A stretch of 64,000 nt of DNA, taken from contig JAJEET010000143.1 of NCBI GenBank assembly GCA_022820835.1, positions 9,414 through 73,413 of the forward strand, written 5' to 3'. The notes under the pieces were generated by a model. It worked only from the letters and a program-made list of their open reading frames with translations. It was not told the DNA's origin and searched no databases. Within the stretch, counting starts at the first letter, position 1. Each line of letters opens with the position of its first letter. Shown piece by piece: positions 1 through 64,000 of this stretch. This DNA is from Candidatus Poribacteria bacterium (lineage in GTDB: Bacteria > Poribacteria > WGA-4E > WGA-3G). The translations under genes were made by a program, and so were the position numbers.

Positions 1-19
1 TTCACTCATAGATAAACCA

Positions 20-421
20 CTATTGCCCCATTCTCGTGAGGATGGAGAGGATCAACGACACAACGGCAACCCCACACGAGATGATGATGCCCCCAATTTT
101 CCAACGCTCATTCGTCTCTAATTTTCGATCACGCGTGTTTTCTATAAGACCATCAAGTTTAGTTTCCAACGTCTCGAGTTTACCATCAATCTTGGCCTCT
201 AAAGTGTGTAAATCGCCCGCTTGTTTCGCTTGATTCACTTTCATTTCCGCAAAGTCAGAATTTACGACCTCTAGCTTAGATTCTATCTTGTCCATCCTGT
301 CGTTCACCTCGGAACGGACATCTTTCACCTCGGAACGGACATCTTTCACCTCAGAACGGACATTCTTCAGATCAGTTTCCATCGTTTCGAGTTTTTGTAA
401 AATAAGATCCTCTTTGTTCAT
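20..421 (-). CDS. Coiled-coil protein with a C-terminal transmembrane anchor and three tandem VRSEVKD heptads
   Basis: 133-aa ORF with heptad-rich sequence and a hydrophobic C-terminal segment (GGIIISCGVAVVSLILSIL). An internal 21-nt direct repeat occurs three times at 305-367. Confidence 0.45.
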   Translation of the reverse strand: MNKEDLILQKLETMETDLKNVRSEVKDVRSEVKDVRSEVNDRMDKIESKLEVVNSDFAEMKVNQAKQAGDLHTLEAKIDGKLETLETKLDGLIENTRDRKLETNERWKIGGIIISCGVAVVSLILSILTRMGQ

Positions 422-536
422 TCTTCAGTCTCCCCTTTTCGCAATTGTGGAATGCTCAATCATATATCATATAAGGATTATATCACAATTTTAAAGGCTT
501 GGCAATCTTTTATCACAAAAACCGATATAAGCTTCG

Positions 537-2156
537 TTACGGGTGCGGTTCTCCCGCCTGCGGTCTCTCCTTCGGCGCGTTAGCATCCGCGCCGAAACGG
601 ATGTGCAATCCGGCACCCGGTGCATGCGTCTTCCCATAAAGCACGTGCTTCATACACCCAAAAATAACCGTCGTACCGACCAGCACCACTATGCCCCAGA
701 TAGATGTCTGTAGAACCCAATTGTTGAACGAAAAGAGACCACCCGTCTGCTTTGTTATCATTTGCGGACCCAGTGCCACCAGCACAGTACAGATAATCGC
801 ATTGAGTATAATCGTACCTTCTGTCACCATCCGATGCGGACTGAAATTGACTAAAGCGCGTTCAAAGTTAAATATCACCATCCACCAGAGCAAAACGAGA
901 TAGAGGAGTTGTCCTTTTCCTAACCAACTCGTCGGAATAAAGGCGAGCGGCTCCCGGAAATGCGTTGACAACAGCCAGACACAAGCGATCCCGATACCGA
1001 TATAGAAGAGTTCAAACCACCCTATCCAACCCCTTGAACGGCGGAACCAACCGACAACAGGTACCCCGAAAAATCGTTCCGGCAAACTCTCAACCAAATC
1101 CACCCACGTCCCTGCTGCTTTCCGATAATTCACGTACGTCAAGGCAATCAGGACACAAAAGACGGCGAATATTTCTATCCAACGTGGAAAACTCGTACTG
1201 ACCTCTAAAAGCGGGGCGCGGGTGAGAATAAATCCGAATGCCACCGCAAATCCGAGTCCAAAGAGGAAACCTTGCGTCTGCTCCATTACACTGTGCCAGT
1301 TCGTCTGAAGCCCCGTTCGGATGCAGATAAGTTTAAGCAGTTGTCCAAGCGAGAACGCAACGCCACCAGCGAACCCGGTCATCAAGGTCGCAAAAATGAC
1401 ACCACCGAGTTCATATCGCCAGCAGTATCCCAAAACACCGATGACGAGACCGACGCAGCCTGCCCAGTTATCACCGCGCGGTGGGGTCATACGAAGCCGA
1501 AACACGTTGACCAATAACAGAAACGCACCGAACCAACAGATACCCATATAGAGGACAAACGTGGTACCCATATCTAAGCCGCCACGGAAGAGAGCGACAA
1601 TAAGTGCTGAAACGATCGCTACGAGTGCAGCCACCCAGTCCGTATCGAACCAATACAATGGACTTTCATGCCGTTGCATCCGTCTCGGTGTGAAAATCCA
1701 GTCGATGATGACTGCCTGAAGCGACCAACCGATGAAGACTGCGGCGATCGGCACGAAGAACAGCGACAGCTGCGTATGTGTTAGAAATGCTGGTAATGCA
1801 GTACCGGCTCCCCCCAGAGCCGCCCACAAGAAACCTATGACGAATAGGTTCGCGAACCCGTAAAACACCGTCAACGGGTGCGGAGAATGACTATACCCGA
1901 CGACCATCATATACGACATACTTCCACCGAACGACCATCCGATCGCACCGAACAGAGCAAAGTAATGTACGTGCCGCCACCAATCCTCGCGTCCCGATAG
2001 CAGCACCAGTGCCATCGCTGCGAGCGCACCCGGGAGTGCCGCACCATATTCATGTCCGAAATTACCACGTATTCCCCACCCAACACAAAGCGACAAACCA
2101 CAGAGAAGTAACATCTGCCACGGAAGAACTGCTGCATCCATATCTATATCCTCCAT
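537..2156 (-). CDS. Polytopic integral membrane protein of unknown function (about 12 or more predicted TM helices)
   Basis: 539-aa ORF that is hydrophobic throughout, with Gly/Trp-rich helices. No transporter or GT-C motif was recognised. Transcribed divergently from lnt. Confidence 0.5.
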   Translation of the reverse strand: MEDIDMDAAVLPWQMLLLCGLSLCVGWGIRGNFGHEYGAALPGALAAMALVLLSGREDWWRHVHYFALFGAIGWSFGGSMSYMMVVGYSHSPHPLTVFYGFANLFVIGFLWAALGGAGTALPAFLTHTQLSLFFVPIAAVFIGWSLQAVIIDWIFTPRRMQRHESPLYWFDTDWVAALVAIVSALIVALFRGGLDMGTTFVLYMGICWFGAFLLLVNVFRLRMTPPRGDNWAGCVGLVIGVLGYCWRYELGGVIFATLMTGFAGGVAFSLGQLLKLICIRTGLQTNWHSVMEQTQGFLFGLGFAVAFGFILTRAPLLEVSTSFPRWIEIFAVFCVLIALTYVNYRKAAGTWVDLVESLPERFFGVPVVGWFRRSRGWIGWFELFYIGIGIACVWLLSTHFREPLAFIPTSWLGKGQLLYLVLLWWMVIFNFERALVNFSPHRMVTEGTIILNAIICTVLVALGPQMITKQTGGLFSFNNWVLQTSIWGIVVLVGTTVIFGCMKHVLYGKTHAPGAGLHIRFGADANAPKERPQAGEPHP

Positions 2157-2298
2157 CTTACGACTGATTTTGTTGCGACTGATTTTGTTGCTTTATTATG
2201 TAGGTTTTCGCGTTTAATGTCAATCTTCTAAACTGAAAACCTCTGAACTGTAGAATAGATTTCCTTGACAGTCGGGATTACATCTTGTAAAATTAAAG

Positions 2299-4074
2299 GT
2301 GAGTTCACCATTAAACTGTTTGGAGGGTACTACCACGGAAAACTTTTTGAACCGCTATCAACACTGGTTACTCGCAATACTATCAGCGATTCTGCTGTTT
2401 CTCAGCTTTCCGACGCTCAATTTGTTTCCGTTTGCTTGGATCGCGCTTGTGCCGTTATTCGTTGCGCTCACGCGGACAACGAACTGGAAATCCGCTTTCT
2501 GGGTCGGCTATTTAACAGGTTTCCTATTCTTCGCAGGTTTGCTCCCCGCGATTGCTCTCCTCTATCCTTACGCGAATATCTTTGCGACTATGGTCGGATA
2601 CCTGCTCCTTGTCGGTTATACGGGTCTCTATTTCGCAGTATTCGCAGCACTGATGAAGTTTGTCAGGGTGAATTCCGGTATACTCTTCCCGATCGCTTGT
2701 GCCTGTATTTGGACAGCACTCGAATGGGTGCGGAGTTGGATGATTACCGGTTTTCCGTGGGGTAGCGTCGGTTATTCCCAATGGAACAACCTGCTCGGTA
2801 TACAGGTCGCTTCTATTATCGGCGTACACGGTATCAGTTTTGTAATTGTCCTTTTCAACGCCGGTATCGCAACCGTGATTTGCAACTGGCACGAATGGCG
2901 ACGAGAGCTCCGCGCTGTCGTGCTACCTCTGATTTTAATGATCTTCTGTTTCAGTTACGGAGCCTTACAACTTCGGAATGCTGAACCGGTAAACAGAGAC
3001 GCTGATGCAAATACAGAAAACCTAAACGTCGCACTCATTCCAGGCAACATCCCGCAGCTTCAGAAATGGAATATAAATCAGTTTCCGAAAATTTTACAAC
3101 GCTATATCAATTTGACAAATCAAGCGAACCGAGAACACCCCGATCTAATCGTCTGGCCCGAAACGGTGATCCGAAGTGAGGCGTTGACAGGCAAGTGGCC
3201 AACCTACTACCACAGATTCTCGCAAATGCTCCGCGATACAGCGACGCCTATACTTCTCGGCACAGCGAATAGAGGAAAAACAGACGACGCAATTGGCAAA
3301 TTTTCTAAAACCAACGATAAGAGAGGAGAACCCCTATTCAACCGTGTGCTTTCAATATCGCCAGATGGAAAGATACACGCCGATTATGCGAAGATCCATC
3401 TTGTACCGTTCGGTGAGTACGTACCGCTCGAACACCTTCTCCCTGATTTCATTCCTGACTTTATTATGTTTGAACCCTTTGCACATGGAAAATCAGTAAA
3501 CCTTTTACCTGTGTTTATCGTTAAAGATAAAACGGACATTGAGAATAGGGTTCACGCAAACGTAACAGAAGGCACGGAACTATTTAAACCACCTAAAACG
3601 CCTCTATCAGAGGGAGTTATGAACCCGTCGCGTCCGTCTAACGAACAGATAGATGTCGGTGTATCCATCTGTTTTGAATCGGTGTTCCCGGATGAATTTC
3701 GTAGATCCGTCCAAAAAGGGGCAAGAGTGATGGGAATCTTCACGAACGATGCTTGGTTCGATGGTACTGCCTTTCCCGAACTACATCTGTCGATGGCACC
3801 CTTCCGTGCAGTTGAGAACCGAATCGCGGTGTTCCGATGTGCGAACGGTGGATTCACCTGCATTGTAGACAAATACGGGCGGATAACGACCCCTTTGGTT
3901 ACACCGGATACGACGCAGGAGACACTTGTCGCGTCGGTTCCGCTGAGTCCTACGGAACACAGACAAACTATCTATACCCGCCACGGTGATTGGTTCCCGG
4001 TTCTTTGCACGATTATCTGTGTCGGATGGTTCGGCAGTCTATTCGTGATACGGCGGCAGCGTCAAAATTCTTAA
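2299..4074 (+). CDS. lnt: Apolipoprotein N-acyltransferase Lnt
   Basis: N-terminal multi-TM region with WVRSWMITGFPWGSVGYSQ, followed by a CN-hydrolase domain (LIVWPE, SICFES). Carries a ~45-aa insert relative to E. coli Lnt. The true start may lie inside the ORF. Confidence 0.85.
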   Translation: MSSPLNCLEGTTTENFLNRYQHWLLAILSAILLFLSFPTLNLFPFAWIALVPLFVALTRTTNWKSAFWVGYLTGFLFFAGLLPAIALLYPYANIFATMVGYLLLVGYTGLYFAVFAALMKFVRVNSGILFPIACACIWTALEWVRSWMITGFPWGSVGYSQWNNLLGIQVASIIGVHGISFVIVLFNAGIATVICNWHEWRRELRAVVLPLILMIFCFSYGALQLRNAEPVNRDADANTENLNVALIPGNIPQLQKWNINQFPKILQRYINLTNQANREHPDLIVWPETVIRSEALTGKWPTYYHRFSQMLRDTATPILLGTANRGKTDDAIGKFSKTNDKRGEPLFNRVLSISPDGKIHADYAKIHLVPFGEYVPLEHLLPDFIPDFIMFEPFAHGKSVNLLPVFIVKDKTDIENRVHANVTEGTELFKPPKTPLSEGVMNPSRPSNEQIDVGVSICFESVFPDEFRRSVQKGARVMGIFTNDAWFDGTAFPELHLSMAPFRAVENRIAVFRCANGGFTCIVDKYGRITTPLVTPDTTQETLVASVPLSPTEHRQTIYTRHGDWFPVLCTIICVGWFGSLFVIRRQRQNS

Positions 4075-4138
4075 CTATTAGAAACCTGTTCATAAATCAG
4101 GTATCCCCATGCCTGCGGGATTGTACCCCCCACTAAAA

Positions 4139-4165
4139 CCATGCAGGCGGGGTTTGAAACCCCGC
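4139..4165. repeat. GC-rich palindrome CATGCAGGCGGGGTTTGAAACCCCGC, a member of an intergenic hairpin repeat family, located 3' of lnt
   Basis: Perfect inverted repeat GCGGGGTTT/AAACCCCGC. Related copies lie at 25221, 34721, 42057 and 60359. Confidence 0.7.
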
Positions 4166-4176
4166 TAAGGAGAAAT

Positions 4177-5281
4177 ATGATCATAAACGTTAAAAATCAG
4201 GCTGAAGCGATGCAAACCCGTCTTTTAGAACTCAGAGGTTATCTTTGACCTGGATGAAAAACGCAAAGAATTAGCAAAACTTGAAGAGGCGACTATTGAC
4301 CCAGAGTTTTGGAGTAACACACAGCGCGTCCAAGAGATCAATCAACGCATCTCTACCCTCCGCGACGAGGTTACGACCTACGAAGAACTCTACCTAAAAA
4401 TTGAGGACCTTCAGACGCTTGTTGAACTGGCAGACGAAGAAAACGACAGCAGTCTACAGACCGAAATCGTAGACGGATTAAACAACGTCGCAAGTCGTCT
4501 TGAGCAGATGGAACTCCGTCTGATGTTGAAAGGCGAATTCGATGGAAACAATGCTATCCTTAGTATCCACTCCGGCGCAGGCGGCGTTGACGCACAAGAT
4601 TGGGCAGGAATGTTGATGCGGATGTACCTACGATGGTGCGATGGGCGCGGCTACCAGACCGAAATCGTTGACATTACCGCTGGAGACGAAGCCGGGGTCA
4701 AAGGCACAACGATCCTTGTCACAGGCAACCTCGCTTACGGATACCTTCAGGCTGAGACCGGTGTACATAGACTCGTCCGTCTATCCCCTTACGATTTTAA
4801 CAAGCGTCGGCACACCTCTTTCGCCGCAGTTGATGTTACACCCGAAATCGATGACACCGTGGAAGTGGATATTCAACCCGAAGACCTACGCATTGATACT
4901 TACCGAGCAAGTGGTGCCGGTGGACAACACGTCAATGTCACAGACTCCGCAATCCGGATTACACATAAACCGACCGGGATTATTGTCCAGTGCCAGAATG
5001 AGCGTTCTCAGCATAAGAACCGCGATATCGCTATGAAGCTGCTACGCTCACGACTCCACGAGAAATATCGTGCTGAGCGGGAAGAGGAACTTGCCAAACA
5101 GCGGAGCGAACGTTTAGAGATTAACTTCGGCAGCCAAATCCGTTCCTATGTGTTGCACCCTTACCAACGTGTTAAAGATTTGCGAACGAGCGTCGAAACG
5201 GGGAACGTTAACGCTGTATTAGATGGCGCGTTGGACCCATTTATTGATAGCTACCTGAAAATGAAAGCGCAACAGAAGTAA
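4177..5281 (+). CDS. prfB: Peptide chain release factor 2, with a programmed +1 ribosomal frameshift at CTT TGA C (4243-4249)
   Basis: Frame 0 runs ATG 4177 to TGA 4246-4248 (25 codons), with the SD-like AGAGGT just upstream of CUU UGA C. The +1 frame continues through GGQ, RRHTSF and QCQNERSQHKN. prfB-lysS synteny matches E. coli. Confidence 0.9.
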
Positions 5282-5397
5282 TACCAATCCGAAAGTTGAT
5301 AACTGACCATCCATGTATTTTAGGTTGCTTTACCTTTGCAACTAAAGTATAATTATTAAAAACTTCCCTACTTAAGCTCGAAAGGAAGGAGTTATCC

Positions 5398-6870
5398 GTG
5401 GAAGAGACAAAGGACTTAATGCAGCAACGTCGCGAGAAACTTGACGAAATTCGCCAATTCGGTGTAGAACCGTACCCACATAAGTACGAACCGACGCACA
5501 CGACATCCGCAATTCACCGAGATTTTGCCGACATTCAAGAGACATCCGATGACACACAGACCGTTCGCATCGCAGGCAGGATCATGACAAAGCGCGATCA
5601 CGGTAAGAGCAGCTTTGCACATCTTCAGGACAGCGAAGGGCAAATACAGATATATGTCCGACGCGACAAAGTCGGTGCTGATCCCTATAAAATCTATCGA
5701 CGTTTTGATAGCGGTGATATCGTCGGTGCTGAAGGCACAGTTTTCCGAACACGAACCGGAGAATTGACAATCCTTGTAGATACTGTAGAACTCCTCTCCA
5801 AATCTATTCGACCGCTCCCAGAAAAATGGCACGGTTTGCAAGATAAACAGACACGCTATAGACAACGATACGCTGACCTTATCATGAACCCTGAAGTAAA
5901 GGACGTTTTTGTTAAAAGAACTCAGATTGTCCAAGCGATTCGCGATATGCTAAACGCTCGAAATTTCATTGAAGTTGAGACCCCTGTCCTGCAACCAATC
6001 TACGGAGGTGCGAACGCCCGTCCATTCACGACGTACCATAACACTTTGGAACAGTCGCTCTATCTCCGGATCGCGAATGAACTCTATCTCAAACGCTTGA
6101 TCGTCGGCGGGTTTGATCGGGTTTATGAATTCTCGCGTGATTTCCGAAACGAAGGTATGGATAGGGACCACAACCCCGAATTTACGATGCTCGAACTCTA
6201 TCAAGCGTACGCAGACTATATTGAGATAATGGAACTTACCGAAACGCTAATCGCTGAAACTGCGAAGACCGTTCATGGTACAGCAAAGATTACCTATCAG
6301 GAGCATGAACTCGATCTCACGCCGCCGTGGGAAAGGTTGAGCATGATTGATGCCGTCCGAAAGTACAGCGGTATTGACCCCGTGCCGTTGCCAGCAGATG
6401 AGTTGTATAAGGCAGCGGTTGACGCAGGGGTCGACTTGGCGGGGGACGAAACAAAAGGAAAAATTATCGCAGAACTTTTCGACGAATTTGTGGAACCGAA
6501 ACTCATTCAACCGACTTTTATAACGGACTATCCGATTGAGGTTTCACCCTTCGCGAAAAAGAAACCCGATAACCCGGAATTCGTTGAACGTTTTGAATTC
6601 TTTATCTGTGGGATGGAGGTCGGAAACGCGTTTAGTGAGCTCAACGATCCCGTTGATCAGCGACAACGGTTTCTCGAACAGGCAAACAGTTTAGAGGCAG
6701 GCGATGATGAAGCCTTCATGGTCGATGAAGATTATCTACGTGCCTTGGAGTACGGTATGCCACCGACCGGCGGACTCGGTATCGGTATCGACCGACTGAC
6801 AATGCTGTTGACGAACCAGTATTCCATACGGGATGTCATCCTGTTTCCGCAGATGCGTCCAGAGAATTAA
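5398..6870 (+). CDS. lysS: Lysine--tRNA ligase (class II)
   Basis: N-terminal OB-fold anticodon-binding domain and class II motifs (FRNEGMDRDHNPEFTMLE, GGLGIGIDRL). GTG start preceded by GGAAGGAG. Confidence 0.9.
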   Translation: MEETKDLMQQRREKLDEIRQFGVEPYPHKYEPTHTTSAIHRDFADIQETSDDTQTVRIAGRIMTKRDHGKSSFAHLQDSEGQIQIYVRRDKVGADPYKIYRRFDSGDIVGAEGTVFRTRTGELTILVDTVELLSKSIRPLPEKWHGLQDKQTRYRQRYADLIMNPEVKDVFVKRTQIVQAIRDMLNARNFIEVETPVLQPIYGGANARPFTTYHNTLEQSLYLRIANELYLKRLIVGGFDRVYEFSRDFRNEGMDRDHNPEFTMLELYQAYADYIEIMELTETLIAETAKTVHGTAKITYQEHELDLTPPWERLSMIDAVRKYSGIDPVPLPADELYKAAVDAGVDLAGDETKGKIIAELFDEFVEPKLIQPTFITDYPIEVSPFAKKKPDNPEFVERFEFFICGMEVGNAFSELNDPVDQRQRFLEQANSLEAGDDEAFMVDEDYLRALEYGMPPTGGLGIGIDRLTMLLTNQYSIRDVILFPQMRPEN

Positions 6871-7062
6871 AATGAGAACTGCGCCGCCGCTGCTTACAGA
6901 AAGATTGGCATCCGGAAGGGTGCTACAGAAAATCGGGATGCGCTATGAAAATCGTCTCGAAAAATTTGTACCGAAACGAAATCGATGTGAGGATTCAATA
7001 GGATACGGGATGCTAAAAGTAGACTACGACGCAATGATGTCAAGGATCCCATAGTTAAAAAT

Positions 7063-8517
7063 ATGAAATTTGAATGGTTTGTAGCCTCCCGCTATCTGCG
7101 TTCTCGGCGAAAACAGTCCTTTATCTCAATTATTAGCATCATCTCAATCGGTGGTGTCGCGCTCGGTGTCGCAACGGTAATCCTCGTGATTGCTGTCTTG
7201 AACGGTGTCGAACACGGACTAAAGGATCGGTTTCTATCGAATGAGGCACACGTCGCCCTACACATATTTGATCACAGTTTTTTTAAAGGGTATCAAGAAC
7301 GAATCCAACGGATTGAGGCAATTGAAAACGTTGTCGCTGCGTCGCCTGTTATCTGGGCACAGATCGGTATTTTCCCAGAACATAGCAATACCATTCAGGA
7401 TGCCATCTATATTAAGGGCATTGATCCGGCACAGGAAGATAGAGTTACCGGTTTCTCAACATTCGTCACTGGCTCAACAGACTTCCAAGACTCGGAATTG
7501 ATTAAAAAAACTGAGTTGTTTAGAGAAGAGACCATTACCGGAGGGATCATCCTTGGTGGACGTTTGGCAACGCGGCTCGGTATCATGGAAGGCGATGTTT
7601 TACGGTTACTGATTAAGCTTGTGGACCCAGGACACGGGTCGCTCGTACCAGACTTAGCCAACTTCGTTGTAATTGGGTTCTACGAATCTGAGATGGAGGT
7701 ATACGATAACAACTTCGGCTTCATCCATATTGATGCCGCGCAAGAATTGTATAACCAAGAGAATCGTGTAAACTTCATTTTTGTCAGGTTAACCGATGCT
7801 GAACTGGCACCCCAGATCGCCACAAAAATTGAAGATGCCGCTGATTTTAGCGTCTTAGAGGGGATGCCGAGCACCAGAACCTGGATGGAGGCGCAAGCAC
7901 CGCTCTTCGCAGCACTACGATTAGAAAAAATCGCTACCGTCTTCATTGAAGTACTGATCATTTTGGTCGCATCCTTTAACATCGCAAGCACGCTCATTAT
8001 GACAGTAATGGAGAAAACTAAGGACATTGGGACACTACGGACACTCGGCTCGTCACGCGGGAACGTCATGCGAATCTTCATGATTCAGGGCAGCGTTATC
8101 GGCACGCTTGGAACAATGATCGGTACTGCATTAGGGTTATCGATCTGTTGGCTCCTGAGTACCAACACCGAGCGACCCTCTTATTGGTATGTACTCGCAC
8201 TCGTCGTGCCAATTGTTCTACAATTTTTAATAGCATCACAACACGCACTGCGGAACAGAGGCGGATGGAAATTTGCTGTAGGGATCTTATGGCTCATCGG
8301 GATAGGTTTCGGACTCTATTGCGCAGTCAGACCGATCTCGCTTGTAGACCTTGGGCTTAGCCAAATCTACCAGATGCATCAGTTACCGATAAAGATTAAT
8401 TGGTTGTTCGTCATCTTTATCAATCTGCTTTCATTTGCGATCTGCTGGCTTGCGACGCTTTATCCGGCATGGCAAGCAGCAAACCTGAAGCCGGTTGAAG
8501 CACTGCAACACGAATAG
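7063..8517 (+). CDS. Lipoprotein-release permease, LolC/LolE family (FtsX/MacB-type), with a ~70-aa insert before the last TM helix
   Basis: N-terminus MKFEWFVASRYLRSRRKQSFISIISIISIGGVALGV and C-terminus TLYPAWQAANLKPVEALQHE are typical of LolC/E. Followed by lolD. Confidence 0.8.
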   Translation: MKFEWFVASRYLRSRRKQSFISIISIISIGGVALGVATVILVIAVLNGVEHGLKDRFLSNEAHVALHIFDHSFFKGYQERIQRIEAIENVVAASPVIWAQIGIFPEHSNTIQDAIYIKGIDPAQEDRVTGFSTFVTGSTDFQDSELIKKTELFREETITGGIILGGRLATRLGIMEGDVLRLLIKLVDPGHGSLVPDLANFVVIGFYESEMEVYDNNFGFIHIDAAQELYNQENRVNFIFVRLTDAELAPQIATKIEDAADFSVLEGMPSTRTWMEAQAPLFAALRLEKIATVFIEVLIILVASFNIASTLIMTVMEKTKDIGTLRTLGSSRGNVMRIFMIQGSVIGTLGTMIGTALGLSICWLLSTNTERPSYWYVLALVVPIVLQFLIASQHALRNRGGWKFAVGILWLIGIGFGLYCAVRPISLVDLGLSQIYQMHQLPIKINWLFVIFINLLSFAICWLATLYPAWQAANLKPVEALQHE

Positions 8518-8533
8518 CGAGAAAGAGGAACCT

Positions 8534-9241
8534 GTGTTGAATCCGTCAGAAACACTCATTCGTATTATAGATTTACATAAATCCTATTATGATGGTGAAT
8601 CGGAACTTCCCGTGCTTCGAGGTATCGACTTTGAGATAAAGACATCAGAATTACTCGCAGTCGTTGGGGCATCCGGTGTCGGAAAAAGTACACTGCTCCA
8701 TATTATGGGAACGTTGGATCGACCGACAGCCGGACAGGTCATATACGGCGATCAAGATGTTTTTACCTTACAGGATAACGAACTCGCTCGCTTTCGTAAT
8801 AAGGAAGTCGGATTCGTATTTCAATTTCATCATTTGTTGCCGGAGTTTAACGCACTTGAAAACGTCGCTATGGCCGCGTTGATTACGATGCCAAATAATA
8901 AAGCGATTTATGATGAAGCAGCGGCACTCCTCGAATATGTCGGGCTGGCAGAACGGCTCTCACACTTTCCGAGCCAACTCTCCGGGGGAGAACGGCAACG
9001 CGTCGCAATCGCACGCGCACTGATTAACAAACCGAAAGTTGTACTCGCAGACGAACCGACAGGAAACCTCGACCAGCGGAGCAGCGAAGCCGTACATGAA
9101 CTTTTATGGGATTTAAACGCTAAATCTGGGCAGACATTTGTTATCGTAACGCACAACTCTGAACTTGCCGAAAAGGTGGATAGAGTCGTTCGACTCGTTG
9201 ACGGAAAAGTCGTTAGCACAGGACTTGATTTATCAGATTGA
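8534..9241 (+). CDS. lolD: Lipoprotein-releasing system ATP-binding protein LolD
   Basis: Walker A GASGVGKST, ABC signature LSGGERQRVAIARAL, Walker B VVLADEPTGNLD. Probable GTG start at 8534 after AGAGGA; the ATG at 8495 overlaps the end of lolC/E. Confidence 0.8.
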   Translation: MLNPSETLIRIIDLHKSYYDGESELPVLRGIDFEIKTSELLAVVGASGVGKSTLLHIMGTLDRPTAGQVIYGDQDVFTLQDNELARFRNKEVGFVFQFHHLLPEFNALENVAMAALITMPNNKAIYDEAAALLEYVGLAERLSHFPSQLSGGERQRVAIARALINKPKVVLADEPTGNLDQRSSEAVHELLWDLNAKSGQTFVIVTHNSELAEKVDRVVRLVDGKVVSTGLDLSD

Positions 9242-9333
9242 GATTATCGGAATAATAAGTGGATCGTACTTATTCGCGCAGCATGGAGGCTAACAGCGCA
9301 CACTACAGAAAAGTACTTTCCGTGTGGAAGGAA

Positions 9334-10218
9334 ATGTTTATGTTGATCTATGTCGACGGAGAATTTTTACCAAAAGCAGAGGCTAAAATTTCAGTATTCG
9401 ACCACGGGTTGCTTTATGGCGATGGTGTTTTTGAAGGGATCCGATCCTATAATGGACGTGTCTTTAAACTTGATGAACACCTCGAACGACTATACGACTC
9501 TGCAAAATCGATTATGTTACAGATCCCAATCCCGATCGAAACGATGAAAGAGACAGTCTTAGAGACGCTCCGTCGAAATCATCTCACAGAAGCCTATATC
9601 CGGTTAATCGTAACTCGCGGTGTCGGCGATCTTGGATTGGACCCAGATAAATGTCCAAAGCCGACTATCATAATTATTGCAGATAAAATCGCTTTGTATC
9701 CACAAAAATATTATGAAGAGGGTTTGGAGATCGTAACGTCTGCAGTTCGACGGAATTATGCCGAAGCCATCAATCCGCGCATTAAATCTTTGAACTATCT
9801 CAACAACATTTTAGCAAAAATTGAAGGGAAACAGGCGGGAACAGAAGAGGTACTGATGCTTAACGCTGACGGTTATGTCGTTGAATGCAGCGGCGACAAT
9901 ATTTTCTGCCTAAAGAACAACGTGCTTGTCACTCCACCGGTACATATCGGGATTTTGGAAGGCGTAACACGGAACAGTGTGATTGACCTCGCACGCGATG
10001 CCCGGATATTGGTGGAGGAGCGCGTCTTTACTCGCCACGATCTCTATATCGCTGACGAATGTTTCCTAACAGGAACCGCTGCGGAAGTTATTCCTGTCGT
10101 TAAAATTGACAGACGCGCCATCGGAGACGGACAACCCGGTAAACTTACACAGCAACTTATCGCTGCCTTCCGGCACTACGCGAATAGCTGCGGTACCGAA
10201 ATCTATGCTAAAGCATAG
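9334..10218 (+). CDS. ilvE: Class IV (fold-type IV) PLP aminotransferase, likely branched-chain amino-acid aminotransferase
   Basis: DHGLLYGDGVFEGIRSY motif and the fold-type IV length. Start placed at the internal ATG (MFMLIYVDGEF) rather than the 9259 ORF start. Confidence 0.6.
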   Translation: MFMLIYVDGEFLPKAEAKISVFDHGLLYGDGVFEGIRSYNGRVFKLDEHLERLYDSAKSIMLQIPIPIETMKETVLETLRRNHLTEAYIRLIVTRGVGDLGLDPDKCPKPTIIIIADKIALYPQKYYEEGLEIVTSAVRRNYAEAINPRIKSLNYLNNILAKIEGKQAGTEEVLMLNADGYVVECSGDNIFCLKNNVLVTPPVHIGILEGVTRNSVIDLARDARILVEERVFTRHDLYIADECFLTGTAAEVIPVVKIDRRAIGDGQPGKLTQQLIAAFRHYANSCGTEIYAKA

Positions 10219-10273
10219 CACGCTTTCACGACACGAACTCGATAGCCGCACATATAGGAGATATTCTAATATT

Positions 10274-12754
10274 ATGGACGCAATAAAAAATATACTGATT
10301 ATTACGAGCCTAATCATCGGGTTTGCAGCAACTCTCGTTACGGCTGAAGAACAAGCAGATGTCGTATTCGGACCTCAAGAGACGACGATAGAAGAACAGG
10401 CAGAAACGACTACCGAAACTCAGGCATCATCTGATACTGATGACGAGAAGTCAGATGAAACGAAGACAGCTGATACCACGGTGCCATCTGTCAACCCGAT
10501 GTTCGTTGTCAAAAAAATATCCTTTGAGGGTGTAAAAACTGTCTCCGAAGAAATGCTGCGTACGCTTATCCAGACACAGGTTGGCGATGAAGTGTCGCAA
10601 GAATTTCTTACCCAAGACTTGAAAAGCCTTTACAAAGACACGGGTTTCTTCTCCGAAGTTAACGTAGATACACAACCTGCCGAAGGCGGCGGACTCGAGA
10701 TTATCTATAAAGTCGTCGAAAACCCAAAAATCTCTGGTATTAATATTATCGGGAATGAAAACTTAAGCATTGGGAAATTGAAAAACGAGATTACACTCCG
10801 TCCAGATGAAATTTTTAGCGACCGACGACGATGGGAGAGCGAACGCGCCCTGAAAAAAGTCTATCACGACAAAGGATACTACCTTGTCGGTGTCCAAACA
10901 CACGTTGATGTGAGTGAGGACGAAACGCATACTGTTCAAGTCACCTTCGAGATCAACGAAGGTCCTCGGGTACGCATTACAGAGATCAATTTTATCGGTA
11001 ACCATCTGCTCACCGCCAACACATTGCGCAAGAAACTCAAAACCCGGACCGGTAAACCTTTCGACCAGATACTCTTTGAGGAAGAAGACCTTGCCTTCAA
11101 CCTTCGCAATTACTATCAAGACCGAGGGTTCGCACAGATTAAAGTCGTCGGATACGAAAAACGGTTCACTGAAGACAAAACAGGATTGATACTTGACATC
11201 ACCGTTGACGAAGGTCCCGAATATGTTATCGGAACTTATACACTTGAAGTTGAAGCCGGTGCCAAATCTCTGTTCTCCGAAAAGAAGATACGTGGGATGC
11301 TTGACCCGGCAGAGGGTGAAGTGTTCAACCGTGGAAACTTTGACGAATCTATCTCCAAATTACAGCAGGCTTATCTCGATAGAGGGTACCTGCTCTCTGA
11401 AGTCGTACCCGTCCCAACCTTTGATGAAAACGACGGATTGGTTAACATTACGCTACAGATCAACGAAGGCGATGTCATCGTCATCGGTAAGGTAATTATC
11501 AGCGGACTTGAGAAGACCATGGAGCATGTCGTCAAACGAGAATTGGACTTTTTGGACATCGAAACGGATGAATTGTTAGATGTCAAATCCTTGCGTAAGG
11601 CACGGCAACGGTTGTTCCAGATGGGATCTTTCATCCGTGCTGTCGATTTCGTGCCAAGCGACACCGACATAGAGAACCGAAAGGATTTGAGAGTCAATAT
11701 CGCGGAAACGCCGCGAACCGGAATGCTGAGCCTTGGCGGCGGATACGGAAGCGAAGGCGGCATCTTCGGGACTGCTGAAGTCGGACAGAACAATCTCCTC
11801 GGACGGGCATACAGAGTACACCTTAAAGGTGAAATAGGGACGCGTGACCATCACACAGCCGAAATTAGTTTTGGGACACCTTGGATACTTGGCACCCCCA
11901 CACGCCTCAACGCCCGGTTATATGATAACCGTCGTTTCCGGCGGCACTACGGAACCGTTGGCACACTCCTTAACCGAACGAATGCTAACTATCTATATGA
12001 TAGATATGTTTGGGGACGACGCGGCGCGTCTGTAACTCTCGGCAGACCCATCGCTTATGATATTGATCTCTCTGTCAGGTTCAGGAACGAACATGTCGAA
12101 GTACACAACCCAGATAAACCTTTTAATCGTTCCACCCGCAGTATCCTCTTTGCCGTTGGGCGGGATACTCGCGACTATCGCACCTCTTTATATGACCCAA
12201 CTGGCGGGGCATCGCATTCGCTCTCTTATGAATATTCCGGTGGTATCTTAGGGGCAGACAACCAATTCCAAAAATACTACGCTGACACCAGTTGGTTCTA
12301 CAGTGGTTGGTGGAACCATGTGATCGCATTTCACGCACGGGCAGGTTTCATGCAAAGTAAAAGTGCCGATCGAGAATTCCTATATTATGAACGGTTCTTC
12401 CTCGGTGGTGTAGACACTATCCGCGGCTACGAAAACTATGAAATCTACCCGGACCCTGATGAAACAGGACATTTCAACCCCTATGGTGGTGACAAAGTAC
12501 TCTTCGCGAATATTGAGTATCGTATTCCAGTGTCCCCGCAGCTCACTGCTGCACTGTTTTTCGATATAGGACAAGTATGGGATGAAAGTGTTAGAAACCC
12601 GTTTACGCAGATTAACCCGAAACGTGGACTCGGGGTCGAGGCGCGACTCAATATGTTCGGCATGCTGGCACGCTTAGGTTGGGGATACGGCTTGGACCGC
12701 ATCAGCGGTGAACCCGCTGGGAGATTCCACTTTACCATTGGACCAGGATTCTAA
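10274..12754 (+). CDS. bamA: Outer membrane protein assembly factor BamA (Omp85), with POTRA repeats and a C-terminal beta-barrel
   Basis: Signal peptide MDAIKNILIITSLIIGFAATLVTA, repeated POTRA-like units, C-terminal surface-antigen barrel ending in F. Followed by skp and lpxD as in other diderm bacteria. Confidence 0.85.
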   Translation: MDAIKNILIITSLIIGFAATLVTAEEQADVVFGPQETTIEEQAETTTETQASSDTDDEKSDETKTADTTVPSVNPMFVVKKISFEGVKTVSEEMLRTLIQTQVGDEVSQEFLTQDLKSLYKDTGFFSEVNVDTQPAEGGGLEIIYKVVENPKISGINIIGNENLSIGKLKNEITLRPDEIFSDRRRWESERALKKVYHDKGYYLVGVQTHVDVSEDETHTVQVTFEINEGPRVRITEINFIGNHLLTANTLRKKLKTRTGKPFDQILFEEEDLAFNLRNYYQDRGFAQIKVVGYEKRFTEDKTGLILDITVDEGPEYVIGTYTLEVEAGAKSLFSEKKIRGMLDPAEGEVFNRGNFDESISKLQQAYLDRGYLLSEVVPVPTFDENDGLVNITLQINEGDVIVIGKVIISGLEKTMEHVVKRELDFLDIETDELLDVKSLRKARQRLFQMGSFIRAVDFVPSDTDIENRKDLRVNIAETPRTGMLSLGGGYGSEGGIFGTAEVGQNNLLGRAYRVHLKGEIGTRDHHTAEISFGTPWILGTPTRLNARLYDNRRFRRHYGTVGTLLNRTNANYLYDRYVWGRRGASVTLGRPIAYDIDLSVRFRNEHVEVHNPDKPFNRSTRSILFAVGRDTRDYRTSLYDPTGGASHSLSYEYSGGILGADNQFQKYYADTSWFYSGWWNHVIAFHARAGFMQSKSADREFLYYERFFLGGVDTIRGYENYEIYPDPDETGHFNPYGGDKVLFANIEYRIPVSPQLTAALFFDIGQVWDESVRNPFTQINPKRGLGVEARLNMFGMLARLGWGYGLDRISGEPAGRFHFTIGPGF

Positions 12755-12934
12755 AAAGTTCTAAGAACGAAACTTTCGAAATATTCAAAGTTTACCTGAA
12801 TGTTCATCCAGTCATATATCTCACTAAGGAGGGTGAGGGAATCATACATAAACTCACAAACTCGAATGACTGGCAACACATGTAACGCCTTCAGATGATG
12901 AGCCTATTAATTTCTCAGAAGAAAGGATAAAAAT

Positions 12935-13516
12935 ATGAAATCACTTCGACGGGGTGCTTCTGAAGCACGCCTAACTCTATTACTAATTATTATTGCCGCT
13001 TTCAGTTTTAGTACAGGAAGTATCGGGCAGGAAGCTTTCAAAATCGGGGTCGTCAACACTGAAGAAGTCCTAAAAGGATCAGAAGCAGCGACAAAAGCGA
13101 CTGAAACGCTCAGAGCAGCAGGGGAACGACTGCAGAAACAATTGCAAGAGAAAGCAGACGCAGTCCGTACCATACAAGAGCAGAAAGCGAAAACTCAGCT
13201 GTTCGTTGAAGATGCGCAAACCGCAGATTTAGACAACCAGATCCTCCAACTTCAGCAGGAATACCAGCGGGATCGCGAAATCGGGCAGCAAGCACTCTTA
13301 GACAAAGAGAGAGAATTGCTTGAACCGATTTACAAATCCCTTGAAGAATTGATTATTAATGTCGGAAAAACCGAAAACTATGATATTATCCTCGAAAAAC
13401 GACTCATCACGCTCTATGTCAAAGAAGAATACGATTTGACGAAGAAGTTTATCGAATTGATGAACGAAAACGGCGAAAATGGCGAAAACGGCGAAAACGG
13501 CGAAAAATCCGAATAA
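12935..13516 (+). CDS. skp: Periplasmic chaperone Skp/OmpH-like, with a C-terminal GENGENGENGE repeat
   Basis: Signal peptide, a ~150-aa Q/E/K-rich coiled coil, and its position between bamA and lpxD. Confidence 0.65.
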   Translation: MKSLRRGASEARLTLLLIIIAAFSFSTGSIGQEAFKIGVVNTEEVLKGSEAATKATETLRAAGERLQKQLQEKADAVRTIQEQKAKTQLFVEDAQTADLDNQILQLQQEYQRDREIGQQALLDKERELLEPIYKSLEELIINVGKTENYDIILEKRLITLYVKEEYDLTKKFIELMNENGENGENGENGEKSE

Positions 13517-13586
13517 CGCTACACGCCTAAACTCCGAAATCATGAACCTTTCACAACTACGGAGAAAGGATGAGGGTTAGACACTT

Positions 13587-14633
13587 ATGAAACTCAAGGA
13601 AATTTGCGAACACCTTGATGGAGAACTCTCCGGAGATGGTGATATTGAAATTACAGGAGTTTCTGGTATTAAAGAAGCGCTGCCAACTCAGATTACTTTT
13701 GTTGCTAACCCGAAGTACATCGCTGCTTTAGCCACAACGCAAGCAGGCGCAATTATCATCGGACACGGTGTCCCTGGAAACGGGAAATCGACAATCCGTG
13801 TTAAAGACCCCTATTGGGCTTTTCTTCAAGTCTTACAGATGTTCTCAGTCGATAAGAACCGTCAAGCCCTTCCGGGAATCGATGAAACCGCAATTCTCGG
13901 CGAGAATGTGAAACTCGGAGAACGGGTCGCCATCCAAGCGTTTACCTATATCGCTGACAATGTCGAAATCGGGGACGACACCGTCATACAACCCTACGTC
14001 TATATCGGAGAAGGCACCACAATCGGTGCTGATGGACTCATCTATCCGCACGTTAGCATACGAGAAGAAATCACTATCGGGGATCGTGTGACGATCCATT
14101 GCGGTGCGGTTATCGGGAGTGACGGTTTCGGGTTCGCTCCAGTCAACGGACATCACCACAAAATTCCGCAGATCGGCACCGTCGTCATTGAGGACGATGT
14201 TGAGATCGGCGCGAACACCACTATTGACAGGGCCACACTCTCTGAGACGCGCATCAAACGCGGCACCAAATTGGATAACCTCGTCCAGATCGCACACAAT
14301 GTGGTCATCGGAGAAGATTGCTGCCTCGCTGCACAGGTCGGGATTGCAGGGAGTACGACACTCGGAGATCGCGTAAATATCGCAGGACACGGCGGCGCAG
14401 CCGGACATTTAACGCTCGGCGAGGACAGCGTCGTTTACGCGAAATCCGCTGTGACGAAGGATATGCCTCCAGGAAGCCGCCTCTCCGGATTCCCCGCACG
14501 TCCACATAAACAAGAACTCCGAATTCGCGCCGCGACTCGAAAACTACCAGAACTGCTCCCTGAATTCACAAAACTCCAAAAACGGGTGGCGGAACTCGAA
14601 GCAAAAATTCAAGAGCTGGAGGATGCAACATAA
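13587..14633 (+). CDS. lpxD: UDP-3-O-acylglucosamine N-acyltransferase LpxD
   Basis: LpxD N-terminal domain, left-handed beta-helix hexapeptide repeats and a C-terminal helical tail. Conserved position after skp. Confidence 0.85.
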   Translation: MKLKEICEHLDGELSGDGDIEITGVSGIKEALPTQITFVANPKYIAALATTQAGAIIIGHGVPGNGKSTIRVKDPYWAFLQVLQMFSVDKNRQALPGIDETAILGENVKLGERVAIQAFTYIADNVEIGDDTVIQPYVYIGEGTTIGADGLIYPHVSIREEITIGDRVTIHCGAVIGSDGFGFAPVNGHHHKIPQIGTVVIEDDVEIGANTTIDRATLSETRIKRGTKLDNLVQIAHNVVIGEDCCLAAQVGIAGSTTLGDRVNIAGHGGAAGHLTLGEDSVVYAKSAVTKDMPPGSRLSGFPARPHKQELRIRAATRKLPELLPEFTKLQKRVAELEAKIQELEDAT

Positions 14634-15570
14634 CGATACCAGACAACCGAAGGTATACCACTTCTTAGATTATGTGGCAGTTCTGCGACCTACGCTACTA
14701 TTTCCAGTCTGGACACTTCTGCTATTGGGATACCACCATGGACACGCTTCACGATCAGGATCAGAGATACACCAGCCACTCCATTTATGGGTAACCCTTT
14801 TCCTATACTCACTGTTGATGGGAGCCGTCTACATTGTCAATCAAATAGCAGATCGGGAGACAGATGCACACAATGACAAACTATATCTCGTCGCACAAGG
14901 GTATGTAAAACTTCGGATACTTAAATGGCAAGTAGGGGTGTTGGTGGCATTCTCAATTTTGTTGAGCCTGTTCGTCTTTCCGGAAAATCCAGCATATCTT
15001 ATTCTCATTTTACTCTCAACCTTGCTCGGATTCGCATACTCTGTACGGCCTGTCCGCCTCAAAGGGATACCAATTGCCGATTTATGTGCAAATGCTCTCG
15101 GATACGGGTGCATCGCCTTTCTTATCGGGTGGACGACGGTTACACCGATCGGTGTTGAAGCCGTATACCGCAGCCTTCCATATCTATTTTCTGTCGCCGC
15201 CGCTTTTGTAAATACAACGCTCCCTGACGTAAAAGGTGATAGCGTCGGCGGTGATAATACAACCGGTGTATGGCTCGGAAAAAGACGAGCATGTCTGTTA
15301 AGTTTAGTGCTGTTAATAGCCGCGATCGTTTCCGCTGTCCTGTTCAGAGATTGGATTGCCGGGGTAACAAGCGTCATCTGCTTACCAGTCTTTCTCTATA
15401 TGAACTTCTACCCAAAGCAAAATGTTATTATCTGGGCAACACGCATCGGGATCCTGACGCTAAGCCTCTGTGCTGGTGTGCTATTTCCTATCTACCTGCT
15501 CTGGTTTGGGGGTATCGTATTTGGCACCCGTTGGTATTATTCATTTCGTTTTGGCATCCGTTACCCGTAA
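14623..15570 (+). CDS. UbiA-family aromatic/isoprenoid prenyltransferase (membrane)
   Basis: Multi-TM protein with NQIADRETD (NxxxDxxxD) and a second Asp-rich motif (DVKGD). Overlaps the lpxD stop by 11 nt. Confidence 0.65.
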   Translation: MQHNDTRQPKVYHFLDYVAVLRPTLLFPVWTLLLLGYHHGHASRSGSEIHQPLHLWVTLFLYSLLMGAVYIVNQIADRETDAHNDKLYLVAQGYVKLRILKWQVGVLVAFSILLSLFVFPENPAYLILILLSTLLGFAYSVRPVRLKGIPIADLCANALGYGCIAFLIGWTTVTPIGVEAVYRSLPYLFSVAAAFVNTTLPDVKGDSVGGDNTTGVWLGKRRACLLSLVLLIAAIVSAVLFRDWIAGVTSVICLPVFLYMNFYPKQNVIIWATRIGILTLSLCAGVLFPIYLLWFGGIVFGTRWYYSFRFGIRYP

Positions 15571-15590
15571 CGCATTTATGAATTTGGAGG

Positions 15591-16454
15591 TTGAGGCAGA
15601 GACCCATGAAAACGCTGTTCGCATATCTTGAACTGGCGCGCCCCCTTAACGGAATCATCGCCTTTGTCTCCGCGTGGCTCGGTGGGATGTTCGCGAGCCA
15701 AGCTCGGATGGAAGAACTTATGAACATCCGATTGTTGCTGGTCTCAATCTCGGCATTCGCCTTGCTTTCTGCGGGAAACGCAATAAACGACTATTGCGAC
15801 TATGAGATTGATCGGATTAACCGTCCACGGAGACCCTTGCCATCGGGACGTATCCGCCGCAGAAATGCACTGATATTCGCTATCCTCCTTGTTGTCATCG
15901 GTGTCTGGGTAGGGACATTAATTAATAGGAACGCTACGGGGATCGCAATTCTCGTGTTTATCGCGCTTGCGAGTTACGCCTTCTGGCTAAAACGGACACC
16001 ATTTATCGGGAACTTAGTCGTAAGCGGATTAACCGGTTTAACATTTATCGCGGGAGGGGTCGCAATAGATTCGGTGCGCGGGACGTTGATTCCAGCAATC
16101 TTCGCATTCTTGTTTACGACAGCGAGAGAAATCGTCAAAGACCTCGAAGATACCGAAGGGGACCTGAAAAACAACGTAAAAACGCTTGCCATTCTCAACC
16201 CGCAACTCGCTGTCCAGGTGGCAATCGGTTTCATGGCATCGGTCGTCCTGTTTAGTCCGATCCCATACATATTCGGTTGGTATTCGTGGCACTATTTGCT
16301 GGTCGTTGTCTTCGGCGTTGATCTCGTGCTTATCGCTCTTGCGATACGTCTCTCACGAGATGCATCCAAAGAAAATTGCACTCGCATCCAATGTTGGATG
16401 AAGTGGGATATATTCGTTGGACTCGGTGCCATCTACCTCGGAACTTTTTTATGA
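15591..16454 (+). CDS. UbiA-family prenyltransferase, DGGGP-synthase-like
   Basis: NDYCDYEIDRINRPRRPLPSG and DLEDTEGD motifs. 287 aa and multi-TM. Confidence 0.7.
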   Translation: MRQRPMKTLFAYLELARPLNGIIAFVSAWLGGMFASQARMEELMNIRLLLVSISAFALLSAGNAINDYCDYEIDRINRPRRPLPSGRIRRRNALIFAILLVVIGVWVGTLINRNATGIAILVFIALASYAFWLKRTPFIGNLVVSGLTGLTFIAGGVAIDSVRGTLIPAIFAFLFTTAREIVKDLEDTEGDLKNNVKTLAILNPQLAVQVAIGFMASVVLFSPIPYIFGWYSWHYLLVVVFGVDLVLIALAIRLSRDASKENCTRIQCWMKWDIFVGLGAIYLGTFL

Positions 16455-17689
16455 TAAACTACGATGAAGTGATCGCTTTCTTAGAGAAAGAAAACATGGA
16501 CACAGATGTTGTTGCCCGTTTTAAACAGGCGTATCAAACCTTTTGTGAAACAGGCAAATGGCAGCCCGCGTACGAAGTGCGTGTCGCAGGGTGGCAACAA
16601 CTCGATGGCGTTATGTTGTTAGAACCGGAGCGGATGCTTGAAAACGATTACCAAGTCCATATCATAGCAACAAACGAGCGCAGTCTACGGGAACTACTAT
16701 TGGCGTTTCCGAGACGACAAATAGGACTGTTTCATCTCACAGAGAAATGGATAGAAGGCAGAATTCCGGATGTTATAGACGGCGATAGTGTTCGGACGAA
16801 CGCCGGTTCTTTTTATCGAGGGGTCAAACGCGGTAGCAGGACCAAAGCCGAGCAGCGAACCATCCTGAAACGAAAGGATGCTATTGTTTCATATTCCCGT
16901 AAACTTACCTCATTGAAAGGGAAAATTGAACACTCACAATTTATTGCCGAAGGATCGTTGGTTGTAGAGAGAGCAGTAGCAGATGGATTTCCGATTGAAT
17001 CGCTGCTTTATACGCCTGAATTTGTCGCGACGATTGATGGAAAGGCTTTTCTCAAACGAGCAGTGGAGGAAAATTTATCCGTTTACCAAGTGAGTACGGG
17101 GATTATGGGATCAATCACGACGACGCGACCTGTTCCCGCAATTATAGCATCAATTCACCTGAGTTATCCGAACTTCCTTTCAGCGTCTGGTCATCTCAAT
17201 TTCCACTTCGGTTCGAGGTGTCTGTTGCTCATTGCAGAAGACATCGGGAATCCCGATAATCTTGGGATGACGTTACGGACCGCGGACGCGGCGGGCGTTT
17301 CTGCTGTTTTATTAAGTGAAACAGCCGCACATCCGTTTCACAAAAACTGTATCCGTGCCTCACGGGGTGCCGTGGGGCGTCTGCCTTTATTTCAGACACC
17401 GAGCATCACTGAAGCGATTGCGGCACTTCGCTCTTCGGGTTGGTGTGTATTAGGTGCCACAGCCAGTGCCGAAAACGACATATTCACGGCTGAGATTTCA
17501 CACCCGATTGCTATTGTTGTGGGTAATGAGAATACCGGACTCTCCGCTGAGGCACGCGAAAGCTGCACAGCATTGGTACGTATCCCGATGGCATCAGGAC
17601 AATCGTCGCTCAACGTAGCTGTCGCTGCTGGTGTCCTACTCTATGCGTTTGTACAACGTACAGAATTTGACAAACCGCCTAAAATGTGA
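16451..17689 (+). CDS. TrmH/SpoU-family RNA 2'-O-methyltransferase with a ~170-aa N-terminal domain of unknown function
   Basis: C-terminal SPOUT domain (IVVGNENTGLS, SLNVAVAAGVLLYAF) preceded by a substrate-binding subdomain. Its ATGA start overlaps the upstream gene's stop. Confidence 0.7.
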   Translation: MINYDEVIAFLEKENMDTDVVARFKQAYQTFCETGKWQPAYEVRVAGWQQLDGVMLLEPERMLENDYQVHIIATNERSLRELLLAFPRRQIGLFHLTEKWIEGRIPDVIDGDSVRTNAGSFYRGVKRGSRTKAEQRTILKRKDAIVSYSRKLTSLKGKIEHSQFIAEGSLVVERAVADGFPIESLLYTPEFVATIDGKAFLKRAVEENLSVYQVSTGIMGSITTTRPVPAIIASIHLSYPNFLSASGHLNFHFGSRCLLLIAEDIGNPDNLGMTLRTADAAGVSAVLLSETAAHPFHKNCIRASRGAVGRLPLFQTPSITEAIAALRSSGWCVLGATASAENDIFTAEISHPIAIVVGNENTGLSAEARESCTALVRIPMASGQSSLNVAVAAGVLLYAFVQRTEFDKPPKM

Positions 17690-17766
17690 TACAATTCTAT
17701 GGGGAAGAAGTATAATTTGTATCCGATATCTGTTATCAATTATCGGTAAAAAGGGGAAAATCGCAT

Positions 17767-18513
17767 TTGAGATCAAATTGGGTTCTTAACCATTTCTACG
17801 AGACACTTAAAAAATATAATGCAGGCTATCTCGTCCTAATTGATCCTGAGCAGTGTGAGGTTGAAAAATGTGCCAAACTCGCGCGAGAAATTGAACGTTC
17901 AGGGGCAGACGCTATATTACTTGGAGGCAGCTTTTTAACGAACGATTTGGGACCGATTGCGAAAGCACTCAAGCAGGAAACACAACTCCCGATTGTCCTA
18001 TTCCCAGGAGATTCGATGCACCTTACACCTTATGCGGACGCTATACTCTATATCAGCCTCATCAGCGGACGCAACCCGAACTATCTCATTGGCGAACAGG
18101 TCAAAGCAGCCCCCTGGATACAACGACACGCCCTAAAACCAATCCCTACGGGTTATATGCTTATTGAAGGGGGGAGCAGGACCGCTGTTGAGTTCATGAG
18201 CGGAACGATCCCGATCCCTCGTGACAAGCCAGATATCGCCGGACCGCACGCATTAGCAGCGGAATATCTCGGCATGCAGATGGTGTATTTAGAGGCTGGG
18301 AGCGGCGCAGCACACCCCGTCCCTGACGAAATGATCACCACTGTCAAAAACCAAATTAGTATTCCTGTAATCGTTGGTGGAGGGATCCGTACCCCGAAAA
18401 TCGCAGCTGAAAAAGTGGCAGCTGGCGCAGATTTCGTCGTGACAGGCAACGTTCTTGAAGAAAATGGATCCCTTGAACTCATGCAGGATTTTGCCAATGC
18501 CGTCCACGGCTAA
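17767..18513 (+). CDS. (Hepta/geranylgeranyl)glyceryl phosphate synthase, PcrB/GGGPS family
   Basis: Motifs align along the full length with PcrB/GGGPS (LIDPE, ILLGGS, ILYISLISGRNP, YLEAGSG, GGGIRTP, ADFVVTGNVLEE). TTG start after a purine-rich SD-like stretch. Confidence 0.8.
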   Translation: MRSNWVLNHFYETLKKYNAGYLVLIDPEQCEVEKCAKLAREIERSGADAILLGGSFLTNDLGPIAKALKQETQLPIVLFPGDSMHLTPYADAILYISLISGRNPNYLIGEQVKAAPWIQRHALKPIPTGYMLIEGGSRTAVEFMSGTIPIPRDKPDIAGPHALAAEYLGMQMVYLEAGSGAAHPVPDEMITTVKNQISIPVIVGGGIRTPKIAAEKVAAGADFVVTGNVLEENGSLELMQDFANAVHG

Positions 18514-18577
18514 GGCACTATAAATATACAAACGACCTTTTTAAACCACATTTTCAATAAGACAAGAGGATTTTATC

Positions 18578-19447
18578 ATGGCTGAAGTTAAAGAGATACC
18601 TATTCAAACAGAAACAGAGGAAAAAACAGAAGCAGAAGCGTCCCCAGAGAACAAGACTACGGATAGTGAAAATGGGGGTGACAAGACACTCGTCACTCGG
18701 ATGCGAGAAATGGCGGAGTCGTCTCTTGACACGATAAAATCGGAAGTCAAAAAAGTAATTGAAGAACGAATCTCTACCGTTGAAGAGACCGCTACCAACG
18801 TTACTTCAGAGGCTAAAAAAGAGGTAGAAGTCATTATCCAAAGGGTTCGAGAACAATTTGAAGTAGAACGCGAAGAGCTCCTGCGTGAAGAGATAGAAAA
18901 AGAGGTTGCCGCTGCCGTAGAAAAAGTACATGATGAATATAAAGGCGAACGTGATCTCCTACTCCGCACGGCAGCAGAAGCCGAGAATACCAAAAAACGC
19001 CTACAAGCAGATTATCAACGACAACTCAAATTCGCCAACGAAGGTATTCTTGAAGGGATGCTCCCCGTATTAGATAGTTTGGAAGCCGCGATTAAAAGTG
19101 TAAACGAGCAGGTAGAAGCGAGTGACGCTCCGACTGAGTTCACAAGTTTCAATGAAGGTGTACAACTCGTCCATAAACAGTTGCTGGATGCTCTTAAAAT
19201 CCATGGCCTGGTGCCTATTGAAGCCGTCGGTGAGACATTTGACCCGAACCAGCACGAAGCGCTTCTGATTACGCCCTCAGATGACGTGTCGGAAGGGAAG
19301 GTAATTGAGGAATTCCGGCGCGGCTACATGCTGCACACACGTGTTTTACGCGCATCGCAAGTTGTTGTTTCACAAGGCCCCCCTGAAGTTGACGAAACCG
19401 ACACACCTGACGACAATAATGAAAACGCCACCGCTGATGAGGCATAG
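18578..19447 (+). CDS. grpE: Nucleotide exchange factor GrpE, with an extended acidic N-terminal coiled coil and acidic C-tail
   Basis: GrpE core ([14 protein letters not shown] ... FDPNQHEA ... [16 protein letters not shown]) located upstream of dnaJ. Confidence 0.8.
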
Positions 19448-19458
19448 GAAGGTATAAT

Positions 19459-20580
19459 ATGACGCAAAAACGCGATTACTATCAGGTATTGAACGTTGAT
19501 CGTGATGCCGACGAGAATGAGATTAAGAAGGCTTATCGCAAACTCGCTATCCAATTTCACCCCGATAAAAACCCTAACAATAAAGAAGCCGAAGACAAAT
19601 TCAAGGAAGCGACTGAGGCTTATGAAGTATTGCGAGACCCAGAGAAACGAAATACCTACGATAGATTCGGACACGCTGGACTTGAGGGAATGACGACCGA
19701 TTTCAGCGGGTTCGGTGTGAATCTTGATGACCTGTTTGGGGATGTTTTTGGCGACCTGTTAGGGGGGTTCGGCGGAAGGCAACGCGCCCCGAAACGGGGC
19801 CGTAGCCTGCAATACAACCTTGAAGTGACACTCGAAGATGTTATCCACGGTAAGCAGGTCTCGATCCAAGTACCACGCATCGAAACATGCTCAACATGCG
19901 GCGGCAGTGGCGCGAAACCCGGAACAGATGTCATAACCTGCCCGAGATGCCACGGAAGAGGACAAATCAGTCAATCACAGGGCTTTTTCACGATGGCGCG
20001 AACCTGCCCGAGATGCCATGGCGAAGGTGAAATCATACAAGACCCGTGCCCACCTTGTAATGGAAAAGGGGTCGTCCGAAATACACGCGAAATTAAACTC
20101 AATATTGATAAAGGGGTCGATTCCGGATTTAAGTATCAATTACGCGGTGAGGGTGAAGCAGGTCTCAACGGTGCTCCACCAGGTGATTTATACGTCGTTA
20201 TCAACGTCGCACCGCATGAGCGTTTCCATAGAGATGAAAACAATCTCATCACATCCGCCAAAATTTCGTTTATACAAGCGACACTCGGGGCAAAAATCAG
20301 CGTACAAGGGATTGATGGACATGAGGAGTTACATATTCCACCCGGCACACAATATGGCGCACAACTCCGTATACCTAACAAAGGTGTTCCTATTTACAAA
20401 CGCTCTAACATAGGAGACCTCATCGTCGAAATAGAAATCGAGACCCCGACGCACCTCAACAGTGAAGAACGAAGAAAGTTGGAAGAGTTTGCGGCTATGC
20501 GCGGTGAATCCGCGAACCAGGAACACGAAGGTTTCTGGGAAAAGTTACTCGGTCGTCATGAAGAGGATGACACCGAATAG
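19459..20580 (+). CDS. dnaJ: Chaperone DnaJ
   Basis: J domain with HPD, G/F region, four CxxCxGxG zinc-finger repeats and the C-terminal domains. Confidence 0.9.
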
Positions 20581-20627
20581 CGCTCCCTATCAGCGTCTAT
20601 CGTTCCGGGAATGGATAGATATGACAA

Positions 20628-21524
20628 ATGGATTGGGCAAGAATCACAGTAACCACCTCACACAACGCATCCGAGGCGGTCGCGAATTGTCTCTTTGAAC
20701 TGAATGCCACGGGTGTTGAATTCAGTTCGATTGATGACACCACAGTCAACCTTATCGCTTACTACCCGTTAGATGATCGTGTCGGCGCACGGATGCAGAA
20801 GCTCCGAGACTTCCTTGCGGAACTTCCAATGTGGGACATCCAACCCGGTCCCGCAACGATTAACTTAAAACACGTCAAATCTGAAAAGTGGGTGGAAGCT
20901 TGGAAAGCAGCGTTCCCACCGAAGCGCATCGGAAAACGGATGATTATCGTACCGACATGGCACGAGACATCTCGCGACGAAACCGACATCTTGATACAAC
21001 TTGACCCGGGAATGGCGTTCGGCACAGGATACCATCCAACGACACGGCTCTCCCTCGCGTTGTTAGAGGATACCGTCAAAACCGATGATCATGTCGCAGA
21101 TATCGGAACCGGTTCAGGGATTTTATCAATTGCCGCTGTTAAACTCGGCGCGAAACAGGTACACGCGATTGAAATTGATCCGACAGCGATTCCTATCGCC
21201 GCTGAGAACTTCCAAACAAACGGTGTAACATCGCAGGTGTTCTTGTCTCAAGGTGATGGACTCAAGCATACAGACGACACATACCATCTCATCATCGGTA
21301 ACATTTTAACGAAAACCATCCTTCCGATCATCCCGAATTGTCCGTCCCGACTACATCCGGGAGGTAGCGTCATCTTTTCTGGTATCTTGGAGACCGAACT
21401 TGAACAGGTTCAATCTGTGTTAGAGGAGAACAACTTTAAAGATCAGCAGACCATCAGCGAGGAAGAGGATAATATCACGTGGGTCGGTGTCAAGGCAAGG
21501 GCGAATTGTAGCACAAACTGTTAG
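20628..21524 (+). CDS. prmA: Ribosomal protein L11 methyltransferase
   Basis: PrmA N-terminal domain plus SAM-binding motif DIGTGSGILSIAA. Conserved dnaJ-prmA adjacency. Confidence 0.85.
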   Translation: MDWARITVTTSHNASEAVANCLFELNATGVEFSSIDDTTVNLIAYYPLDDRVGARMQKLRDFLAELPMWDIQPGPATINLKHVKSEKWVEAWKAAFPPKRIGKRMIIVPTWHETSRDETDILIQLDPGMAFGTGYHPTTRLSLALLEDTVKTDDHVADIGTGSGILSIAAVKLGAKQVHAIEIDPTAIPIAAENFQTNGVTSQVFLSQGDGLKHTDDTYHLIIGNILTKTILPIIPNCPSRLHPGGSVIFSGILETELEQVQSVLEENNFKDQQTISEEEDNITWVGVKARANCSTNC

Positions 21525-21579
21525 TTTGTGTTTCCGTATTGTATCACTTCATAAATTCAGAAATAGTGTTATAAAACAA

Positions 21580-21840
21580 CTAACGCTCTGTCTGCTCTTT
21601 TGATAAACCGTGGCAGAGGTTACAATTACCGAGATTAAGGTGTGGCATCGTTGGCGACTCTTCATCACCTATCAAGTGGCACTTCAGACATTCCGCAACT
21701 TCATTTATACGATGCACCTCAATATTGGAACGCGCAGGTGCTGCGTTGAAAAAGAGAATAACCATAACTATCGCAAAGATGAGACCGATAACACAGACGA
21801 TATACATCAGCGTCCTGGCACTGGCTTGTTCTGTTGGCAT
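21580..21840 (-). CDS. Small membrane-anchored putative di-haem c-type cytochrome
   Basis: 86 aa with one TM helix and two CxxCH motifs (CLKCH, CNLCH). Confidence 0.4.
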   Translation of the reverse strand: MPTEQASARTLMYIVCVIGLIFAIVMVILFFNAAPARSNIEVHRINEVAECLKCHLIGDEESPTMPHLNLGNCNLCHGLSKEQTER

Positions 21841-21859
21841 TGGCTTAAAACGAGGCTCC

Positions 21860-22675
21860 TTATTTGAAGAAGGGAAATAGGATAGGGATATTATCTGCTG
21901 TCAGCGATGAACCGTATTCGCATCCTTCAAACGCCTCTGCGTATTGGATTTGCGATCCCGCTCCTTCACCATACAGTGCTATCAATTGATCCCGATACTT
22001 TTCAGCTGTTCCACGAAACCGGTTGCGCAACCGTTCAGCGAGCCACACACGACGATCCGATGCCCCTGTAGGAACCGTATCCAACGTGCCACTGTTATAA
22101 GGAAGCCACTCGTAGAACTGTGATACATGGCAGTGAAGCATATCAATCTTCTGCTCTATCACGGCATCAATACCAACGACGACATCCGGCGTGAACGGAT
22201 ACGGCTTCATGAAACCGTCACTCAAATAGACGATAACAGGATTCTTTTGCAGGTGTGGCGTGAGCGCGCAAATGTTTGGGACAGTCACCATATACGCAGC
22301 ATCTTGCACCAACGTTGACGTGTACCGATGATCCGGATGATAATCGTTCGGACGGTGCGTCATAATTAAGTCTGGACGGAACTCGCGAATCGTGCGGATA
22401 ATCTTGTAGCGATTCTCTAATGTCGGCATCAGTTCGCCGTCGTGATTATCCAATAAATCATATTCAATTCCGATAACGTCGGCAGCGGCTTGTGCTTCGG
22501 CATAGCGTCGCTGTGCCAAGGGACCGCCACCCATTTCATGGTGTCCTGCGTCACCGTTCGTAACGGAGACAAACTTAACATGGTGTCCTTGCTGTACATA
22601 CAGGGCAGCGACCCCGCCTGCTTTGATATCACAGTCATCGGGATGTGCGCCAAAGACCAATATATTTAATGACAT
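21860..22675 (-). CDS. PIG-L/LmbE-family N-acetylglucosaminyl deacetylase
   Basis: MSLNILVFGAHPDDCDIKAGG and HHDHR-type zinc-binding motifs. Start placed at the internal ATG (22675) rather than the 22777 ORF start. Confidence 0.75.
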   Translation of the reverse strand: MSLNILVFGAHPDDCDIKAGGVAALYVQQGHHVKFVSVTNGDAGHHEMGGGPLAQRRYAEAQAAADVIGIEYDLLDNHDGELMPTLENRYKIIRTIREFRPDLIMTHRPNDYHPDHRYTSTLVQDAAYMVTVPNICALTPHLQKNPVIVYLSDGFMKPYPFTPDVVVGIDAVIEQKIDMLHCHVSQFYEWLPYNSGTLDTVPTGASDRRVWLAERLRNRFRGTAEKYRDQLIALYGEGAGSQIQYAEAFEGCEYGSSLTADNIPILFPFFK

Positions 22676-22880
22676 AATGTTGTGTCCATTTTGAAAATGA
22701 TCCTGTTTGTTAATATTATAGCAGCTTTCATAAGAAAACGTAATTTCAATTTGACTTTTTCTCAATTTTCTATACAATTGGGAAAAGCGTGTTAAAAAGG
22801 CAGAGGAAATTCTATTTTATCGATAATATGCTAAGGAAACGTTGGCGCACTCATAGAGGCAGGAACTCTGGAACAACCTT

Positions 22881-23348
22881 ATGAAAAACTCGAAAGTTGA
22901 AGTCTACTATAAACCCGAAGTCCCTGATACTGTCGGAGACGGGATTCTTGAGGATATCACCGATCTCGGTATCAGTGGTGTTGATGCTGTCCGTACTGCT
23001 ACTGTCTATTGGATTGAAGGCACGCTTAATACACAAACCGTTGACCGAATCGGTTCGGAACTCCTTGCAGACCCGATCACACAAACTTACACTTGCGCTA
23101 ACCAAGATAACGCTTCAAAAGACTGGACGTTGGAAGTCCAATTTAAGCCCGGTGTTACCGACGCAGTTGGCGATAGTACAGTCAAAGGCATCCAAGATTT
23201 AGGGATCACAGGTGTCACTACCGTCCGTACCGGGCATAAGTACTGGCTGACTGGTGACCTAAACGCTGAACGGATTGAAACAATAGCGCAGAGACTCCTG
23301 ATGAACGATGTCATCCAAACGTTTTCTTATCGAGCACCGGTGTCGTAA
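22881..23348 (+). CDS. purS: PurS-like protein with two tandem PurS domains (FGAM synthase PurS subunit, internally duplicated)
   Basis: Two ~75-aa repeats with shared motifs (KPGVxDxxGD ... LGI(S/T)GV ... VRTG ... ADPITQTY). Each resembles a single-domain PurS. Confidence 0.55.
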   Translation: MKNSKVEVYYKPEVPDTVGDGILEDITDLGISGVDAVRTATVYWIEGTLNTQTVDRIGSELLADPITQTYTCANQDNASKDWTLEVQFKPGVTDAVGDSTVKGIQDLGITGVTTVRTGHKYWLTGDLNAERIETIAQRLLMNDVIQTFSYRAPVS

Positions 23349-23356
23349 TGGAACAC

Positions 23357-24169
23357 CTAACTCGCGTACACTCGGATCACAGTGCCTAAGTTTACCTGAA
23401 CCAACACAGCCGTTGCTGCTTGGCGAAGCATGAAACGGAAACCTGTCATCGGACTTACGCGTTTCGGTCTACCCAGCGTGATGTCGCTAAACCCATGTTT
23501 CTGCAGCAGCTTCGGTAAAGAGGACGCGGAGAAATAGTACAGATGGTCATGCGGATGGACGTAGGGCCAATCCGCCTTCTGCAAACGGCTCTGTAGGCTC
23601 TCGCCATTCGGCACTTCAATGACCAAAGTGCCGGTTTTCGGTTTCAGAACGCGACGCAACTCACTGAGAAACGGATTTAATTCTGAGATATGCTCTAACA
23701 CATGGTAGAGTGTAATTGCGTCGAAATATGCAGATGGAAAATCCGCGTCAAAGATATACCCACATTGTACATCGAGTTTATAATTCTCTTTAGCAAAGGC
23801 ACTCCCACTTTTAGATGGATCAATACCGTGTGATTCCCACCCCTGCTCGCGCGCCAGATGTAAAAACGTACCGATACCACATCCGACATCCAACAGTCGC
23901 CCTCTGATCGGACATTGTGCCTCCAACTCTGTGAGGCGTTCTGTCATCTGTAACCATTCCATACTACCTGTATGGATACGTTCTACTTTATCCGGTGGAT
24001 AGTACGTCTCGGTGTATTCAGCCTCAAGCGTCTGACGACGGATCCTCGGATTCACATATCGTAACCGGCACTGCTGGCATATTACCACGGACAGCGAATC
24101 TTTATCAAAAAGTGGTGCCGTGTCGTCCGCTTCACAAATTGGGCAGTTAATATGTTCTAACGGGCTCAT
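23357..24169 (-). CDS. Class I SAM-dependent methyltransferase with an N-terminal CxxC...CxxC zinc ribbon
   Basis: CPICEADD..CQQC followed by SAM motif I LLDVGCGIGTF. Confidence 0.7.
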   Translation of the reverse strand: MSPLEHINCPICEADDTAPLFDKDSLSVVICQQCRLRYVNPRIRRQTLEAEYTETYYPPDKVERIHTGSMEWLQMTERLTELEAQCPIRGRLLDVGCGIGTFLHLAREQGWESHGIDPSKSGSAFAKENYKLDVQCGYIFDADFPSAYFDAITLYHVLEHISELNPFLSELRRVLKPKTGTLVIEVPNGESLQSRLQKADWPYVHPHDHLYYFSASSLPKLLQKHGFSDITLGRPKRVSPMTGFRFMLRQAATAVLVQVNLGTVIRVYAS

Positions 24170-24192
24170 CAGTTTTATCGTTCCACTAAAAA

Positions 24193-25167
24193 TTAAAACA
24201 GTGGTACGCCTTGTGCTTCAACATATACCGAGTAAAGCGACTGGCTGCCTGCCATAAACAGTCTGTTCCGTTTTACACCACCAAAACACAGATTCGCACA
24301 GATTTCTGGCAGATGGATATGTCCGATCCGCGTCCCGTCTGGTGCGAAAACGTGTACACCGTCGTAACCGTCTCCAACCCATCCTGCACTTGCCCATAGA
24401 TTCCCATCAACATCGCACCGGATCCCGTCAGCGATACCCGGTGCCATATCGCAGAACACCTCTTGTTTGCCGAGACGTTCACCGTCAATGACATCATAGA
24501 CATAAATATTCCGAGGCGTTCCCTCTGTGTGTGTAACCCCTGTATCTACAATATAAAGTTTATCATAATCGGGTGAGAAACAGATACCGTTCGGCTTTTC
24601 GAGTTCATCTGTCGCAACGGTCGCCTCACCGGTATCTGGATTGAGGCGATAAACACAGGTCGGCAGCTCAAAATCGGCGATATGTCCTTCGTAGTTGAGC
24701 ATAATCCCGTAACCGGGATCGGTAAACCAGATATGTCCATCCGAGTGGACAGCAACATCATTCGGGGCATTGAGCGGTTTGCCATCAAAGGTTCCAAGCA
24801 GCACGGTAATCGTTCCATCATGTTCCGTTCGGGTGACGCGGCGTGCACCGTGTTCACAACTGATGAGCCGCCCTTGCCGGTCCCGGGTGTGTCCATTACT
24901 GTAGTTAGACGGTTGTCGATAGACACTTACTTGCCCGTTAGATTCCTCCCATTTCAGTATCCGGTTGTTCGGAATATCGCTCCAGAGGAGATACCCACCA
25001 TCCCCGAACCAGACAGGTCCCTCCGACCAGCGCGCACCTGTCCACAACCGTTCAACAACGGAGTTACCAATCTTATATTTCCCAAAACGCGGATCAAGCA
25101 CCTCAATCGCCGGATCAGGATAACGGACAATTGATCCATCCCATTTTCTTTCCGATGCTGTAGTCAT
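24193..25167 (-). CDS. SMP-30/gluconolactonase/LRE-family beta-propeller protein
   Basis: Motif pattern typical of 6-bladed SGL propellers (WSEGPVWFGDGGYLLWSDIPNNRI). Confidence 0.7.
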   Translation of the reverse strand: MTTASERKWDGSIVRYPDPAIEVLDPRFGKYKIGNSVVERLWTGARWSEGPVWFGDGGYLLWSDIPNNRILKWEESNGQVSVYRQPSNYSNGHTRDRQGRLISCEHGARRVTRTEHDGTITVLLGTFDGKPLNAPNDVAVHSDGHIWFTDPGYGIMLNYEGHIADFELPTCVYRLNPDTGEATVATDELEKPNGICFSPDYDKLYIVDTGVTHTEGTPRNIYVYDVIDGERLGKQEVFCDMAPGIADGIRCDVDGNLWASAGWVGDGYDGVHVFAPDGTRIGHIHLPEICANLCFGGVKRNRLFMAGSQSLYSVYVEAQGVPLF

Positions 25168-25220
25168 ACATCTGCCTCCAAGTTCCCAGTAAATAGTGGT
25201 ATGTTTTCGATTCTAATAGG

Positions 25221-25261
25221 ACTTACGCAGCCCCCTTGCAGGCGGGGTTTGCAACCCCGCC
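25221..25261. repeat. Intergenic repeat copy ACTTACGCAGCCCCCTTGCAGGCGGGGTTTGCAACCCCGCC (hairpin family)
   Basis: Shares the palindrome and the 5' flank (ACnTACGCAGC) with copies at 34721 and 42057. Located in a divergent intergenic region. Confidence 0.7.
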
Positions 25262-25415
25262 TATTACGTAACTTCTGAAAAAAAATGCATAAACCCTATC
25301 TAAATAGTATATCATAAATTGAGATGTCGTATACAGAAAATCTCAGTTGACCTATTCCGAAGTTTATGGTATTCTCTAAGTCACTTGAGATATTCATAAG
25401 ATTTACGCAACATAG

Positions 25416-26615
25416 ATGAACGTAAAAAATGGGAGAGCAAAGATGATCCATGTAGGTGTCGGGCATTCACATGACCTCTCCACTGCCGGAGCAGCAGAAG
25501 AAGCAACACGTATAGCGATGGGAAACGCTGGCATCGCTAAGGCAGACATTGCTATCGTATTCGCAACGATTAACTATCAGACAGCGTATGAGCAGTTATA
25601 TCAAGCAGTTCACGACTTCTCAAGTTGTGACGAACTCATCGGATGTAGCGGCATGAGCGTCTTGACTTCAGGGGGTGAGTTTGAAGACGAACCCGCGCTT
25701 GTTGTAATGGTCCTACGAAGTGACCAAATCTCTGCAGTCTCGTTTAGCGCAGAAGGCACAGAAACCGAGATAGGACAACAGATTCTACAGAACGTTCAAT
25801 CTCAACTTCAAGACAATTCGCTACTCATAATCTTTCCAGACATCCGCACTGTCGAACCTGCGGAACTCGTGAACCAGATTGGTAGCGATGGTACGACGCT
25901 TCCTGTCGTCGGTGCCGCCGTTTCTGGAGACGCAACGGGGGCACAGATGTACCACTGGAAAGGGACACAAGCAACGGAAGGCGGTGTTACGGGATTCCTG
26001 CTAACCGGAAAATTCAGAGCGCAGATCGGTGTGGCACAGGGCTGTCAGCCGATCGGTGAACCCCGTGAAGTCACGAAATCCGAGGGGCGCGTTATCTTTG
26101 AATTGGACGGTGAACCGGCACTGGAAAATTTTAAAAACGTTTTGAAACTCCTTACACAAGACGACATTCGACGATCCGGGGGCACGATCTTTATGGGCAT
26201 TGCCATGGATGATACAAACAGGAACCCGACACGCGGTGATTTCCTCATCCGTAATCTTGTCGGTGTTAATGAGGAGCATGCAGCAATCGCCATATCCGAA
26301 GAGGTCAAAGACGGACAACTCGTTCAGTTTCACCTTCGGAACCCGCGTGCCGCCGCGGAAGAGATCCGAACGATTATCGCGCAATTAGCTGAAAAGACCG
26401 AGAAACATCCACCCGATTTCGGACTCTATTTTAACTGTCTCGGACGTGGGAAAGGACTCTACGGTACCGCACATCACGACATCAGTGTTATACAAGAGCA
26501 GTTCCCCGGATTACCTGTCATCGGATTCTTCGGAAACTCCGAATTCGCGCCTATCGGCGGACAGAACTTCGCACACGCCTATACGGGTGTGTTTGTACTT
26601 TGTAGTGGAAACTAA
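25416..26615 (+). CDS. FIST-domain (FIST_N + FIST_C) sensory protein
   Basis: Architecture and C-terminal motifs typical of FIST proteins (LYFNCLGRGKGLYG ... GFFGNSEFAPI). An alternative start lies at 25443. Confidence 0.65.
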   Translation: MNVKNGRAKMIHVGVGHSHDLSTAGAAEEATRIAMGNAGIAKADIAIVFATINYQTAYEQLYQAVHDFSSCDELIGCSGMSVLTSGGEFEDEPALVVMVLRSDQISAVSFSAEGTETEIGQQILQNVQSQLQDNSLLIIFPDIRTVEPAELVNQIGSDGTTLPVVGAAVSGDATGAQMYHWKGTQATEGGVTGFLLTGKFRAQIGVAQGCQPIGEPREVTKSEGRVIFELDGEPALENFKNVLKLLTQDDIRRSGGTIFMGIAMDDTNRNPTRGDFLIRNLVGVNEEHAAIAISEEVKDGQLVQFHLRNPRAAAEEIRTIIAQLAEKTEKHPPDFGLYFNCLGRGKGLYGTAHHDISVIQEQFPGLPVIGFFGNSEFAPIGGQNFAHAYTGVFVLCSGN

Positions 26616-26634
26616 ATTCTTCAAGGAGTGGAAA

Positions 26635-27471
26635 ATGAGCAAAGAACTTTTTGTCAGTCGAGAATTTACACCCGTCAACGGATGGACATCCGGGATTGAG
26701 GGACCCGCTTGTGACGCGGAAGGCAATCTATATGCCGTCAACTACGAGAGACAACACACCATCGGTAAGGTAACGCCTGATGGTGTCGAAAGCGTGTTCG
26801 TCGAACTACCAACCGGTAGTATCGGTAACGGGATCCGATTTAACAGCGAAGGATTCATGTTCATCGCAGACTATACCAATCACAATGTCCTCAAAGTAGA
26901 TATGGAGACACGGGCGATCAGTGTCCACGCACACGAACCGACAATGAACCAACCTAACGATCTCGCTATCGGTGCGAACGACATCCTCTACGCCAGCGAT
27001 CCGAATTGGGGTGCCTCAACAGGACAAATTTGGAGAATAGATACAGACGGTCAGGTGACATTGTTGGAAGCGGATATGGGGACCACCAACGGGATTGAGG
27101 TGAGTCCAGATGAAAAGGTGTTATATGTCAACGAATCCGCACAACGCAACGTCTGGGCTTACGATCTGTCGCCTGACGGTGAAATTAGCAATAAACGGTT
27201 ACTGATTCAGTTCCCTGATTTCAATATGGATGGAATGCGCTGCGATGTTGAAGGAAATCTCTATATCACTCGGCATGGCAAAGGTACAGTCGCGAAGCTC
27301 TCACCTGAAGGTGAAGTACTATTGGAAGTACAACTAACAGGCAAGCTCTGCTCGAACATCGCTTTCGGCGGTTCTGATGGACGCACCTGCTACGTCACAA
27401 TGGCAGACCGTGGAAATGTAGAGGTATTTCGCGCGGATCTCCCCGGTAGAAGTTGGCAACTCTTTCAATAA
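26635..27471 (+). CDS. SMP-30/gluconolactonase/LRE-family protein (second paralog)
   Basis: SD AAGGAGTGG precedes the ATG at 26635. Six-bladed propeller-like repeats. The upstream extension in the track overlaps the FIST gene. Confidence 0.7.
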   Translation: MSKELFVSREFTPVNGWTSGIEGPACDAEGNLYAVNYERQHTIGKVTPDGVESVFVELPTGSIGNGIRFNSEGFMFIADYTNHNVLKVDMETRAISVHAHEPTMNQPNDLAIGANDILYASDPNWGASTGQIWRIDTDGQVTLLEADMGTTNGIEVSPDEKVLYVNESAQRNVWAYDLSPDGEISNKRLLIQFPDFNMDGMRCDVEGNLYITRHGKGTVAKLSPEGEVLLEVQLTGKLCSNIAFGGSDGRTCYVTMADRGNVEVFRADLPGRSWQLFQ

Positions 27472-27610
27472 GTTCACGTAGGCTTTATTTAGTATCGGGC
27501 GAGGAGACCTCGCCCCTACGGTTTTCGGAACACCCTTGACAACGCTGCTAATTTATGATAACATTATTACATACTATTCTCCATTCAAAACTATCAGAAC
27601 ACTTGATGTT

Positions 27611-28162
27611 ATGGAACAATACGAATCCGTTTTAAAACGACTTGAGAGAACGGCAAAAGAATATACCAACATCGCACCCGAAAATGGTCAGTTCCTCTCT
27701 ATCCTCATCTGTTCTATTCACGCACAAAATGTGCTTGAGGTCGGAACAAGTAACGGATACTCTGCAATCTATCTCGCGGCAGCGTTGAAGGAAACAGGCG
27801 GCAAGCTCATCACACTGGAGTTTGACCCGATGCGTGCAGCCGAAGCAGAGGCACATCTTCAGGAAGTCGGGTTAGACAACATCGTTGATGTCCGCATCGG
27901 AAATGCGATCGACGAGATACCCAAATGTGAAGCGACCTTTGATCTTGTGTTCCTTGACGGAGAAAAAAGTGAATACCGACGCTACCTCGAATTGGCGTTC
28001 CCTAACATCCGGACCGGCGGTTTAATCGTCGCCGATGATACTGTTACCATGCGCGACGAAATGCCCGACTACATCGAATTTGTCTTTAACACGCCACAAC
28101 TACACTCCGTCGATATCCCTTTAGACGACGGGATCATTTTGAGCTACAAAACCGGAATGTAG
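27611..28162 (+). CDS. Class I SAM-dependent O-methyltransferase (caffeoyl-CoA OMT-like, family 3)
   Basis: VLEVGTSNGYSAIYLA and FDLVFLDGEK motifs. Confidence 0.75.
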   Translation: MEQYESVLKRLERTAKEYTNIAPENGQFLSILICSIHAQNVLEVGTSNGYSAIYLAAALKETGGKLITLEFDPMRAAEAEAHLQEVGLDNIVDVRIGNAIDEIPKCEATFDLVFLDGEKSEYRRYLELAFPNIRTGGLIVADDTVTMRDEMPDYIEFVFNTPQLHSVDIPLDDGIILSYKTGM

Positions 28163-29397
28163 TGTGTTCATATCCACGAACGACATCGAAAAGGATACCC
28201 AAAATTACCGTTCAATCTAAACTCTCAGACAAATCCACCCGCTTTAGCGAATCCGTCATCCGTGGTATGACGCAGCTCTGTTTGCGCCATAATGCGATTA
28301 ACTTATCACAAGGCACACCGGCGTACCAGCCGCCTCCCGAAGTCAAAGCCGCTGCGATTGCGGCAATCCAAGAAGGATACAATCAGTATAGCATCACGTG
28401 GGGGGCACCGGCATTCCGCGAGGCAATCGCCCAAAAGATGACCACTTTCAACGGTATCCCAACAGACGCTGACAAAAATGTAACTGTCACCTGCGGTTCA
28501 ACAGAGGGGATGCTCTCCGCACTCCTCGCGATTATCAACCCCGGCGACGAGATTATCATCTTTGAGCCGTTTTATGAAAATTATGGACCAGATACGATCA
28601 TCTCTGGCGCAGACCCTGTCTATGTAGCACTGCAGGAGACACCAGCAGCCGATGGCACTCTCCGTTTCACCTACGATCCTACCGAACTCCGAGACGCATT
28701 TTCCGCTAACACAAAGGCGATTATCATAAACACGCCGAATAATCCGCTCGGTAAGGTTTTTACACGGGACGAACTTCAAGAAATTGCCGATCTCTGCTGC
28801 GAATTCGATGTTCTCGCGATTACCGATGAAATCTACGAGCACATGATCTACGACAAAATACCGCATATCAGCATCGGATCTCTGCCACAGATGCGGGATA
28901 GGACGATCACTGTCTCCGGTTTAAGCAAGGCGTATTCAATGACGGGGTGGCGGTTAGGCTACGTTATCGCACCGGGGATATTAACAGATGCGGTCCGTAA
29001 GATGCACGATTTCCTCACCGTCGGTGCACCGCATCCGCTGCAACGTGCCGGGGTCGTCGCTCTCAATTTACCACCGAGTTACCATAAAGCATTGGTGGAA
29101 AAGTACGATAAGAATCGCAAGTTTCTCGTGGACTCCCTCACAAAAGCCGGGTTCCGTTGTCAGCAACCAGAGGGAGCATATTACATTATGACCGACATCA
29201 TCGATTTCGGTTTTTCTGACGATACAACGTTTGCACATTGGCTTGTCAAAGAAATAGGTGTCGGTGGCGTACCGGGCTCCAGTTTCTACAGTCGTTCGCA
29301 TCTCGGTAGAACGAAATTCAGATTCATGTTTAGTATGGCGGACGAGATACTCACCGAAGCCTGTGAACGCTTGATGCAGATCAAAGCGAAAATCTAA
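28162..29397 (+). CDS. PLP-dependent aminotransferase, class I/II (aspartate/methionine aminotransferase-like)
   Basis: AINLSQGTP, the NPTG-equivalent region, and SKAYSMTGWRLGY carrying the Schiff-base lysine. Non-ATG (GTG) start overlaps the upstream stop. Confidence 0.8.
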   Translation: MCSYPRTTSKRIPKITVQSKLSDKSTRFSESVIRGMTQLCLRHNAINLSQGTPAYQPPPEVKAAAIAAIQEGYNQYSITWGAPAFREAIAQKMTTFNGIPTDADKNVTVTCGSTEGMLSALLAIINPGDEIIIFEPFYENYGPDTIISGADPVYVALQETPAADGTLRFTYDPTELRDAFSANTKAIIINTPNNPLGKVFTRDELQEIADLCCEFDVLAITDEIYEHMIYDKIPHISIGSLPQMRDRTITVSGLSKAYSMTGWRLGYVIAPGILTDAVRKMHDFLTVGAPHPLQRAGVVALNLPPSYHKALVEKYDKNRKFLVDSLTKAGFRCQQPEGAYYIMTDIIDFGFSDDTTFAHWLVKEIGVGGVPGSSFYSRSHLGRTKFRFMFSMADEILTEACERLMQIKAKI

Positions 29398-29463
29398 ATA
29401 GGGTCCGTAGCACCAACTGTTAATCTTGTAAATCCTCTAATCCTGTGAATCCTGATTCACACA

Positions 29464-29682
29464 ATGGACACCAATATGGACATCTCACTTGAAAACGAAA
29501 CACTGAACATCTATAAGAGAGAAATTGAGGCACTCATTCAGCGTGACGAGAAGTATAGCCTCTTGGGTCCCGATGAACTTGATGCGATCGTGCACGCATT
29601 TGAATTTACGCTAAAAAACGGTCGCGATAAGGTCAGAGCACAGATGCTTTACGATCTTATTCACGAGAAAAAGGACAGATGA
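29464..29682 (+). CDS. Small hypothetical protein (72 aa) encoded immediately upstream of the SMC-like ATPase
   Basis: ORF ends 1 nt before the ATPase start; no recognisable motif. Confidence 0.35.
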   Translation: MDTNMDISLENETLNIYKREIEALIQRDEKYSLLGPDELDAIVHAFEFTLKNGRDKVRAQMLYDLIHEKKDR

Positions 29683-29683
29683 T

Positions 29684-31558
29684 ATGTTGTTAGAACGCAT
29701 CCGCCTTAAGACTTTCGGTTGTTTCCAAGAACAAGATTTTGACCTTCATGACGGTATCAACCTAATTTTCGGTCCTAATTTCAGTGGAAAAAGTACGCTC
29801 GTTAACGCTATCTTCTTCACGCTAACCGGGAAACCGATTGTGCCACGTGTGGATGCCTCAGCCATGAAGAACCCTAAAGCCTATAGCGGAACTGCAGGAC
29901 TCCAATTCACGGTAAATGGAGAACGGTATCAACTCTATCGCGCGACGGGGAAACGTGTCCAACTCCGTAATGAAAAAGAGCGCGCGTGGCATGTCCTTTT
30001 CGATGATAAGCGTATCGGAGCAACCGAATTGATGTTACAAGAACGGTTCGGCATCATACATGAGCAACTCGCACTGACAACCTTTCTCCGTGAAGGTGAG
30101 ATTTTTGAGTTTCTCGCACGCCAATCCGCCACGCGACGCGATATCCTACATACCCTTCTCGGGATCGATAGACTGATAGAGGTACGACAACGGTTCATTG
30201 ATACACGTCGGATTGCTAAGCGTGAACAAGGCAGAATCCGAGCGCATCAGAATAGTTTGCGCTATAACGCACAGAACGTCAACGAAGCCGAGATCACACG
30301 GATTGAAGCAAAGTTAAAAGACTTGGAAGCTGCCTACAGTGCTGAGACTAGCGATTCTGCACTTATCGCTGAGTGGGTACAGCACCAAAACCGTTTGCAA
30401 AAACAGTTGGACACACTCACACATCAACAAAACGAAGCACTGAGTGGTTTTGACGATGCCGCACATCTGCGACAGATGACTGCTACGATTGAGAAAGCGA
30501 TTCAAGATGCCTCCGGATTAGAAACGAAACGGGAGCAACTGATACAACAGATCGGACGACTTGAATCCGAAATTGAAGCGTTGACGACTGTCTGTAATAC
30601 CCTCCGTAAACTACTTGAGAGCGGCGAACAGCATTGTCCAACCTGTTATCAGAAAGTAGAACGAGAGGTTATTCAACGGATTGTTGACGAGAAAGAAGCA
30701 GAGAAAGCAAACCGCACCGAAGAATTAGAAACACACAAGCAATCGTTGGAAACAGAAACCAAGAATTTAGAAAGCCGACGTGGACTTGAACAACGACTTC
30801 AAACACTACAAGTTCGTTCGACACAATACAAACAACGCACCCAGGACATTGACAAAATCCAGACGGAGCTTAGCGCACTTTCATCCCGATTAGGTGAGAC
30901 AGGCATCCAACAGAACAGACAGACCCCATCTGATACCCTCACAACCGTTGACAAAAACCAACTAAAAACCCAAATCGATAGTGAACGTAAACGACTCGAC
31001 AAACTCAAGCAAAAAGAAGCCGTCCGTTTAGATAGACTCGGCGCACTCCAACGTGCAAATACAGACGCTGCGAAAGTTGAAAAGACGCTCCTGAGCTTAG
31101 AACTCGCCTGTTCTGGAATCGAAAAAACCATTGAAGCACTCCAACAGCAGATCCTCAAACCAGCAGAAGACGAGTTGCATCACTGGATCGACAAGATGCA
31201 ACTCTTTTCGAGTTCTCGCGAGAACGGTGGACAGACGCGTATCGATCTACAACGCGAACATTTGCTGCCGACGCTCAACATAGATGGCGCAGATCGCAGT
31301 CTGATGCTGCTCAGCGGTAGCGAGAAGATGTTCCTCTATCTCTGCTTCAAAGTCGCACTCGCCAGAGTCTTGGGAAATCCCGGGTTTTTTGTATTAGACG
31401 ATCCAACGCTTCATTTAGACGGTGAGCGGAAAATCCTAATGGTAGACTTCATTCGTCAACTCGCCGAAGAATACCAAGTCGTTGTAACGAGTTATGATGA
31501 GGATGTCCGTTCAGGGTTAGAAGGCGCACATTTAATTGAAATGACCAGAGAAGCATAG
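29684..31558 (+). CDS. Rad50/SbcC/SMC-family ATPase with coiled coil and a CxxC zinc hook
   Basis: Walker A GPNFSGKST, long Q/E/R-rich coiled coil with central HCPTCYQ, C-terminal ABC signature LSGSEKMFLYL and Walker B FFVLDDP. Confidence 0.7.
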   Translation: MLLERIRLKTFGCFQEQDFDLHDGINLIFGPNFSGKSTLVNAIFFTLTGKPIVPRVDASAMKNPKAYSGTAGLQFTVNGERYQLYRATGKRVQLRNEKERAWHVLFDDKRIGATELMLQERFGIIHEQLALTTFLREGEIFEFLARQSATRRDILHTLLGIDRLIEVRQRFIDTRRIAKREQGRIRAHQNSLRYNAQNVNEAEITRIEAKLKDLEAAYSAETSDSALIAEWVQHQNRLQKQLDTLTHQQNEALSGFDDAAHLRQMTATIEKAIQDASGLETKREQLIQQIGRLESEIEALTTVCNTLRKLLESGEQHCPTCYQKVEREVIQRIVDEKEAEKANRTEELETHKQSLETETKNLESRRGLEQRLQTLQVRSTQYKQRTQDIDKIQTELSALSSRLGETGIQQNRQTPSDTLTTVDKNQLKTQIDSERKRLDKLKQKEAVRLDRLGALQRANTDAAKVEKTLLSLELACSGIEKTIEALQQQILKPAEDELHHWIDKMQLFSSSRENGGQTRIDLQREHLLPTLNIDGADRSLMLLSGSEKMFLYLCFKVALARVLGNPGFFVLDDPTLHLDGERKILMVDFIRQLAEEYQVVVTSYDEDVRSGLEGAHLIEMTREA

Positions 31559-31726
31559 GGAGATGGGAATTTGACTCTATTCTCTCTATACGTATGGCGT
31601 TATTGCGGAAGATACCGACGGAATGTGTAGGATTGTTAATCCAATATATCAGTTCCGCATCATGCGAGCATTCAAGCGGCCTGTTAACGGATTAGAGCGG
31701 GAATACCTCCCGGAAGATACTCGCGT

Positions 31727-33130
31727 CTAAAACCGTTTAAGATGTATATCTCCGTTGTCTTCTTGCGTATTACTCCAGACAACCGCCCATTTCCCTTGTC
31801 CGACAGAGACCACAAACGGCGGATAGTGTTCACCTTTACGCGTGGATATGGCGACCCCGTCCTTATCCCACAACAGTTTGCCTTCTAAGTCAATGAGCTG
31901 TCCGTAGATAGCATCAATACTCTCTTCACCGAAGTCATCTCGATAGTCCAACCACGCCACGAAAAATTGCCCGTTCTCAGTCATTACAATCGACGGTTTG
32001 TCCTGATGTCCACCTGCCCTGCAAAGCGGGATACCATCCTGCTCCCAGACCGGTGTGCCATCTTCCCGGACGCGCTGCATATACAAGTCAGAATAGATAT
32101 CGCGCTCATCCCGCCAGACTGCGATGAACCCGCCACTCCCGTCCGCGACGACCGAGGCGTGCTTCTGGATACCTTCGGCAACGCAGATTGGTACACCCGT
32201 TTCCTGCCACAATTTACCGCCATCAGCAGAAATCCGCTGAGCATAGAACTGATCGTTGATGAAGTTTTCGTATACCTGCCATAAAACAATAAGACCCCCT
32301 TCACCATCAGGGATCACACGGGGTTCACCTTGCATACCGTCTGCTGGTGAGACAAGAAGCGGTGCATCCCACAACGGTTTGGCATCTAAACGCATCCGAT
32401 ACGCCATAATATGCCACGCGTCGTAACCGACAACGTCCCACCAAACCACATAGAATCCACCGATGCCATCTGCAACCAAAATAGGGTCACTCTGTAGCGA
32501 TTCCGATGGAAAAACCGGAATGCCGTTAGATTCCCACATCAGTTCGCCTGTGACACGAATCCTTTGAATATAGAGGTCTTGAAATTCGGAATTTCGGCGT
32601 TCATCTTCCCAAACAAAGATAGCACCGCCCTCACCATCGCTCAAAATCGCTTGTGTGGATTGATCTGCAGTATTGGTGCAGATAGGAATACCGTCTGTTT
32701 GCCACAAAATCTCGCCATCGATCGTTACAGCTTGTGCATAAATGTCCCAATTGCTTCGGTCGCGTCTGTCGTTCCAGACGACAATTGCGTGTTTGTCGTG
32801 CCGGATCATCCGTAAGCGGCGCTGATTTCTGTCGGCTGTACAGACGGCTATACCGTTGTGTTTCCAAACCGTTTTTCCGGTGGCATCAACGCGTTGTGCA
32901 TAGACATCCCAATCCTTCCCAGTCCGATAATCCTCCCACATCACGACCACGCCTCCCACGCCATCATCTACAACCCACGGAAGGAATTGACCGTCTACCG
33001 CTGTCGATACAGCAATCTCCGACGATGCTGTGTTGAGCAGGACGAAAGCACCCAGAAACAGGATAGATATTGATATTCTCAAGCGTCTACTTAGTCTGCT
33101 TAATTGGAAAAAAGCGTTTTGGGAGTCCAT
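31727..33130 (-). CDS. Secreted repeat protein: about eight ~40-aa units (hhhW.D.R...DIYAQR....G...W...G.P.C), a probable beta-propeller
   Basis: Eight recognisable tandem units such as IVVWNDRRDRSNWDIYAQAVTIDGEILWQTDGIPIC. N-terminal hydrophobic signal. Start uncertain: ATG 33175 or 33130, or TTG 33082. Confidence 0.5.
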   Translation of the reverse strand: MDSQNAFFQLSRLSRRLRISISILFLGAFVLLNTASSEIAVSTAVDGQFLPWVVDDGVGGVVVMWEDYRTGKDWDVYAQRVDATGKTVWKHNGIAVCTADRNQRRLRMIRHDKHAIVVWNDRRDRSNWDIYAQAVTIDGEILWQTDGIPICTNTADQSTQAILSDGEGGAIFVWEDERRNSEFQDLYIQRIRVTGELMWESNGIPVFPSESLQSDPILVADGIGGFYVVWWDVVGYDAWHIMAYRMRLDAKPLWDAPLLVSPADGMQGEPRVIPDGEGGLIVLWQVYENFINDQFYAQRISADGGKLWQETGVPICVAEGIQKHASVVADGSGGFIAVWRDERDIYSDLYMQRVREDGTPVWEQDGIPLCRAGGHQDKPSIVMTENGQFFVAWLDYRDDFGEESIDAIYGQLIDLEGKLLWDKDGVAISTRKGEHYPPFVVSVGQGKWAVVWSNTQEDNGDIHLKRF

Positions 33131-33597
33131 AAGTTCACCAAAGTCCCTTCTGTGTCTAAGACGAGTGCTTCCCAACTTGGGGTGGCGAGTTCAATGTGCG
33201 CGATCGCCGCGGTAGGCATCAGTTCTCTTTGTCCGGTAAAGAGGTACACGAGTTGTTCCATCGTCGGATTGTGTCCGATAGCCATGACAATTTGATCTTT
33301 CTCTGGCAATGCTTGTAATGTTTCATAGTATACCCCAGGAACAGTATCGTAAAGTGCCTCTAATTTTTTTACTTTTCCCGAATAACCGCACGATTTCGCG
33401 ACTCGACTCGCCGTCTTTCGCGCGCGTTTAGCTGATGAAGTCAGAATCCGGTCAGGAACCAAACCTATCCGATGTAAGTGGTCCCCCATTCGCGGGGCAT
33501 CGCGTTTGCCGCGCTTATTGAGTGGACGATCGTGATCGGAAAGTTCTGGATAGTTCCAACTCGATTTTGCATGTCGCATGATGAGAAGCGTTTTCAT
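33100..33597 (-). CDS. sixA: Phosphohistidine phosphatase SixA (histidine-phosphatase superfamily)
   Basis: N-terminal RHAKS catalytic motif; 165 aa. Confidence 0.7.
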   Translation of the reverse strand: MKTLLIMRHAKSSWNYPELSDHDRPLNKRGKRDAPRMGDHLHRIGLVPDRILTSSAKRARKTASRVAKSCGYSGKVKKLEALYDTVPGVYYETLQALPEKDQIVMAIGHNPTMEQLVYLFTGQRELMPTAAIAHIELATPSWEALVLDTEGTLVNLWTPKTLFSN

Positions 33598-33911
33598 TGT
33601 TTCTCCTTATGTGGTTTTTACGATTTTCTCATATCATATCATAATTGGGTGTGCCTGTCAATTAGGCGCGTTTGACTTTCTGAAAATTTTGTCTTGCATT
33701 TACACGGCTTTTGTGATAATATTTTTATGTCAACATTTTTATGGACACATCCGTTAAAGTATTTATAGGGACCTGAAAAAATAGTAAGACACACTTAGAA
33801 AGATGGGCGAGGATATCTCACCCCTACGAAACGTATTCTGCTAAAGGAAAGGTGTTTACTTAATTGTTGATTTTACTATAAATTACACTTTAACGCTGGA
33901 GGCTATAACAC

Positions 33912-34709
33912 ATGTTGTCCAAAATCAATAGAATACTCACAATCCTGCTGATTGCCACACTATTTGGGGGTATCAGTGGTTGTTACATCGATGCTAATGA
34001 CGATAGGGATAATGAACCTCCCGCCGTGCCACGTGGGGTCAGAACAACGACTGGCGACGAGGAAGTTATCATTGAATGGTATCCTAACGGCGAATTTGAT
34101 CTCGCAGGCTATCAGGTGTGGCGCGGACGAAACGGCATTGATTTTGATAATCTTGCAGAAGTTTCAGAAAACACATCCCGTTATATAGATACAAGTGTCC
34201 GAAACGGCGAAACCTATTACTACGCCGTCTCTGCTTATGACATCCACGGGAATGAAAGCGAACTCAGTCCTGAAGATGCTTGGGACACCCCGCGTCCAGA
34301 AGGGCGAAATGTCACCCTTGATAACTACGAGTTCTTTCCCGATAGAAGCGGCTTTGATTTTTCGCGACCGGAAAAAGGGAGTGTTCCCTGGAACATCCCA
34401 ACAACCGATATATACTTTGGATTTGATACTGAAATCAATGTTACCTACCTCTATTCGGATAATGATACGCTCATGCAAGATTTAGGGTATCACGAGGACT
34501 TTGATTCCGTTGATGTCGCTCCGGTAGACGGGTATATCACACTTTTTGTTGAGTTGATTAAGGGGCATATCTATGCCCTCAACACACCTGATGGAAATTT
34601 CGCGAAAATTCGGGTACGCGAAGTTGATGAGGAGGCAGTCGTTTTTGATTGGGCATACCAGACAGATCCAGAAAACGCCCAATTGGCACCCTCTCTTAAC
34701 CGTCCTTGA
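33912..34709 (+). CDS. Lipoprotein with a fibronectin type III domain
   Basis: Signal peptide plus lipobox-like ISGC. FN3 pattern present (PP.P.G...G...V.L.W ... GY.V.R ... T.Y.D ... NG..YYY.V.A.D..GNES). Confidence 0.55.
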   Translation: MLSKINRILTILLIATLFGGISGCYIDANDDRDNEPPAVPRGVRTTTGDEEVIIEWYPNGEFDLAGYQVWRGRNGIDFDNLAEVSENTSRYIDTSVRNGETYYYAVSAYDIHGNESELSPEDAWDTPRPEGRNVTLDNYEFFPDRSGFDFSRPEKGSVPWNIPTTDIYFGFDTEINVTYLYSDNDTLMQDLGYHEDFDSVDVAPVDGYITLFVELIKGHIYALNTPDGNFAKIRVREVDEEAVVFDWAYQTDPENAQLAPSLNRP

Positions 34710-34720
34710 TAAGGAGTGAA

Positions 34721-34760
34721 ACCTACGCAGCTCCATTGTAGGCGGGGTTTGAAACCCCGC
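34721..34760. repeat. Intergenic repeat copy ACCTACGCAGCTCCATTGTAGGCGGGGTTTGAAACCCCGC
   Basis: Same hairpin family; lies 3' of the FN3 lipoprotein gene. Confidence 0.7.
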
Positions 34761-34822
34761 TTACAGAGCATGATATGCAGTTTCTCATGCAAAAATTCGT
34801 AAGTCCTAAAGGAGTGAACTTC

Positions 34823-35488
34823 ATGAAAAAAAGCAGAGAGGCGGCAGTGAAATCGCCTCTGTTCGGCATTCTACTTACTTTCGTGTTTCTTTTGAGTACC
34901 GGTATTATCGGCGCAATCGCTCAAACCGAAACATCTGAAACGGATACCACTACAAACACAGAATCCGAAACGGCTACTCAAAAACCGCTACCGTTTGTTC
35001 CCGGATATGTTGAAGAACCTAAAACGGATCCGAATTACTCACTATTTCGACGACATCCAGAGCGATACTATCCGGAACTTGATACGCAGAAAGCGCAGCA
35101 ACTCTCGACTTTTATGCCCGGACTCGGACAGGCTTATGCCGGCAATTACACAAAAGCGTCCCTATTTCTCACTGCTGAACTCACTACTTTCGCACTTGCT
35201 GGGTATAACATCGCTCGCGCCCTACATTACAACGAACAGAGCGTGTTTGAAACCGGTTTCCAAGATGACCGAACCGGTGAATTCTTGACCTACGAACAAG
35301 GGCAGGCTCGCATGCGAAATCATACGTTTTTCGGTGGAATCTTCCTCGCAACAGGAATCGGAATCCATATCTGGAATATCCTTGACGCACCAAAAACCGC
35401 AGAAGCGTATAATCGTCAAAGATTTTCCGTGCAAATGCAACAAACGGATAGCGGTTATCAGTCTCTCGTTTTCACACATAGATTCTAA
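34823..35488 (+). CDS. Secreted/membrane-associated hypothetical protein
   Basis: SD AGGAGTG precedes the ATG at 34823. Signal peptide, a T/E-rich linker, and a hydrophobic PGLGQAYAGNY segment. Confidence 0.45.
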   Translation: MKKSREAAVKSPLFGILLTFVFLLSTGIIGAIAQTETSETDTTTNTESETATQKPLPFVPGYVEEPKTDPNYSLFRRHPERYYPELDTQKAQQLSTFMPGLGQAYAGNYTKASLFLTAELTTFALAGYNIARALHYNEQSVFETGFQDDRTGEFLTYEQGQARMRNHTFFGGIFLATGIGIHIWNILDAPKTAEAYNRQRFSVQMQQTDSGYQSLVFTHRF

Positions 35489-35537
35489 CCCCTGACGCAG
35501 ATAGAATTGTCGGCTTCACAATCGTGAGGACAATAAA

Positions 35538-36302
35538 GTGCATTATGCAAAGGTACTAATCTTTACGCTGTTTTTGGTAGCCGGTATTGTCCTGAGTGCC
35601 AATGAGACATCGCTTGTTGAAACGAAGAACGTTTTGCCTAACCCATTAAAAGTCGGTGAAAAACTAACCTATAGTATTACTTGGAAAAGAGTGCCAGCTG
35701 GAAAACGGACAGACTGGATCGTCAAGCAAGAATCGGTTAATGGAGAAGACGTTTATCATATCCAGTCTCAAATGCAGACGCGTGCCCTATTCAGAGTTTA
35801 CAGTTTCCAAAATCAGTCGGAAACCTATTTTAATCCGGCGACACTCTCACCGGTACGTTTTCGGAATCGGTTAAAAGATCGCGGATATCGAGCGACAGTG
35901 ACGGCTGACTTCCAAAATGGGCAAGCTGAATACGAAAAAGTTTCTCGTCCGAAACCGAAATCTCCTCAAAAACGTGAGACAAAAAATATAGAGATACCTC
36001 CTGGCACACAAGATGAATTGTCAATCATCTACTTTTTGCGTTCTAAACAACTCGCACTCGGTAAAACCTATTTCTTTCCGCTGCTTGCCAAAGGAAAAGT
36101 ACATAAAGCGACGCTGACCGTTGAGCGCAGGGAGTTCATTAAAAGTAAAGTTTTAGGGCATGTTAGAACCCTCGTCTTACTGACCTCTGAAGGGGATCGC
36201 TTCTGGCTTACAGACGATGCAAGACGGTTACCTGTCAAAATTCAGGTAAATAAGTTGGGCGGGCTAATAGCGACGCTAACAGAGATTGAGCCCGCGAATT
36301 AA
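35538..36302 (+). CDS. Secreted hypothetical protein, possibly DUF3108-like
   Basis: Signal peptide and beta-rich sequence. Family assignment rests on recalled motifs only. Confidence 0.4.
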   Translation: MHYAKVLIFTLFLVAGIVLSANETSLVETKNVLPNPLKVGEKLTYSITWKRVPAGKRTDWIVKQESVNGEDVYHIQSQMQTRALFRVYSFQNQSETYFNPATLSPVRFRNRLKDRGYRATVTADFQNGQAEYEKVSRPKPKSPQKRETKNIEIPPGTQDELSIIYFLRSKQLALGKTYFFPLLAKGKVHKATLTVERREFIKSKVLGHVRTLVLLTSEGDRFWLTDDARRLPVKIQVNKLGGLIATLTEIEPAN

Positions 36303-36358
36303 AACGATAACCATTTTGTAGTCATTAGGATTTCTATAGACTCATCAAGGAACTTGTA

Positions 36359-39300
36359 GTGATAGAACTTTTACGCGAAACAGACAATTATCAGACACTC
36401 GTAGCACGACTCAAAGACGGCAAAAAACTCCCGTGGCTCAGGGGGTTACCGAATGCATCAACGGCATATCTTTTAGCTACACTCATTGACGATTTCCCTA
36501 AAAAATCTTTTCTGATACTACTCCCATCTCAACGTGAAGCCGAACAGATGATGGAAGAAATTTGTACGTATCAAGCATACCCCACTGTGGATACAACGCC
36601 TTCCGCAGATTCGCAACCTGAAGTTAATTTTTTTCCCGCTTGGCAACGCAAAATTTTTGACGGTATCCCCCCAGCTAAAAACAGTATTATTGACCGGATG
36701 AAGTGTCTCGAACGACTTTCTCAAGGAAAGCGGAGTATTATTCTGACCACAGCACAAGCGATGCTCTACAAACTCCCGCCACAACAACGTTTCGTCGATG
36801 CATGCCGCCCACTTAAACTCGGTGACGAAGTGGACCCTGACGAAGTCGCTATGACGCTTATCCGTAGTGGATACCAAAACGTTGATTTGGTAGAAGTTAA
36901 AGGCGAGTTTGCACGGAGAGGAGACATCCTTGATGTCTATCCGCTTACTGCGGATACACCGGCGCGAATCGAATTCTTCGGTGATGAGGTTGATACCATC
37001 CGTTCATTTGACGCAGTATCACAGCGATCAACAGAAACACTAACTTCCGTTACGCTGACACCACTTAGAGAAGTCCTTTCTGATGAGATTTCCGTTGATC
37101 ATTGGGAGACACAGATAGAAGCACTCATACAGGAACACGCAACACCGGAACTCGTGAAAATAGCACGTGAAATAACAGAAACCCTCAACGATGCCGCGAC
37201 TGCACCTTATCCGTTGCAAGACTGCCCTCTCAACGACACAATAGAGGCATTTTTACCGATGCTTCTCCCTGAAACAGTACTTCTTACGGACTATCTCCCT
37301 GATGACACAATTGTCTGCTTGATAGAACCGCAGTGGCAAAAGCGGGAAGCAGCGCAAATGCGCGAGCGGATGCAGGAATTGTCCGAACAGAAAATTGAAG
37401 AATCAAGCCTAATGCTACCACCGGATCGTCTCTTAGATTCTTATAAAAATCTTAACACCGAATTAGAGCAGTATACGGTTATTTCGGCATCTCTGGCACC
37501 GCCTCAGGAAGTTACAGAGAGCAAATTGAAACCGCTGCACTTTGAGATGAAACCGCTGCCCCTGCCCACTGGAAATTATCAGACAATCATCGATCAAATT
37601 AAGAGATGGGCAAAAGCGGGGAAACGGATACATCTCTTTTGTGAAACTCCCCAGCAGGCGAAACGGGTGACTGAGATTTTAGCAGAACGTGATTTATTTA
37701 CGTCCGACATTGATATCAGTGTTGGCGCGATCAGTGCAGGGTTCCTCAATGACGAGTCAGATCTCATCGTTATCTCGGAAGACGAACTCTTCGGGAATCG
37801 TCAACACCGCCCCATCCGCCGCCGTCCGACGACAGACGGGTCCCCAATTCTAAGCCTTATTGACCTGAAGGTTGGGGATTATGTCGTCCATGTTTCACAC
37901 GGGATCGCTGTTTATGACGGGATACGACGCATGGCAATCGACGGAAAATCACAAGACTTCCTTATCCTTAAATATAGCAACCACGATACGCTCTATGTAC
38001 CGACCTATCAGGTAGACCTCGTTCAGAAGTATGTTGGCGGCAAAGACAGAACCTATAGACCTCGTGTTGACAGACTCGGTGGGATTTCATGGAACCAACG
38101 CAAAGGACGTGTTAAAGAGTCAATTCAGCAGATGGCAGATGAACTCCTTAAGTTGTATGCCACCCGGCAAGCTCGAAAAGGATATAGCTTCCCCGAAAAA
38201 GTACCGTGGCAAACCGAATTTGAGGCACTCTTCCCGTATCAAGAAACCGATGATCAACTCCAAGCCATTGAAGACGTTAAAGCCGATATGGAGTCTGAAC
38301 TCCCGATGGACAGGCTTATCTGTGGCGATGTCGGATATGGAAAAACCGAAATCGCGTTGCGTGCCGCTTTCAAAGCCGTGATGTCCGAAAAACAGGTCGC
38401 TGTACTTGTACCTACAACGATCCTCGCATTACAACACTTCGATACCTTTGAGAAGCGTTTTCAGTCGATACCGGTTCGTATTGAGATGCTAAACCGTTTC
38501 CGAACCCAGAAGGAGATAAAAGAGGTTAAGAAAGGTCTTGCCAACGGCACTGTTGATATTGTTATCGGCACCCATAGCCTCCTCTCTAAAACCGTCGAAT
38601 TTAACGATCTTGGACTCTTAGTTGTTGATGAAGAGCATCGATTCGGCGTTAAGCACAAGGAAAAGATCAAACAGTTCAAGGAGACGATTGATGTCCTGAC
38701 ACTGACCGCTACTCCGATCCCGCGTACCCTTCACATGTCCATTATCGGTATCCGGGATTTCAGTGTTATCAACACGCCACCTGCTGACCGGTTACCCATT
38801 CAGACGTATGTCATGCCTTACAACAGTGATGTTATTAAAGAGGCGATCACTACGGAATTAGCACGTGATGGACAGGTCTTCTTCGTCCATAATCGCGTTG
38901 AGGACATTCATAGTATGGCATTAACGCTTCAGCAGCTCTTGCCTGATGCACGTATCGCGATCGCACACGGACAGATGCCGGAACGCGAACTGGAAACCGT
39001 TATGCTTGAGTTCGTCCGACACAAGCACGACATCCTCGTCTGCACTATGATTATTGAGTCGGGGTTGGATATACCAAACGTTAACACGATTCTGATTAAT
39101 CGAGCGGACGCACTCGGTTTAGCACAACTCTATCAGCTGCGTGGACGTGTCGGACGAGCAACCACGCAGGCTTACGGTTATCTGTTCTATCCGCCGGACC
39201 GCGCGATTACCGAAGGTGCACAAAAACGGCTTCGCGTTATTGAGGAATTCACAGATCTCGGTTCAGGTTTCAAAATCGCACTCAGAGATTTAGAGATTCG

Positions 39301-39862
39301 AGGCACCGGGAATATACTCGGCCCCGAACAGCATGGTCATATCGTTACCGTCGGTTATGAACTTTACTGCCAACTTCTTGAAGAAGCTGTGAAGGCATTA
39401 AAAGGTGAAAAGGTTCAGGAGACACTCGAAACTCGGATTAGTGTACCTGTCGAAGCGTATCTTCCTGATGATTATGTACCCGATAGCCGTCAAAAGGTCG
39501 CTATCTACAAAAAAATTGCCGGTTTAAAGACGGATAGCGCGTTGAATGAACTCCGAGAAGAGCTTCGGGATCGATACGGCGCAATACCGGAACCCACTGA
39601 AATGTTACTTGAGATCGCGAGCGTCAAGCAGCTCAGCCGAAACCTCGGCATCGCCGCTATCGTCGCTGGGAAAGAGCAAGTCAAAGTTACTTTCGATGAA
39701 GAGAAATCAAAAATTAATGTGAAGAAACTCGTTGATATAATCCACAAAAATGACGACCTTCAGTTACAACCTCCGGCACAACTCATAATTCGGATGCCAG
39801 GGACGACTGGAGTGAATATGTTAGCCGAACTTCAACAGACACTCAGGTTGTTTGTTGAGTAA
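36359..39862 (+). CDS. mfd: Transcription-repair coupling factor Mfd
   Basis: UvrB-homology N-terminus, RNAP-interaction domain, superfamily 2 helicase motifs (DEEHRFGV, LTATPIPRT, QLRGRVGR) and the TRCF C-terminal domain. Confidence 0.9.
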   Translation: MIELLRETDNYQTLVARLKDGKKLPWLRGLPNASTAYLLATLIDDFPKKSFLILLPSQREAEQMMEEICTYQAYPTVDTTPSADSQPEVNFFPAWQRKIFDGIPPAKNSIIDRMKCLERLSQGKRSIILTTAQAMLYKLPPQQRFVDACRPLKLGDEVDPDEVAMTLIRSGYQNVDLVEVKGEFARRGDILDVYPLTADTPARIEFFGDEVDTIRSFDAVSQRSTETLTSVTLTPLREVLSDEISVDHWETQIEALIQEHATPELVKIAREITETLNDAATAPYPLQDCPLNDTIEAFLPMLLPETVLLTDYLPDDTIVCLIEPQWQKREAAQMRERMQELSEQKIEESSLMLPPDRLLDSYKNLNTELEQYTVISASLAPPQEVTESKLKPLHFEMKPLPLPTGNYQTIIDQIKRWAKAGKRIHLFCETPQQAKRVTEILAERDLFTSDIDISVGAISAGFLNDESDLIVISEDELFGNRQHRPIRRRPTTDGSPILSLIDLKVGDYVVHVSHGIAVYDGIRRMAIDGKSQDFLILKYSNHDTLYVPTYQVDLVQKYVGGKDRTYRPRVDRLGGISWNQRKGRVKESIQQMADELLKLYATRQARKGYSFPEKVPWQTEFEALFPYQETDDQLQAIEDVKADMESELPMDRLICGDVGYGKTEIALRAAFKAVMSEKQVAVLVPTTILALQHFDTFEKRFQSIPVRIEMLNRFRTQKEIKEVKKGLANGTVDIVIGTHSLLSKTVEFNDLGLLVVDEEHRFGVKHKEKIKQFKETIDVLTLTATPIPRTLHMSIIGIRDFSVINTPPADRLPIQTYVMPYNSDVIKEAITTELARDGQVFFVHNRVEDIHSMALTLQQLLPDARIAIAHGQMPERELETVMLEFVRHKHDILVCTMIIESGLDIPNVNTILINRADALGLAQLYQLRGRVGRATTQAYGYLFYPPDRAITEGAQKRLRVIEEFTDLGSGFKIALRDLEIRGTGNILGPEQHGHIVTVGYELYCQLLEEAVKALKGEKVQETLETRISVPVEAYLPDDYVPDSRQKVAIYKKIAGLKTDSALNELREELRDRYGAIPEPTEMLLEIASVKQLSRNLGIAAIVAGKEQVKVTFDEEKSKINVKKLVDIIHKNDDLQLQPPAQLIIRMPGTTGVNMLAELQQTLRLFVE

Positions 39863-40026
39863 TTGTAAAACTGAAAAGTCAAAAAAGACGTGCTGCGCGT
39901 ATTATTCAAAGCGCGTAAGCCTAACCGGGTCCCACCCGTTACCGGGAAGGCGGGGGAGGCTGCACATACGAAAAAATGCCTCATTGCCCAAGCCGACCTG
40001 ACCGAACCGCAAGGAAGATTAAAAAT

Positions 40027-41004
40027 ATGAAAAAAGCGATTACTATTTTTATGATTATTGCCGTGACCTGCCTATTAACCTGGACGTTCGGGCAATCCGA
40101 TAGCCATGAGCAGCCCGAATCTGCTACCGACGAGAGCCAGGTAATTTTGGCGGAGTACAAATGGAACGGTGAACCGTATCATATCTCGCTGTCGGACTTG
40201 AACGCCGCAATAGCGGAGCTTCCTGTTTACCGTCAGCAGAACTATAAAACCCGAGCGGATAAAGCCGAATACCTCGAAGAACTAATTGAGGAACGGCTCA
40301 AAATACACCGTGCTATTGACGAAGGGTTTGATAAACTTCCCGAACATCTCAAGAAACTCGAAGATTACACGAATCAACTCATGGTCGAGAAACTCACTGA
40401 GATGGAAGTTGATGCGAAGGTGAGCTACAAAGATGAAGACCTTATGGCGCACTATCAGGCGAATCTTGCCGAGTACGTTGAGGATGAAAAGGTCCGCGCA
40501 ACATGTATCACGCTTGATGATGAAGACCTCGCTAATGAGACGCTCGATGCGATTATCGCAGGAAAAAATATCGCTGAAATGGCGAAGGAACTCTCAGAAG
40601 CAGGTAAACTCGCTAACGGTCCCGGCACCAACCAAGATGATCCAGGCAATACCTACTTCTTCACAAAGACCGCTTCACCACGCTGGGAGGAATTCATTGA
40701 GGCTGTCTTTCAACAAGAGGTCGGTGATATGACGGACATTGTCTTTGAAATTGATGTTAACGACGAAACCTTCTATCTCATCTTTCGTAAAGAGGAGCAC
40801 CAACCCGAACGTCAGAAAGAGTTTGAGGAAGTCAGGCGCGATATCGAAAGAACGGTTGAACGGGCAAAGAAACGCGAGCGCATCAATACATGGGTTGCTG
40901 AGATATCTGAAAACGGCAAGTTGAAAACCTATGCTGAAAATATCCCTGAGCCACCGCAGCCAGAAGAAGCAGAGCGTGAAGAATCAGAAGAATCAGAACA
41001 GTAA
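40027..41004 (+). CDS. SurA/PpiD-like periplasmic chaperone paralog with a degenerate parvulin region and acidic C-terminus
   Basis: Signal peptide, SurA_N-like helical segment (ILAEYKWNGEPYHISLSDL ...) and a parvulin-like block. Shares ~35-40% identity over the full length with the next gene. Confidence 0.5.
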   Translation: MKKAITIFMIIAVTCLLTWTFGQSDSHEQPESATDESQVILAEYKWNGEPYHISLSDLNAAIAELPVYRQQNYKTRADKAEYLEELIEERLKIHRAIDEGFDKLPEHLKKLEDYTNQLMVEKLTEMEVDAKVSYKDEDLMAHYQANLAEYVEDEKVRATCITLDDEDLANETLDAIIAGKNIAEMAKELSEAGKLANGPGTNQDDPGNTYFFTKTASPRWEEFIEAVFQQEVGDMTDIVFEIDVNDETFYLIFRKEEHQPERQKEFEEVRRDIERTVERAKKRERINTWVAEISENGKLKTYAENIPEPPQPEEAEREESEESEQ

Positions 41005-41074
41005 CCCATTTCCCGACCTGGAACCCGTACCCCTAACCATACTGTTAGGTCGAAAAAAGGAGTCAGAATTGAAA

Positions 41075-42052
41075 ATGTTCACAGGTATTATCCGATTTAT
41101 AGAAAAAGTAAATTCGGTTGTCCCTTTACTGTTAATCGGGGTTCTTGCGATGCACCCCGTCTTTTACAGCTGCAGTGATAAGGCAATCGGCGCAGATGGC
41201 ACAGTTATCGCTGAATATGAGTGGAACGGCAAACATCGCATCACACTTGAAGAGATGATGCAAGAAATCAGCGAACTCCCAGAATACAAGCAGCGTCAAT
41301 ATCAGGACAAAGAAGGTTTGGAAACCTACATGCTCCTTATGGCGGAGAGTCGTCTAATCCTCGCACTCGCTCGCGATGAGAAGCTCAACGAAGACCCCGA
41401 AATCCTCAAGAAGGTTCAAGACTACCTTCATGAGTTGATGGTCAAGAGAATTACCACTCAAGAAGTCGATGCTAAACTCAGTTTGTCCGAGGCCGACTAC
41501 ATGGCGTACTACGAAGCGCACAAAGAGGAGTACGTCCGTCCTGAGCAAGTTCGGCTTTTGTGTATTACATTGTTAAATAAGGAGCGCGCAGATGAAGTTT
41601 TCGTACAGATCAAAGCCGGTAAAGATATAGCGGAACTTGCACAGGAACTCTCTGATCGTGGTGAACTCGTCGGACCCGGTGCGAATCCTGCCTCCCCCGG
41701 CGATACCGACTACGTCAGCCGAGACACCTATCCGCCAGGAACCGAACCCTTCTTGGATGCAGCATTCGCCGCAGAGATCGGACAGACCCACGACGGCGTG
41801 ATTGAAGTCGAAGTCCAAGGACAGAAATACTATATGATGTTCCGTAAGGACGAGGCGCGTGATGCTTATCAAAAACCGTTGGAGGATGAGGATGTCCGTA
41901 GGAACGTTGAACGGAAAGCAGAACGTGAAAGACGCGATGCACTCATGCAGGAGTGGATCCGCCAACTCCGTGAACGCGCCGAGGTCAAAACGTTTATTGA
42001 CAGGATCCCAGAAGCACAGCCCGAAGAAACGGAAACGGAACCTGAAGAATAA
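41075..42052 (+). CDS. SurA/PpiD-like periplasmic chaperone paralog, second tandem copy
   Basis: Same architecture as 40027-41004 (VIAEYEWNGKHRITLEEM ... parvulin-like ... acidic tail). SD AAAAGGAG lies upstream. Confidence 0.5.
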   Translation: MFTGIIRFIEKVNSVVPLLLIGVLAMHPVFYSCSDKAIGADGTVIAEYEWNGKHRITLEEMMQEISELPEYKQRQYQDKEGLETYMLLMAESRLILALARDEKLNEDPEILKKVQDYLHELMVKRITTQEVDAKLSLSEADYMAYYEAHKEEYVRPEQVRLLCITLLNKERADEVFVQIKAGKDIAELAQELSDRGELVGPGANPASPGDTDYVSRDTYPPGTEPFLDAAFAAEIGQTHDGVIEVEVQGQKYYMMFRKDEARDAYQKPLEDEDVRRNVERKAERERRDALMQEWIRQLRERAEVKTFIDRIPEAQPEETETEPEE

Positions 42053-42056
42053 AAAC

Positions 42057-42135
42057 ACTTACGCAACCCCACTTCGGCGGGGTTTGTAACCCCGCATGGG
42101 TAATCTCAACTGCAAGCGGGGTTTGATGAAGTTTA
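42057..42135. repeat. Intergenic repeat: one full hairpin copy (CACTTACGCAACCCCACTTCGGCGGGGTTTGTAACCCCGC) plus an adjacent half copy (GCAAGCGGGGTTTGA)
   Basis: Same family as the copies at 25221 and 34721. Confidence 0.65.
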
Positions 42136-42312
42136 AATAAATCGGTAATCGTTAGGGATCGCGAGCACAGCGTGCTTCTACGGTAAGAGGTTATTGTATT
42201 ACCGAATTAAATTCTTAAATTTCATTAACCCCGCCTATAGTGAAAACTTAGACCACAAATGTGCGCGCTTTCTTTGACCGCGTATCACCTATACAGTAGG
42301 AGTTTCACACAA

Positions 42313-43605
42313 ATGGTTTACAAGAAAAGTATTCATCTCATTCTAATCGTCTTGTTTGTCGGCATTGGACTCTCAGACCTCCATGCTCGCACTTTTGATA
42401 GGATCATCGCTTATGTCAACGACGACGTTGTAACCAAACGAGAACTTGATGTTTTAGTAAACCAGCGTGCGATGGAACTTCAACAGGTCTATCGTTTCAG
42501 TGAACGCGAGGCACTTAACGAGGCAGAACGACAACGAAGCGAACTCTTGGATAGACTTATCCGGCAAATGTTACTCTTGGAAGCAGCGTTAACCTTAAAA
42601 ATTACCGTCAGTGATGCTGAGGTAGAACAGTACGTCAAAGATTTTAAAGACAGATACAAAATTGAAACCGACGAAGAATTTCAGAAACAGTTGAATCAAG
42701 AAGGGATGACACTCGTCGCATTTCGTGAGCAGTCGGAACGTAATCTCAAAACCGAGAAACTTGTTATGGGAAGAATCGTTCCGAGATTGCAGATTCGAGA
42801 TAAAGAAATCCAAGAATTTTATGAAGAAAATCGGGATCAATTATCAACGAAAGTTGACAAAGTAAATCTACGACATATCTTCGTTGCTTTTAAACCGAAC
42901 GAAGCGGATCTTGATGCCGCTAACGAGAACGTTGCAAAAGCACGTAACGAAATCGAGACCGGCATCGCGAAATTTGAAACAGTGGCAAAGCGTTACGATA
43001 CCTCCCAACAGGCTGGTGCTCTGATAACACCGACAACTGAAGAACTCAATCAGTTTCCAGAAATATTCAAAAATTCACTGACGAATTTGGAAATAGGCAC
43101 TATCAGTGAACCGATTGTCGGAGATAAAGGCCTCTACATCTTTACAGTTGAAGAGCGAACCGATGCCACAACCGCATTTCGCTATTTTATTGTTCCGATA
43201 ATAGTCAGTCCGGAGGCGGTACAAGAGGCACGTGAAAACGCAAACGAAATCTACGCACAGTTGGAAGCCGGTGCAGATTTTAATAAACTGGCACTGACAC
43301 GCTCTGACGATCATGAAACGCGAGAAAACGGGGGCGACCTCGGTGTCAGATTCTTATCCGAACTCAATCCTAAAACGCGAGCGATCATAGAACCGTTGGA
43401 AGCCGGTGCCTACAGCCAACCCTATGAAACCGAGTTAGGTCTCCATATCTTCAAAATTGATCAGCGAAACAGTCCTGAACTCACCGAAATGGAAAAAGCA
43501 CAAATTACCTCACTCCTACGCCAACAGCGATTTCAAGAAGAGTGGGACACATACACCAATAAACTACTTGAAAACGCATACATTAAAATCACTTTGAAAG
43601 AATAA
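42313..43605 (+). CDS. surA: Periplasmic chaperone/peptidyl-prolyl isomerase SurA
   Basis: Signal peptide, SurA N-terminal domain and two parvulin domains (LRHIFV ..., ... GGDLG ... LHIFKI). Encoded immediately upstream of lptD. Confidence 0.75.
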   Translation: MVYKKSIHLILIVLFVGIGLSDLHARTFDRIIAYVNDDVVTKRELDVLVNQRAMELQQVYRFSEREALNEAERQRSELLDRLIRQMLLLEAALTLKITVSDAEVEQYVKDFKDRYKIETDEEFQKQLNQEGMTLVAFREQSERNLKTEKLVMGRIVPRLQIRDKEIQEFYEENRDQLSTKVDKVNLRHIFVAFKPNEADLDAANENVAKARNEIETGIAKFETVAKRYDTSQQAGALITPTTEELNQFPEIFKNSLTNLEIGTISEPIVGDKGLYIFTVEERTDATTAFRYFIVPIIVSPEAVQEARENANEIYAQLEAGADFNKLALTRSDDHETRENGGDLGVRFLSELNPKTRAIIEPLEAGAYSQPYETELGLHIFKIDQRNSPELTEMEKAQITSLLRQQRFQEEWDTYTNKLLENAYIKITLKE

Positions 43606-43612
43606 TAAACCT

Positions 43613-46600
43613 GTGAAAAAGAGCGAATCCTATTTGCCCATCTATCACCGGCACCCATACGATTACACAGTGTATCCCCAGCAGACAGACCTTTCGACAC
43701 GAACCCATAAGCCGCTGATTGCGATTTCTAATCCTGTGTACGCAGTGCTTGCGCTTTTTGTACTTGTCTGCTTCTTATGTCCACTGCAGACGGTGAGGGC
43801 ACAAGACGCGCAACCGTCTGAACCACCTGCAACCGAGGCGACGCCCGCTGAATCCACAGATCAGACGCAAGAGACGGAATCGAGTTCCGAACGGTTGAAC
43901 CCTGAGACTGACACACCGGAGGAAGGGATGGTTATCGGTGACGGCGACGATATGTCTATGGTAGACAATTTTGTTCAGATACATGGTAACGCGCTCATCA
44001 AATTTGAGGATGTCATCTTGCGGGCAGATCACGTCTGGGCTGATTTCGATGATAATCTAATGCGGGCATCCGGGAACGTCCATCTTATTGTCGGCGACGA
44101 AGAAACCTATTCCGATGAACTCATCTTTAACCTCGAAAACAAAAAAGGGATTGCCAGAAACGGTTTTACCTACAGCGATCCGTGGTACTTCGGAGGGAGT
44201 GAAATCTTTAAAATTGAGGACGACCGCTCCTACATCCGAGGTGGAACCCTAACAACCTGTTCACTGGAACATCCGCACTACTATTTCAGTGTTTCAGAGG
44301 TTATCGTTCGAGTGAATCAGGAGATGATCGCGAAAAACATCGTTTTGCATATCGGCGGGTTTCCGCTCTTTTACTTTCCGGCGATCCGGCGGGACCTCCG
44401 TAAAGGAAAAGTCGCGAAAATTATCGTTAAACTCGGAACCGATAGTTACCAAGGTCCTTACATCAGTATTATCCAACCGATCGCTCGGAAACGCCGCTAT
44501 GACGGCGCATTGCTTTACGATAGAAGTGCTAGACGTGGACAAGGCTACGGTTTTGAAGGAAAGTATCGATTCTTAGATACCAAATTCCAAGAAATTTATA
44601 TTCCTCTTCCAGAAGACGCAACACCGAACCAGCGCACGAAACTCGAAGAAAAGGCAAAGGAATTACAGGATCGACTTGACGGTGAATATGACCGTTATTG
44701 GTTGAAGCAGATCTTTATTGAATATAAAATTACTGAAGACGATATCAACCGTGCGAAAGAGAGTGCCGATACACTCTTCAAGCAGCTCCAAGAAGAAGGC
44801 GAAGATTTTGCACAACTCGCACAGCGCAGTTCCGACCATTCGGATACCCGATATGATGGCGGCGACCTCGGATTCCTCGCACGCGGTGAAACCGACGAGG
44901 ATGGCAACCCTAAACTTGATCCCATCCTAGAGGCGGCAGCCTTCGCACTACAAGAAGGTGAGATGAGCCCCGTTATTCAAACCGAATCCGCATTCCATAT
45001 CCTCAAAGCAGAGCAGGTTATTGACATCTACGGTGAACGAGAGATTAGACTGCGCAGAATTGATGTCGCCATTACCGCAAGTAATGATACAAAGGACGCA
45101 CTCCGTGTTTTAGCAGATGATATGCTCAAACGTGGACAAGAAGGCGAACCTTTTGAACAACTTGTACAAATATCCTCGGATATAGTGAAAGACTTTCCAG
45201 ACGAATTCGCTAATGTCGTACAACCGACGTTATCCGAAGTCAATGACGGAAATGGGTTGCCATTAAATGAGATGGAATCCTCGTGGCAATCGTCTGTCAG
45301 ACGCTTAGAGAAACCTGGAGACATCACCGAACGCAGACCTATCACGATGCCTGAAGGACTCTACATCTTCCAACTCATCAAAAAAGAAGAGACACCCACT
45401 TTTGAAGAAATCGCTGAGCAATTTGAAGCAGAATGGGAGACATTTTACGAAGGTGTAATGAACCCGGAACCGGAAGACACTGAAACAGAAACAGAAACCG
45501 ATGCGGATGCTGAAAATCAGACACAAGACACGCAATCCGAAGGTGCAAAAACAGAAACGGAAATCAGTGAGGAGGCTAAGGGGACAGCACAAGACGTACA
45601 ACCTGAAGAAGCCGAGAGCGCACCCGCAGTAGAAGAACCTGTCCAAGACCCCGATACGCCTGTCGAACAAGCACCGGCGACTGCTGATATTGAGGACACA
45701 CAGGATGCTGAACAACGCCAAACGGAGGAGAACGTACAGAACGGCAGCGACCCAGATCAAAGCGATGCCACCGAGGACAGCGTATCTGCCGACGAGGACC
45801 CAGAAGCCGAAGAAGAACTCGAAATCTATCGGAAACATGGATTTCGCGGTCGGTGGGAAGACCCGGCTCCAGTGTCATCAGAGGCAAATAGCCTATACGC
45901 TGGCGAAATAAGCAGGCGACCCATACGCACCAAAAAATCAATCCGCCTCATCAAAGTGGACAGGAAGCGCACCTTTCGCGGTGAACTCAACTTCTACGGT
46001 AAAGACCTCTATACCGCGCAGCGGCAGAGTGCTATCCGCACCGGGAACAACTATATAATGCGGTGGGGACATACACATTCTATCTACACACCGTGGGACA
46101 ACCGCCAAGAAGGACGGCGCCCCATCAGTTTCACTGGTAGAACCGAACTCCGGGCTGAAACTTACAAGGAAGAGTATAAACTACCCAACGAAGCCACTCT
46201 TAACTCTTTCGCGCTACTCACTTACGGAACGGGGTTATCGACTTATGATCTTGAAGACCGGGACGAGAACGGAAATCTGAAGTTTTCGCGAGAAACCATC
46301 GGCGACATCGCAAGCCGACTTGAAATCCGACATATCCACGACTTTACCGGCGAAGGCACGAGATCGCTACAGAAACTGCCACGATTAACCCTAAACTTTT
46401 CACGGATGCGCCTCAGTTCGCTCCCGTTTTTTGAGTCCCTCAATAACCAGATGGTAACGGTTTCTGAGAAACTCCAAACGGACAAACCGTTCCTTTCAAT
46501 GCTCGCCTTTCCGACGCTCGAAAGCGCAAGTTTTGACCTTGATATTGAACTCGGCAACTTCTATAGAGACACATTTCGCAACAAAGAAGGCATTACGGAG

Positions 46601-47653
46601 AGAAATGTCGCCCTAAAAACCATGGACCTCGGTTTCGATATCCGTAAACAGTCAACCCTCCTTATGACACCGTTGCGAGAACTGCAACTTAACCTCAACC
46701 TCAACACAAACATGATTTGGCACGACCGAGACCAGGATCTGAACAAGAACATTTTTAGAGGCGTTTTCAGTTTCAACGGGTCTGCTTCAAATACACTTTT
46801 TCGGATTTACAATGTTAGTTTTATACCCGGTTTACGGAAACTGCGGCACGAACTGCAATCCACGCTCCGATATGATTATCAGCCTGCGGTTGATAAAAAC
46901 GATAACCTTTATCCTTTCGGACCCAGCACGTATTTCTACGAGCGGAAGCGGCTTAGTTACAACTTTAATACAGCGATTGAAATCAAAACGAGGCGGAGCC
47001 AATCGGCGCACCGTGTGTTTTATCTTAATACGCGACTCACTGCCGATTTCACGGAATTCGACCCGTTATATGAACGTCAATTTGAACCGATTGAAAGCGA
47101 TTTCACAATCGTTCCGCTCCCGAGCCGAAGCCTGAACATGACAATCCGAACCACACATGACCCGAACCCGCACCCCGTTGATGGAAAACAGTTCAAGATG
47201 GTCGGCTTCCGTTCCAACATCCGCTACACGCGACAGACGTGGAACGTCAGCATCGGGAGTTCTTTTAGTAAACGCCATACTGCAAGACGCGCGTCCCGTT
47301 CTATTACCGCCAATGGACGCTACCGAGTCAGCCGGAATCTGTCGTTCGATGCCAATGTCATCTATTATCCGATTGATGGGCAGTTCTATCAGCAGCGTTT
47401 GAGTATGACGCGGAACCTACACGATTGGAACCTTCGACTCTCTTGGAGCCGTATCGGTATCAAACGCGACCCGCCTTATGACAACGTTCGTCAAGACTTC
47501 ACGTTCCAAGTGAACCTGATCCAAGAACCCGCAATCTCAATGGGTGTCGGCTATGACGCAACCACCGAAACATGGGGAATCCGTACCTTGCCAGCTGGCG
47601 TGCCATATAACGCATTCGGAGCCGGTAATTCACTCGGCAGGTCTTACTTCTAA
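43613..47653 (+). CDS. lptD: LPS-assembly protein LptD (OstA), enlarged by embedded parvulin-like segments and a long acidic low-complexity insert
   Basis: OstA N-terminal beta-jellyroll (LTTCSLEHPHYYFS), C-terminal LptD barrel region, internal ...DGGDLGFLARGE... and AFHILKA parvulin hallmarks, and a D/E/T/Q-rich stretch at ~45420-45830. 1346 aa. Confidence 0.75.
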   Translation: MKKSESYLPIYHRHPYDYTVYPQQTDLSTRTHKPLIAISNPVYAVLALFVLVCFLCPLQTVRAQDAQPSEPPATEATPAESTDQTQETESSSERLNPETDTPEEGMVIGDGDDMSMVDNFVQIHGNALIKFEDVILRADHVWADFDDNLMRASGNVHLIVGDEETYSDELIFNLENKKGIARNGFTYSDPWYFGGSEIFKIEDDRSYIRGGTLTTCSLEHPHYYFSVSEVIVRVNQEMIAKNIVLHIGGFPLFYFPAIRRDLRKGKVAKIIVKLGTDSYQGPYISIIQPIARKRRYDGALLYDRSARRGQGYGFEGKYRFLDTKFQEIYIPLPEDATPNQRTKLEEKAKELQDRLDGEYDRYWLKQIFIEYKITEDDINRAKESADTLFKQLQEEGEDFAQLAQRSSDHSDTRYDGGDLGFLARGETDEDGNPKLDPILEAAAFALQEGEMSPVIQTESAFHILKAEQVIDIYGEREIRLRRIDVAITASNDTKDALRVLADDMLKRGQEGEPFEQLVQISSDIVKDFPDEFANVVQPTLSEVNDGNGLPLNEMESSWQSSVRRLEKPGDITERRPITMPEGLYIFQLIKKEETPTFEEIAEQFEAEWETFYEGVMNPEPEDTETETETDADAENQTQDTQSEGAKTETEISEEAKGTAQDVQPEEAESAPAVEEPVQDPDTPVEQAPATADIEDTQDAEQRQTEENVQNGSDPDQSDATEDSVSADEDPEAEEELEIYRKHGFRGRWEDPAPVSSEANSLYAGEISRRPIRTKKSIRLIKVDRKRTFRGELNFYGKDLYTAQRQSAIRTGNNYIMRWGHTHSIYTPWDNRQEGRRPISFTGRTELRAETYKEEYKLPNEATLNSFALLTYGTGLSTYDLEDRDENGNLKFSRETIGDIASRLEIRHIHDFTGEGTRSLQKLPRLTLNFSRMRLSSLPFFESLNNQMVTVSEKLQTDKPFLSMLAFPTLESASFDLDIELGNFYRDTFRNKEGITERNVALKTMDLGFDIRKQSTLLMTPLRELQLNLNLNTNMIWHDRDQDLNKNIFRGVFSFNGSASNTLFRIYNVSFIPGLRKLRHELQSTLRYDYQPAVDKNDNLYPFGPSTYFYERKRLSYNFNTAIEIKTRRSQSAHRVFYLNTRLTADFTEFDPLYERQFEPIESDFTIVPLPSRSLNMTIRTTHDPNPHPVDGKQFKMVGFRSNIRYTRQTWNVSIGSSFSKRHTARRASRSITANGRYRVSRNLSFDANVIYYPIDGQFYQQRLSMTRNLHDWNLRLSWSRIGIKRDPPYDNVRQDFTFQVNLIQEPAISMGVGYDATTETWGIRTLPAGVPYNAFGAGNSLGRSYF

Positions 47654-47682
47654 CACCGTTAAGACTTATGCGTTCCGACTTG

Positions 47683-47729
47683 AACGCATCGCTGAAAATG
47701 TTGCAAAGATTTTGGAGGATACGGTATAA
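47683..47729 (+). pseudogene. Remnant of the 3' end of an hsdM gene (encodes ...[16 protein letters not shown]), duplicated at 51331-51377
   Basis: About 50 nt nearly identical to the 3' end of hsdM (49812..51377), including the stop and the downstream TATAATG. Confidence 0.55.
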
Positions 47730-47747
47730 TGTGAGAGAGGTAGAATC

Positions 47748-48104
47748 GTGAAGGATAAAATAAAAGATGTGCAATGGGTCGGAGATTCTCGGGAACAGGT
47801 ACAGCGTTTCCCCAAACCTGCAAGAAGAACAGTAGGACAAGCACTTAATGCTGCTCAATCCGGTTTTAAACATATGGATGCCAAACCGTTACGAGGAGTG
47901 GGTCCGGGTGTATTAGAAATTATTGCCCGTTACGATACAAACACATATCGCGCTGTTTATACTGTCAAACTTGGTGAAAACATCTATGTACTTCACGCAT
48001 TTCAGAAGAAATCCACCCGCGGCATTAGTACACCCAAAAAAGAAATGGACTTGATTAAGCATCGCCTGAAAATGGCGCAAGAGATGGAGGCAAAAAATGA
48101 GTGA
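47748..48104 (+). CDS. higB: Type II toxin HigB (Gp49-like, RelE/ParE superfamily)
   Basis: IYVLHAFQKKS ... motif family. Overlaps the downstream HTH antitoxin by 8 nt. Confidence 0.7.
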   Translation: MKDKIKDVQWVGDSREQVQRFPKPARRTVGQALNAAQSGFKHMDAKPLRGVGPGVLEIIARYDTNTYRAVYTVKLGENIYVLHAFQKKSTRGISTPKKEMDLIKHRLKMAQEMEAKNE

Positions 48105-48423
48105 AGAAATCAAAATTGAGGAGAGCTCTGGCAATGTATTTCTGGACATCGGTTTCTCCAAAGTTGAGGCTGAACGTGAACAGTTAAGAGTGGATCTCGT
48201 GATTAAAATTCATCGCCTCCTCAAGGAGCTAAAACTAACCCCGGCAGAAGCAGAGACTCGCTTTGGAATTGATCCGTCTGATGTATCCCGAATACAGAAC
48301 GGAGATTTTGACTTTAATGTAGACAAACTGTTTGCGATCCTAAGCCAGTTGAACCGCAATGTTGAAATTCGTATTACACCTTCAGACGAAAAAGGTGGAC
48401 ACCTACGAGTCATTGCTTCATAG
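48097..48423 (+). CDS. higA: HigA-like antitoxin (XRE-family helix-turn-helix)
   Basis: Paired with higB. HTH region LTPAEAETRFGIDPSDVSRIQNG. Confidence 0.7.
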   Translation: MSEEIKIEESSGNVFLDIGFSKVEAEREQLRVDLVIKIHRLLKELKLTPAEAETRFGIDPSDVSRIQNGDFDFNVDKLFAILSQLNRNVEIRITPSDEKGGHLRVIAS

Positions 48424-48458
48424 CGATACCTCCTTCGCTTTAGAAAAGGAAGGCTTTG

Positions 48459-49232
48459 ATGGTCCTTAAAGATCGCGTTTGTATTGTAACCGGCGGGAGT
48501 TCAGGCATCGGGCGCGGTATTGCACTCGAGTTTGCCCGTGAAGGCGCGCGTATCGCTATTGTAGATAAACGAGCGTCACCCCTTCGCGGCAAATATCACG
48601 AAACCGATGTCACAACGCCAACTGTCTCCGAAATCGAAAAACTCGGCGCACAAGGCGTATTCCTACAAACTGATGTCGCCGACGAAACACAAATCGCAAA
48701 CGCAATTCAGCAGACCGTCGAACATTTCGGTGGACTCGATATTCTCGTCAATAACGCCGGCATCCATATCCCCGGCGGTTCACAAGAAATCTCAATCGCC
48801 GATTGGGATAGTGTTGTCGGTGTTAACCTCCGTGGCGTTTTCATGTCCACGAAACTTGCGATCCCACATCTGAAACAGTCTAAATTTGGTCGGATTATCC
48901 AGATCGCCTCTGTTCATGCTTATGGGGGTGGTGCAGGGCCCGCGTATGCCCCCGCGAAAGCCGCTGTCGTCAACATGGTGCGAGATACCGCGTTAGAGAT
49001 CGGACAGGACGGGATAACCGTCAACGCCATCTGTCCCGGTTATATTGAAACAGCCATCCAAGATTACCTCACACCAGAACAGATTGACGAGGCACTCGAA
49101 AAAACCGCATTGCCGCGTTTCGGTCTACCGAGCGACATCGGACGTGCCGCTGTCTTTCTCGCCTCGGACGACGCAGAATGGATCACCGGTGCCTCCCTCC
49201 TCGTTGATGGCGGATTCGCCGCAGGTGTATAA
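48459..49232 (+). CDS. SDR-family NAD(P)-dependent oxidoreductase
   Basis: TGGSSGIGRG Rossmann motif, NNAG, catalytic Y..xK (YAPAK). Confidence 0.8.
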   Translation: MVLKDRVCIVTGGSSGIGRGIALEFAREGARIAIVDKRASPLRGKYHETDVTTPTVSEIEKLGAQGVFLQTDVADETQIANAIQQTVEHFGGLDILVNNAGIHIPGGSQEISIADWDSVVGVNLRGVFMSTKLAIPHLKQSKFGRIIQIASVHAYGGGAGPAYAPAKAAVVNMVRDTALEIGQDGITVNAICPGYIETAIQDYLTPEQIDEALEKTALPRFGLPSDIGRAAVFLASDDAEWITGASLLVDGGFAAGV

Positions 49233-49248
49233 ACAAACCATTTACAAT

Positions 49249-49794
49249 ATGCCAAACAAAACCCACACCACAGCCGTTGTTCTTATTCCGCCAGAAACCG
49301 TGCAGCCACCCATCCAAACCATCCGGCAGATTCACGACCGGAACTTCAGACGGTGGATGCCACACATAACGCTGCTCTATCCATTCGCGGAACGTCAACA
49401 TTTCGCTGCGATTACGCGAGCACTCGCAAAAGCAGCGAAACAGGTCTCCCCGTTTTCCATCCGACTTACACGTTTTGACGCATTCAAACACCGTAAATCG
49501 TGTACGATGTTCTTGATACCGGAACCCGAAGACGAAATTGTGCGATTACACAGCGTCCTGTTGCAACACCTTCCCGACTACGATGATACAGCCAGATTTG
49601 CTGGCGGATTCCACCCGCACCTCTCCGTCGGACAATTCCAGCACCGTTCTCTCCACACCGAACAGCAGCGACTCCAAACCGAATGGCAACCGATACAGTG
49701 TGAACTTGCACACCTCAGTCTCATCTATCGCTCACCTGAAACAGATGACCGATTCGTCGTTGCAGAACAATTCCCATTTCAGACAAGGAGTTAA
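49249..49794 (+). CDS. 2H-phosphoesterase (LigT / 2'-5' RNA ligase-like)
   Basis: Two H-x-T/S-x motifs (HITL and HLSV) with appropriate spacing. Start set at the internal ATG after the SDR stop. Confidence 0.6.
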
Positions 49795-49811
49795 CGCGGG
49801 AAACAGACATT

Positions 49812-51377
49812 ATGAACACCAACCTCACCGACATCGAAAATAGGCTCTGGAGTGCTGCCGATGAACTCAGAGCCAATTCACGTCTTAAGGCATCCGAATA
49901 CTCAACACCTGTCCTCGGTCTTATCTTTTTACGATACGCCGATCACAAATTTACACAGGCTGAACAAGAAATCAGCAGCGAAGCCGATCCAAACAGCCGT
50001 AGGCATCCTGACCTGAGAATGGAATGTCAAGCCCGCGGTGTACTTTATCTGACAGAGCATTCACGTTTTCAACACCTACTAAATCTGCCAGAGGGTGAAA
50101 ACATCGGACAAGCCATCACAGACGCTATGAAGGCAATAGAAGCAGAAAATTCACAAATAGAGGGCGTCCTCCCCAAAACTTACAATCGACTGGAAAAGAA
50201 TACACTCCTCGAACTCCTCCGTATCATGGAACAGATCCCTATGGACATTGAAGGAGATGCTTTTGGGAAGGTTTATGAGTACTTCCTCGGCAATTTCGCC
50301 ATGAGCGAGGGGCAACGCGGCGGTGAATTCTTCACGCCAACCTCGCTCGTCAAACTCATCGTCGAGATTATCCAACCCTTCCACGGGCGCATCCTGGATC
50401 CTGCCTGCGGATCCGGTGGAATGTTTGTCCAGAGTGCAGCGTTCATTAGCAACCACAAGAAAAATGGCACCCCCGGAGACATCAGCATTTACGGCGTGGA
50501 ACGCGTCGTTGAAACGATCAGGTTATGTAAGATGAATCTTGCCGTCCATGCGCTTGAAGGCGATATCAAACAGGCAAATAGTTACTATGAGGATCCGCAC
50601 AACTGCCTCAACAGGTTTGATTTCGTCATGGCAAATCCACCTTTTAACGTCGATCGCGTAGACAGAGAACGTATCAAAGATGATCCGCGATTCCCGTTCG
50701 GCATGCCACGCGTAGACAATGCGAATTACCTTTGGATACAACTGTTCTATAGTTCGCTCTCCGAATCTGGGCGTGCAGGTTTTGTCATGGCGAACTCTGC
50801 CGCCGATGCCCGCGCCTCCGAACTCGACATCCGTCGCCAAATTATCGAATCCGGGGCAGTTGATGTCATCGTCAGCATCGCCTCAAATTTCTTTTATACT
50901 GTTACCTTACCCTGTACGCTCTGGTTTTTCGATAAGTCCAAACGGAACAGCGATCGACACGATAAAGTCTTGTTCATTGATGCACGCCATCTCTATCAAC
51001 AAGTGAGCCGCGCACATCGGGAATTCACACCCGGACAACTCGAATTCCTTGCAAACATCGTCAGACTTTATCGCGGAGAAGCACCAGAAAATCAACACGA
51101 CAGCGCAGATTTCCTCGCCTCAAAATTCCCTGATACAGTATACATTGATGTCCCTGGACTTTGTAAGGTCGCTACGATTGCCGAGATTGAGACACAAGGT
51201 TGGAGTCTGAACCCCGGACGCTATGTCGGCGTTGACGAACAGACAACCGATGATTTCGACTTTGTTGAACGATTCACGCAGCTCAACGAGGAGTTAGCAG
51301 TACTAAATGCCAAAGCACACCAACTCGAAGAACGCATCGCCGAAAATGTTGCCAAGATTTTGGAGGATACGGTATAA
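49812..51377 (+). CDS. hsdM: Type I restriction-modification system, methyltransferase subunit HsdM
   Basis: HsdM N-terminal domain and N6-adenine MTase motifs ([15 protein letters not shown]). Confidence 0.9.
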
Positions 51378-51395
51378 TGTTGATGGAGGCAAAAA

Positions 51396-51725
51396 ATGAG
51401 TGAAGAGATTAAAATTGAGGAGAGTTCTGGGAATGTGTTTTTGGATATCGGTTTCTCTGAAGAAGAGGCGGAATATCATCAGTTAAGGGTAGACCTTGCA
51501 TTTGCAATCCACCATCTTCTTGAAGAACAAAAACTAACACCAACAAAAGCAAAAGCCCGCTTTGGACTTGATCCATCTGATGTGTCCCGACTGAAGAAAA
51601 TGGACTTTACAGATTTTACCATAGAGCAGTTGTTAGTAGTTCTGAAGCGGCTGAACCGCAAGGTTGAAATTCATATTAAGCCTTCGGACAAAACAGCCAA
51701 CTACCAGCGAGTTTTTGTTACGTAA
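51396..51725 (+). CDS. HigA-like XRE antitoxin, second copy (orphan, no adjacent higB)
   Basis: First 21 aa identical to the 48097 copy and ~65% identity overall. Preceded by the last ~20 nt of higB only. Confidence 0.65.
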   Translation: MSEEIKIEESSGNVFLDIGFSEEEAEYHQLRVDLAFAIHHLLEEQKLTPTKAKARFGLDPSDVSRLKKMDFTDFTIEQLLVVLKRLNRKVEIHIKPSDKTANYQRVFVT

Positions 51726-51726
51726 G

Positions 51727-51843
51727 CAAACGAGACCCTATACCGCCTCCCGATGCAACCCCGGAGGAAATCGGCGAATTTTGGGACACACATAACCTCA
51801 CCAATTACTGGGACGAAACCTACGAAGGAACCGCAATAGAGTA
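51727..51843 (+). other. Short reading frame or remnant encoding a BrnA-like N-terminal motif (DPIPPPDATPEEIGEFWDTHNLTNYWDETYEGTAIE*) with no start codon
   Basis: Near-identical to the N-terminus of the 52155 gene. In frame with brnT but separated from it by a TAG. Confidence 0.35.
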
Positions 51844-51883
51844 GGCTTGCTATTAGACAATAAACAAGGAACCGGAGCACAAT

Positions 51884-52165
51884 TTGAAAATTCATGAGGT
51901 TATATGGTTATCACAATTCGTTGAGAAAATAGCGAGCAAGCATAATGTGAAAACGACAGAAGTTGAAGAAGTTTTAACTAATCGTCCGTATTTTCGACGT
52001 GTCTCCAAAGGCAATAGAGTTGGTGAAGATGTATACTCAGCTATGGGACAAACAGACGCGGGACGTTATCTCCTCGTTGTTTTCATTCTAAAATCAGATC
52101 GTCGTGCATTGATTATCAGTGCCAGAGATATGAGTAGAAGGGAGCGAAGAAATTATGGAAAATAA
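51884..52165 (+). CDS. brnT: BrnT-family (DUF497) type II toxin ribonuclease
   Basis: W..F.EKIASKHNV ... G.DVYSAMGQT ... RRALIISARDMSRRERRNY matches the BrnT motif pattern. TTG start. Confidence 0.65.
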   Translation: MKIHEVIWLSQFVEKIASKHNVKTTEVEEVLTNRPYFRRVSKGNRVGEDVYSAMGQTDAGRYLLVVFILKSDRRALIISARDMSRRERRNYGK

Positions 52166-53447
52166 AAATAAAAAACGAGATCCAATGCCGCCTCCTGATG
52201 CAACACCAGAGGAAATCGGCGAATTTTGGGACACACATGACCTCGCCGATTATTGGGAGGAAACCGAGGAAGTGGAATTTCAGGTTAACCTAAAATCGGA
52301 ACAAAATCAGGTTCAATCTGACGAAACTAAGCCTAATCCACCTGCAACCACTGAAGATTTAGTTGATGCTGCTCTCAATTTTAGCACTAATCTTCTAACA
52401 ACTCTGGATCTTCCCGCTTCAGCCCTAAAAAATGTCTATAAAGCTCTTGGTCGATTGAGTTCTGCTGCACTTGAGGTGCCCGTTGCATTTCTCGAAGGAA
52501 AAGCGGAAGAGGTTCGCGCCAAATCAGAGGGACGTGTTAAAATTATAGCAAAAGGGACTGATCAAACTATTCAACAAATGGAGGTCCCGTCGGAGTATGC
52601 ACGAATAGCAGTAGACAAATACGTAGGAAAAATAATTGGAGAACAGCTCAATCTTGATAAAATCTCCGCTATTGCTGCAAATGAACTTAAGAACAGCGAA
52701 TCCAGCAATCCAACCAATCCAGACACAAGTGCACCTAATAAAGAACAATCTTCTGATTCAACAAACCAGAAGACAAATGGTAGTGAGGAACAGATAATCA
52801 ACGACGATTGGCTCAATAGCTTTGAAACAGAAGCGCGCTCAAAAAGCACAGAAGATATGCAGCTTCGTTTTGGGCGTATCTTAGCAGGTGAGATTCAAAA
52901 ACCAGGGTCGTATTCAATAAGGGCTGTAAAACTTCTCAGCGAACTTGATCAAAATATCGCGGCTTTGTTTAAAAGATTCTGTGCAGCGTGTGTAGTCGTT
53001 GAAGTTCTTGGAATTCCAAATAGCAAACAAGTATTTGATGCTAGGGTTTTGTCTTTAGGTGGTAGCCTTATATCTAATGCTCTCAGCAAACATGGATTAG
53101 GGCTTGATCAACTTAATATATTAAACGAGTACCGTCTAATTACTTCCGGGGACATTTCTCTGCATGACCACAACTTGGCCTCTCTGTATGACTACAACTT
53201 GTGCATAGAACATGAAGACAATCCAGTGCTTTTGCCATTCCAACACCAAGGAAAACACTGGATTTTATCACCTACACCAGAACGAAATAATAACTCAGAG
53301 CTTAGATTATCGGGAGTTATGCTTTCCCGGGTCGGCCGTGAATTATTCCGCATAGTTGACCAGGATCCTATGCCAGAATATACTGAAGACCTCAAGAAAC
53401 TTTTCGCAGATCAAAAACTACAAATGGTTGAAATCCGCAACCAATGA
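52155..53447 (+). CDS. Protein with a BrnA-like N-terminal antitoxin motif fused to a ~370-aa domain of unknown function (possibly Abi-like)
   Basis: N-terminus DPMPPPDATPEEIGEFWDTHDLADYWEE is the BrnA/COG3514-type motif. The remainder has no RHH or other recognised domain. Overlaps the brnT stop by 11 nt. AT-rich by eye. Confidence 0.5.
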   Translation: MENKNKKRDPMPPPDATPEEIGEFWDTHDLADYWEETEEVEFQVNLKSEQNQVQSDETKPNPPATTEDLVDAALNFSTNLLTTLDLPASALKNVYKALGRLSSAALEVPVAFLEGKAEEVRAKSEGRVKIIAKGTDQTIQQMEVPSEYARIAVDKYVGKIIGEQLNLDKISAIAANELKNSESSNPTNPDTSAPNKEQSSDSTNQKTNGSEEQIINDDWLNSFETEARSKSTEDMQLRFGRILAGEIQKPGSYSIRAVKLLSELDQNIAALFKRFCAACVVVEVLGIPNSKQVFDARVLSLGGSLISNALSKHGLGLDQLNILNEYRLITSGDISLHDHNLASLYDYNLCIEHEDNPVLLPFQHQGKHWILSPTPERNNNSELRLSGVMLSRVGRELFRIVDQDPMPEYTEDLKKLFADQKLQMVEIRNQ

Positions 53448-53454
53448 TTTTTAA

Positions 53455-54717
53455 ATGTCAGAGGATATGTTAAGAGGTCAAAGTATGGTTCAAAAATTGC
53501 CTAAAGATTGGAAAATAAAAACTCTTGGAGAGGTGACAGATATTTTTAAGGGAGGCACCCCTAAACGAAGTGTTGAGAGGTATTTTCAAGGCGATATTGC
53601 ATGGGCAATACCAACTGATATTACTAAATTGAATGATGCATTGTACATAGACGATACCGAAACACATATAACTGAAGAAGCCCTTGGTAAGAGTTCCGCA
53701 AAATTGTTGCCAGCTGGAACTGTCCTTTTGACAAGTCGAGCAACGATTGGAAAGGTAGCAATATCTCGGATTCCTATGGCAACAAATCAGGGTTTTGCCA
53801 ACTTCTTATGCAAAGAAGAAATTGATAACCTTTTTCTCGCTTATTACCTTAAAGCGAAAACGGATTTGTTAATTTCACTTGGCACTGGAACAACATTTCT
53901 AGAGGTTACAAAAGGAAGGCTCCTTGAGGTTGAAATCCCACTACCTCCTCTCGCAACCCAACGCAAAATCGCTGCTATTCTCTCCACCTACGACGACCTC
54001 ATCGAAAACAATACACGCCGCATCAAAATCCTTGAAGACATTGCACAAACCCTCTACCGAGAATGGTTCGTACACTTCCGATTCCCCGGACACGAAAACG
54101 TCCCGATGGTAGAATCACCGTTGGGCCCGATACCACAGGGATGGCAGGTTAAGAGTTTTGGCGAGGTTTCCCTTAACTTTGATCGCCAGCGTAAGCCACT
54201 ATCAGGAAGGGTTAGGGCAAAAATGCAAGGCGAATATCCATATTATGGTGCTGCTAAAGTTTTGGATCATATCAACGATTATTTATTTGATGGCCGGTAT
54301 TTATTAATTGGTGAAGATGGTAGTGTTGTTACTAAGGATGGAAAACCTGTGCTGCAGTTAGTAACTGGAAAGCTCTGGGTAAATAATCATACACATGTTG
54401 TCCAGGGAAAGTCACCAATTTCGACAAATTTCCTTTATTTGTTCATGTCCAATGTAGCCATTTTAGGTTATGTTACCGGTTCCGCACAGCCAAAGATTAA
54501 TCAACAAAACTTGAATAGAATTCCAGTCATTTCACCTCCGCAAAAATTGTTAGAAAAATTTGACCAAATGATTGAATCCAATTTTGAAAACATTACAGCG
54601 TTAAAACTGAAAAACGCCAACCTCCGCCAAACCCGAGACCTTCTCCTCCCCAAACTCATCTCCGGCGAGATTGACGTATCCGAACTTGATATTGACCCTG
54701 ATTCTAAAAGCAATTGA
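53455..54717 (+). CDS. hsdS: Type I restriction-modification system, specificity subunit HsdS
   Basis: Two target-recognition domains separated by the conserved central helix (LPPLATQRKIAAILSTYDDLIENNTRRIKILEDIAQTLYREWF) plus the C-terminal conserved repeat. Start may be the internal Met (53485). Confidence 0.85.
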   Translation: MSEDMLRGQSMVQKLPKDWKIKTLGEVTDIFKGGTPKRSVERYFQGDIAWAIPTDITKLNDALYIDDTETHITEEALGKSSAKLLPAGTVLLTSRATIGKVAISRIPMATNQGFANFLCKEEIDNLFLAYYLKAKTDLLISLGTGTTFLEVTKGRLLEVEIPLPPLATQRKIAAILSTYDDLIENNTRRIKILEDIAQTLYREWFVHFRFPGHENVPMVESPLGPIPQGWQVKSFGEVSLNFDRQRKPLSGRVRAKMQGEYPYYGAAKVLDHINDYLFDGRYLLIGEDGSVVTKDGKPVLQLVTGKLWVNNHTHVVQGKSPISTNFLYLFMSNVAILGYVTGSAQPKINQQNLNRIPVISPPQKLLEKFDQMIESNFENITALKLKNANLRQTRDLLLPKLISGEIDVSELDIDPDSKSN

Positions 54718-54878
54718 CAGATACAACGCGAGGGTGTATAATTACAACAAGGCAATTGAGAGAACACTTGCGTATTCAATATCGACTTTCAGTGCTTTGT
54801 TAGTGATACTGGAAAGGGTTTACATGAGTAAATGGAAAGACTTAACCAGGCACGATATTCAGGAAGGAGAAGAATGAA

Positions 54879-55118
54879 ATGAACGTAACCACTGAATTAA
54901 TAACGGATCAAGAAGCACTATCAAAAGACAAGCAGCTGATCCCACCTGCTGCGACAGAGCAAGCGGAGACTGAACAAAAGGCACTTATGGACTACGCCGA
55001 GGCACAACTTCGGAAGTTATCCGCGTCTCGAGGTTTAAATTGGGATAAGATGACCGATGAGGAACGCATAGATTTTGTTGATGACCTCATCCACGAAGAC
55101 CGCGAGTGCAAACGGTAA
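54879..55118 (+). CDS. Small hypothetical protein (79 aa) overlapping the start of the downstream ATPase
   Basis: ORF only; acidic and helical. No recognisable motif. Confidence 0.3.
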   Translation: MNVTTELITDQEALSKDKQLIPPAATEQAETEQKALMDYAEAQLRKLSASRGLNWDKMTDEERIDFVDDLIHEDRECKR

Positions 55119-56305
55119 AGGTAAAATCCATGTCCGAACAGAAAGCGTTTTTAGAGAAAATTCATATCAAAAACTTCCTAAGTTTACGGAACGTTACGCT
55201 TCCACTAAAACCTCTGACTGTTCTTGTTGGACCTAATGGAAGTGGTAAATCCAATACTTTAAGATCTCTACGTCTTTCTAATGGTATGTTGAATGTTGAA
55301 ACACCTCCCACAAAGACAGATTTTCTCAGAGATCGCCTTTGGGCAGGCGGAACAGACTATATCACCTGCGAACTACACGTTAAGGTGAAGGAAGAATCAG
55401 CACAATATACATTGGTGTTTAAAGCTAACGGTGACAATCTTTCTATTGATGAAGAATTATTGGTTAACACGATTAAGGTTATCTCAATTCAGAATGGAAA
55501 AGGACATGTTTGGGATGAAGATGGCAAAAAAGAAACAAAATACACATCCAATAAACTCGCTTTGAGATCTGCTGGTGATTATGGACATAAACCAGTTACG
55601 ATTGCATTGACAGAGTTTATTCGAGGATGGGAATTTTATGACTTTCAACCAGACAACATGCGAGTTAATTTTGATAGATCTTCTTCTGCTGCAAAAGATA
55701 TTCGAGAATCGCTAAAACTTAATCCTTATGGTGTGAATGTCCCAGACATACTTTGGAATTGGTACGAGGATACCCCCGAGGATTTCCGTTATGTTAGTGA
55801 GGCCCTATCCGCTTCCACGAATATCAACATAGACTACCACAAAATTGATGGAAGATCCCAGCTCTGCCTTCTTGAAGGCTACAAGGATCCACTACCTTTA
55901 ACTGGTGCCTCTGATGGAACACTGCGCCTTCTTGCATATAACACCTTACTCAACCAATCTGAATTACCGCCGCTTATTGCCATTGAAGAACCGGAGCGAA
56001 GTTTACACCCGGGAGCATTAAAAGATATTGCATACATACTTGAAAAACTAGCTGAACGAACACAAGTAATTATCACAACACATAGCTCACAACTCCTTGA
56101 CACCTTCAGTGCTGAGAAGCTATCAAATTCATTGGGTGTTTTACTCTTACGCAACCGCCCTGGGCTCGGCACGGAAGTACTCAACATTGAGGATATCCGC
56201 GATAAGCGTGAAGCACTGGCGGGTTGGATTGCTGATTTCGGAATCGGCAGTGCCGTTTTTGACAGTGGATTGCTACAAGACCTTATGGAGGAGCCGATAT
56301 GCTAA
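55106..56305 (+). CDS. ABC-type AAA ATPase (AAA_21/OLD-N-terminal-like)
   Basis: Walker A GPNGSGKSN, ABC signature and Walker B (LLAYNTL ... LIAIEEPE), H-loop TTHS. No transmembrane or DNA-binding domain recognised. Confidence 0.7.
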   Translation: MQTVKVKSMSEQKAFLEKIHIKNFLSLRNVTLPLKPLTVLVGPNGSGKSNTLRSLRLSNGMLNVETPPTKTDFLRDRLWAGGTDYITCELHVKVKEESAQYTLVFKANGDNLSIDEELLVNTIKVISIQNGKGHVWDEDGKKETKYTSNKLALRSAGDYGHKPVTIALTEFIRGWEFYDFQPDNMRVNFDRSSSAAKDIRESLKLNPYGVNVPDILWNWYEDTPEDFRYVSEALSASTNINIDYHKIDGRSQLCLLEGYKDPLPLTGASDGTLRLLAYNTLLNQSELPPLIAIEEPERSLHPGALKDIAYILEKLAERTQVIITTHSSQLLDTFSAEKLSNSLGVLLLRNRPGLGTEVLNIEDIRDKREALAGWIADFGIGSAVFDSGLLQDLMEEPIC

Positions 56306-56862
56306 GCGTGAGAGTTTGGAATTTGCAATTGGATGGGGACGCTAAAGCAGTCAAATTTTTGGAAAATGAATTTTTGAGATTCAGGCAACTTGGAGATATC
56401 GCTATCCGAACAGCCGGAAGCAGTGCGCTTCGCAAGTGTCATGGAAAAGGCACACTTTTAGAGCGAAGGCTGAGGAAAGCGATCCAGTACTACCTCAACC
56501 AAGACGACTATATTATTTTCATCGTTGACTCTGACCAACAAGGACAATCAGAATCAAAATCACTTGTTGCGCAAATCAGATGTGTCGTTGAAGATGGAGA
56601 TTTTTCTGATAAAATCTTTTTCATGCCGGATATCCAAGAATATGGGGATTCTATACCAACAGAGTGGCAGCGCATCGTTTCGCGCTTCCGTTCTGAAGTT
56701 GAAAGTGAGCGCAAACGGTTTCGGGAGGAGTGGGATAAAACCCTCGCACACTTCCATAACGCCTTTTCCGATATTCCAGAGGAGGAAGTACTACGACATT
56801 TTGAGGAAGCACTGGCAGAGGTGAGGCGTGAACGAGCCAGAGCTGCGGATATTCACAAATAA
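56299..56862 (+). CDS. Small protein with a TOPRIM-like acidic motif (YIIFIVDSDQQG), DUF4276-like partner of the ATPase
   Basis: Overlaps the ATPase stop by 7 nt. hhhhhDxD motif following a predicted beta-strand. 187 aa. Confidence 0.45.
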   Translation: MLSVRVWNLQLDGDAKAVKFLENEFLRFRQLGDIAIRTAGSSALRKCHGKGTLLERRLRKAIQYYLNQDDYIIFIVDSDQQGQSESKSLVAQIRCVVEDGDFSDKIFFMPDIQEYGDSIPTEWQRIVSRFRSEVESERKRFREEWDKTLAHFHNAFSDIPEEEVLRHFEEALAEVRRERARAADIHK

Positions 56863-56884
56863 TATTCAAAAGGAATAAATCGCA

Positions 56885-57199
56885 ATGATTCAAATTTCTG
56901 AACCGATAACACTTGAAAAACTATTACCACTGATACATAAGCTGCCCAAAGCTGAGCGCGAGCAACTGCGTGAATCCCTTGAAGTGGAATCACAGTTGGA
57001 TGCCGCTATTTTACTCTATCAGGAAGATAAAGTGTCCCTTGCCAGAGCCGCTGAGTTAGCAGGTATCCATCGTTTTGAATTTGAAGAGGCTTTGGCAGCC
57101 AGAGGTATCTTAAGAATCGTTGAGGTTGATTCAGCAGAAGCATCAAAAGCACGGATTTCCACTATCAAACGCCTTCACAAATCTAATCCGAACAAATGA
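56885..57199 (+). CDS. UPF0175-family small protein (antitoxin-like), no cognate PIN/DUF3368 partner nearby
   Basis: KVSLARAAELAGIHRFEFEEALAARGI motif. Overlaps the hsdR start. Confidence 0.45.
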   Translation: MIQISEPITLEKLLPLIHKLPKAEREQLRESLEVESQLDAAILLYQEDKVSLARAAELAGIHRFEFEEALAARGILRIVEVDSAEASKARISTIKRLHKSNPNK

Positions 57200-60100
57200 A
57201 TCCATACAGCGAAGACCAACTCATTGAACAACCCGCAATCCATCTACTTAAAGAAATCGGATGGGAAACGCTAAACTGCCACAGCGAATTTGAACAGACA
57301 GAAGAGAGTCCACTCGGTCGGCACACCAAATCCGAAGTCGTCCTAACTGCCCGACTGCAACCCGCGCTAAAACGCTTCAACCCGACTGCAACCGATGCTG
57401 CTATTGCCAAGGCAATTGAGGAACTGACCCACTCCCGCGCAGTTATGAGTCCGATTGAAGCCAATCGCGAGATTTATACCCTCCTGAAAGACGGCGTGAA
57501 GGTCACCCTCAGCGATCCAAACAGCGAAGACGAGACCGTTGAAGTCCTACGAGTGATTGATTGGGAACACCCAGAGCACAACGATTTCTTCGCCGCATCC
57601 CAATTCTGGATTACCGGCGAGATGTATACAAAACGTCCAGATATAGTCTGTTTCGTCAATGGAATTCCGTTAGTCCTGATGGAGTTTAAGCGGATTGATG
57701 TTCATCTCCACGCTGCCTATACCGACAACCTCCGAGACTACAAAGACACTATTCCACACCTGTTTTGGTATAACGCCTTTATTTTACTCTCTAACGGCAC
57801 GGAAAGTAAAGTCGGGAGTCTCACTGCTGAGTGGGAACACTTCGCTGAATGGAAACGCATTCACAGCGAAGACGAAACCCCTCAAACCGCCTTAGAGACA
57901 ATCCTGCACGCACTTTGCACACCCGAAAAATTGCTCGACATCGTTGAAAACTTTATCCTGTTTATGGAGGCACAAGGCGGATTCATCAAAATCCTTGCCA
58001 AGAACCATCAATACCTCGGTGTCAACAATACGATCGAATCCCTGAAACGGATTGAAGATAACCACGGCAAACTCGGTGTCTTTTGGCATACACAGGGCAG
58101 CGGGAAAAGCATCTCAATGCTCTTCTTGGCACAGAAAGTCCATAGAAAAGTACTTGGAAACTGGACGTTTGTTGTTGTAACCGATCGCAAGGAATTGGAT
58201 AACCAAACCTACAAAACCTTCGCCAGTACAAGCGGTGTGCTGACACAGCAGGAAGTGCATGCAGAAGATATAAAACATCTCCGCCGACTTCTCAGTGAAG
58301 ACCATCGTTATATTTTCACACTTATCCACAAGTTCCAGACGCAAGGTAGCGAGCAGCATCCCGTACTCTCAGAGCGGTCAGACATCGTCGTCATGACAGA
58401 TGAAGCACATCGGAGTCAATACGATACACTCGCTTTGAACATGCGTACCGCGCTCCCCAACGCCGCATTCATTGCATTTACGGGTACCCCGCTCATGGCT
58501 GGCGAAGAAAAAACAAAAGCGGTCTTCGGCGATTATGTGAGTGTCTATGACTTCAACCAATCTATTGTGGATCGCGCGACCGTGCCACTCTACTATGAGA
58601 ACCGCGTACCTACGCTACAACTGATAAATGAAGACTTCAATGCAGACATCGAACAGATCCTTGAAGATGCCGAACTGGATGAGGCACAAGAGACGAAGCT
58701 TGAACATGAATTCGCCAGAGAGTATCACCTCATTACACGAGATGACAGGTTAGAAACTATCGCTGAGGATATCGTCTCACACTTTATAGGTAGAGGCTAT
58801 CAGGGAAAAGCCATGGTCATCTCGATCGACAAAGCGACTGCTGTTAAAATGTTCGACAAAGTGCAGAAATATTGGAAGCGTTTAATTGAACAACTGAAAT
58901 CCGAAGCAGCCACGCGACACGGTAGTGAAAAGCACCACTTACAAGAGCGGATCCACTACATGGAAGAAACCGATATGGCGGTCGTCGTTTCCCCGGGACA
59001 AAACGAAATCGACGAACTCAGGCAAAAAGGCGTAGACATCACACAGCACCGCACCCGTATGAACACTGAGGATTTGGACACCCAATTCAAAGACCCCGAT
59101 GACCCCTTCCGAATTGTCTTTGTCTGTGCGATGTGGATTACCGGTTTCGATGTCCCTTCCTGTTCCACGATCTATCTTGATAAACCGCAGCGAAACCACA
59201 CTTTGATGCAGACCATTGCCAGAGCGAATCGCGTCTTCGGTGATAAAAATAACGGTTTAATTGTTGACTACATCGGCGTTTTCCGTGATCTCGAAAAAGC
59301 GTTGGCGATTTATGCTACGGGTGCGGATATAGAAGGAAACCAGAAACCGATCGCGGATAAGTCAGAACTGATTGAAAAACTCCGAGCGACGATCGCCGCA
59401 ACCACCGAGTTCTGCCGAAGTCTCGGTATTGACTTAGATGAAGCCCAAACGGACGAGGCATTCCAAAACATCACTCAAATCAATGATGCGATGGAACGTA
59501 TCTTGGTGAATGATGAAACCAAAAAGCGTTATCTGCAACTCGCAATGAACGTCACCAAACTATACAAAGCGATCCTGCCTGATCCGGATGCCCACGAATT
59601 TACCAGAATCTGTCAACTCATCCATATCATCGCACAGAAAATCAGAAATTTGACACCACCGGCTGACATCTCCGGTGTCATGACAGACGTTGAGACGGTG
59701 CTGGATCGGTCCATCGCACCAGAAGGCTATCGCATTGAGATACCAGCTGAGGGATACGATACGGAACAGATAGATCTAAGTCAGATTGATTTTGAGCAGT
59801 TAAGTGAGCGATTCAATACACAGCACAAACGCGTTGAATCGGAAAGACTCAGAGGCGCGATCAACAGTAAACTCACCGCAATGATCCGTCTTAACAGAAG
59901 TCGTATGGATTATCAGGAGAAATTTGAGGAGATGATCGCAGAATACAATGCGGGTACGATCGGTGTTTCGGATTATTTTCAGAGACTTTTTGATTTCGTT
60001 AATGATCTCCACGAAGAAGACCAACGCGCCAGTACTGAAGACCTCTCCGAAGAAGAACTGGCGGTGTTTGACCTTCTCACACAACGCGAGCCTCACTTAA

Positions 60101-60357
60101 CGGTTCCAGAGCGAGATGAAGTTAAAAATGCCGTGAAGGAAATGCTTGAAACACTCAAACGAGAGAAATTGGGCTTGGATTGGCGGAAACATACACAAAC
60201 ACGCGCACAAGTCAGGCTTGCTGTTGAAAATATACTCGATGATGAACTGCCCCAACCTTACACACCGGAACTATTTAATCAGAAATCCGAGGCGGTCTAT
60301 CAGCACATCTATGATTCTTACTACGGTGAGGGAAAAAGCATTTATACCGAAAATTAA
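57196..60357 (+). CDS. hsdR: Type I restriction enzyme, R subunit HsdR
   Basis: N-terminal nuclease region, DEAH-box helicase motifs (HTQGSGKS, VVMTDEAHRSQ, FTGTPL, QTIARANR) and the C-terminal helical domain. 1053 aa. Confidence 0.9.
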   Translation: MNPYSEDQLIEQPAIHLLKEIGWETLNCHSEFEQTEESPLGRHTKSEVVLTARLQPALKRFNPTATDAAIAKAIEELTHSRAVMSPIEANREIYTLLKDGVKVTLSDPNSEDETVEVLRVIDWEHPEHNDFFAASQFWITGEMYTKRPDIVCFVNGIPLVLMEFKRIDVHLHAAYTDNLRDYKDTIPHLFWYNAFILLSNGTESKVGSLTAEWEHFAEWKRIHSEDETPQTALETILHALCTPEKLLDIVENFILFMEAQGGFIKILAKNHQYLGVNNTIESLKRIEDNHGKLGVFWHTQGSGKSISMLFLAQKVHRKVLGNWTFVVVTDRKELDNQTYKTFASTSGVLTQQEVHAEDIKHLRRLLSEDHRYIFTLIHKFQTQGSEQHPVLSERSDIVVMTDEAHRSQYDTLALNMRTALPNAAFIAFTGTPLMAGEEKTKAVFGDYVSVYDFNQSIVDRATVPLYYENRVPTLQLINEDFNADIEQILEDAELDEAQETKLEHEFAREYHLITRDDRLETIAEDIVSHFIGRGYQGKAMVISIDKATAVKMFDKVQKYWKRLIEQLKSEAATRHGSEKHHLQERIHYMEETDMAVVVSPGQNEIDELRQKGVDITQHRTRMNTEDLDTQFKDPDDPFRIVFVCAMWITGFDVPSCSTIYLDKPQRNHTLMQTIARANRVFGDKNNGLIVDYIGVFRDLEKALAIYATGADIEGNQKPIADKSELIEKLRATIAATTEFCRSLGIDLDEAQTDEAFQNITQINDAMERILVNDETKKRYLQLAMNVTKLYKAILPDPDAHEFTRICQLIHIIAQKIRNLTPPADISGVMTDVETVLDRSIAPEGYRIEIPAEGYDTEQIDLSQIDFEQLSERFNTQHKRVESERLRGAINSKLTAMIRLNRSRMDYQEKFEEMIAEYNAGTIGVSDYFQRLFDFVNDLHEEDQRASTEDLSEEELAVFDLLTQREPHLTVPERDEVKNAVKEMLETLKREKLGLDWRKHTQTRAQVRLAVENILDDELPQPYTPELFNQKSEAVYQHIYDSYYGEGKSIYTEN

Positions 60358-60358
60358 G

Positions 60359-60385
60359 TAAGGCGCGGTTTCAAACCGCGCCTAC
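60359..60385. terminator. Palindrome AAGGCGCGGTTTCAAACCGCGCCTACC between convergent hsdR and pfp, a likely bidirectional terminator or variant of the hairpin family
   Basis: Perfect 10-bp stem GGCGCGGTTT/AAACCGCGCC. Immediately 3' of both genes. Confidence 0.55.
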
Positions 60386-60407
60386 CTATACTGAAACACT
60401 CCGATTA

Positions 60408-61610
60408 TTATCCGATCTCGCTTATCTCAATCCGACGATCATCGAGAGACCAATTAGGGCGCGGTAAATCGCCAAACAAAGGACGGAAATATCCGACACC
60501 CTCCGGCGAAATCTGATACCGTTCCGCATCATAAAACCGTAGGTCGAGACTCCTTCGGATTACGTGACCGGTTCCGTCTCGCTTCAGGACCTGTTCTAAC
60601 GGCAACAGCGTCGGTTCAATGCCGGTAGGTGTCCGCGTAATAGTCGCAACACCGTTGAACATACCGTCCGAGAGTGCCTGTACGGAGAGCGCGCCTGCTT
60701 TAATCGCTGTATCTCTATCCATAGGTATCGGACTGCCACAACGCTGGAGGTACCCAAGAATCAACGCGCGGAACGCCGATTCCGAAATATCTGGGAGCCG
60801 TTTTTTCATGGCTTCAACGATGATTTCTGAACAGCCTCCCGGTTTCGTATGCCCGAAGGCATCGAGTTCCGCTTCTGATGTGATCATCAATTCACCATCT
60901 TCATTCCGAATGCCTTCTGATACAACAACAATTACGTTTCCCTGTTCGGCATGCTTCTCTCGGATCACTTCTGCGAGTTTATCCGGTTGATAAGGTATCT
61001 CCGGTACAACGATTAGATCAGCAAGACCGTAAGCCGATGAGAGCGTTAACCAACCGGCATCGCGTCCCATCGCTTCCACAATAATTACGCGGTCATGTGA
61101 GTAGGTGGTCGTCCGTAAATCTCGGACAGCGTTGATAACACTTTGTGCCGACGACGGAAAACCGGGACAGAAATAGTTCACCATCTTCGAGTAGTCAACA
61201 GCGTCGCCCTCTGGTGGGTTTATACCGACATCGTTATCAATCGTTTTGGTCACGAAGGTGGTAGTGAATTGATCTGATAGTGCGGTACCGACCGTCAGCG
61301 TGTCGTCGCCACCGATCGGAATCAAACCGTTAATTCCGAGTTTCTTCAGGTTGTCTACTGCTTCATCTAACTTATTATCTTTAATCAGGTTCGTGCGTGA
61401 ACTCTTTAGAAGCGTTCCTCCTCTATTTTCATCAATCAAGTCGGGCGTTAGTGTAAAGTAGCGTCCGCCTTTTAGGACACCGCGCCAGCCTTCCATAAAT
61501 CCGACCAGTTCAAAACCGAGTTCTTCGGCTTTCAGCGCGATGCCTTTCAGGGTAGCGTTAAGCGCGCTTGTATCGCCACCCCCTGTTAAAACACCAATCT
61601 TTTTTTTCAT
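60408..61610 (-). CDS. pfp: Phosphofructokinase of the pyrophosphate-dependent type (GGDD and K-TIDND signatures)
   Basis: PfkA-family fold (GVLTGGGDTSALNA). GGDDT sits where ATP-PFKs have GGDGS, and TKTIDND sits where they have PGTIDND. Confidence 0.7.
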   Translation of the reverse strand: MKKKIGVLTGGGDTSALNATLKGIALKAEELGFELVGFMEGWRGVLKGGRYFTLTPDLIDENRGGTLLKSSRTNLIKDNKLDEAVDNLKKLGINGLIPIGGDDTLTVGTALSDQFTTTFVTKTIDNDVGINPPEGDAVDYSKMVNYFCPGFPSSAQSVINAVRDLRTTTYSHDRVIIVEAMGRDAGWLTLSSAYGLADLIVVPEIPYQPDKLAEVIREKHAEQGNVIVVVSEGIRNEDGELMITSEAELDAFGHTKPGGCSEIIVEAMKKRLPDISESAFRALILGYLQRCGSPIPMDRDTAIKAGALSVQALSDGMFNGVATITRTPTGIEPTLLPLEQVLKRDGTGHVIRRSLDLRFYDAERYQISPEGVGYFRPLFGDLPRPNWSLDDRRIEISEIG

Positions 61611-61640
61611 ACAAAACTCCTTTATGATACAAGATAATAC

Positions 61641-63200
61641 CTACTTAACGACTTCAAGAAGAACCGGCTTATCCAAAGCGAGTGCCTTTTCAAACATCGG
61701 TTTAAAATCGTTTGGGTCCTCAACGCGTAACCCGACTGCACCAAACGACTCAGCGAATTGCACAAAATCTGGGTTCATCAACTCCACACCGATACGTTTA
61801 CCGAACCGTCGCAGCTGCCCACGTTCAATTGAGGTGTACTGATTATCGTTCATCACGAGTGTTACAATCGGTAGGTTATACATGACCGCTGTGGCGAGAT
61901 CCGGACATGTCATTAAGAACCCACCATCACCACTCAGGGCGACGACTTTCCGCTCTGGATAAGCAACTTGCGCCCCGATAGCACCCGTCAATCCGATTCC
62001 CATTGCCACAGAGACACCAGAGAAAATATAAGTCCCTGGGTGATAACAAGGGAAATGTGGCAGCGCACCATAACCGGTGATGTTAACGTCAACCGACAGG
62101 ATAGCATCGCGAGGCATCACATCGCGCATCTCCTTGAGGATGCGAGGACGTTCGATCCCCATAAAGTGCCGACGTAATTCTTGTAAACCTTCACCCCAAC
62201 CACCTGTCCGCTTCTCATCACGGAGCGCAGCATTCAGCTGACGTAAAACCAATTTCGGATTCGCACCGATGCCGACAGTCGCCGGATATTCCTTATGAAT
62301 TTCGTCCGGATCGGCTTCAATATGTAACAGCGGCTGTGGAATTTTGAGGCTCCAGTTGCCAGTATCACGGTAGTTAAATCGGGTACCAACAGCAACGATC
62401 AGATCAGATGCCCGCATCGCTGCTTGCGCCACGCTGTCTCGGAAGACACCGATGGAATACGGTGAGTCTTCCGGTACTGAACCTTTTCCAAAACCTGTCA
62501 TCACGATAGGCGCGTCAAGTCGCTGCGCGAACGCAAGTATTTCGGCAGTTGCACGCGTATGGTTGATACCACCGCCTGCAATAATCAGCGGACGCTCCGC
62601 TTTACCGAGTAATTCTAAGGCAGCATCAATATCCTGGGGGGCTGCTGTTGTCTGAATGCCGTTATTTCGGGGTGGAATAGGTAAATCTGCTTCTGCATCA
62701 AGCGCGTCCTTCGCAAGTTCAATCAGCACAGGTCCAGGTCTGCCTGAACGCAGCGCGCTAAAACTCCTATTGACCGCGTCCGGAATCTGATCAACACGAT
62801 GTACGATCTCAAGATGTTTCGTCATCGGCGTGAAGGCAGCTCGCTGATCTAACCCGTGGAAACTTTTCTTCGGATCCCGTGATGCCAAGTATGATGGGTT
62901 CTGTCCGGTAATCCAAAGCACCGGTGACGATGCAGTATTCGCTTCACTGATACCGACAGAGGCATTGTTTGAACCCGGACCCGGGACCGTCATACAAACG
63001 CCGACATCGCCAATAGCACGCGCATAGCCATCCGCCATAAACGCCGTTCCGCCTTCATGTCGTGTGACATAGTGCTGGATGCTGTCTTGGTTGTTGTATA
63101 ACGCTTCGTAAACAGTGTCCAGATGGTTCCCCGGTAAACCAAAAATATCTTTAATGCCCTGCGCTTTCAAACATTCAACAAAAATATCGCCACCTGTCAT
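61641..63200 (-). CDS. Thiamine-pyrophosphate-dependent enzyme (acetolactate synthase / POX family-like)
   Basis: N-terminal TPP-Pyr domain (GLPGNHLDTVYEAL ... TRHEGGTAFMADGYAR), central domain, C-terminal TPP-binding motif GDGGFLM ... NDNQY. Confidence 0.75.
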   Translation of the reverse strand: MTGGDIFVECLKAQGIKDIFGLPGNHLDTVYEALYNNQDSIQHYVTRHEGGTAFMADGYARAIGDVGVCMTVPGPGSNNASVGISEANTASSPVLWITGQNPSYLASRDPKKSFHGLDQRAAFTPMTKHLEIVHRVDQIPDAVNRSFSALRSGRPGPVLIELAKDALDAEADLPIPPRNNGIQTTAAPQDIDAALELLGKAERPLIIAGGGINHTRATAEILAFAQRLDAPIVMTGFGKGSVPEDSPYSIGVFRDSVAQAAMRASDLIVAVGTRFNYRDTGNWSLKIPQPLLHIEADPDEIHKEYPATVGIGANPKLVLRQLNAALRDEKRTGGWGEGLQELRRHFMGIERPRILKEMRDVMPRDAILSVDVNITGYGALPHFPCYHPGTYIFSGVSVAMGIGLTGAIGAQVAYPERKVVALSGDGGFLMTCPDLATAVMYNLPIVTLVMNDNQYTSIERGQLRRFGKRIGVELMNPDFVQFAESFGAVGLRVEDPNDFKPMFEKALALDKPVLLEVVK

Positions 63201-63226
63201 ACGTTGCTCCTTTCCAGATTATGGTT

Positions 63227-64000
63227 TCATGATACCACAAAAAGCCGTCCCTGTTTCGGTGTAAAAGGGCTATTTAGATACGTTTTCCCATCTACGTGCC
63301 AAAATTCAACCGTCTCCCGTGCCCCTTTTAACAAATTCCATTCCGACACACGCGAGGCATCCCGACGCACCTCAATCAAAGTATCAATCGCTTCGTTATT
63401 TGTGTTGAAAAAATAGAAGGTTTCGGATTCCTCATTTTCCCTGTGAAGCACTTGAACAGTGTCTGTCTCTGTGTTGTCAGGCTTCACATATACTGATACG
63501 CTACGAGCTACCCATTTTCGGAGGCATTTTGCAAGTTTGACGATCCTCTCATCAGGCAGCCCCCGGAGGATGGTTACACGCCGTCCGTAGATGAGATGCT
63601 CAAGCGGGTACGGTTCAAGTCCAATGCTCCCATTTAGAAGATACGGGACCGGTTCGTCTATGATCAATCTCCCTTTTGCTTTCGTAAATGCCTTTAGACA
63701 CTGGACAGTCTCTTTTTGAAGCGATATACAACTCGGAATCAAGATAACGTTGTAGATCGTTGTCACATTGGATATACAGTTAGGAAGAGAGACACCACCG
63801 CGCGAAAGACCGAATATCTTCGCAGACGCAGCCGGTATAACCTCTGCTAAAGCAAGTTCCTGTTCCGAAACAATCCTGAAGTCGTATCCCAACTCCCATA
63901 CACTTTGACACAACCAACCCCACGCTTTCGTTACAGCATTCCACGATTTCTCATCAGGTTTCGTCCAGAGGCTCTGCGTCGGTGCTACTATTAAGAGTGA
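63227..64000 (-). CDS. Hypothetical protein, 5'-truncated by the window edge (reading frame stays open to position 64000)
   Basis: No in-frame stop between 63913 and 64000 on the minus strand. No family recognised. Confidence 0.4.
   Translation of the reverse strand, partial: SLLIVAPTQSLWTKPDEKSWNAVTKAWGWLCQSVWELGYDFRIVSEQELALAEVIPAASAKIFGLSRGGVSLPNCISNVTTIYNVILIPSCISLQKETVQCLKAFTKAKGRLIIDEPVPYLLNGSIGLEPYPLEHLIYGRRVTILRGLPDERIVKLAKCLRKWVARSVSVYVKPDNTETDTVQVLHRENEESETFYFFNTNNEAIDTLIEVRRDASRVSEWNLLKGARETVEFWHVDGKTYLNSPFTPKQGRLFVVS

Follow-up and report, generated by a model that had tools for sequence, protein, structure and literature searches.

Predicted archaeal-type ether-lipid genes downstream of bamA-skp-lpxD in Candidatus Poribacteria

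The window, the whole 64,000-nt stretch of DNA that was analysed, comes from a symbiotic Candidatus Poribacteria bacterium, and its contig is poribacterial: the best 80 GTDB species loci were all from Poribacteria (80/80), with identity of up to 96%. The plus strand carries, in this order, bamA, skp, lpxD, two UbiA-family prenyltransferase genes (UbiA-1 and UbiA-2), a SpoU-type methyltransferase gene, the gene for geranylgeranylglyceryl phosphate synthase (GGGPS), and then grpE-dnaJ-prmA. The genes named in the original prediction were all found to be real and correctly placed on the plus strand, as judged from Pfam and NCBIfam matches and gene calls. The bamA gene (10274-12754, 826 aa in the gene call) matched TIGR03303 with 413 bits (cutoff 297) and contained POTRA and Omp85 domains. 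The skp/OmpH chaperone gene (12935-13516; PF03938, 80 bits) encodes a C-terminal GENGENGENGE repeat that was seen on sequence inspection, and lpxD, for UDP-3-O-acylglucosamine N-acyltransferase (13587-14633), scored above the cutoffs of both TIGR01853 (375 bits versus 243) and NF002060 (395 versus 207). The grpE, dnaJ and prmA genes, at 18578-21524, were identified by Pfam and NCBIfam matches.

As in the canonical Gram-negative bamA-skp-lpxD-fabZ-lpxA-lpxB cluster, bamA is followed directly by skp and then by lpxD. Unlike in the canonical cluster, and as had been claimed, lpxD is followed by prenyltransferase genes instead of fabZ, lpxA and lpxB, none of which was found in the window, either among ORFs of at least 200 aa by Pfam scans or among the gene calls. 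Prenyltransferase genes were located downstream of lpxD in every poribacterial locus examined. Inspection of the junctions in the sequence showed that UbiA-1 and the 3' end of lpxD share 11 nt, in agreement with the predicted overlap with the lpxD stop. The ATGA coupling that had been placed between the two UbiA genes belongs instead to the junction of UbiA-2 with the methyltransferase gene; a gap of 35 nt lies between UbiA-1 and UbiA-2, and one of 77 nt between the methyltransferase and GGGPS genes. Spacing by itself says little, because a single closely packed, co-directional series of unrelated housekeeping genes extends from ~2.3 to 21.5 kb.

The PcrB homolog at 17767-18513 on the plus strand, whose TTG start codon is conserved, is assigned to group II GGGPS, as it passes the curated family models TIGR01769 (221.5 bits, cutoff 161.55) and NF003198 (286.8 bits, cutoff 247), in addition to matching PF01884 with 162 bits. 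Its closest solved relatives are the archaeal group II GGGPS of M. thermautotrophicus (4mm1, E 5.5e-56, aligned over nearly the full length) and the bacterial GGGPS of F. johnsoniae (4jej, E 1.8e-52, residues 20-233). The structures of group I GGGPS or heptaprenylglyceryl-phosphate synthases (HepGPS) were matched at 1.2e-6 (2f6u), 1e-6 (4nae) and 6e-5 (3vzx), the matches to HepGPS ranging only from 1e-6 to 7e-5. Both the PDB E-values and the family models thus place the protein in group II and bear out its predicted identity as a GGGPS. The PcrB/TIM-barrel superfamily is common to this protein and B. subtilis PcrB, a heptaprenylglyceryl phosphate synthase, but the window protein lies outside the HepGPS family (NF003197, 31 bits, cutoff 260), and a HepGPS assignment was rejected. 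The segments LIDP, YLEAGSGA and VGGGIR, which we take to be the phosphate-binding and catalytic motifs, align with 4mm1 and are invariant across 14 poribacterial sequences. The closest non-poribacterial GGGPS sequences are bacterial (Anaerolineae, Ignavibacteriaceae), with ~48-54% identity.

UbiA-2 (15606-16454, plus strand; PF01040, 151 bits) is a predicted DGGGPS-like prenyltransferase. It matched the DGGGPS of M. jannaschii (6m31) end to end, over residues 2-279, with an E-value of 6.6e-39, and the second-best PDB match was chlorophyll synthase, at 2e-7. The two Asp-rich motifs, NAINDYCDYEID and KDLEDTEGD, are both conserved and align with the motifs of 6m31. The top NCBIfam matches were the UbiA-family prenyltransferase model and two DGGGPS models, all under cutoff; for all its likeness to 6m31, UbiA-2 scored below the DGGGPS equivalog cutoffs (NF009521, 215 versus 296; NF009522, 179 versus 353; NF009523, 227 versus 269). 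Assignments as heme-O synthase or quinone UbiA were rejected (cyoE_ctaB TIGR01473, 64 with a cutoff of 210; ubiA_proteo, 58 with a cutoff of 275). We infer that UbiA-2 attaches a second geranylgeranyl chain.

The original prediction had described both UbiA genes as DGGGPS-like, which holds for UbiA-2, with its full-length match to 6m31, but not for UbiA-1 (14623-15570, plus strand), by which 6m31 was not matched. UbiA-1 is a predicted intramembrane prenyltransferase (PF01040, 77 bits) that reached the cutoff of none of the NCBIfam models. Its AF2 model has the UbiA fold (pLDDT 89), and its Asp-rich motif residues N73, D77, D81, D202 and D206 are invariant. A PDB search with the single sequence gave no match, and the best matches of the family profile were AfUbiA (4tq3, 3.5e-11) and ChlG (1.6e-10). 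BLASTP revealed no significant pairwise similarity between UbiA-1 and UbiA-2; with only the fold in common and no sequence similarity to 6m31 or UbiA-2 detected, assignment of UbiA-1 as a DGGGPS was rejected. MenA (menA TIGR00751, 27 versus a cutoff of 102) and heme-O synthase, whose model was not reached, were rejected as well. Both UbiA genes thus stay below the MenA and heme-O-synthase models, so that orthology of either gene with these families is not indicated. All named members among the 142 proteins retrieved in a homolog search were poribacterial, and UbiA-1 is classed here as a separate subfamily. Among 64 related species with lpxD-UbiA-2, UbiA-1 is intact in only ~7, and fragments were found in ~18 others; the gene thus appears as a pseudogene or a deletion in most relatives and was evidently pseudogenised repeatedly.

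It is conceivable, if doubtful, that UbiA-1 belongs not to an ether-lipid pathway but to a separate polyprenyl-phosphate/glycan pathway attached to lpxD, with a NodB-type deacetylase, a pyruvyl transferase and a secreted phosphoesterase as its partners and UbiA-1 as the last survivor in the window. Deep lineages place UbiA-1 among those genes, between lpxD and UbiA-2, and the undetectable pairwise similarity to UbiA-2, a loss that is independent of UbiA-2 and GGGPS, and a weak match to decaprenyl-phosphate phosphoribosyltransferase all fit such a role. However, AfUbiA, DGGGPS and chlorophyll synthase, rather than the phosphoribosyltransferase, gave the best profile and fold matches.

Comparative analyses across the phylum showed that GGGPS is present and intact in 80/80 species loci and UbiA-2 is intact in 68 species. 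With median identities of 86% and 82%, respectively, the two are conserved like lpxD (88%) and far above skp (67%) or the methyltransferase (64%), which is purifying conservation. The predicted linkage to lpxD was found to be kept across the phylum: lpxD, UbiA-2 and GGGPS are clustered in 61/73 poribacterial species loci, and the linkage persists where the cluster proteins are only 46-58% identical. The location beside bamA-skp-lpxD is an inherited, phylum-wide synteny. The gene order is tighter in deep-branching Poribacteria, running lpxD, deacetylase, UbiA-1, UbiA-2, ferredoxin/geranylgeranyl reductase (GGR; PF22578) and GGGPS. A GGR gene lies between UbiA-2 and GGGPS in the deep-branching loci L083, L084 and L086, and also in L052 and L060. 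In L084, the run that begins with lpxD and ends with GGGPS comprises eight genes, which overlap or have gaps of at most 21 nt between them; they include genes for a NodB-type deacetylase, for a polysaccharide pyruvyl transferase and for a protein that has a signal peptide as well as PHP-like phosphoesterase motifs. These envelope-type accessory genes are not in the window; no GGR was found within the 64 kb, and none from the close clade of the window was among the best 120 GGR homologs. The tighter, GGR-containing order of the deep lineages suggests that the window has inherited an ancestral ether-lipid cluster in eroded form.

Where GGR lies in other lineages, the window has a gene for a SpoU/RlmB-like RNA 2'-O-methyltransferase (16451-17689, plus strand; PF00588, 124 bits, with PF22435 also matching). 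It scored 117 bits with TIGR00186, under the cutoff of 160, and its N-terminal extension of ~170 aa had no convincing family match. The gene is absent in L034, L046 and the deep lineages, and UbiA-2 and GGGPS are directly adjacent in L034 and L046. The methyltransferase gene is probably an unrelated insertion.

A strong sigma-70-like promoter, TTGACA-17-TGaTACAAT, is predicted at 17667-17695 on the plus strand; it extends from the 3' end of the methyltransferase gene into the 77-nt gap and lies 72 nt ahead of the GGGPS start codon. No better site was seen between 9 and 22 kb (11/12 positions and a TG extension), and when both strands are counted the 64 kb contain only 4 sites of this kind. The promoter is conserved at 76/85 loci, representing 74/80 species, including loci with unrelated upstream genes. 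In 9 species with neither lpxD nor UbiA-2 inside 8 kb, GGGPS keeps both the promoter and grpE-dnaJ-prmA, which was found downstream of GGGPS in every poribacterial locus with enough sequence. GGGPS therefore probably has its own transcription start and heads a GGGPS-grpE-dnaJ-prmA unit, and there are probably two predicted transcription units, the first being lpxD-UbiA-1-UbiA-2-methyltransferase and the second the separately promoted GGGPS-grpE-dnaJ-prmA. With its own probable start, coupling of GGGPS to lpxD is not required. As the promoter moves with GGGPS-grpE-dnaJ-prmA even without lpxD, the co-transcription of GGGPS with lpxD that had been predicted is doubtful in the window genome.

It is a possible hypothesis that ether lipids are integrated into envelope biogenesis or outer-membrane assembly. 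We consider it unlikely that the isoprenoid glycerol ethers are an anchor or component produced alongside lipid A and outer-membrane material and co-expressed with bamA-skp-lpxD, rather than bulk phospholipids. The phylum-wide lpxD linkage at such low identities, the gapless or overlapping L084 run with its envelope-type functions, and the overlaps or 35-nt spacing from lpxD through UbiA-1 and UbiA-2 to the methyltransferase in the window speak for such coupling. Against it are the conserved promoter that GGGPS retains in the species without nearby lpxD and UbiA-2, and the absence of the envelope-type accessory genes from the window; furthermore, neither lpxD nor bamA nor a UbiA gene neighbours GGGPS at 4 of the closest non-poribacterial loci. 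Tight co-directional spacing is common to the unrelated genes of the region, and the same argument would "couple" GGGPS to heat-shock chaperones.

The reading that we favour, with a probability of roughly 0.62, is that the window holds an eroded ancestral poribacterial cluster for archaeal-type isoprenoid glycerol-ether lipids; its substrates, products, stereochemistry and transcription units are inferred beyond the sequence results. The group II GGGPS would transfer geranylgeranyl from GGPP to the hydroxyl of a glycerol phosphate, and the membrane enzyme UbiA-2 would add the second chain to give digeranylgeranylglyceryl phosphate. The ordinary bacterial enzymes CdsA and PgsA could convert this into polar lipids, as was shown in E. 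coli for the enzymes of Cloacimonetes. In the lineage of the window, the cluster GGR is missing, with the RNA methyltransferase in its place, so that any product would remain unsaturated if the genome has no reductase gene at another site. As for UbiA-1, it is an extra predicted prenyltransferase that most relatives have lost. GGR loss and UbiA-1 erosion could reflect a changing or shrinking role. Speaking against an ether-lipid reading are the UbiA-2 scores under the DGGGPS equivalog cutoffs and the pathway genes absent from the 64 kb: Pfam scans of the window for G1P dehydrogenase (G1PDH) and CDP-archaeol synthase, which the original prediction had proposed to seek in the genome, found neither, and GGPP synthase was likewise not found, nor was GGR.

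Improbable by comparison is a retention of these genes for something other than a diether membrane lipid (a mono-ether as in Bacillus, a different UbiA-2 acceptor, or salvage or remodelling of lipids of co-resident archaea), or a pathway heading for loss in host-associated Poribacteria. The disappearance of GGR from the cluster, the lack of a close-clade GGR among the best 120 homologs, the repeated pseudogenisation of UbiA-1 and the sub-cutoff UbiA-2 scores are consistent with it, as is a 2016 survey that listed no G1PDH for Poribacteria (PMC5059525); a catabolic role was raised by Coleman et al. (2019) for bacteria without G1PDH (PMC6431249). The intactness and high conservation of GGGPS and UbiA-2, their intact catalytic motifs and the conserved promoter argue against it. 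Moreover, biosynthesis is indicated by the placement of GGR beside GGGPS, seen in the deep lineages and independently in a contig of Anaerolineae-like origin. Overall, the observation behind the original prediction was confirmed and its interpretation was partly supported.

Co-localised GGGPS and DGGGPS of Ca. Cloacimonetes yielded archaeal-type lipids in E. coli, the native G1P dehydrogenase being absent, and such co-localisation in bacteria "seems to be restricted to Ca. Cloacimonetes" (Villanueva et al. 2021, PMC7852524). Homologs of both genes are co-localised in the genome studied here, as in the mixed-membrane pathway of the Cloacimonetes type, and bacterial archaeal-type lipid genes, already known, would thereby be extended to a new phylum, Poribacteria. 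As in the Ca. Cloacimonetes and FCB-group systems (PMC7852524, PMC6431249), a diderm carries a clustered group II GGGPS and DGGGPS-like UbiA, no G1P dehydrogenase is evident in the window, and the predicted product is DGGGP leading to a mixed archaeal/bacterial membrane. Unlike those systems, Poribacteria lie outside the FCB group; the poribacterial cluster follows bamA-skp-lpxD and carries a second, unrelated UbiA gene; ferredoxin/GGR is present in its deep lineages; and in the lineage of the window a methyltransferase gene and a new promoter interrupt the cluster.

The genes between approximately 2.3 and 21.5 kb of the window were all co-directional and formed a single run on the + strand, in the order lnt, prfB, lysS, a lolE-like FtsX permease gene, the gene of its ABC ATPase, ilvE, bamA, skp, lpxD, UbiA-1 (14623-15570), UbiA-2 (15606-16454), a SpoU-type methyltransferase gene (16451-17689), a PcrB-family gene (GGGPS, 17767-18513), grpE, dnaJ, and prmA. 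Judged by profile scores, the family assignments of the cluster genes are firm: BamA matched TIGR03303 (413 bits, cutoff 297), LpxD matched TIGR01853 (375 bits, cutoff 243), Skp matched OmpH (PF03938), the two UbiA proteins matched PF01040 at 77 and 151 bits, the SpoU methylase, which is RlmB-like and below the equivalog cutoff, matched PF00588 at 124 bits, and the PcrB-family protein matched PF01884 at 162 bits. The cluster originally predicted at 13587-18513 coincided exactly with the lpxD start and the GGGPS stop. As also predicted, fabZ, lpxA, and lpxB did not follow lpxD; they were not found among the window ORFs of at least 200 aa, and the UbiA genes were located there instead. Reading of the junctions showed that lpxD and UbiA-1 overlap by 11 nt, that UbiA-1 and UbiA-2 are 35 nt apart, and that GGGPS is separated by 77 nt from the methyltransferase gene and by 64 nt from grpE. 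The original description of the gene cluster was thus confirmed with one correction: the ATGA overlap that had been placed between the two UbiA genes lies between UbiA-2 and the methyltransferase gene. An Rfam search of the window gave no match.

Several other features of the window were observed. The prfB gene (release factor 2, 4177-5281) contained an ordinary, classical programmed +1 frameshift site, CTT TGA C (4243-4249), preceded by AGAGG, with a 23-codon first frame followed by the main frame, because of which the ORF list gives prfB as a 257-aa piece. The Skp C-terminus, GENGENGENGE, arises from a 9-nt unit, AACGGCGAA, repeated four times in tandem (13468-13510), and the Skp allele in a related locus, L002, is 3 aa shorter. 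Four successive PpiC/SurA-type peptidyl-prolyl isomerase genes followed mfd (39976-47653), and in one of the proteins, of 1346 aa, the only rotamase domain lies around residue 400, and some 900 other residues have no family match. Genes for a DUF2806 protein (52155-53447) and an AAA_21/AbiEii-like ATPase (55106-56305) interrupted a type I restriction-modification system (49812-60357; hsdM 49812-51377, hsdS 53455-54717, hsdR 57196-60357), and this region is probably an acquired defence island, since GC falls to 0.41 at 52-56 kb compared with about 0.47 elsewhere in the window.

The PcrB homolog had been predicted to be a GGGPS, and this assignment held. The protein cleared the GGGPS equivalog model TIGR01769 (221.5 vs 161.55) as well as the GGGPS/HepGPS subfamily model NF003198, and its nearest solved relatives were two group II enzymes, one from Methanothermobacter (4mm1, E 5.5e-56) and one from Flavobacterium johnsoniae (4jej, 1.8e-52). 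The group I GGGPS of A. fulgidus and the heptaprenylglyceryl-phosphate synthases (HepGPS) of Bacillus and Staphylococcus matched at only 1e-6 to 7e-5; these weak structure matches, together with a HepGPS model score of 31 bits against a cutoff of 260, ruled out a HepGPS identity. An exhaustive HMMER search (E <=1e-30) gave 289 clusters at 50% identity. Because the nearest of them, at 46-54% identity and presumably non-poribacterial, included Anaerolineae and Ignavibacteriaceae MAGs, the window protein is predicted to group with bacterial group II sequences rather than to be a recent archaeal import.

Residues 2-279 of UbiA-2 aligned with the DGGGPS structure of M. jannaschii (6m31, E 6.6e-39) with both Asp-rich motifs kept, and the second-best solved protein was chlorophyll synthase (2e-7). 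Since its top NCBIfam models, NF009523 (UbiA-family prenyltransferase) and NF009521 and NF009522 (DGGGPS), were all matched below cutoff, the predicted enzyme is termed DGGGPS-like only, short of a certified ortholog. UbiA-1 had no significant pairwise similarity to UbiA-2 and no match in a single-sequence search of the PDB, and a word-seeded homolog search (E <=1e-5) gave only 142 proteins, of which all named ones were poribacterial. N73, D77, D81, D202, and D206 were invariant in a profile of 25 UbiA-1 homologs, which best matched A. fulgidus UbiA (4tq3, 3.5e-11) and chlorophyll synthase (1.6e-10). The AlphaFold model of UbiA-1 (pLDDT 89) had a standard UbiA fold to which AfUbiA and DGGGPS were equally near by Foldseek, so that structure prediction gave a generic UbiA fold alone and did not tell the two apart. 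A role of UbiA-1 as a second DGGGPS was rejected on the missing PDB match, the profile, and the missing similarity to UbiA-2. MenA and heme-O synthase were likewise rejected for both genes, whose scores came nowhere near those models, in agreement with the original prediction. Its claim of two DGGGPS-like UbiA enzymes thus stood for UbiA-2 and was overstated for UbiA-1, and its biochemical reading is retained in a narrower form: homology and context give good support for GGGPS and for a single DGGGPS-like enzyme.

To place the cluster within its phylum, we compared the window with related genomes. The exact GGGPS protein was present on two metagenome scaffolds (132 kb and 48 kb) with identical gene order, and a GTDB scan with one genome per species gave 80 GGGPS loci, all from Candidatus Poribacteria and including the Aplysina single-cell genome WGA-3G, with GGGPS identities to the window of 72-96%. 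Window proteins were compared with these 80 species loci by tblastn, and gene orders were counted on those 73 whose sequence reached 6 kb or more upstream of GGGPS. The order lpxD, UbiA-2, methyltransferase, GGGPS was found in 51 of the 73, and the same order with an intact UbiA-1 in six. The methyltransferase gene was missing, with UbiA-2 directly before GGGPS, in two loci; a geranylgeranyl reductase (GGR) gene immediately preceded GGGPS in two; UbiA-2 and the methyltransferase gene were retained without lpxD in two, and the methyltransferase gene alone in one; unrelated upstream genes, such as ruvB, queA, maf, and restriction or HNH genes, were found in nine. GGGPS, grpE, dnaJ, and prmA were linked in all loci with enough sequence. 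Median identities to the window were 89% for ilvE, 88% for lpxD, 86% for GGGPS, and 82% for UbiA-2, whereas skp (67%) and the methyltransferase (64%) were lower, which argues that both lipid genes are strongly constrained. Insertions of 1.5-4.6 kb were observed within the cluster in five loci (L012, L062, L056, L057, and L063). Because UbiA-1 fragments were recognisable between lpxD and UbiA-2 in about 18 loci, UbiA-1 must have decayed repeatedly and independently among relatives, and the window copy is among the few intact ones.

Three deep-branching poribacterial loci (L083, L084, and L086), which harboured more distant UbiA-1 homologs (46-58% identity), appear to show the ancestral form of the cluster. 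Their order was bamA, skp, lpxD, NodB-type deacetylase, UbiA-1, (pyruvyl transferase and a 552-576-aa protein), UbiA-2, ferredoxin/GGR, and GGGPS. The eight genes from lpxD to GGGPS in L084 overlapped or were at most 21 nt apart, and the L084 reductase contained a fused 2x[4Fe-4S] domain. Three additional genes, none of which is in the window, lie between lpxD and the DGGGPS-like gene (L084:7200-11733 and L086:6758-11234). One encodes a NodB-type polysaccharide deacetylase and another a polysaccharide pyruvyl transferase, and the product of the third, 552-576 aa long, has a signal peptide and PHP-like phosphoesterase motifs but matched no Pfam family; in the 552-aa protein of L084, the PHP-like metal-phosphoesterase motifs were judged by eye. 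Of the contextual evidence that the module would make archaeal-type lipids, the strongest is the location of GGR, which saturates the chains of archaeal lipids, between GGGPS and the DGGGPS-like gene. In the window lineage, the cluster contains no GGR and the methyltransferase gene is in its place, while L052 and L060 are intermediates carrying both. The window's close clade may have lost GGR, because the best 120 GGR homologs include no chromosome of that clade.

The GGR gene beside GGGPS contained an in-frame TGA in three genomes (L060:6530-7717, L052:6541-7722, and L083:10234-11427), at a position that is TGC (Cys) in L084 and L086, within the motif EIGxPVR[C/TGA]AEG. A hairpin, GCACAG-N3-5-CUGUGC with loop GG, about 17 nt downstream of the TGA, was common to the TGA versions only, and the protein database contains many poribacterial GGR entries of 292-346 aa, pieces that begin just past the TGA point. 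The TGA-bearing GGR may be a selenocysteine-containing enzyme; folding energies of the hairpin were no better than those of shuffled controls, and no Rfam SECIS model matched at the TGA.

Between 9 and 22 kb, the top-scoring sigma-70-like site was TTGACA-17-TGaTACAAT (17667-17695), which overlapped the last methyltransferase codons and was located 72 nt upstream of the TTG start of GGGPS. Over both strands of the window, sites of equal strength numbered four, all on the + strand; the sites at 2265, 17667, and 22751 were immediately upstream of + strand genes, and the next + strand ORF after that at 54714 began about 360 nt downstream. In 74 of the 80 species, the element AATTTGACAAA...TG(G/A)TA(A/C)AAT was found at most 131 nt from the GGGPS start, in diverged flanking intergenic DNA; it was present also in loci with unrelated upstream genes and was missing where GGR abuts GGGPS directly. 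Inspection by eye of the promoter-GGGPS interval for a CIRCE-type heat-shock operator revealed nothing conserved, only lineage-specific inverted repeats. From the promoter consensus and this conservation, we infer that in the window lineage GGGPS leads its own unit with grpE, dnaJ, and prmA, and that lpxD, UbiA-1, UbiA-2, and the methyltransferase gene form an upstream transcription unit.

The original prediction further held that the ether-lipid genes are co-transcribed with lpxD and integrated into envelope biogenesis. A functional link of this kind is a minority possibility. In its favour, the association with lpxD is old, extending across the whole phylum, and L084 combines a compact operon with envelope-type accessory genes. 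Against it, the GGGPS promoter is separate and conserved, GGGPS is gone from the lpxD neighbourhood in nine species, the entire 19-kb run is made up of closely packed housekeeping genes of unrelated function, and neither lpxD nor bamA nor UbiA neighbours GGGPS in four of the nearest non-poribacterial loci (GGR adjoins GGGPS in one and a SIS-domain gene in two). Because of these four points, we treat the GGGPS-lpxD adjacency as inherited synteny, and the regulatory and physiological reading has partial support only and is probably wrong for GGGPS in this genome. We give roughly one chance in eight to a fuller reading, in which diderm Poribacteria ancestrally co-transcribe lpxD with a complete set of DGGGPS, ferredoxin/GGR (possibly selenocysteine-containing), and GGGPS, and with envelope-modifying enzymes, archaeal-type diethers would be built into outer-membrane or envelope biogenesis, and the window would carry a reduced, still active version. 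If true, this would imply a natural mixed envelope in which ether lipids have a dedicated function. Separately, GGGPS was directly followed by a SIS_2 (sugar-phosphate isomerase-like) gene in two non-poribacterial contigs that are unrelated to each other (L090:5289-5876 and L091:8764-9339), a pairing that may deserve attention with regard to the glycerol-1-phosphate supply of bacteria without G1P dehydrogenase (G1PDH).

Bacteria that carry archaeal ether-lipid genes are relevant to the "lipid divide" that separates the domains. Nearly all poribacterial species examined retain the pair of GGGPS and DGGGPS-like genes, and in deep lineages the pair and the reductase form a compact run behind lpxD. 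Poribacteria abound in sponges in which Thaumarchaeota also live, and the isoprenoid ether lipids in sponge surveys might therefore not all be archaeal. The cluster offers a second, independent natural system for asking whether mixed membranes are real, what the destination of such lipids in a diderm cell is, and how glycerol phosphate stereochemistry is provided without G1PDH. Its step-wise erosion, by reductase loss, UbiA-1 decay, and promoter gain, provides a natural series for finding the essential genes.

Among window ORFs of at least 200 aa, none encoded G1PDH, CDP-archaeol synthase, GGPP synthase, or GGR, and a 2016 survey table lists GpsA and GlpK, and no G1PDH, for Poribacteria (PMC5059525). 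Ca. Cloacimonetes likewise has no evident G1PDH, yet its enzymes yielded archaeal-type lipids in E. coli (PMC7852524). Group II GGGPS and DGGGPS homologs are established in FCB-group bacteria, and for Ca. Cloacimonetes it is also established that they co-localise and are active (PMC7852524, PMC6431249); within bacteria, co-localisation "seems" restricted to Cloacimonetes (PMC7852524), and Poribacteria are not mentioned in the text or the examined supplements of that paper. A June 2026 preprint on sponge-symbiont ether lipids covers the elb, agps, ger, mss, and tes routes only. Since literature pairing Poribacteria with GGGPS, ether or archaeal lipids, or geranylgeranyl reductase contained no report of the cluster, it is unreported within the searchable literature. 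Until now, the co-localised pair was linked with Ca. Cloacimonetes and the FCB group; Poribacteria, a candidate phylum outside that group, are a further, separate phylum that has it. The poribacterial system is thus of the same kind as the Cloacimonetes and FCB systems, but it belongs to a new phylum and has a distinctive gene context.

Follow-up and report, generated by a model that had tools for sequence, protein, structure and literature searches.

That Type I restriction-modification (R-M) systems can harbour embedded defence genes has been published as 'guilt-by-embedding' (Payne et al., 2024, bioRxiv 10.1101/2024.01.29.577857). PrrC is an example of a gene embedded in Type I R-M systems. 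Several described systems combine an ABC ATPase with a nuclease-like partner: the PADLOC candidate HEC-01 comprises the ABC ATPase HEC-01A and the TOPRIM protein HEC-01B and provided no protection in the published assay, HEC-03 features an ABC ATPase and a PIN protein, and PARIS is composed of the ATPase AriA and the TOPRIM protein AriB. In the literature on BrnT/BrnA, a type II toxin-antitoxin (TA) system of Brucella abortus, a structure is described for BrnT only. Belisama is a single-gene DUF2806 anti-phage system of the Vibrio cholerae chromosomal integron with an abortive-infection phenotype.

The locus considered here lies at 47654-60385 of a 64-kb window, i.e., the whole stretch of DNA that was analysed; the source genome belongs to Candidatus Poribacteria, a sponge symbiont. 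It holds an apparently intact Type I R-M operon with several small TA and ATPase modules nested in it, all genes being encoded on the + strand. As in guilt-by-embedding, accessory defence and TA genes with the orientation of the R-M genes lie between hsdM, hsdS and hsdR, but in the present case more than one module is embedded, the locus is conserved in a phylum-level clade, and housekeeping genes are intermixed. The gene order given in the original prediction was confirmed, for the genes by Pfam, PADLOC and NCBIfam, with every element at its place including both short remnants, and so was the separation of the three R-M genes by TA-like and defence-like genes of one orientation. As a whole, the region is best explained, with a probability of roughly 70%, as a resident and apparently functional hsdM-hsdS-hsdR operon which acts as a scaffold for smaller same-strand modules.

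The methyltransferase gene hsdM (49812-51377; N6_Mtase, 2e-82; HsdM_N, 3e-23; PADLOC MTase_I, 8e-222) encodes the motifs DPACGSGG and NPPF, and the specificity gene hsdS (53455-54717; Methylase_S, 3e-50 in two stretches; PADLOC Specificity_I, 4e-90) specifies two target-recognition domains. The restriction/translocase gene hsdR (57196-60357; HSDR_N, SWI2_SNF2, T1RH-like_C; PADLOC REase_I, 1e-190) retains GSGKS, DEAH and D...EFK, the motifs having been read in the translations. With dN/dS values of 0.057 for hsdM and 0.10 for hsdR (the pairs behind this and all following ratios are not phylogenetically independent), purifying selection is strong. With full length, catalytic motifs and a constraint of this strength retained in all three genes, the R-M system looks functional, and inactivation, raised beforehand as a possible objection, did not apply. 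At the end of hsdS, a sigma-70-like TTGACA-17-TATAAT element (54714-54742, +) agrees with the consensus at 12 of 12 positions, which is a consensus match only. The palindrome predicted at 60359-60385 is real: it corresponds to a hairpin (60361-60383) whose G+C-rich stem comprises 10 bp, and, placed as it is between the convergent genes hsdR and PFK, is likely a bidirectional terminator.

Upstream of hsdM, a higB toxin gene of the Gp49/HigB family (47748-48104; PF05973, E = 1.8e-20; dN/dS 0.14 among relatives) overlaps by 8 nt the HTH_37 antitoxin gene higA (48097-48423; PF13744, E = 2.9e-14). A second HTH_37 gene, higA' (51396-51725; 2e-17), shares 77% DNA and 62% protein identity with higA but is an orphan antitoxin gene, 350 nt of higB being missing in comparison with the upstream copy. 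Directly upstream of higA', a promoter-like TTGCCA-18-TATAAT lies within the hsdM tail (51349-51378). The last 16 codons and stop of hsdM recur as a 3' remnant at 47682-47732 (96% identity over 51 nt to 51330-51380), which includes a TTGCAA-18-TATAAT element found by promoter scan at 47701-47730. The same scar precedes higBA or the SDR gene in two relatives (L001, L003), and partial HsdM matches occupy its position in four further loci (L010, L015, L026, L050). Common to several species, the remnant represents an old scar and not a fresh insertion signature, which speaks against the earlier assumption of an ancestral defence cluster that was simply interrupted. The other remnant, a pseudogene of the BrnA N-terminal segment (51725-51841), has no start codon in translation; over 100 nt, its positions 51728-51827 share 87% identity with 52173-52272 in the first part of the BrnA fusion gene described below. 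The locus has been repeatedly reshuffled among Poribacteria via repeats of the hsdM tail, of higA and of the N-terminal segment of BrnA, leaving behind the two remnants and the orphan higA'.

Between higA' and hsdS, the gene for a BrnT_toxin family RNase (51884-52165; PF04365, 46.5 bits, cut-off 34.5) overlaps a gene for a 430-aa protein (52155-53447) in which a helical linker joins a BrnA N-terminal segment (about residues 8-50) to a DUF2806 domain (208-414; 82.9 bits). The two form an autonomous overlapping gene pair, situated inside an R-M system in L062 and outside any defence context in L063; the overlap recurs in both loci and in L029. The CopG_antitoxin match of the fusion is weak (21-23 bits, below the cut-off) and covers profile positions 10-45 of 79 only. 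Many matches cover 98-100% of its length, others lack the N-terminus. The pair resembles BrnT/BrnA in that a BrnT-family toxin gene is followed by an overlapping gene which opens with a BrnA-like segment, but about 380 residues, DUF2806 among them, stand in for the missing ribbon-helix-helix half of BrnA. With Belisama it has in common a DUF2806 domain, here above the Pfam threshold; unlike Belisama it comprises two genes, one for BrnT and one for a DUF2806 protein with an antitoxin-like segment fused to its N-terminus. The BrnA segment might serve to anchor BrnT on this Abi-like protein.

Downstream of hsdS, the ABC-type ATPase gene (55130-56305, start taken from the gene call) encodes an AAA_21/AAA_15 protein according to Pfam, with GPNGSGKS, IEEPE and TTHS motifs readable in the translation. 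In PADLOC, it matches HEC-01A over nearly its full length (2e-45) as well as AriA (1e-27) and AbiLi (2e-24). Its stop is overlapped by 7 nt by the gene of a 187-aa partner, here termed T187 (56299-56862), which features a degenerate DUF4276/HEC-01B-like TOPRIM-like domain (residues 1-120) and a helical tail (125-180). T187 has no direct family match in Pfam, PADLOC or NCBIfam, and the label 'TOPRIM-like' that it had received is supported solely via profiles connecting it to distant relatives. A profile search retrieved 99 representative clusters; DUF4276 and HEC-01B were matched by 23 of the 43 aligned members, the DUF4276 scores staying below the Pfam cut-off (27.8 vs 30.2 bits), and alignment to canonical 250-aa relatives by hhalign gave a probability of 99.8% (E = 1.5e-27). 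These canonical proteins, encoded after a HEC-01A ATPase and without PIN, possess invariant E10, D75 and D77 and an ELEAW motif. In T187, conservation of the TOPRIM catalytic residues has been lost: position 10 is Glu in 21 of 45 orthologs (Gln in this genome), and 23 of the 45 carry Asp at position 79. The PEEEV tail is kept unchanged in 44-45 of the 45. A fold search with the T187 model (pLDDT 85.6) returned nothing below E = 0.001, the best match being a TIR domain (E = 0.024), so that the TOPRIM fold lacks independent confirmation.

The overlapping partner gene is thus, as in HEC-01, homologous to HEC-01B/DUF4276-type proteins, but T187 differs by having neither a direct match to the HEC-01B models nor the conserved TOPRIM acidic residues and ELEAW motif, by a PIN_3-antitoxin-like tail in place of its C-terminal half, and by the PIN_3 gene which relatives add. 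Judged from these alignments, ATPase and T187 derive from the two-gene ABC-ATPase/TOPRIM candidate HEC-01, T187 being a new derivative in which a tail with homology to the antitoxin of PIN_3, a toxin, has taken the place of the C-terminal half. The PIN_3 gene follows T187 in most relatives. In L053, next to serS, a 78-aa protein ending in a T187-type tail precedes and overlaps PIN_3. A second tail type, found in the TOPRIM-like paralog P0148, likewise precedes PIN_3, and the C-terminus of a 79-aa ORF ahead of the ATPase gene (54879-55118) matches this tail in an alignment compared by eye. In the genome studied here, about 435 nt of PIN_3 are cleanly and precisely deleted with respect to L004: the flanks of the junction (56843-56863) align to L004 10402-10544 and 10980-11116 with 91-92% identity, and nowhere in the 64-kb window is there a PIN_3 gene. 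The expectation of an undescribed system was half correct: the ATPase partner is a new derivative, but the ATPase itself corresponds to HEC-01A, a candidate already published, and the effector is deleted.

In relatives, the acidic residues D16, E54, D99, D102, D121 and D123 of PIN_3 are at least 95% conserved (32 orthologs), and no PADLOC model matches these proteins. By analogy with PARIS, the ATPase of the relatives may sense infection, and T187 would bind it via its dead TOPRIM domain while keeping PIN_3 inactive via its tail, until a trigger frees the PIN_3 RNase and abortive infection follows. In HEC-03 and PARIS, too, a nuclease effector accompanies the ABC ATPase, and their release-on-trigger logic offers a model for the ancestral ATPase-T187-PIN_3 trio; different from both, an adaptor protein stands between ATPase and PIN in the relatives, and the DUF4435 domain of AriB is missing. 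However, T187 is equally constrained with or without PIN_3 (dN/dS 0.22; tail 0.17), which sequestration alone does not account for. In some loci (L007, L017), T187 also persists without the ATPase.

Alternatively, the nested genes could be selfish or decaying TA debris in a tolerant operon, with no defence role and only the R-M system mattering, which is conceivable but rather unlikely. Antitoxin-like genes without cognate toxins (higA', the T187 tail and the UPF0175 gene), the BrnA remnant, the PIN_3 deletion, the lacking defence phenotype of HEC-01 and the 79-aa ORF, which is kept in seven relatives at a dN/dS of 0.39, agree with such decay. Nevertheless, there is purifying selection for the ATPase (0.20), for T187 irrespective of PIN_3 loss, for the BrnA N-terminal segment (0.18) and for the UPF0175 antitoxin-family gene (56885-57199; PF03683, 2.4e-12; 0.10). 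Moreover, the ATPase-T187 overlap is kept across species, and DUF2806 has an anti-phage relative shown by experiment.

The view of the original prediction that the entire 12.7 kb form one horizontally acquired composite defence island between core lptD and pfp, possibly hiding an undescribed system, is improbable. It is consistent with the G+C content, lowest in the window across the embedded 51-57 kb, with a GC3 of 0.29-0.39 in the embedded genes, with remnants and duplications suggestive of insertion events, and with IS elements that some relatives carry at the homologous locus. Still, the composition check favoured it for the embedded stretch only, as hsdM and hsdR are host-like (GC3 0.51), and no tRNA, integrase or flanking repeat was found at the locus. 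The view is largely refuted by synteny. Among 54 homologous loci, all from Poribacteria and showing at least three shuffled arrangements, R-M genes and ATPase module occupy this locus in about 45 species; in L028, SDR-SDR2-LigT-PBP separates hsdM from hsdS. The short-chain dehydrogenase (SDR) gene (48456-49232; adh_short_C2, E = 1e-59; dN/dS 0.07) and the 2H/LigT-like phosphoesterase gene (49249-49794; PF13563, E = 2.5e-34; start set at the MPNK methionine, matching relatives) are neighbours of the LptD-like gene also in relatives without R-M (L027, L029, L037, L041). With SDR beside this gene in relatives irrespective of the presence of R-M, and the LigT-like gene syntenic in nearly all loci, both are conserved neighbours and SDR is not defence cargo. 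The label lptD itself finds no support in Pfam, which returns only a PPIase domain and OstA_2 at E = 0.12.

That ATPase, T187 and UPF0175 are instead accessory restriction-enzyme subunits of a MADS-like integrated methylation-associated system and no independent module, as weak similarity to mad3, mad4, mad2 and mad5, the overlap of the UPF0175 stop with the hsdR start and the usual position of T187 and UPF0175 directly upstream of hsdR in PIN_3-less loci might suggest, is most improbable given that the MAD3 model of NCBIfam yields 84.6 bits where its cut-off demands 420, that ATPase-T187-PIN_3 occurs without nearby R-M (L027, L029, L033, L037, L038, L041) or in other contexts (L043-L049), and that several species encode R-M elsewhere with the module not inside (L031, L035, L039). 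In P0123, UPF0175 is fused to a T187 homolog. ATPase and T187 are an autonomous nested module.

A resident R-M operon with smaller modules nested in it is a layout of a kind known before, and the module of greatest interest, ATPase-T187, is toxin-less in this genome. Such an effector-less pair may neutralise a PIN_3 toxin encoded elsewhere in the genome, or it may fulfil another ATPase-linked role.

An ORF map combined with family scans reproduced exactly the gene order of the original prediction. Its first half consists of a remnant of the hsdM tail (47682-47732; 51 nt, sharing 96% identity with the 3' end of hsdM), higB, higA, an SDR gene, a 2H/LigT-like phosphoesterase gene, hsdM (49812-51377), a second higA copy termed higA' (51396-51725), a BrnA-type remnant (100 nt, with 87% identity to the first part of the fusion gene, without a start codon) and brnT. 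It is followed by the gene of a 430-aa fusion protein (52155-53447), hsdS (53455-54717), a 79-aa ORF, an AAA_21/AAA_15 ATPase gene (55106-56305), the gene of the 187-aa protein T187 (56299-56862), UPF0175 and hsdR (57196-60357), and the strong palindrome claimed for the island end was found as a G+C-rich hairpin whose stem measures 10 bp (60361-60383) ahead of the convergent PFK gene. On sequence grounds, neither of the two putative remnants is due to chance. The HigBA module comprises a Gp49/HigB toxin and an overlapping HTH antitoxin, the second copy, higA', being without a toxin. For the upstream gene (43613-47653), in turn, Pfam did not confirm the designation as lptD, as it revealed only a PPIase domain (internal, PPIC-type) beside a long acidic low-complexity stretch in the 1346-aa product, and LptD/OstA was not significant (OstA_2, E = 0.12). 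In relatives, this gene is conserved beside a SurA-like gene. Neither non-coding RNA nor tRNA was detected by Rfam and tRNA scans, which covered 42-64 kb as well as the entire window. The top three plus-strand matches to a sigma-70-like promoter lie in the hsdM-tail remnant (47701-47730, TTGCAA-18-TATAAT), in the hsdM tail itself (51349-51378) and at the extreme hsdS end (54714-54742, a perfect TTGACA-17-TATAAT), with promoter-like sites overall not exceeding the count in shuffled sequence. The match inside the 51-nt scar may account for the conservation of the latter.

All three subunits of the Type I restriction-modification (R-M) system are full length and retain their catalytic motifs. HsdM features N6_Mtase (2e-82) and HsdM_N (3e-23) with DPACGSGG and NPPF motifs in translation, while HsdS comprises two target-recognition domains (Methylase_S in two stretches, 3e-50; PADLOC Specificity_I match). 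In HsdR, the domains HSDR_N, SWI2_SNF2, T1R_D3-like and T1RH-like_C, i.e., an N-terminal nuclease, SF2 motor and C-terminal domain, were recognized together with the motifs GSGKS, DEAH and D...EFK (REase_I, 1e-190). As indirect evidence that the system methylates and restricts, dN/dS across species amounts to 0.057 for hsdM and 0.10 for hsdR. An inactivated system, which would have spoken against the original prediction, was thus not encountered, and the R-M system looks active in this genome as far as its sequence can tell.

The nesting of defense genes in Type I R-M systems has already been published as 'guilt-by-embedding' (Payne et al., 2024, bioRxiv 10.1101/2024.01.29.577857). When one genome per species was scanned, 54 homologous loci (numbered with the prefix L) emerged, all from Poribacteria, and the window proteins were placed on them by tblastn. 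The SDR and LigT genes and often a periplasmic binding protein (PBP) gene follow the LptD-like gene even where R-M genes are missing (L027, L029, L037, L041). The R-M genes occur in three arrangements. They follow LigT/PBP and precede PFK in the window, L001, L004, L010, L025 and L026; in L003, L013, L030 and L042, they are placed between the LptD-like gene and the higBA-SDR block; and in L028 (5-7600) they are split, SDR-SDR2-LigT-PBP separating hsdM-higA on the upstream side from hsdS...hsdR on the downstream side. The four intervening genes in L028 are of housekeeping type, and a second hsdM is missing there. An attempt to recover a unique sequence of rearrangements joining the three arrangements was not successful. 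In L001 and L003, the hsdM-tail scar is located ahead of higBA or SDR, with partial HsdM matches in the same place in four further species. Of the signs expected for the originally proposed single inserted island, only a deviating composition was seen, the embedded genes showing a GC3 of 0.29-0.39 versus 0.51 for hsdM and hsdR; the region is syntenic in about 45 species, the tRNA scan gave no tRNA, and flanking repeats are missing. Because of the conserved neighbors, the three R-M arrangements and the shared hsdM-tail scar, the sequence comparison identifies the locus as an old, recombination-prone resident and not as one recent insertion. A mobile-element island was rejected, IS elements occurring only in some relatives and the window's region featuring neither integrase nor transposase and no flanking repeats. 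Likewise, a phase-variable hsdS shufflon was dismissed, since hsdS occurs only once and neither long inverted repeats nor a recombinase were seen.

Within this resident locus, the ATPase module derives from the known candidate HEC-01, while the other nested parts belong to known toxin-antitoxin (TA) families. HEC-01 is a published pair of ABC-ATPase and TOPRIM protein embedded in defense systems, for which a published assay showed no protection. The window ATPase matches HEC-01A of PADLOC (PDLC04182; E = 2.1e-45, residues 15-339), with weaker matches to AriA, AbiLi and mad3, whereas its partner T187 gave no PADLOC match at E <= 0.1, to the HEC-01B (TOPRIM) models or any other, and lacks the conserved metal-binding acidic residues of TOPRIM domains. 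PARIS does not apply either, as the AriA matches are partial (1e-27) and T187 features neither DUF4435 nor an AriB match, and for MADS the MAD3 equivalog model NF047739 reached 84.6 bits versus a cut-off of 420. When T187 and the 79-aa ORF were scanned directly with Pfam, PADLOC and NCBIfam, all matches stayed at chance level, the homology of T187 to HEC-01B being visible via profiles only. T187 has 270 close homologs, and all those with a source name stem from Candidatus Poribacteria. A profile of the T187 orthologs recovers 99 clusters, of which the distant members of about 250 aa match DUF4276 and HEC-01B, and hhalign joins the T187 group to this canonical group with 99.8% probability. The canonical relatives come after a HEC-01A ATPase, feature no PIN gene, and show invariant E10, D75 and D77 along with an ELEAW motif. 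This motif is missing from T187, where position 10 is Glu in 21 of 45 orthologs (Gln in the window) and position 79, the second Asp of DxD, is Asp in 23 of 45. At the same time, 44-45 of the 45 orthologs share an invariant PEEEV...EVRRER tail at the C-terminus. An AlphaFold model of T187 (pLDDT 85.6) displays a four-stranded alpha/beta domain and a long helical hairpin, with no significant PDB match. A comparison of the ATPase over 42 species shows good conservation of the Walker A end and the C-terminal half, with two variable stretches in the interior (at about residues 60-120 and 180-220). Its identity to the window copy lies between 54% and 85%, even for species whose T187 does not leave the range of 66-88%. 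A second T187 paralog of about 37% identity stands in tandem between ATPase and T187 in L016 (9241-9973), L008 (9251), L018 (9432-10000), L023, L028, L030 and L042, adjoining a match to the 79-aa ORF in L018. Additionally, two T187-family proteins carry C-terminal fusions to antitoxin-type domains (P0123 to UPF0175, P0142 to DUF433).

In 27 of 45 species, T187 occurs as a 180-aa form followed by an overlapping gene of the PIN_3 toxin family, and these include every R-M-free locus with the ATPase module next to SDR-LigT-PBP. The acidic residues D16, E54, D99, D102, D121 and D123 of PIN_3 are at least 95% conserved. Next to serS, L053 features a canonical two-gene TA system, in which a 78-aa antitoxin with a T187-type terminal tail is followed by PIN_3; a paralog with the other tail type, matching the 79-aa ORF of the window, likewise precedes PIN_3. 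Such stand-alone pairs (antitoxin of 63-78 aa) adjoin serS in several Poribacteria (L052-L056, near 9920-10620), with PIN_3 truncated or missing in L052, L055 and L056; the genomes that contain L049 and L044, two of this set, possess the ATPase-T187-PIN_3 trio elsewhere. In L034, L037, L038 and L039, the PIN_3 gene downstream of T187 contains an in-frame stop (near 10527), which may represent shared pseudogenization. The window has lost PIN_3 next to T187 through a clean deletion (about 435 nt compared with L004) and contains no PIN_3 anywhere in its 64 kb, leaving the nested ATPase module effector-less. A UPF0175-PIN TA system was not found in the window either, where no PIN-family toxin is adjacent to UPF0175 and hsdR directly follows it; PIN_3 lies between T187 and UPF0175 in L004, L009, L021 and L026. 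HEC-03 or other ATPase-PIN systems differ in that no PIN effector stands beside the window ATPase and the PIN_3 proteins of relatives have no PADLOC match. The dN/dS of T187 is 0.22 (0.17 for the tail), irrespective of the presence of PIN_3. The tail is probably an antitoxin element that binds PIN_3, and the dead TOPRIM domain presumably the adaptor that binds the ATPase. We tentatively propose, with a probability of roughly 0.3, that a HEC-01-type system of Poribacteria underwent an effector swap. The TOPRIM nuclease would have degenerated to a non-catalytic adaptor, and a VapB-like antitoxin tail of two types, acquired by this adaptor, would hold the PIN_3 RNase, resulting in a three-gene abortive-infection system whose toxin was lost here. 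Such an ATPase-adaptor/antitoxin-PIN system is not contained in PADLOC v2.0.0. As the adaptor is still under selection although its toxin is lost in lineages like that of the window, a second role would be implied, e.g., the neutralization of PIN_3 toxins whose genes lie at other sites of the genome.

The BrnA segment may be a case comparable to T187. BrnT fits the toxin family (PF04365, 46.5 bits versus a cut-off of 34.5), but a complete BrnA antitoxin with ribbon-helix-helix is missing from the window, with CopG_antitoxin reaching 21-23 bits (cut-off 28) over profile positions 10-45 of 79 only. The 430-aa protein instead fuses a BrnA N-terminal segment to DUF2806 (PF10987, 82.9 bits versus a cut-off of 24.5) and forms a conserved overlapping gene pair with brnT, found within R-M systems (L062, window), beside the ATPase module of the R-M-free locus L029 and in unrelated surroundings (L063). 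Its predicted structure reached a mean pLDDT of only 60.9 and gave no PDB matches. Belisama, a toxic, lysis-inducing DUF2806 anti-phage protein, shares this domain; it is a single-gene system, whereas the window protein is paired with BrnT and carries an N-terminal fusion. In five species (L001, 6539-7912; L004, 6390-7964; L005, 3650-5254; L007, 8026-9420; L025, 6497-7900), the BrnA segment (KKRDPMPPPDATPEEIGEFWDTH..., about 48 aa) forms an in-frame fusion with the HsdS N-terminus, and seven others possess it as a separate ORF of 61-78 aa immediately ahead of hsdS. It is far more conserved than the adjoining target-recognition domain. It may possibly act as a portable leader attached to DUF2806 or HsdS depending on the species, which belongs to one joint reading with the effector swap and is equally tentative. 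Both the BrnA-leader fusions and the degenerate-TOPRIM/antitoxin-tail adaptor with PIN_3 in relatives are new.

The window itself is a more modest case, with a seemingly active R-M system and a nested ATPase module apparently lacking an effector. On a larger scale, R-M operons of sponge symbionts represent long-lived platforms on which TA and defense modules are gained, fused and lost. The family provides a natural example of a possible effector change in ATPase-based defense modules, comprising the retention of a dead nuclease domain as an adaptor on the one hand and the recruitment of a toxin through an antitoxin-like tail on the other.

Follow-up and report, generated by a model that had tools for sequence, protein, structure and literature searches.

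BrnT/BrnA is a type II toxin–antitoxin (TA) system of Brucella abortus. The locus described here, from the genome of the sponge symbiont Candidatus Poribacteria, raises the question of why a brnT-like gene embedded in a Type I restriction–modification (R-M) operon should be followed by a 430-aa ORF that opens with a BrnA-type motif, and what such a pair might do. Toxins of the COG2929/DUF497 family pair with ribbon-helix-helix (RHH) antitoxins of COG5304 or COG3514 (PMC2701414), and a small stand-alone antitoxin of about 80–115 aa would be expected downstream. We analysed the locus within a 64,000-nt stretch of DNA (the window) and compared it with related loci, other Poribacteria loci among them (numbered L001 onwards).

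The brnT gene and its setting in the R-M operon

The operon is framed upstream by the methylase gene hsdM (49812..51377, +; 78–98 % identical to hsdM of other Poribacteria loci), a homologue of which is recorded in Pfam with the HsdM_N and N6_Mtase domains. Downstream lie the specificity subunit gene hsdS (53455..54717, +; Pfam Methylase_S in two stretches, E value 2.8e-50) and, at the operon end, the restriction subunit gene hsdR (57196..60357, +), a 1053-aa ORF that is 66–93 % identical to hsdR of Poribacteria loci. The ORFs and Pfam matches thus confirm the placement of brnT and the 430-aa ORF between hsdM and hsdS, as proposed in a sequence-only reading of the window. That reading had also described the region as AT-rich; the GC content over 51396-56862 is indeed lower (0.42) than that of hsdM (0.487), hsdR (0.471) and the window (0.471), although the difference is only modest.

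A 51-nt repeat (51330..51380, +; 96 % identical to 47682-47732) covers the 3′ end of hsdM together with a promoter-like TTGCCA-18-TATAAT at 51349-51378. This site is a possible candidate promoter for the small genes downstream; its score of 11/12 is a consensus match only, and promoter-like sites are no more numerous in the region than in shuffled sequences. The first of these small genes is an orphan HTH_37 (Xre-type) antitoxin gene (51396..51725, +; Pfam HTH_37, E value 2e-17), whose Gp49/HigB-like toxin partner is missing at that site; a complete Gp49 and HTH_37 pair is present in the window at 47748-48423. Gp49/HTH_37 genes lie between hsdM and the counterpart of the 430-aa ORF, a DUF2806 gene (see below), in many loci. 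The interval is therefore a hotspot for TA cassettes generally, and the adjacency of brnT could have started by chance.

The brnT gene itself (51884..52165, +) has a TTG start and encodes 93 aa. Its earlier assignment to the BrnT (DUF497) toxins holds well, with a Pfam BrnT_toxin match of 46.5 bits against a cut-off of 34.5 (PF04365/DUF497/COG2929, residues 17–87, E value 4.6e-12) and a match to PHROG 4399, 'ribonuclease toxin' (E value 2.8e-5). The product is 74–92 % identical to BrnT from seven other loci, while phmmer and profile searches of PDB sequences with it retrieved no BrnT chain and gave no match at sequence level to a solved structure. Values of dN/dS of 0.10–0.23 at dS 0.5–1.35 reveal purifying selection on brnT. 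The layout is bicistronic with the toxin first, brnT overlapping the 430-aa ORF by 11 nt (17 nt in L004-6, L030, L091-96 and L081). Immediately upstream, a native leader with a GGAG ribosome-binding site (51844..51883, +) forms the left edge of the brnT cassette, as the upstream region aligns with that of L004 from 'TAGGCTyGCT' on and not before.

A BrnA-type module fused to a DUF2806 protein

Residues 1–52 of the 430-aa ORF (52155-53447, +) form a BrnA/PF12441 N-terminal module (FWDTHD..DYW; 52155..52310, +), hereafter the tag. The Pfam CopG_antitoxin profile (PF12441) covers residues 19–53 only (profile positions 10–45 of 79) and scores 21.4 bits, below its cut-off of 28. Profile comparison by hhalign against 22 canonical PF12441 antitoxins returned a probability of 99.6 % (E value 8.6e-25, matched columns 1–51), and phmmer with residues 1–55 returned 536 proteins (E<=1e-3), among which are many canonical PF12441 antitoxins of 85–115 aa, including members above the PF12441 cut-off. 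On these E values we reject a chance resemblance to BrnA, and the N-terminal motif recognised in the sequence-only reading can, at the level of sequence, be regarded as securely homologous to PF12441 (BrnA/COG5304-type) antitoxins in their N-terminal half. Searched against PDB sequences, the first 61 aa gave no match.

The remainder of the antitoxin is missing. After 'VNLKS', where L034 and P0131 keep an RHH domain, the chain enters a disordered linker (residues 53–87; 52311..52415, +; pLDDT <50 at residues 34–79) that spans the old DUF2806 start region. There follow a conserved helical region (residues 88–184; 52416..52706, +) modelled by AF2 as a long helical hairpin (helices 88–101, 111–142 and 146–184) and common to long and short DUF2806 forms in the alignment, a low-complexity S/N/T-rich linker (residues 185–211; 52707..52787, +; pLDDT <50 at residues 182–211) and a Belisama-type DUF2806 alpha/beta domain (residues 212–430 plus stop; 52788..53447, +; pLDDT ~90) carrying an invariant FGRILAGEI motif. 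The earlier statement that the large part of the protein contains neither an RHH nor any other recognisable domain is thus correct for the RHH; however, residues 208–414 match DUF2806 (PF10987) with 82.9 bits against a cut-off of 24.5 (E value 3.9e-23). The sole NCBIfam match, TIGR03899, scored 62.6 bits against a cut-off of 155.65, placing the protein outside that equivalog family.

No catalytic fold and no PDB relative were detected for the DUF2806 domain, and the HEPN or nuclease fold considered in the sequence-only reading found no support in structural similarity. PADLOC 2.0 and PHROGs returned no match for the 430-aa protein, and Abi_alpha (PF14337/DUF4393) was absent from Pfam matches at E<=0.1, PADLOC and PHROGs. 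Within the family, protection from phage by growth arrest or lysis is known only for Belisama, a DUF2806 protein encoded by an integron-cassette gene of the Vibrio cholerae superintegron, which acts as a single-gene anti-phage system of abortive-infection type, is toxic when overexpressed and leads to culture collapse at high MOI (bioRxiv 10.1101/2024.07.02.601686). The window protein is reminiscent of Belisama in that both fall into Pfam family PF10987, the window protein by its C-terminal domain (a likeness by family membership), and in its defence-type genomic setting; unlike Belisama, it is longer, bears an antitoxin-derived tag, has a brnT partner and lies inside a Type I R-M operon. The Belisama authors also report that DUF2806 is detectably homologous to the domain of Abi-alpha (bioRxiv 10.1101/2024.07.02.601686), an Abi system of an Enterococcus faecalis prophage (PMC6356687), so that the likeness of the window protein to Abi-alpha, as an Abi-type protein, is by that report and without an Abi_alpha match here. 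DUF2806 genes are found on conjugative plasmids and temperate phages, and in Poribacteria this R-M operon regularly includes a DUF2806 gene, even without BrnT. As embedding in R-M operons predicts defence genes (bioRxiv 10.1101/2024.01.29.577857), the 430-aa protein may, by analogy, be active in defence.

The history of the joint can be read from its relatives. Among the 120 closest homologues, 64 carry the tag. The remaining 56 begin at MSDETKP, the N-terminus of the short DUF2806 forms, or no more than a few residues away. In many of the long forms the sequence '..QKKDISMSDETKP' is retained, comprising the former 5′ UTR, now translated, and the former Met. In the window gene the ancestral DUF2806 Met is now Gln54 and there is no alternative in-frame start codon at the old start, so the DUF2806 protein can be made only with the tag. 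Stages preceding fusion survive in L034, where brnT and a complete brnA of 93 aa are separated by 370 nt from a short DUF2806 gene, and in L001, L002, L007, L041 and L043, which have truncated brnA ORFs. The downstream gene is therefore an evolutionary fusion: deletions eliminated the RHH DNA-binding domain together with the DNA between the two genes, which brought the coding sequence for the N-terminal ~51 residues of a PF12441 antitoxin into frame with that of a resident DUF2806 gene.

Distribution, linkage to brnT and selection

At least 10 further Poribacteria loci (L003-6, L009, L010, L012, L030, L031, L053 and L091-96) share this in-frame fusion. It is found in more than 10 independent assemblies, and we accordingly reject a mis-assembly of two genes. 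At about 10 distinct sites (the window, L004, L005, L006, L030, L031, L091, L092/93 and L095/96) the fused gene is preceded by an intact brnT, with an overlap of 11–17 nt. In five of these loci (L005, L006, L030, L095 and L096) the pair has no nearby R-M genes and lies between ADH and FGE-sulfatase genes, a syntenic site at which it is kept in several divergent genomes. BrnT matches were found in 8/18 loci with a tag versus 0/59 without one; the co-occurrence of the fusion with BrnT, which the sequence-only reading had suggested examining, is thus borne out, BrnT being found only beside tagged DUF2806 genes.

The upstream copy of the motif noted in the sequence-only reading is likewise genuine. 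Preceding brnT, a remnant of the N-terminal module of BrnA without a start (KRDPIPPPDATPEEIGEFWDTHNLTNYWDETYEGTAIE*; 51728..51843, +) lies in a frame that is open only from 51680 and contains no ATG, GTG or TTG. It forms a 100-nt direct repeat with 52173-52272 (87 % identical), and tblastn aligns the two translations with 79 % identity over 34 aa. L031 shows the same arrangement. We infer that the copy is a recombination scar: a cassette of brnT plus tag would have recombined into a locus with a pre-existing tagged DUF2806 gene.

Such leftovers could suggest that the tag, too, is neutral debris. Truncated brnA ORFs are present in L001, L002, L007, L041 and L043, L011 adds to the truncated or stop-containing brnA remnants, and the start-less copy in the window has accumulated six amino-acid changes in 33 residues; tag and upstream copy alike might then be decaying parts of brnA translated by chance of frame, next to a brnT that is an inactive relic. 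Selection argues strongly against this. The tag shows pN 0.02–0.12 at pS 0.2–0.85, i.e. a dN/dS of about 0.03–0.15 at near-saturated synonymous divergence, whereas the DUF2806 core is under weaker constraint (0.13–0.42). The tag is thus under purifying selection, more strongly so than the protein it is attached to. With the constraint on brnT given above and the retention of the pair at the syntenic non-R-M site, the selection analysis largely refutes decay, which we regard as highly improbable. A role for the tag solely as a translation-coupling leader was rejected as well, since synonymous changes are abundant and the constraint is at the protein level.

The linkage of tag and toxin is incomplete. 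Over the ~6 kb viewed on each side, no intact brnT adjoins the tagged DUF2806 genes of L009, L053 and L094 (L003 is uncertain), and brnT is truncated in L012, frameshifted in L010 and interrupted in L034. Tags in loci lacking an adjacent intact brnT are still conserved (L009 versus L053: pS 0.69, pN 0.07), implying that the tag may use a brnT elsewhere in the genome or have a BrnT-independent role. In the latter case, it would be a regulatory or partner-docking peptide, or a means of sensing foreign BrnT-like toxins, and the adjacent brnT an optional extra. The modularity of the N-terminal segment, which is found elsewhere with RHH, MazE/AbrB and HTH_37 domains and also in tandem copies, is in keeping with this; yet all canonical relatives carry the module in a BrnT-partnering antitoxin, brnT is never beside untagged DUF2806 genes, and a brnT could sit beyond the ~6 kb viewed. 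We therefore consider a job unrelated to BrnT to be improbable.

The tag is not confined to DUF2806 proteins. The same BrnT and tag precede a 1533-aa NACHT/STAND-type protein in L078 and, in L081/L082, are joined to a domain of ~170 aa. L085, one of eight loci from a metagenome scan with the BrnT alignment, has a canonical brnT-brnA pair in which the motif of the tag recurs. Fusions of the tag to HsdS (P0146 and P0156) were also encountered and set aside as possibly artefactual, the contig having 1x coverage and a fragmented hsdM.

Proposed roles of the BrnT and DUF2806 pair

We lean, with moderate confidence, towards a two-gene module of TA type in which an Abi-type defence protein holds the BrnT toxin by means of a fused antitoxin peptide. 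The sequence-only reading had ventured an abortive-infection-like antitoxin–effector fusion beside BrnT; the PF12441-derived tag, the purifying selection, the linkage to BrnT and membership of the DUF2806/Belisama family all agree with it, with neutralisation and defence kept as the conditional parts of the proposal. The tag is presumably the toxin-binding half of the antitoxin, although which half of BrnA binds BrnT is itself deduced, and adjacency, co-occurrence and selection together suggest that it neutralises BrnT. It would thus tether the BrnT RNase to the DUF2806 protein in an inactive state, and the DUF2806 part would be an abortive-infection protein like Belisama. Phage infection might activate or destabilise the fusion protein, or halt its resynthesis, whereupon freed BrnT would cleave RNA and add to, or execute, growth arrest. 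Lacking an RHH domain, the pair would be unable to autoregulate and would rely on operon or cassette promoters.

Much of this is reminiscent of BrnT/BrnA, in that a BrnT-family gene comes first and overlaps a downstream gene whose product opens, like the homologous PF12441 antitoxins, with the conserved N-terminal segment (..EEIGEFWDTHDLADYW..). The differences are that the RHH DNA-binding/dimerisation domain is replaced by a linker and a ~375-aa DUF2806 protein, that no autoregulation is expected and that the genes lie within an R-M operon. The placement of a potentially suicidal RNase module between hsd genes also recalls PrrC/RloC, the HEC/PDC candidates and TgvAB, and elsewhere such embedding marks back-up defences, which either complement the R-M complex or are guarded by it. 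Unlike PrrC/RloC, neither gene here encodes an ABC-ATPase or anticodon-nuclease domain by Pfam and PADLOC; the RNase is the BrnT toxin, presumably held by the fused antitoxin peptide, and the pair also occurs without R-M genes. CapRel-type systems are fused TA systems. In the single-chain BrnT-BrnA fusions described so far, the antitoxin joined to the toxin is complete and has an RHH or HTH (bioRxiv 10.1101/2025.01.28.635273). The pair described here resembles both in that TA parts have been rearranged by gene fusion and used in defence contexts, but differs from the BrnTA fusions in that the toxin stays separate and only the N-terminal half of the antitoxin is fused, to an unrelated large defence protein.

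The variety of partners also bears on whether brnT and the tag are instead a selfish TA cassette that stabilises the DUF2806 gene or the R-M island by addiction, with no role for BrnT in phage sensing or killing. Two kinds of TA cassette (Gp49/HTH_37 and brnT/brnA) accumulate at one spot after hsdM, brnT has decayed repeatedly (as in L010, L012 and L034) and an antitoxin fused to its neighbour would make that neighbour hard to lose, all of which such a cassette would account for. On the other hand, the same BrnT and tag are joined to at least three large defence-type partners (DUF2806, the NACHT-type protein and the 170-aa domain), which makes functional recruitment appear likelier than stabilisation of one gene, and the strong constraint on the tag persists even without an adjacent brnT. 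Addiction as the whole explanation thus seems unlikely to us.

A broader and more tentative version of the preferred reading, which we put forward as possible but still doubtful, is that the N-terminal ~50 residues of BrnA are a portable docking tag by which immune proteins of Poribacteria hold BrnT as a releasable, trans-acting effector. BrnT would then be released once its host protein, be it the DUF2806 protein, the NACHT/STAND-type protein or the ~170-aa domain, is activated, and the TA interface would serve as a sensor–effector adaptor, much as homotypic adaptor domains recruit effectors to eukaryotic NLRs.

The two-gene unit, which recurs in many genomes, seems to connect a toxin with a defence protein in a manner not described before. 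If the reading of BrnT held by a fused antitoxin peptide is true, the locus would represent a natural split of a type II antitoxin, with the toxin-binding half grafted onto defence proteins without the DNA-binding half, and would offer a handle both on the DUF2806/Belisama domain and on the BrnT-contacting part of PF12441/BrnA antitoxins, for which the natural truncation predicts that residues ~10–50 suffice for contact with BrnT; all parts are small and tractable in E. coli. It would also tie classical TA biology directly to abortive infection and STAND-type immunity, and would show layered defences accumulating in the R-M operons of uncultivated sponge symbionts.

A BrnA-derived tag on a DUF2806 protein

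The 430-aa ORF (52155–53447, + strand, ATG start) lies between hsdM (49812–51377, +) and hsdS (53455–54717, +) and overlaps the preceding brnT (51884–52165, +) by 11 nt. An identical copy of its product is present on a public contig, and the window hsdM has 94–98 % identity to hsdM of Candidatus Poribacteria genomes; the window is thus assigned to a sponge-symbiont genome of the Poribacteria. The brnT assignment made from the sequence alone was upheld by a Pfam BrnT match (46.5 bits, cut-off 34.5). For the 430-aa ORF, the sequence-only reading had proposed a BrnA-type N-terminal motif (hereafter the tag, the first ~51 residues) followed by an unrecognisable remainder. The N-terminus alone matches Pfam PF12441 below the cut-off (residues 19–53, 21.4 bits); nevertheless, its homology to BrnA is secure. 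A phmmer search with residues 1–55 against 1.84 billion representative proteins returned 536 proteins at E<=1e-3, mostly of 60–115 aa, including many canonical antitoxins that have the ribbon-helix-helix at their C-terminus (RHH; ..GVSxExLxNxWLxEKL) and score above the PF12441 cut-off, and profile–profile comparison of the long (tagged) DUF2806 family with 22 canonical antitoxins aligned columns 1–51 on 1–51 (99.6 % probability, E value 8.6e-25). COG2929/DUF497 toxins partner COG5304/COG3514 RHH antitoxins (PMC2701414), and one locus compared, L085, carries a canonical brnT–brnA pair bearing the tag motif. The 430-aa protein itself falls outside the BrnA family, as it lacks the RHH and is not small.

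The remainder proved recognisable: residues 208–414 form a DUF2806-family domain (PF10987, E value 3.9e-23). In the AlphaFold model (pLDDT 69 overall, ~90 over residues 212–430), the two short helices of the tag are followed by a disordered linker that leads to a long helical hairpin, and a low-complexity linker joins the hairpin to an alpha/beta domain. Functional information on the DUF2806 part comes entirely from the literature: Belisama, a DUF2806 anti-phage system of Vibrio cholerae, is toxic when overexpressed and at high MOI leads to unrecoverable culture lysis (bioRxiv 10.1101/2024.07.02.601686). DUF2806 genes are also found on IncX4 conjugative plasmids and two temperate phages. In Poribacteria, the DUF2806 gene, tagged or untagged, is near-constant between hsdM and hsdS, a placement consistent with defence by the 'guilt by embedding' rule (bioRxiv 10.1101/2024.01.29.577857). 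In function, the 430-aa gene with brnT would most resemble an R-M-embedded Abi module of TA type.

The same fusion recurs in other genomes, with a near-invariant tag on 64 of the 120 closest homologues. The remaining 56 are short: they begin at MSDETKP, exactly where the long-form linker begins, or a few residues away. The fusion is genuine, and all its stages are represented among the 77 genome loci and further contigs surveyed. In L034, hsdM is followed by an interrupted brnT and then by a complete, RHH-bearing brnA of 93 aa, which a gap of 370 nt separates from a short DUF2806 gene; truncated brnA ORFs precede short DUF2806 genes in L001, L002, L007, L041 and L043; the L011 brnA pseudogene runs into the DUF2806 5′ UTR; and many long forms still read '..QKKDISMSDETKP', in which the former leader, now translated, and the original Met persist. 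These surviving stages show that the fusion came about through deletions that took out both the RHH and the intergenic stretch. The ancestral Met of the window gene is now Gln54 and no in-frame start exists from codon 12 to ~80, so the DUF2806 part can be made only with the tag. Separately, in L043 a tandemly repeated element of ~100 nt (~6200–6700) separates the truncated brnA from the start of the DUF2806 gene; its translation in each of the three frames gives recurring peptide strings.

Retention of the tag with brnT

Nei–Gojobori estimates from 11 fused genes, noisy given the few sites of the 41-codon tag but consistent across pairs, gave pN 0.02–0.12 at pS 0.2–0.85 for the tag (dN/dS ~0.03–0.15), with dN/dS values of 0.13–0.42 for the DUF2806 core; brnT returned 0.10–0.23 at dS 0.5–1.35. 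This selection analysis opposes the idea that tag and brnT are neutral debris, which we consider highly improbable.

Co-occurrence with brnT was seen as well, brnT being present in 8/18 tagged and 0/59 untagged loci and hence restricted to tag-bearing loci. An intact brnT overlaps the fused gene in the window, L004, L005, L006, L030, L031, L091, L092/93 and L095/96. In L005, L006, L030, L095 and L096, the pair is flanked by alcohol dehydrogenase and FGE-sulfatase genes, without R-M genes; as this stand-alone pair is syntenic across genomes with near-saturated synonymous sites, the data point to long retention of brnT and the fused gene as a unit. An addiction-only cassette of brnT and tag is an unlikely reading of the pair. 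There are counter-examples to the association: L009, L053 and L094 are tagged with no adjacent brnT, and brnT is frameshifted in L010, truncated in L012 and interrupted in L034. We think it more unlikely still that the tag has a BrnT-independent role.

Computation establishes the identity of the parts, the fusion, the selection acting on them and the link to brnT. For the mechanism, we lean slightly towards a model in which the tag on the DUF2806 protein would keep BrnT inactive and autoregulation would be lost with the RHH; once phage had activated the fusion protein, caused its turnover or stopped its synthesis, BrnT would be free to cleave RNA.

brnT has a TTG start in the window (51884), in L005, L006 and L030 (5730) and in L031 (6157), while the fused gene downstream begins with ATG at the same loci; the toxin would thus be translated less than its partner.

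The start-less tag copy reported upstream of brnT (51728–51843, +, 38 codons) is real, forming a 100-nt direct repeat (87 % identity) in a frame without a start codon. The 40 nt preceding brnT align with the L004 brnT leader, sequence farther upstream does not, and L031 shows the same duplicated arrangement. The best reading of the copy is a scar from recombination of a brnT and tag cassette into a locus with a tagged gene already in place, as in L009.

Other genes of the R-M region

A 51-nt repeat (96 % identity; 47682–47732 and 51330–51380) contains the final hsdM codons and a promoter-like site matching consensus (TTGCCA-18-TATAAT). The copy at 47.7 kb precedes a complete Gp49/HigB-like and HTH_37 TA pair (47748–48423), and the second precedes an orphan HTH_37 antitoxin gene (51396–51725, +) directly after hsdM, without a toxin gene. 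Together, the repeat and orphan antitoxin suggest that the TA cassette or the R-M operon has undergone duplication or rearrangement. For the Gp49/HTH_37 TA cassette, the stretch from hsdM to DUF2806 is a hotspot in related genomes.

Between hsdS and hsdR (57196–60357, +), the interval 54879–57199 holds, all on the + strand, a 79-aa ORF, an ABC-type ATPase gene (55106–56305; PADLOC HEC-01A, 2e-45, with AAA_21/AAA_15 matches too), a 187-aa ORF that overlaps it and has no family match, and a UPF0175 gene that runs into the start of hsdR. As a group they resemble another candidate defence system embedded in the operon, of HEC-01 type. In L004, the ATPase and 187-aa pair comes after brnT–DUF2806, and hsd genes are absent there. 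The AT-richness ascribed to the region held, but is modest (GC 0.42 over 51396–56862 versus 0.47 for the window).

The tag on other proteins

In L078 (3436–8337), the tag heads a protein of 1533 aa that has an NTPase region of NPHP3_N/NACHT type, and in L081 (440–1391) and L082 (218–1169), it heads a 226-aa protein whose ~170-aa domain is shared with the N-terminal part of the 1533-aa protein. A closely related BrnT (74–92 % identity) precedes the tag here too. Neither protein matched PADLOC; by eye, the ~170-aa domain has a possible D..QxK motif. Single-chain BrnT–BrnA fusions are already described (bioRxiv 10.1101/2025.01.28.635273). In open-access papers and bioRxiv, we found no account of a defence protein, whether DUF2806, NACHT or another, that carries the N-terminal half of BrnA.

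Two further observations warrant caution. L079 (the contig of phmmer match P0156) has the tag fused straight to the HsdS N-terminus after HTH_37, with the DUF2806 gene absent; the contig has 1x coverage and a fragmented hsdM, and either a sequencing artefact or recent deletion may account for this arrangement. In P0181 (1107 aa), eight separate weak stretches match the tag module (32 % identity); its N-terminus is repeat-rich by eye, and the matches may be artefacts of its composition.

Other lineages combine the module with a MazE/AbrB domain, an HTH_37 C-terminus or a 324-aa protein, or carry two copies of it in tandem (P0238, P0134, P0152, P0213 and P0198, matches of residues 1–55). It thus appears to be shuffled as an independent unit, a behaviour that fits its being the putative toxin-binding half of the antitoxin, with an interchangeable DNA-binding half. 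Tentatively, the tag might even be a portable adaptor through which several immune proteins recruit BrnT as their effector.

Follow-up and report, generated by a model that had tools for sequence, protein, structure and literature searches.

A putative HEC-01-derived ATPase block with a degenerate TOPRIM-lineage partner in a type I restriction locus of Candidatus Poribacteria

When an ABC ATPase gene and that of a small TOPRIM-like protein are found side by side within a restriction-modification (R-M) locus, is the small protein a nuclease? The question is raised by a block of genes (positions 54879-56862) in a 64,000-nt stretch of DNA, hereafter the window, from Candidatus Poribacteria bacterium (assembly GCA_022820835.1, contig JAJEET010000143.1, positions 9,414-73,413 of the forward strand), for which a first-pass annotation had proposed a split OLD/PARIS-like abortive-infection module, an interpretation that the present analysis supports in part. 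Homology, a loosened constraint at the acidic site, purifying selection, gene order and promoter conservation are the basis of a different reading, to which we give about an even chance, namely that the 79-aa ORF, the ATPase, the 187-aa protein (hereafter S) and a UPF0175 gene make up, in the gap between hsdS and hsdR, a derived variant of HEC-01 whose partner protein has turned non-catalytic.

Layout of the block and its predicted transcription

The three ORFs from which the first-pass annotation started do lie between hsdS and hsdR (Table 1), an embedding of the R-M, helicase or methylase type expected of HEC-01. The UPF0175 antitoxin-type gene, whose product is also matched by PADLOC PDC-S70 (5.9e-7) and whose stop overlaps the start of hsdR, is a fourth gene of the block. 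Compared with the sister loci, dN/dS ranges from 0.13 to 0.28 for all four genes (0.28 for the 79-aa ORF vs locus L002, 0.14-0.26 for the ATPase and 0.13-0.16 for UPF0175); this indicates purifying selection, and the four are therefore more than chance ORFs.

Table 1. Features of the block and its immediate context (positions in the window)
Feature	Position	Strand	Basis and remarks
hsdS (context)	53455..54717	+	Methylase_S 2.8e-50
Putative sigma-70 promoter, TTGACA-17-TATAAT	54714..54742	+	12/12 consensus match
79-aa ORF, unique N-terminus and C-terminal tail2 (LSASRGLNWDKMTDEERIDFVDDLIHEDRE)	54879..55118	+	Conservation in sister loci, dN/dS
ABC ATPase, 391 aa, HEC-01A type	55130..56305	+	PADLOC, Pfam; open frame reaches upstream to GTG 55106
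S (187-aa protein), whole gene	56299..56862	+	ORF at these coordinates
S N-terminal domain, residues 1-118, TOPRIM/DUF4276-derived alpha/beta	56299..56652	+	Homology, residue counts, AF2 model
S C-terminal two-helix tail, tail1 (W..EW...AHFH.AF..PEEEV..FEEALAEVRRER)	56662..56862	+	AF2 model, tail homologs
UPF0175 antitoxin-type gene, 104 aa	56885..57199	+	UPF0175 2.4e-12 (Pfam)
hsdR (context)	57196..60357	+	Pfam HSDR_N, SWI2_SNF2, T1RH-like_C

A sigma-70 consensus, whose -35 hexamer contains the hsdS stop codon, marks the 5' border of the cargo block. Exactly this pattern is found at the cargo 5' edge in 10/10 Poribacteria loci, and it is kept also in L007 and L065, where ATPase, S and a PIN_3 gene are located outside the hsdS-hsdR gap with a promoter copy of their own. 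The motif is predicted to work as a promoter. An AGGAG ribosome-binding site precedes the 79-aa ORF, no convincing terminator was found between 54742 and 57196, and hsdR is probably co-transcribed with the block.

The product of the 79-aa ORF, conserved over its full length in L002 and L005 (77-84% identity), has no Pfam, PADLOC or NCBIfam match above threshold in searches extended to E=10. Its last 43-48 residues recur as the tail of two TOPRIM-like proteins (L003:5287-5859 and L007:229-780), each of which is directly followed by a PIN gene.

An intact ATPase and a partner without its catalytic glutamate

The ATPase possesses Walker A (GPNGSGKS), signature (ASDGTLR), Walker B (LIAIEEPE) and H-loop (TTHS) motifs, all invariant in 21 homologs (alignment A3), as well as two variable inserts (residues 46-135 and 181-225), and is matched by Pfam AAA_21 (1.3e-27) and AAA_15 (1.1e-22), so that the motifs and the AAA_21 type initially assigned to it are confirmed. 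The 399-aa length is not: homologs have 389-396 aa with M1-S2 invariant, an identical sequence is annotated as 391 aa on another contig, and the start is most likely, on this comparison, ATG 55130 (391 aa) and not GTG 55106 (399 aa). With this start the 79-aa ORF, previously thought to overlap the beginning of the ATPase gene, ends 11 nt upstream of it. In PADLOC, six HEC-01A models occupy the top of the list (2.1e-45 to 1.2e-29, the best scoring 153 bits), followed by weaker matches to AriA (1.2e-27, 95.7 bits), Old (1e-21) and GajA (6e-16); the closest solved sequence is the OLD-family protein 6p74 (2.8e-10). A transporter or housekeeping ABC protein, considered from the beginning as a way in which the assignment could fail, is rejected, all such NCBIfam matches being far below their cut-offs. 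The protein is an intact AAA_21/AAA_15 ABC ATPase of the HEC-01A type, and its frame is intact in hundreds of homologs.

S contains the IFIVDSD motif that had first drawn attention to it, and its first 7 nt are shared with the end of the ATPase gene. Apart from sub-threshold noise it has no match in Pfam, PADLOC or NCBIfam up to E<=10, the models that fail to match including DUF4435, AriB, Toprim_OLD, RloB, DUF4276 and HEC-01B; the anticipated family assignments were thus obtained for the ATPase but not for S. Matches of the 187-aa and 79-aa proteins to Phage_tail_terminator_3, Smr, Toprim_2 (E=0.12) and Caudo_TAP remained below threshold and were taken as chance. Residues 1-114 of S are 41% identical (E=4e-28) to the PF14103-annotated protein P0349, full-length DUF4276/HEC-01B proteins having ~246 aa, and 24 of 44 distant relatives of S match both the DUF4276 and the HEC-01B models. 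Judged from this homology, S descends from the TOPRIM/DUF4276 family, which belongs to the Toprim superfamily and has a conserved Glu and DxD (PMC12065111). The TOPRIM/DUF4276 relationship initially guessed from the motif therefore holds as ancestry; as a statement about nuclease activity it fails on two counts, a changed acidic site and the loss of the C-terminal half of DUF4276 proteins, whose place in S is taken by a two-helix tail.

At the acidic-site positions the window copy has Q10, D14, D77, D79, E114 and G116, Gln standing in the place of the catalytic Glu; the ELEAW motif has likewise lost its second Glu. Loss of a conserved E and DxD among homologs had been named in advance as evidence against a TOPRIM nuclease; what is found is that the set EDDDEE is kept in 117/119 full-length relatives, whereas EDDDE is kept in only 26/120 members of the short clade (180-187 aa) to which S belongs. 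In the latter, position 10 is occupied by Q, E, L, V, A and K in 54, 45, 13, 4, 3 and 1 sequences, respectively, and ranks as the 20th least conserved of 180 columns. Loss of the glutamate does not correlate cleanly with the 180-aa form (followed by PIN) or the 187-aa form (followed by UPF0175), Q, E and L being present in both. D14, D77, D79 and E114 are conserved at ~86-91%, and S or other members of the clade may retain some metal binding or nuclease activity.

Other positions are far more constrained, R5, C47, H48, Q68, D69, D111 and W123 being among the S residues conserved in at least 119 of the 120 short-clade sequences; the short-clade rows sampled also share a conserved basic loop (AIRTAGSSALRKCHGKG), which varies in the full-length clade. 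Residues 1-25, tested as an ATPase-contact region in a comparison of the two clades, contain 8/25 conserved positions vs 3-6 in other segments, a slight excess. Close homologs of S with intact frames number ~270. With a dN/dS of 0.19-0.27 and many nearly invariant residues, S is not decaying; because the catalytic glutamate and the C-terminal half are lost, its role is probably that of an adaptor rather than a nuclease.

In the AF2 model the N-terminal domain of S is a beta-alpha-beta-alpha-beta-alpha-beta structure (pLDDT 80) and the tail consists of two helices, 121-155 and 161-185 (pLDDT about 88). Fold searches returned no TOPRIM structure among their matches, and the profile of alignment A4 found no significant match among PDB sequences. 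The tail, which corresponds to no Pfam family, is found in small proteins either by itself or joined to other segments of antitoxin type, DUF433 among them, and in P0243 the N-terminal domain of S is fused straight to UPF0175. Tail1, tail2, UPF0175 and DUF433 can thus be read as interchangeable C-terminal modules linked by domain shuffling, and the S tail would be a toxin-binding module. It is, on the other hand, equally conserved whether PIN_3 or UPF0175 comes next, which argues against a partner-specific contact.

Sister loci and the competing readings

The census comprises ten S-bearing loci, all from one phylum and mostly representing one syntenic locus, so that the adjacency of ATPase and S is largely inherited; a genome scan with the ATPase alignment yielded one close locus (L007) and distant ATPases without family partners, and a metagenome scan yielded one locus. 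S is followed by PIN_3 in five loci (L002, L006, L007, L065 and L066) and by UPF0175 in five, the window being of the UPF0175 form, and between the end of S and the beginning of hsdR the two genes are cleanly swapped as cassettes. The PIN toxin gene directly downstream that characterizes a type II toxin-antitoxin pair is thus found in the former loci and not in the window. Indeed, neither a PIN_3 homolog nor an intact TOPRIM gene is present anywhere in the 64 kb, and the window copy is therefore without a nuclease of its own except HsdR.

In 7/10 loci the ATPase stop and the start of S overlap, and in L003 a full-length gene uses the same ATPase-stop junction as S does elsewhere. Canonical pairs of an ATPase and a 243-252-aa protein occur in L003 (Poribacteria), L062 (Gemmatimonadota) and L064 (Anaerolineales), the last two outside R-M loci. 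Since L069 has S and UPF0175 without any ATPase, and since ATPase and S are separated by a full-length TOPRIM gene in L003 and L067, S may form a unit with the gene downstream of it rather than with the ATPase. Elsewhere the hsdS-hsdR slot carries unrelated defence cargo such as NACHT, and some sister loci contain IS elements and split genes.

According to the reading that we propose, the block, located on a Candidatus Poribacteria chromosome within a type I R-M locus, would serve defence. The ATPase would presumably retain the sensing and scaffolding part that AriA plays in PARIS, and would contact S, a paralogue of the TOPRIM nuclease converted to a non-catalytic subunit, which would have kept the alpha/beta core and acquired, besides the basic loop, a tail of two helices whose type is otherwise present on antitoxin-like small proteins. 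In the PIN_3 loci the likely logic would be that a trigger is sensed by the ATPase and that S tethers or neutralises the PIN_3 RNase, which is the effector; in the window the effector slot would be filled by the UPF0175 antitoxin-type gene. A more far-reaching and rather unlikely version sees in the short clade an effector swap, in which a dead TOPRIM adaptor would hold PIN_3 on the ATPase through its antitoxin-like tail, giving a three-part ATPase/pseudo-TOPRIM/PIN system that bridges HEC-01 and HEC-03, the UPF0175 form of the window being an effector-less (or trans-acting, anti-toxin) derivative co-transcribed with hsdR.

A minor though appreciable chance is left to the view that ATPase and S are unrelated neighbours, S forming a TA-like pair with PIN_3 or UPF0175 in which it is the antitoxin-type member, and the ATPase being a HEC-01 leftover whose TOPRIM gene was deleted and which now abuts S. 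This would suit the occurrence of PIN_3 or UPF0175 after S in 10/10 loci, the 14 nt that S and PIN_3 share in the manner of type II TA pairs, the three loci mentioned above (L069, L003 and L067), the discordant identities of ATPase and S between loci (e.g., 59% and 83%, respectively, in L066) and the pairing of a second TOPRIM-like-plus-tail2 protein with PIN genes where no ATPase is adjacent (L007:229-1178). The S/ATPase-stop junction, with its ATG within a Cys codon, is however shared by 7/10 loci with the full-length gene; in L007 and L065 the unit of ATPase, S and PIN_3 has moved together, the promoter lying immediately ahead of the ATPase; and the partner-less ATPase remains under purifying selection and has kept its motifs intact.

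That the two genes form an active abortive-infection system of the split OLD/PARIS-like kind, the ATPase sensing a trigger (e.g., an anti-restriction protein) and releasing S as a TOPRIM nuclease, is the original proposal, and we consider it clearly unlikely. The AriA and Old matches, the TOPRIM descent of S with D14, D77, D79 and E114 kept in the window copy, and the translational coupling of ATPase and S in an R-M locus speak for it, but HEC-01A outscores AriA, Old and GajA, S lacks the C-terminal half of DUF4276 and any match to DUF4435, Toprim_OLD, RloB, DUF4276 or HEC-01B, fold searches recovered no TOPRIM structure, and the site of the catalytic Glu, occupied by Q10, is unconstrained in the clade, whereas the E26A substitution of the equivalent AriB residue abolishes PARIS defence (PMC11464382).

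Quite improbable is a block that serves the type I R-M system itself in a regulatory, accessory role (e.g., over how much HsdR is made or how active it is, as in restriction alleviation) and has no independent defence function: the conserved consensus promoter, the terminator-free stretch leading to the UPF0175/hsdR overlap, the basic loop of S and the lack of an effector gene in the window would be compatible with it, yet ATPase, S and PIN_3 are found away from hsdR in L007 and L065, canonical ATPase and DUF4276 pairs exist without nearby R-M genes, and the same slot accommodates defence cargo as unrelated as NACHT. Finally, a non-functional remnant of a decayed cassette, to which the lost catalytic residues, the missing effector and the IS elements and split genes of some sister loci might point, is highly improbable in view of the dN/dS of all four genes, the intact frames of the S and ATPase homologs and the many invariant residues of S.

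Relation to known systems and implications

HEC-01 (Hma-embedded candidate 01) consists of the ABC ATPase HEC-01A and the TOPRIM/DUF4276 protein HEC-01B and is a candidate only; with the phages of the published assay no defence was seen (Payne et al., bioRxiv 10.1101/2024.01.29.577857). The block resembles it in the best match of its ATPase, in the HEC-01B/DUF4276 descent of the partner, in its methylase/helicase-type restriction locus and through the canonical pairs of L003, L062 and L064; it differs in that S has 187 aa instead of about 246, escapes all HEC-01B models, and has a helical tail and a basic loop but neither catalytic Glu nor C-terminal half, and in its conserved extra genes (79-aa ORF, UPF0175 or PIN_3). 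With PARIS, a system tied to anti-restriction sensing, it shares the two-gene arrangement of an ABC ATPase and a small TOPRIM-lineage protein, the AriA match and a plausible scaffold-and-release logic. Unlike AriB, however, S is of the DUF4276 and not the DUF4435 lineage and carries Gln at an unconstrained equivalent of E26, and the AriA score is well below that of HEC-01A; a tRNA-nuclease role is not to be assumed for S. OLD and GajA have in common with the block the class of ABC ATPase and the TOPRIM association, but in the block the two are encoded by separate genes, and S has no Toprim_OLD match and no conserved two-metal site.

The Mad3/Mad4 proteins of MADS likewise form an ATPase and DUF4276-lineage pair next to a methylation-based system, and the ATPase matches mad3 in PADLOC (1.2e-23); the NF047739 score, on the other hand, is 84.6 bits vs a 420-bit cut-off (NCBIfam), the partner is degenerate here, and a Pfam search found none of the other mad genes (mandatory mad6-8) in the locus. 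HEC-03 is, according to the literature, an ABC ATPase and PIN pair in which both genes are needed for defence. The sister loci, with ATPase, S and an overlapping PIN_3 in succession, and the antitoxin-type S tail and UPF0175 recall both HEC-03 and VapBC-like TA systems, from which they differ in that the window has no PIN gene, S is placed between ATPase and PIN, and the PIN_3 proteins of the sister loci do not match any HEC-03 model.

In RecF-RecR an ABC-type ATPase works with a Toprim-domain protein not known as a nuclease, a precedent for the Toprim domain as an interaction module for an ABC-class ATPase; the pathway, recombination repair, is unrelated, and the likeness to the block is drawn as an analogy.

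Pairs in which an ABC ATPase is combined with a TOPRIM protein (OLD, Gabija, PARIS, HEC-01, Mad3/4) are a major theme of phage defence, and in current annotation the role of nuclease effector is given to the TOPRIM partner. In a lineage of ~270 close homologs this partner has been kept by selection after the catalytic constraint was lost, and it is regularly paired with a PIN_3 or antitoxin-type gene. Were this to reflect a true change of role, effectors would be exchangeable while the sensor ATPase is retained, and gene order alone would be an insufficient basis for calling such pairs nucleases. As to the Poribacteria, their type I R-M loci constitute a conserved hot-spot in which a perfect consensus promoter, as predicted, precedes a changing defence cargo.

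Gene content and transcription signals of the hsdS–hsdR region

All the ORFs placed by the first-pass annotation were found where it had put them (table). Judging from the sequence, translation of the ATPase almost certainly starts at ATG 55130, giving 391 aa; its homologs have 389–396 aa and the N-terminus MSEQKAF, and on another contig with an identical ATPase sequence the gene is called at 391 aa with a separate 79-aa gene. Given this start, the 79-aa ORF, previously thought to overlap the beginning of the ATPase, would instead precede it without overlap. Nei–Gojobori comparison of the window genes with their sister loci yielded dN/dS of 0.14–0.26 for the ATPase, 0.19–0.27 for the 187-aa gene (S), 0.28 for the 79-aa ORF and 0.13–0.16 for the UPF0175 gene; all four are real genes under selection. 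Homologs with names are from Candidatus Poribacteria.

Coordinates of features in the window and in the loci compared with it (L numbers)
Feature	Coordinates	Strand	Basis or pattern
hsdM	49812-51377	+	Pfam
HTH_37 gene, first, with 118-aa ORF	47748-48423		
118-aa ORF	47748-48104		
HTH_37 gene, second	51396-51725	+	Pfam
BrnT	51884-52165	+	Pfam
430-aa DUF2806 protein	52155-53447	+	Pfam
hsdS	53455-54717	+	Pfam
Predicted promoter	54714-54742		TTGACA-17-TATAAT
79-aa ORF	54879-55118	+	
ATPase	55106/55130-56305	+	
S	56299-56862	+	
104-aa UPF0175 gene	56885-57199	+	Pfam
hsdR	57196-60357	+	Pfam
Hairpin	60361-60383		
Predicted promoters	L002:6109-6137; L003:4050-4078; L005:6362-6390; L007:6943-6971; L065:3753-3781; L066:3511-3539; L067:1975-2003; L069:3860-3888		TTGACA-17-TATAAT
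322-aa protein	L003:4146-5114; L067:2072-3028; L069:3957-4925		
322-aa protein, fragment	L002:6503-6796		
Tail2 carriers	L003:5287-5859; L007:229-780		
Split TOPRIM gene	L067:4247-4991; L068:1-366		
NACHT/STAND NTPase	L005:3891-6365		NACHT 1.5e-12
IS elements	L003:2676-3802; L006:4929-5819, 9635-10150		HTH_Tnp_1 + rve; DDE_Tnp_1; DDE_3

The cargo is headed by a predicted promoter with a 12/12 sigma-70 consensus, the hsdS stop codon lying inside its −35 hexamer. The exact pattern stands at the cargo 5′ edge in 10/10 Poribacteria loci with a largely conserved spacer, while the genes vary both upstream (hsdS, NACHT or non-R-M genes) and downstream (the 79-aa ORF, a 322-aa protein or the ATPase directly), and the promoter may also mark the edge of a cassette or serve as a landmark for recombination. 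The 322-aa protein, recurrent directly after the promoter and persisting as a fragment in L002, has no Pfam family and a weak PADLOC "putative invertase" match (1.4e-6). No convincing terminator was found between promoter and hsdR, and the block genes are spaced by −7 to +22 nt; co-transcription of the block with hsdR is thereby suggested. hsdR and PFK are convergent, and the gap separating them holds a strong GC-rich hairpin (stem of 10 bp, 7 of them GC pairs), likely a bidirectional terminator at the end of the operon.

Two further gene pairs accompany the R-M genes. Embedded between hsdM and hsdS, the BrnT toxin gene overlaps that of a 430-aa protein with a weak CopG_antitoxin match at its N-terminus (BrnA-like, E=4e-4) and DUF2806 at its C-terminus (3.9e-23), which would represent another antitoxin-type segment joined to a larger domain; the pair recurs in L004, and L005 has DUF2806 alone. 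The HTH_37 genes are almost the same at their N-termini (MSEEIKIEESSGNVFLDIGFS...). A 118-aa ORF lies upstream of the first and overlaps it; in sister loci a Gp49 gene precedes HTH_37. The second is an orphan directly 3′ of hsdM. The two may represent an antitoxin duplication or serve as a recombination substrate on either side of hsdM.

The ATPase and the origin of S

As had been claimed, the ABC motifs of the ATPase are complete, and they are invariant across a 21-sequence alignment. Pfam assigns it to AAA_21 (1.3e-27) and AAA_15 (1.1e-22), and its six best PADLOC matches are HEC-01A models (2.1e-45 to 1.2e-29), AriA (1.2e-27), AbiLi, mad3, Old (1e-21) and GajA being weaker. A transporter, RecF/SMC or MAD3 identity was rejected, all such NCBIfam scores being far under the cut-offs, and the ATPase is thus no transporter or housekeeping ABC protein. 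The closest solved sequence is the OLD-family protein 6p74 (2.8e-10, N-terminus only). Conservation is 0.85–0.93 in the catalytic core versus 0.59–0.74 in residues 46–135 and 181–225, the insert regions linked to specificity in the PADLOC preprint (10.1101/2024.01.29.577857), which describes HEC-01 as the pairing of an ABC ATPase with a TOPRIM protein, embedded in Hma systems and protecting against none of the tested phages.

Canonical pairs, in which a ~398-aa ATPase overlaps a 243–252-aa full-length DUF4276-type gene (HEC-01A 1e-43 to 2e-49, HEC-01B ~1e-6), were seen in Poribacteria (L003/L004), Gemmatimonadota (L062/L063) and Anaerolineales (L064). Since they occur in several lineages and, in the latter two, outside any R-M locus, the pair is a mobile module.

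S has no significant match in Pfam, PADLOC or NCBIfam up to E≤10, and none of its about 270 close homologs (68–100% identity) carries a Pfam domain. Among 1.84 billion representatives, a profile search detected no more than 100 relatives and revealed that the N-terminal ~120 and C-terminal ~55 residues occur independently. The distant relatives have the consensus W.LES.D / IFV.D.D / ELEAWLL.DC in common, 24 of 44 matching DUF4276 and HEC-01B, and a third search yielded 120 full-length relatives (~246 aa), several annotated PF14103, with one of which S aligns directly over residues 1–114 (BLASTP E=4e-28, 41% identity). Because DUF4276 is placed in the Toprim superfamily, with Glu and DxD conserved (PMC12065111), these matches indicate descent of S from DUF4276/TOPRIM. 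The first-pass guess therefore held for ancestry; the acidic site is degenerate.

The latter was located by aligning S to AriB residues E26, D30, D88, E90 and E122, of which E26 abolishes defence when changed to Ala (PMC11464382). The family set is E10, D14, D77, D79 and E114, plus E116. EDDDEE is kept in 117/119 full-length relatives, EDDDE in only 26/120 members of the short clade (S-like proteins of 180–187 aa), where position 10 (Q54, E45, L13, V4, A3, K1; n=120) ranks 20 of 180 from the least conserved and position 116 is D, G or R; the window copy reads Q-D-D-D-E-G, and the acidic-site conservation presupposed for a nuclease is lost. R5, C47, H48, Q68, D69, F107, F108, D111 and W123 are conserved in at least 119/120 short-clade members, and this clade also conserves a basic loop (AIRTAGRS.LRKCHRKG) that varies in the full-length one. 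Beyond residue ~118, two long helices (121–155 and 161–185; AF2 pLDDT about 88) replace the C-terminal half of DUF4276. For these three reasons, namely site degeneracy, conservation elsewhere and replacement of the C-terminal half, S looks neither like a TOPRIM nuclease that is still active nor like a gene in decay, but like a neofunctionalised pseudo-enzyme.

Module exchange among short-clade loci

The C-terminal two-helix segment of S (tail1) also terminates many small proteins, and an N-terminal segment (ISEPITLEKLLPLI..EREQLR) of some of these is shared with the window UPF0175 protein; no tail-only protein belongs to a Pfam family. In the 79-aa ORF, the last 43–48 residues (tail2) recur as the C-terminal segment of other TOPRIM-like proteins, the next gene being a truncated PIN in L003 and PIN_3 in L007. 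Chimeras joining the S N-domain to UPF0175 (P0243), an ATPase N-terminal fragment to tail1 (P0294) and tail1 to DUF433 (P0292) testify to frequent deletions or fusions among these modules. Since these shuffles put tail1, tail2, UPF0175 and DUF433 in equivalent positions, we infer that both tails may be antitoxin-type modules.

Among ten distinct short-clade loci, window included, the gene after S is PIN_3, overlapping S, in five (L002, L006, L007, L065, L066) and UPF0175 in the other five (window, L003, L005, L067, L069). The window and L002 are colinear at 88–92% DNA identity apart from a clean UPF0175/PIN_3 swap, confined between the S end and the hsdR start. In L067/L068 the full-length gene, for a 243-aa TOPRIM protein, is broken into two reading frames (127 + 122 aa), through either a true frameshift, by which the intact nuclease would be decaying in the presence of S, or an error in long-read assembly (L068 has 1.83x coverage and a split hsdR too). 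In L005 an 824-aa NACHT/STAND NTPase occupies the hsdS–hsdR slot upstream of the 79-aa ORF, and the slot therefore gathers varied defence-type cargo. IS elements disrupt hsdS, hsdM or hsdR in some sister loci, so that in some genomes the R-M system is decaying, with the ATPase–S–PIN_3 block still intact.

Readings of the block

With moderate confidence we regard the block as a derived HEC-01-type module, whose TOPRIM partner has turned into a non-catalytic subunit of a candidate-defence ATPase. PIN_3, the gene after S in half of the sister loci, would be the likely effector there; neither a PIN_3 homolog nor a full-length TOPRIM gene was found within the 64-kb window, which carries the UPF0175 form and would therefore lack any nuclease of its own other than HsdR.

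The main rival, a separate toxin-antitoxin-like unit made up of S and the gene after it and merely abutting a HEC-01 ATPase, is rather unlikely; it would account for L069, with S and UPF0175 and no ATPase, for the order ATPase → full-length gene → S in L003 and L067, and for discordant identities (in L066, ATPase 59% and S 83%), but the junction is conserved, the S start overlapping the ATPase stop in 7/10 loci with the ATG within the final Cys codon, as for the full-length gene in L003, and ATPase–S–PIN_3 moves as a block, lying outside the hsdS–hsdR interval in L007 and L065. The active split OLD/PARIS nuclease of the first-pass annotation, also a candidate defence, is improbable for a protein with so degenerate an acidic site. 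Still less probable is a regulator of the R-M system, and a dead remnant is the most doubtful reading of genes under selection.

An ABC ATPase with a TOPRIM-lineage partner, a composition in which the window pair resembles PARIS, OLD and Mad3/4, is already catalogued in restriction loci as HEC-01. What is apparently undescribed is an element built on a TOPRIM derivative that is under selection yet catalytically unconstrained, bears an antitoxin-like tail and has PIN_3 and UPF0175 as alternating partners.
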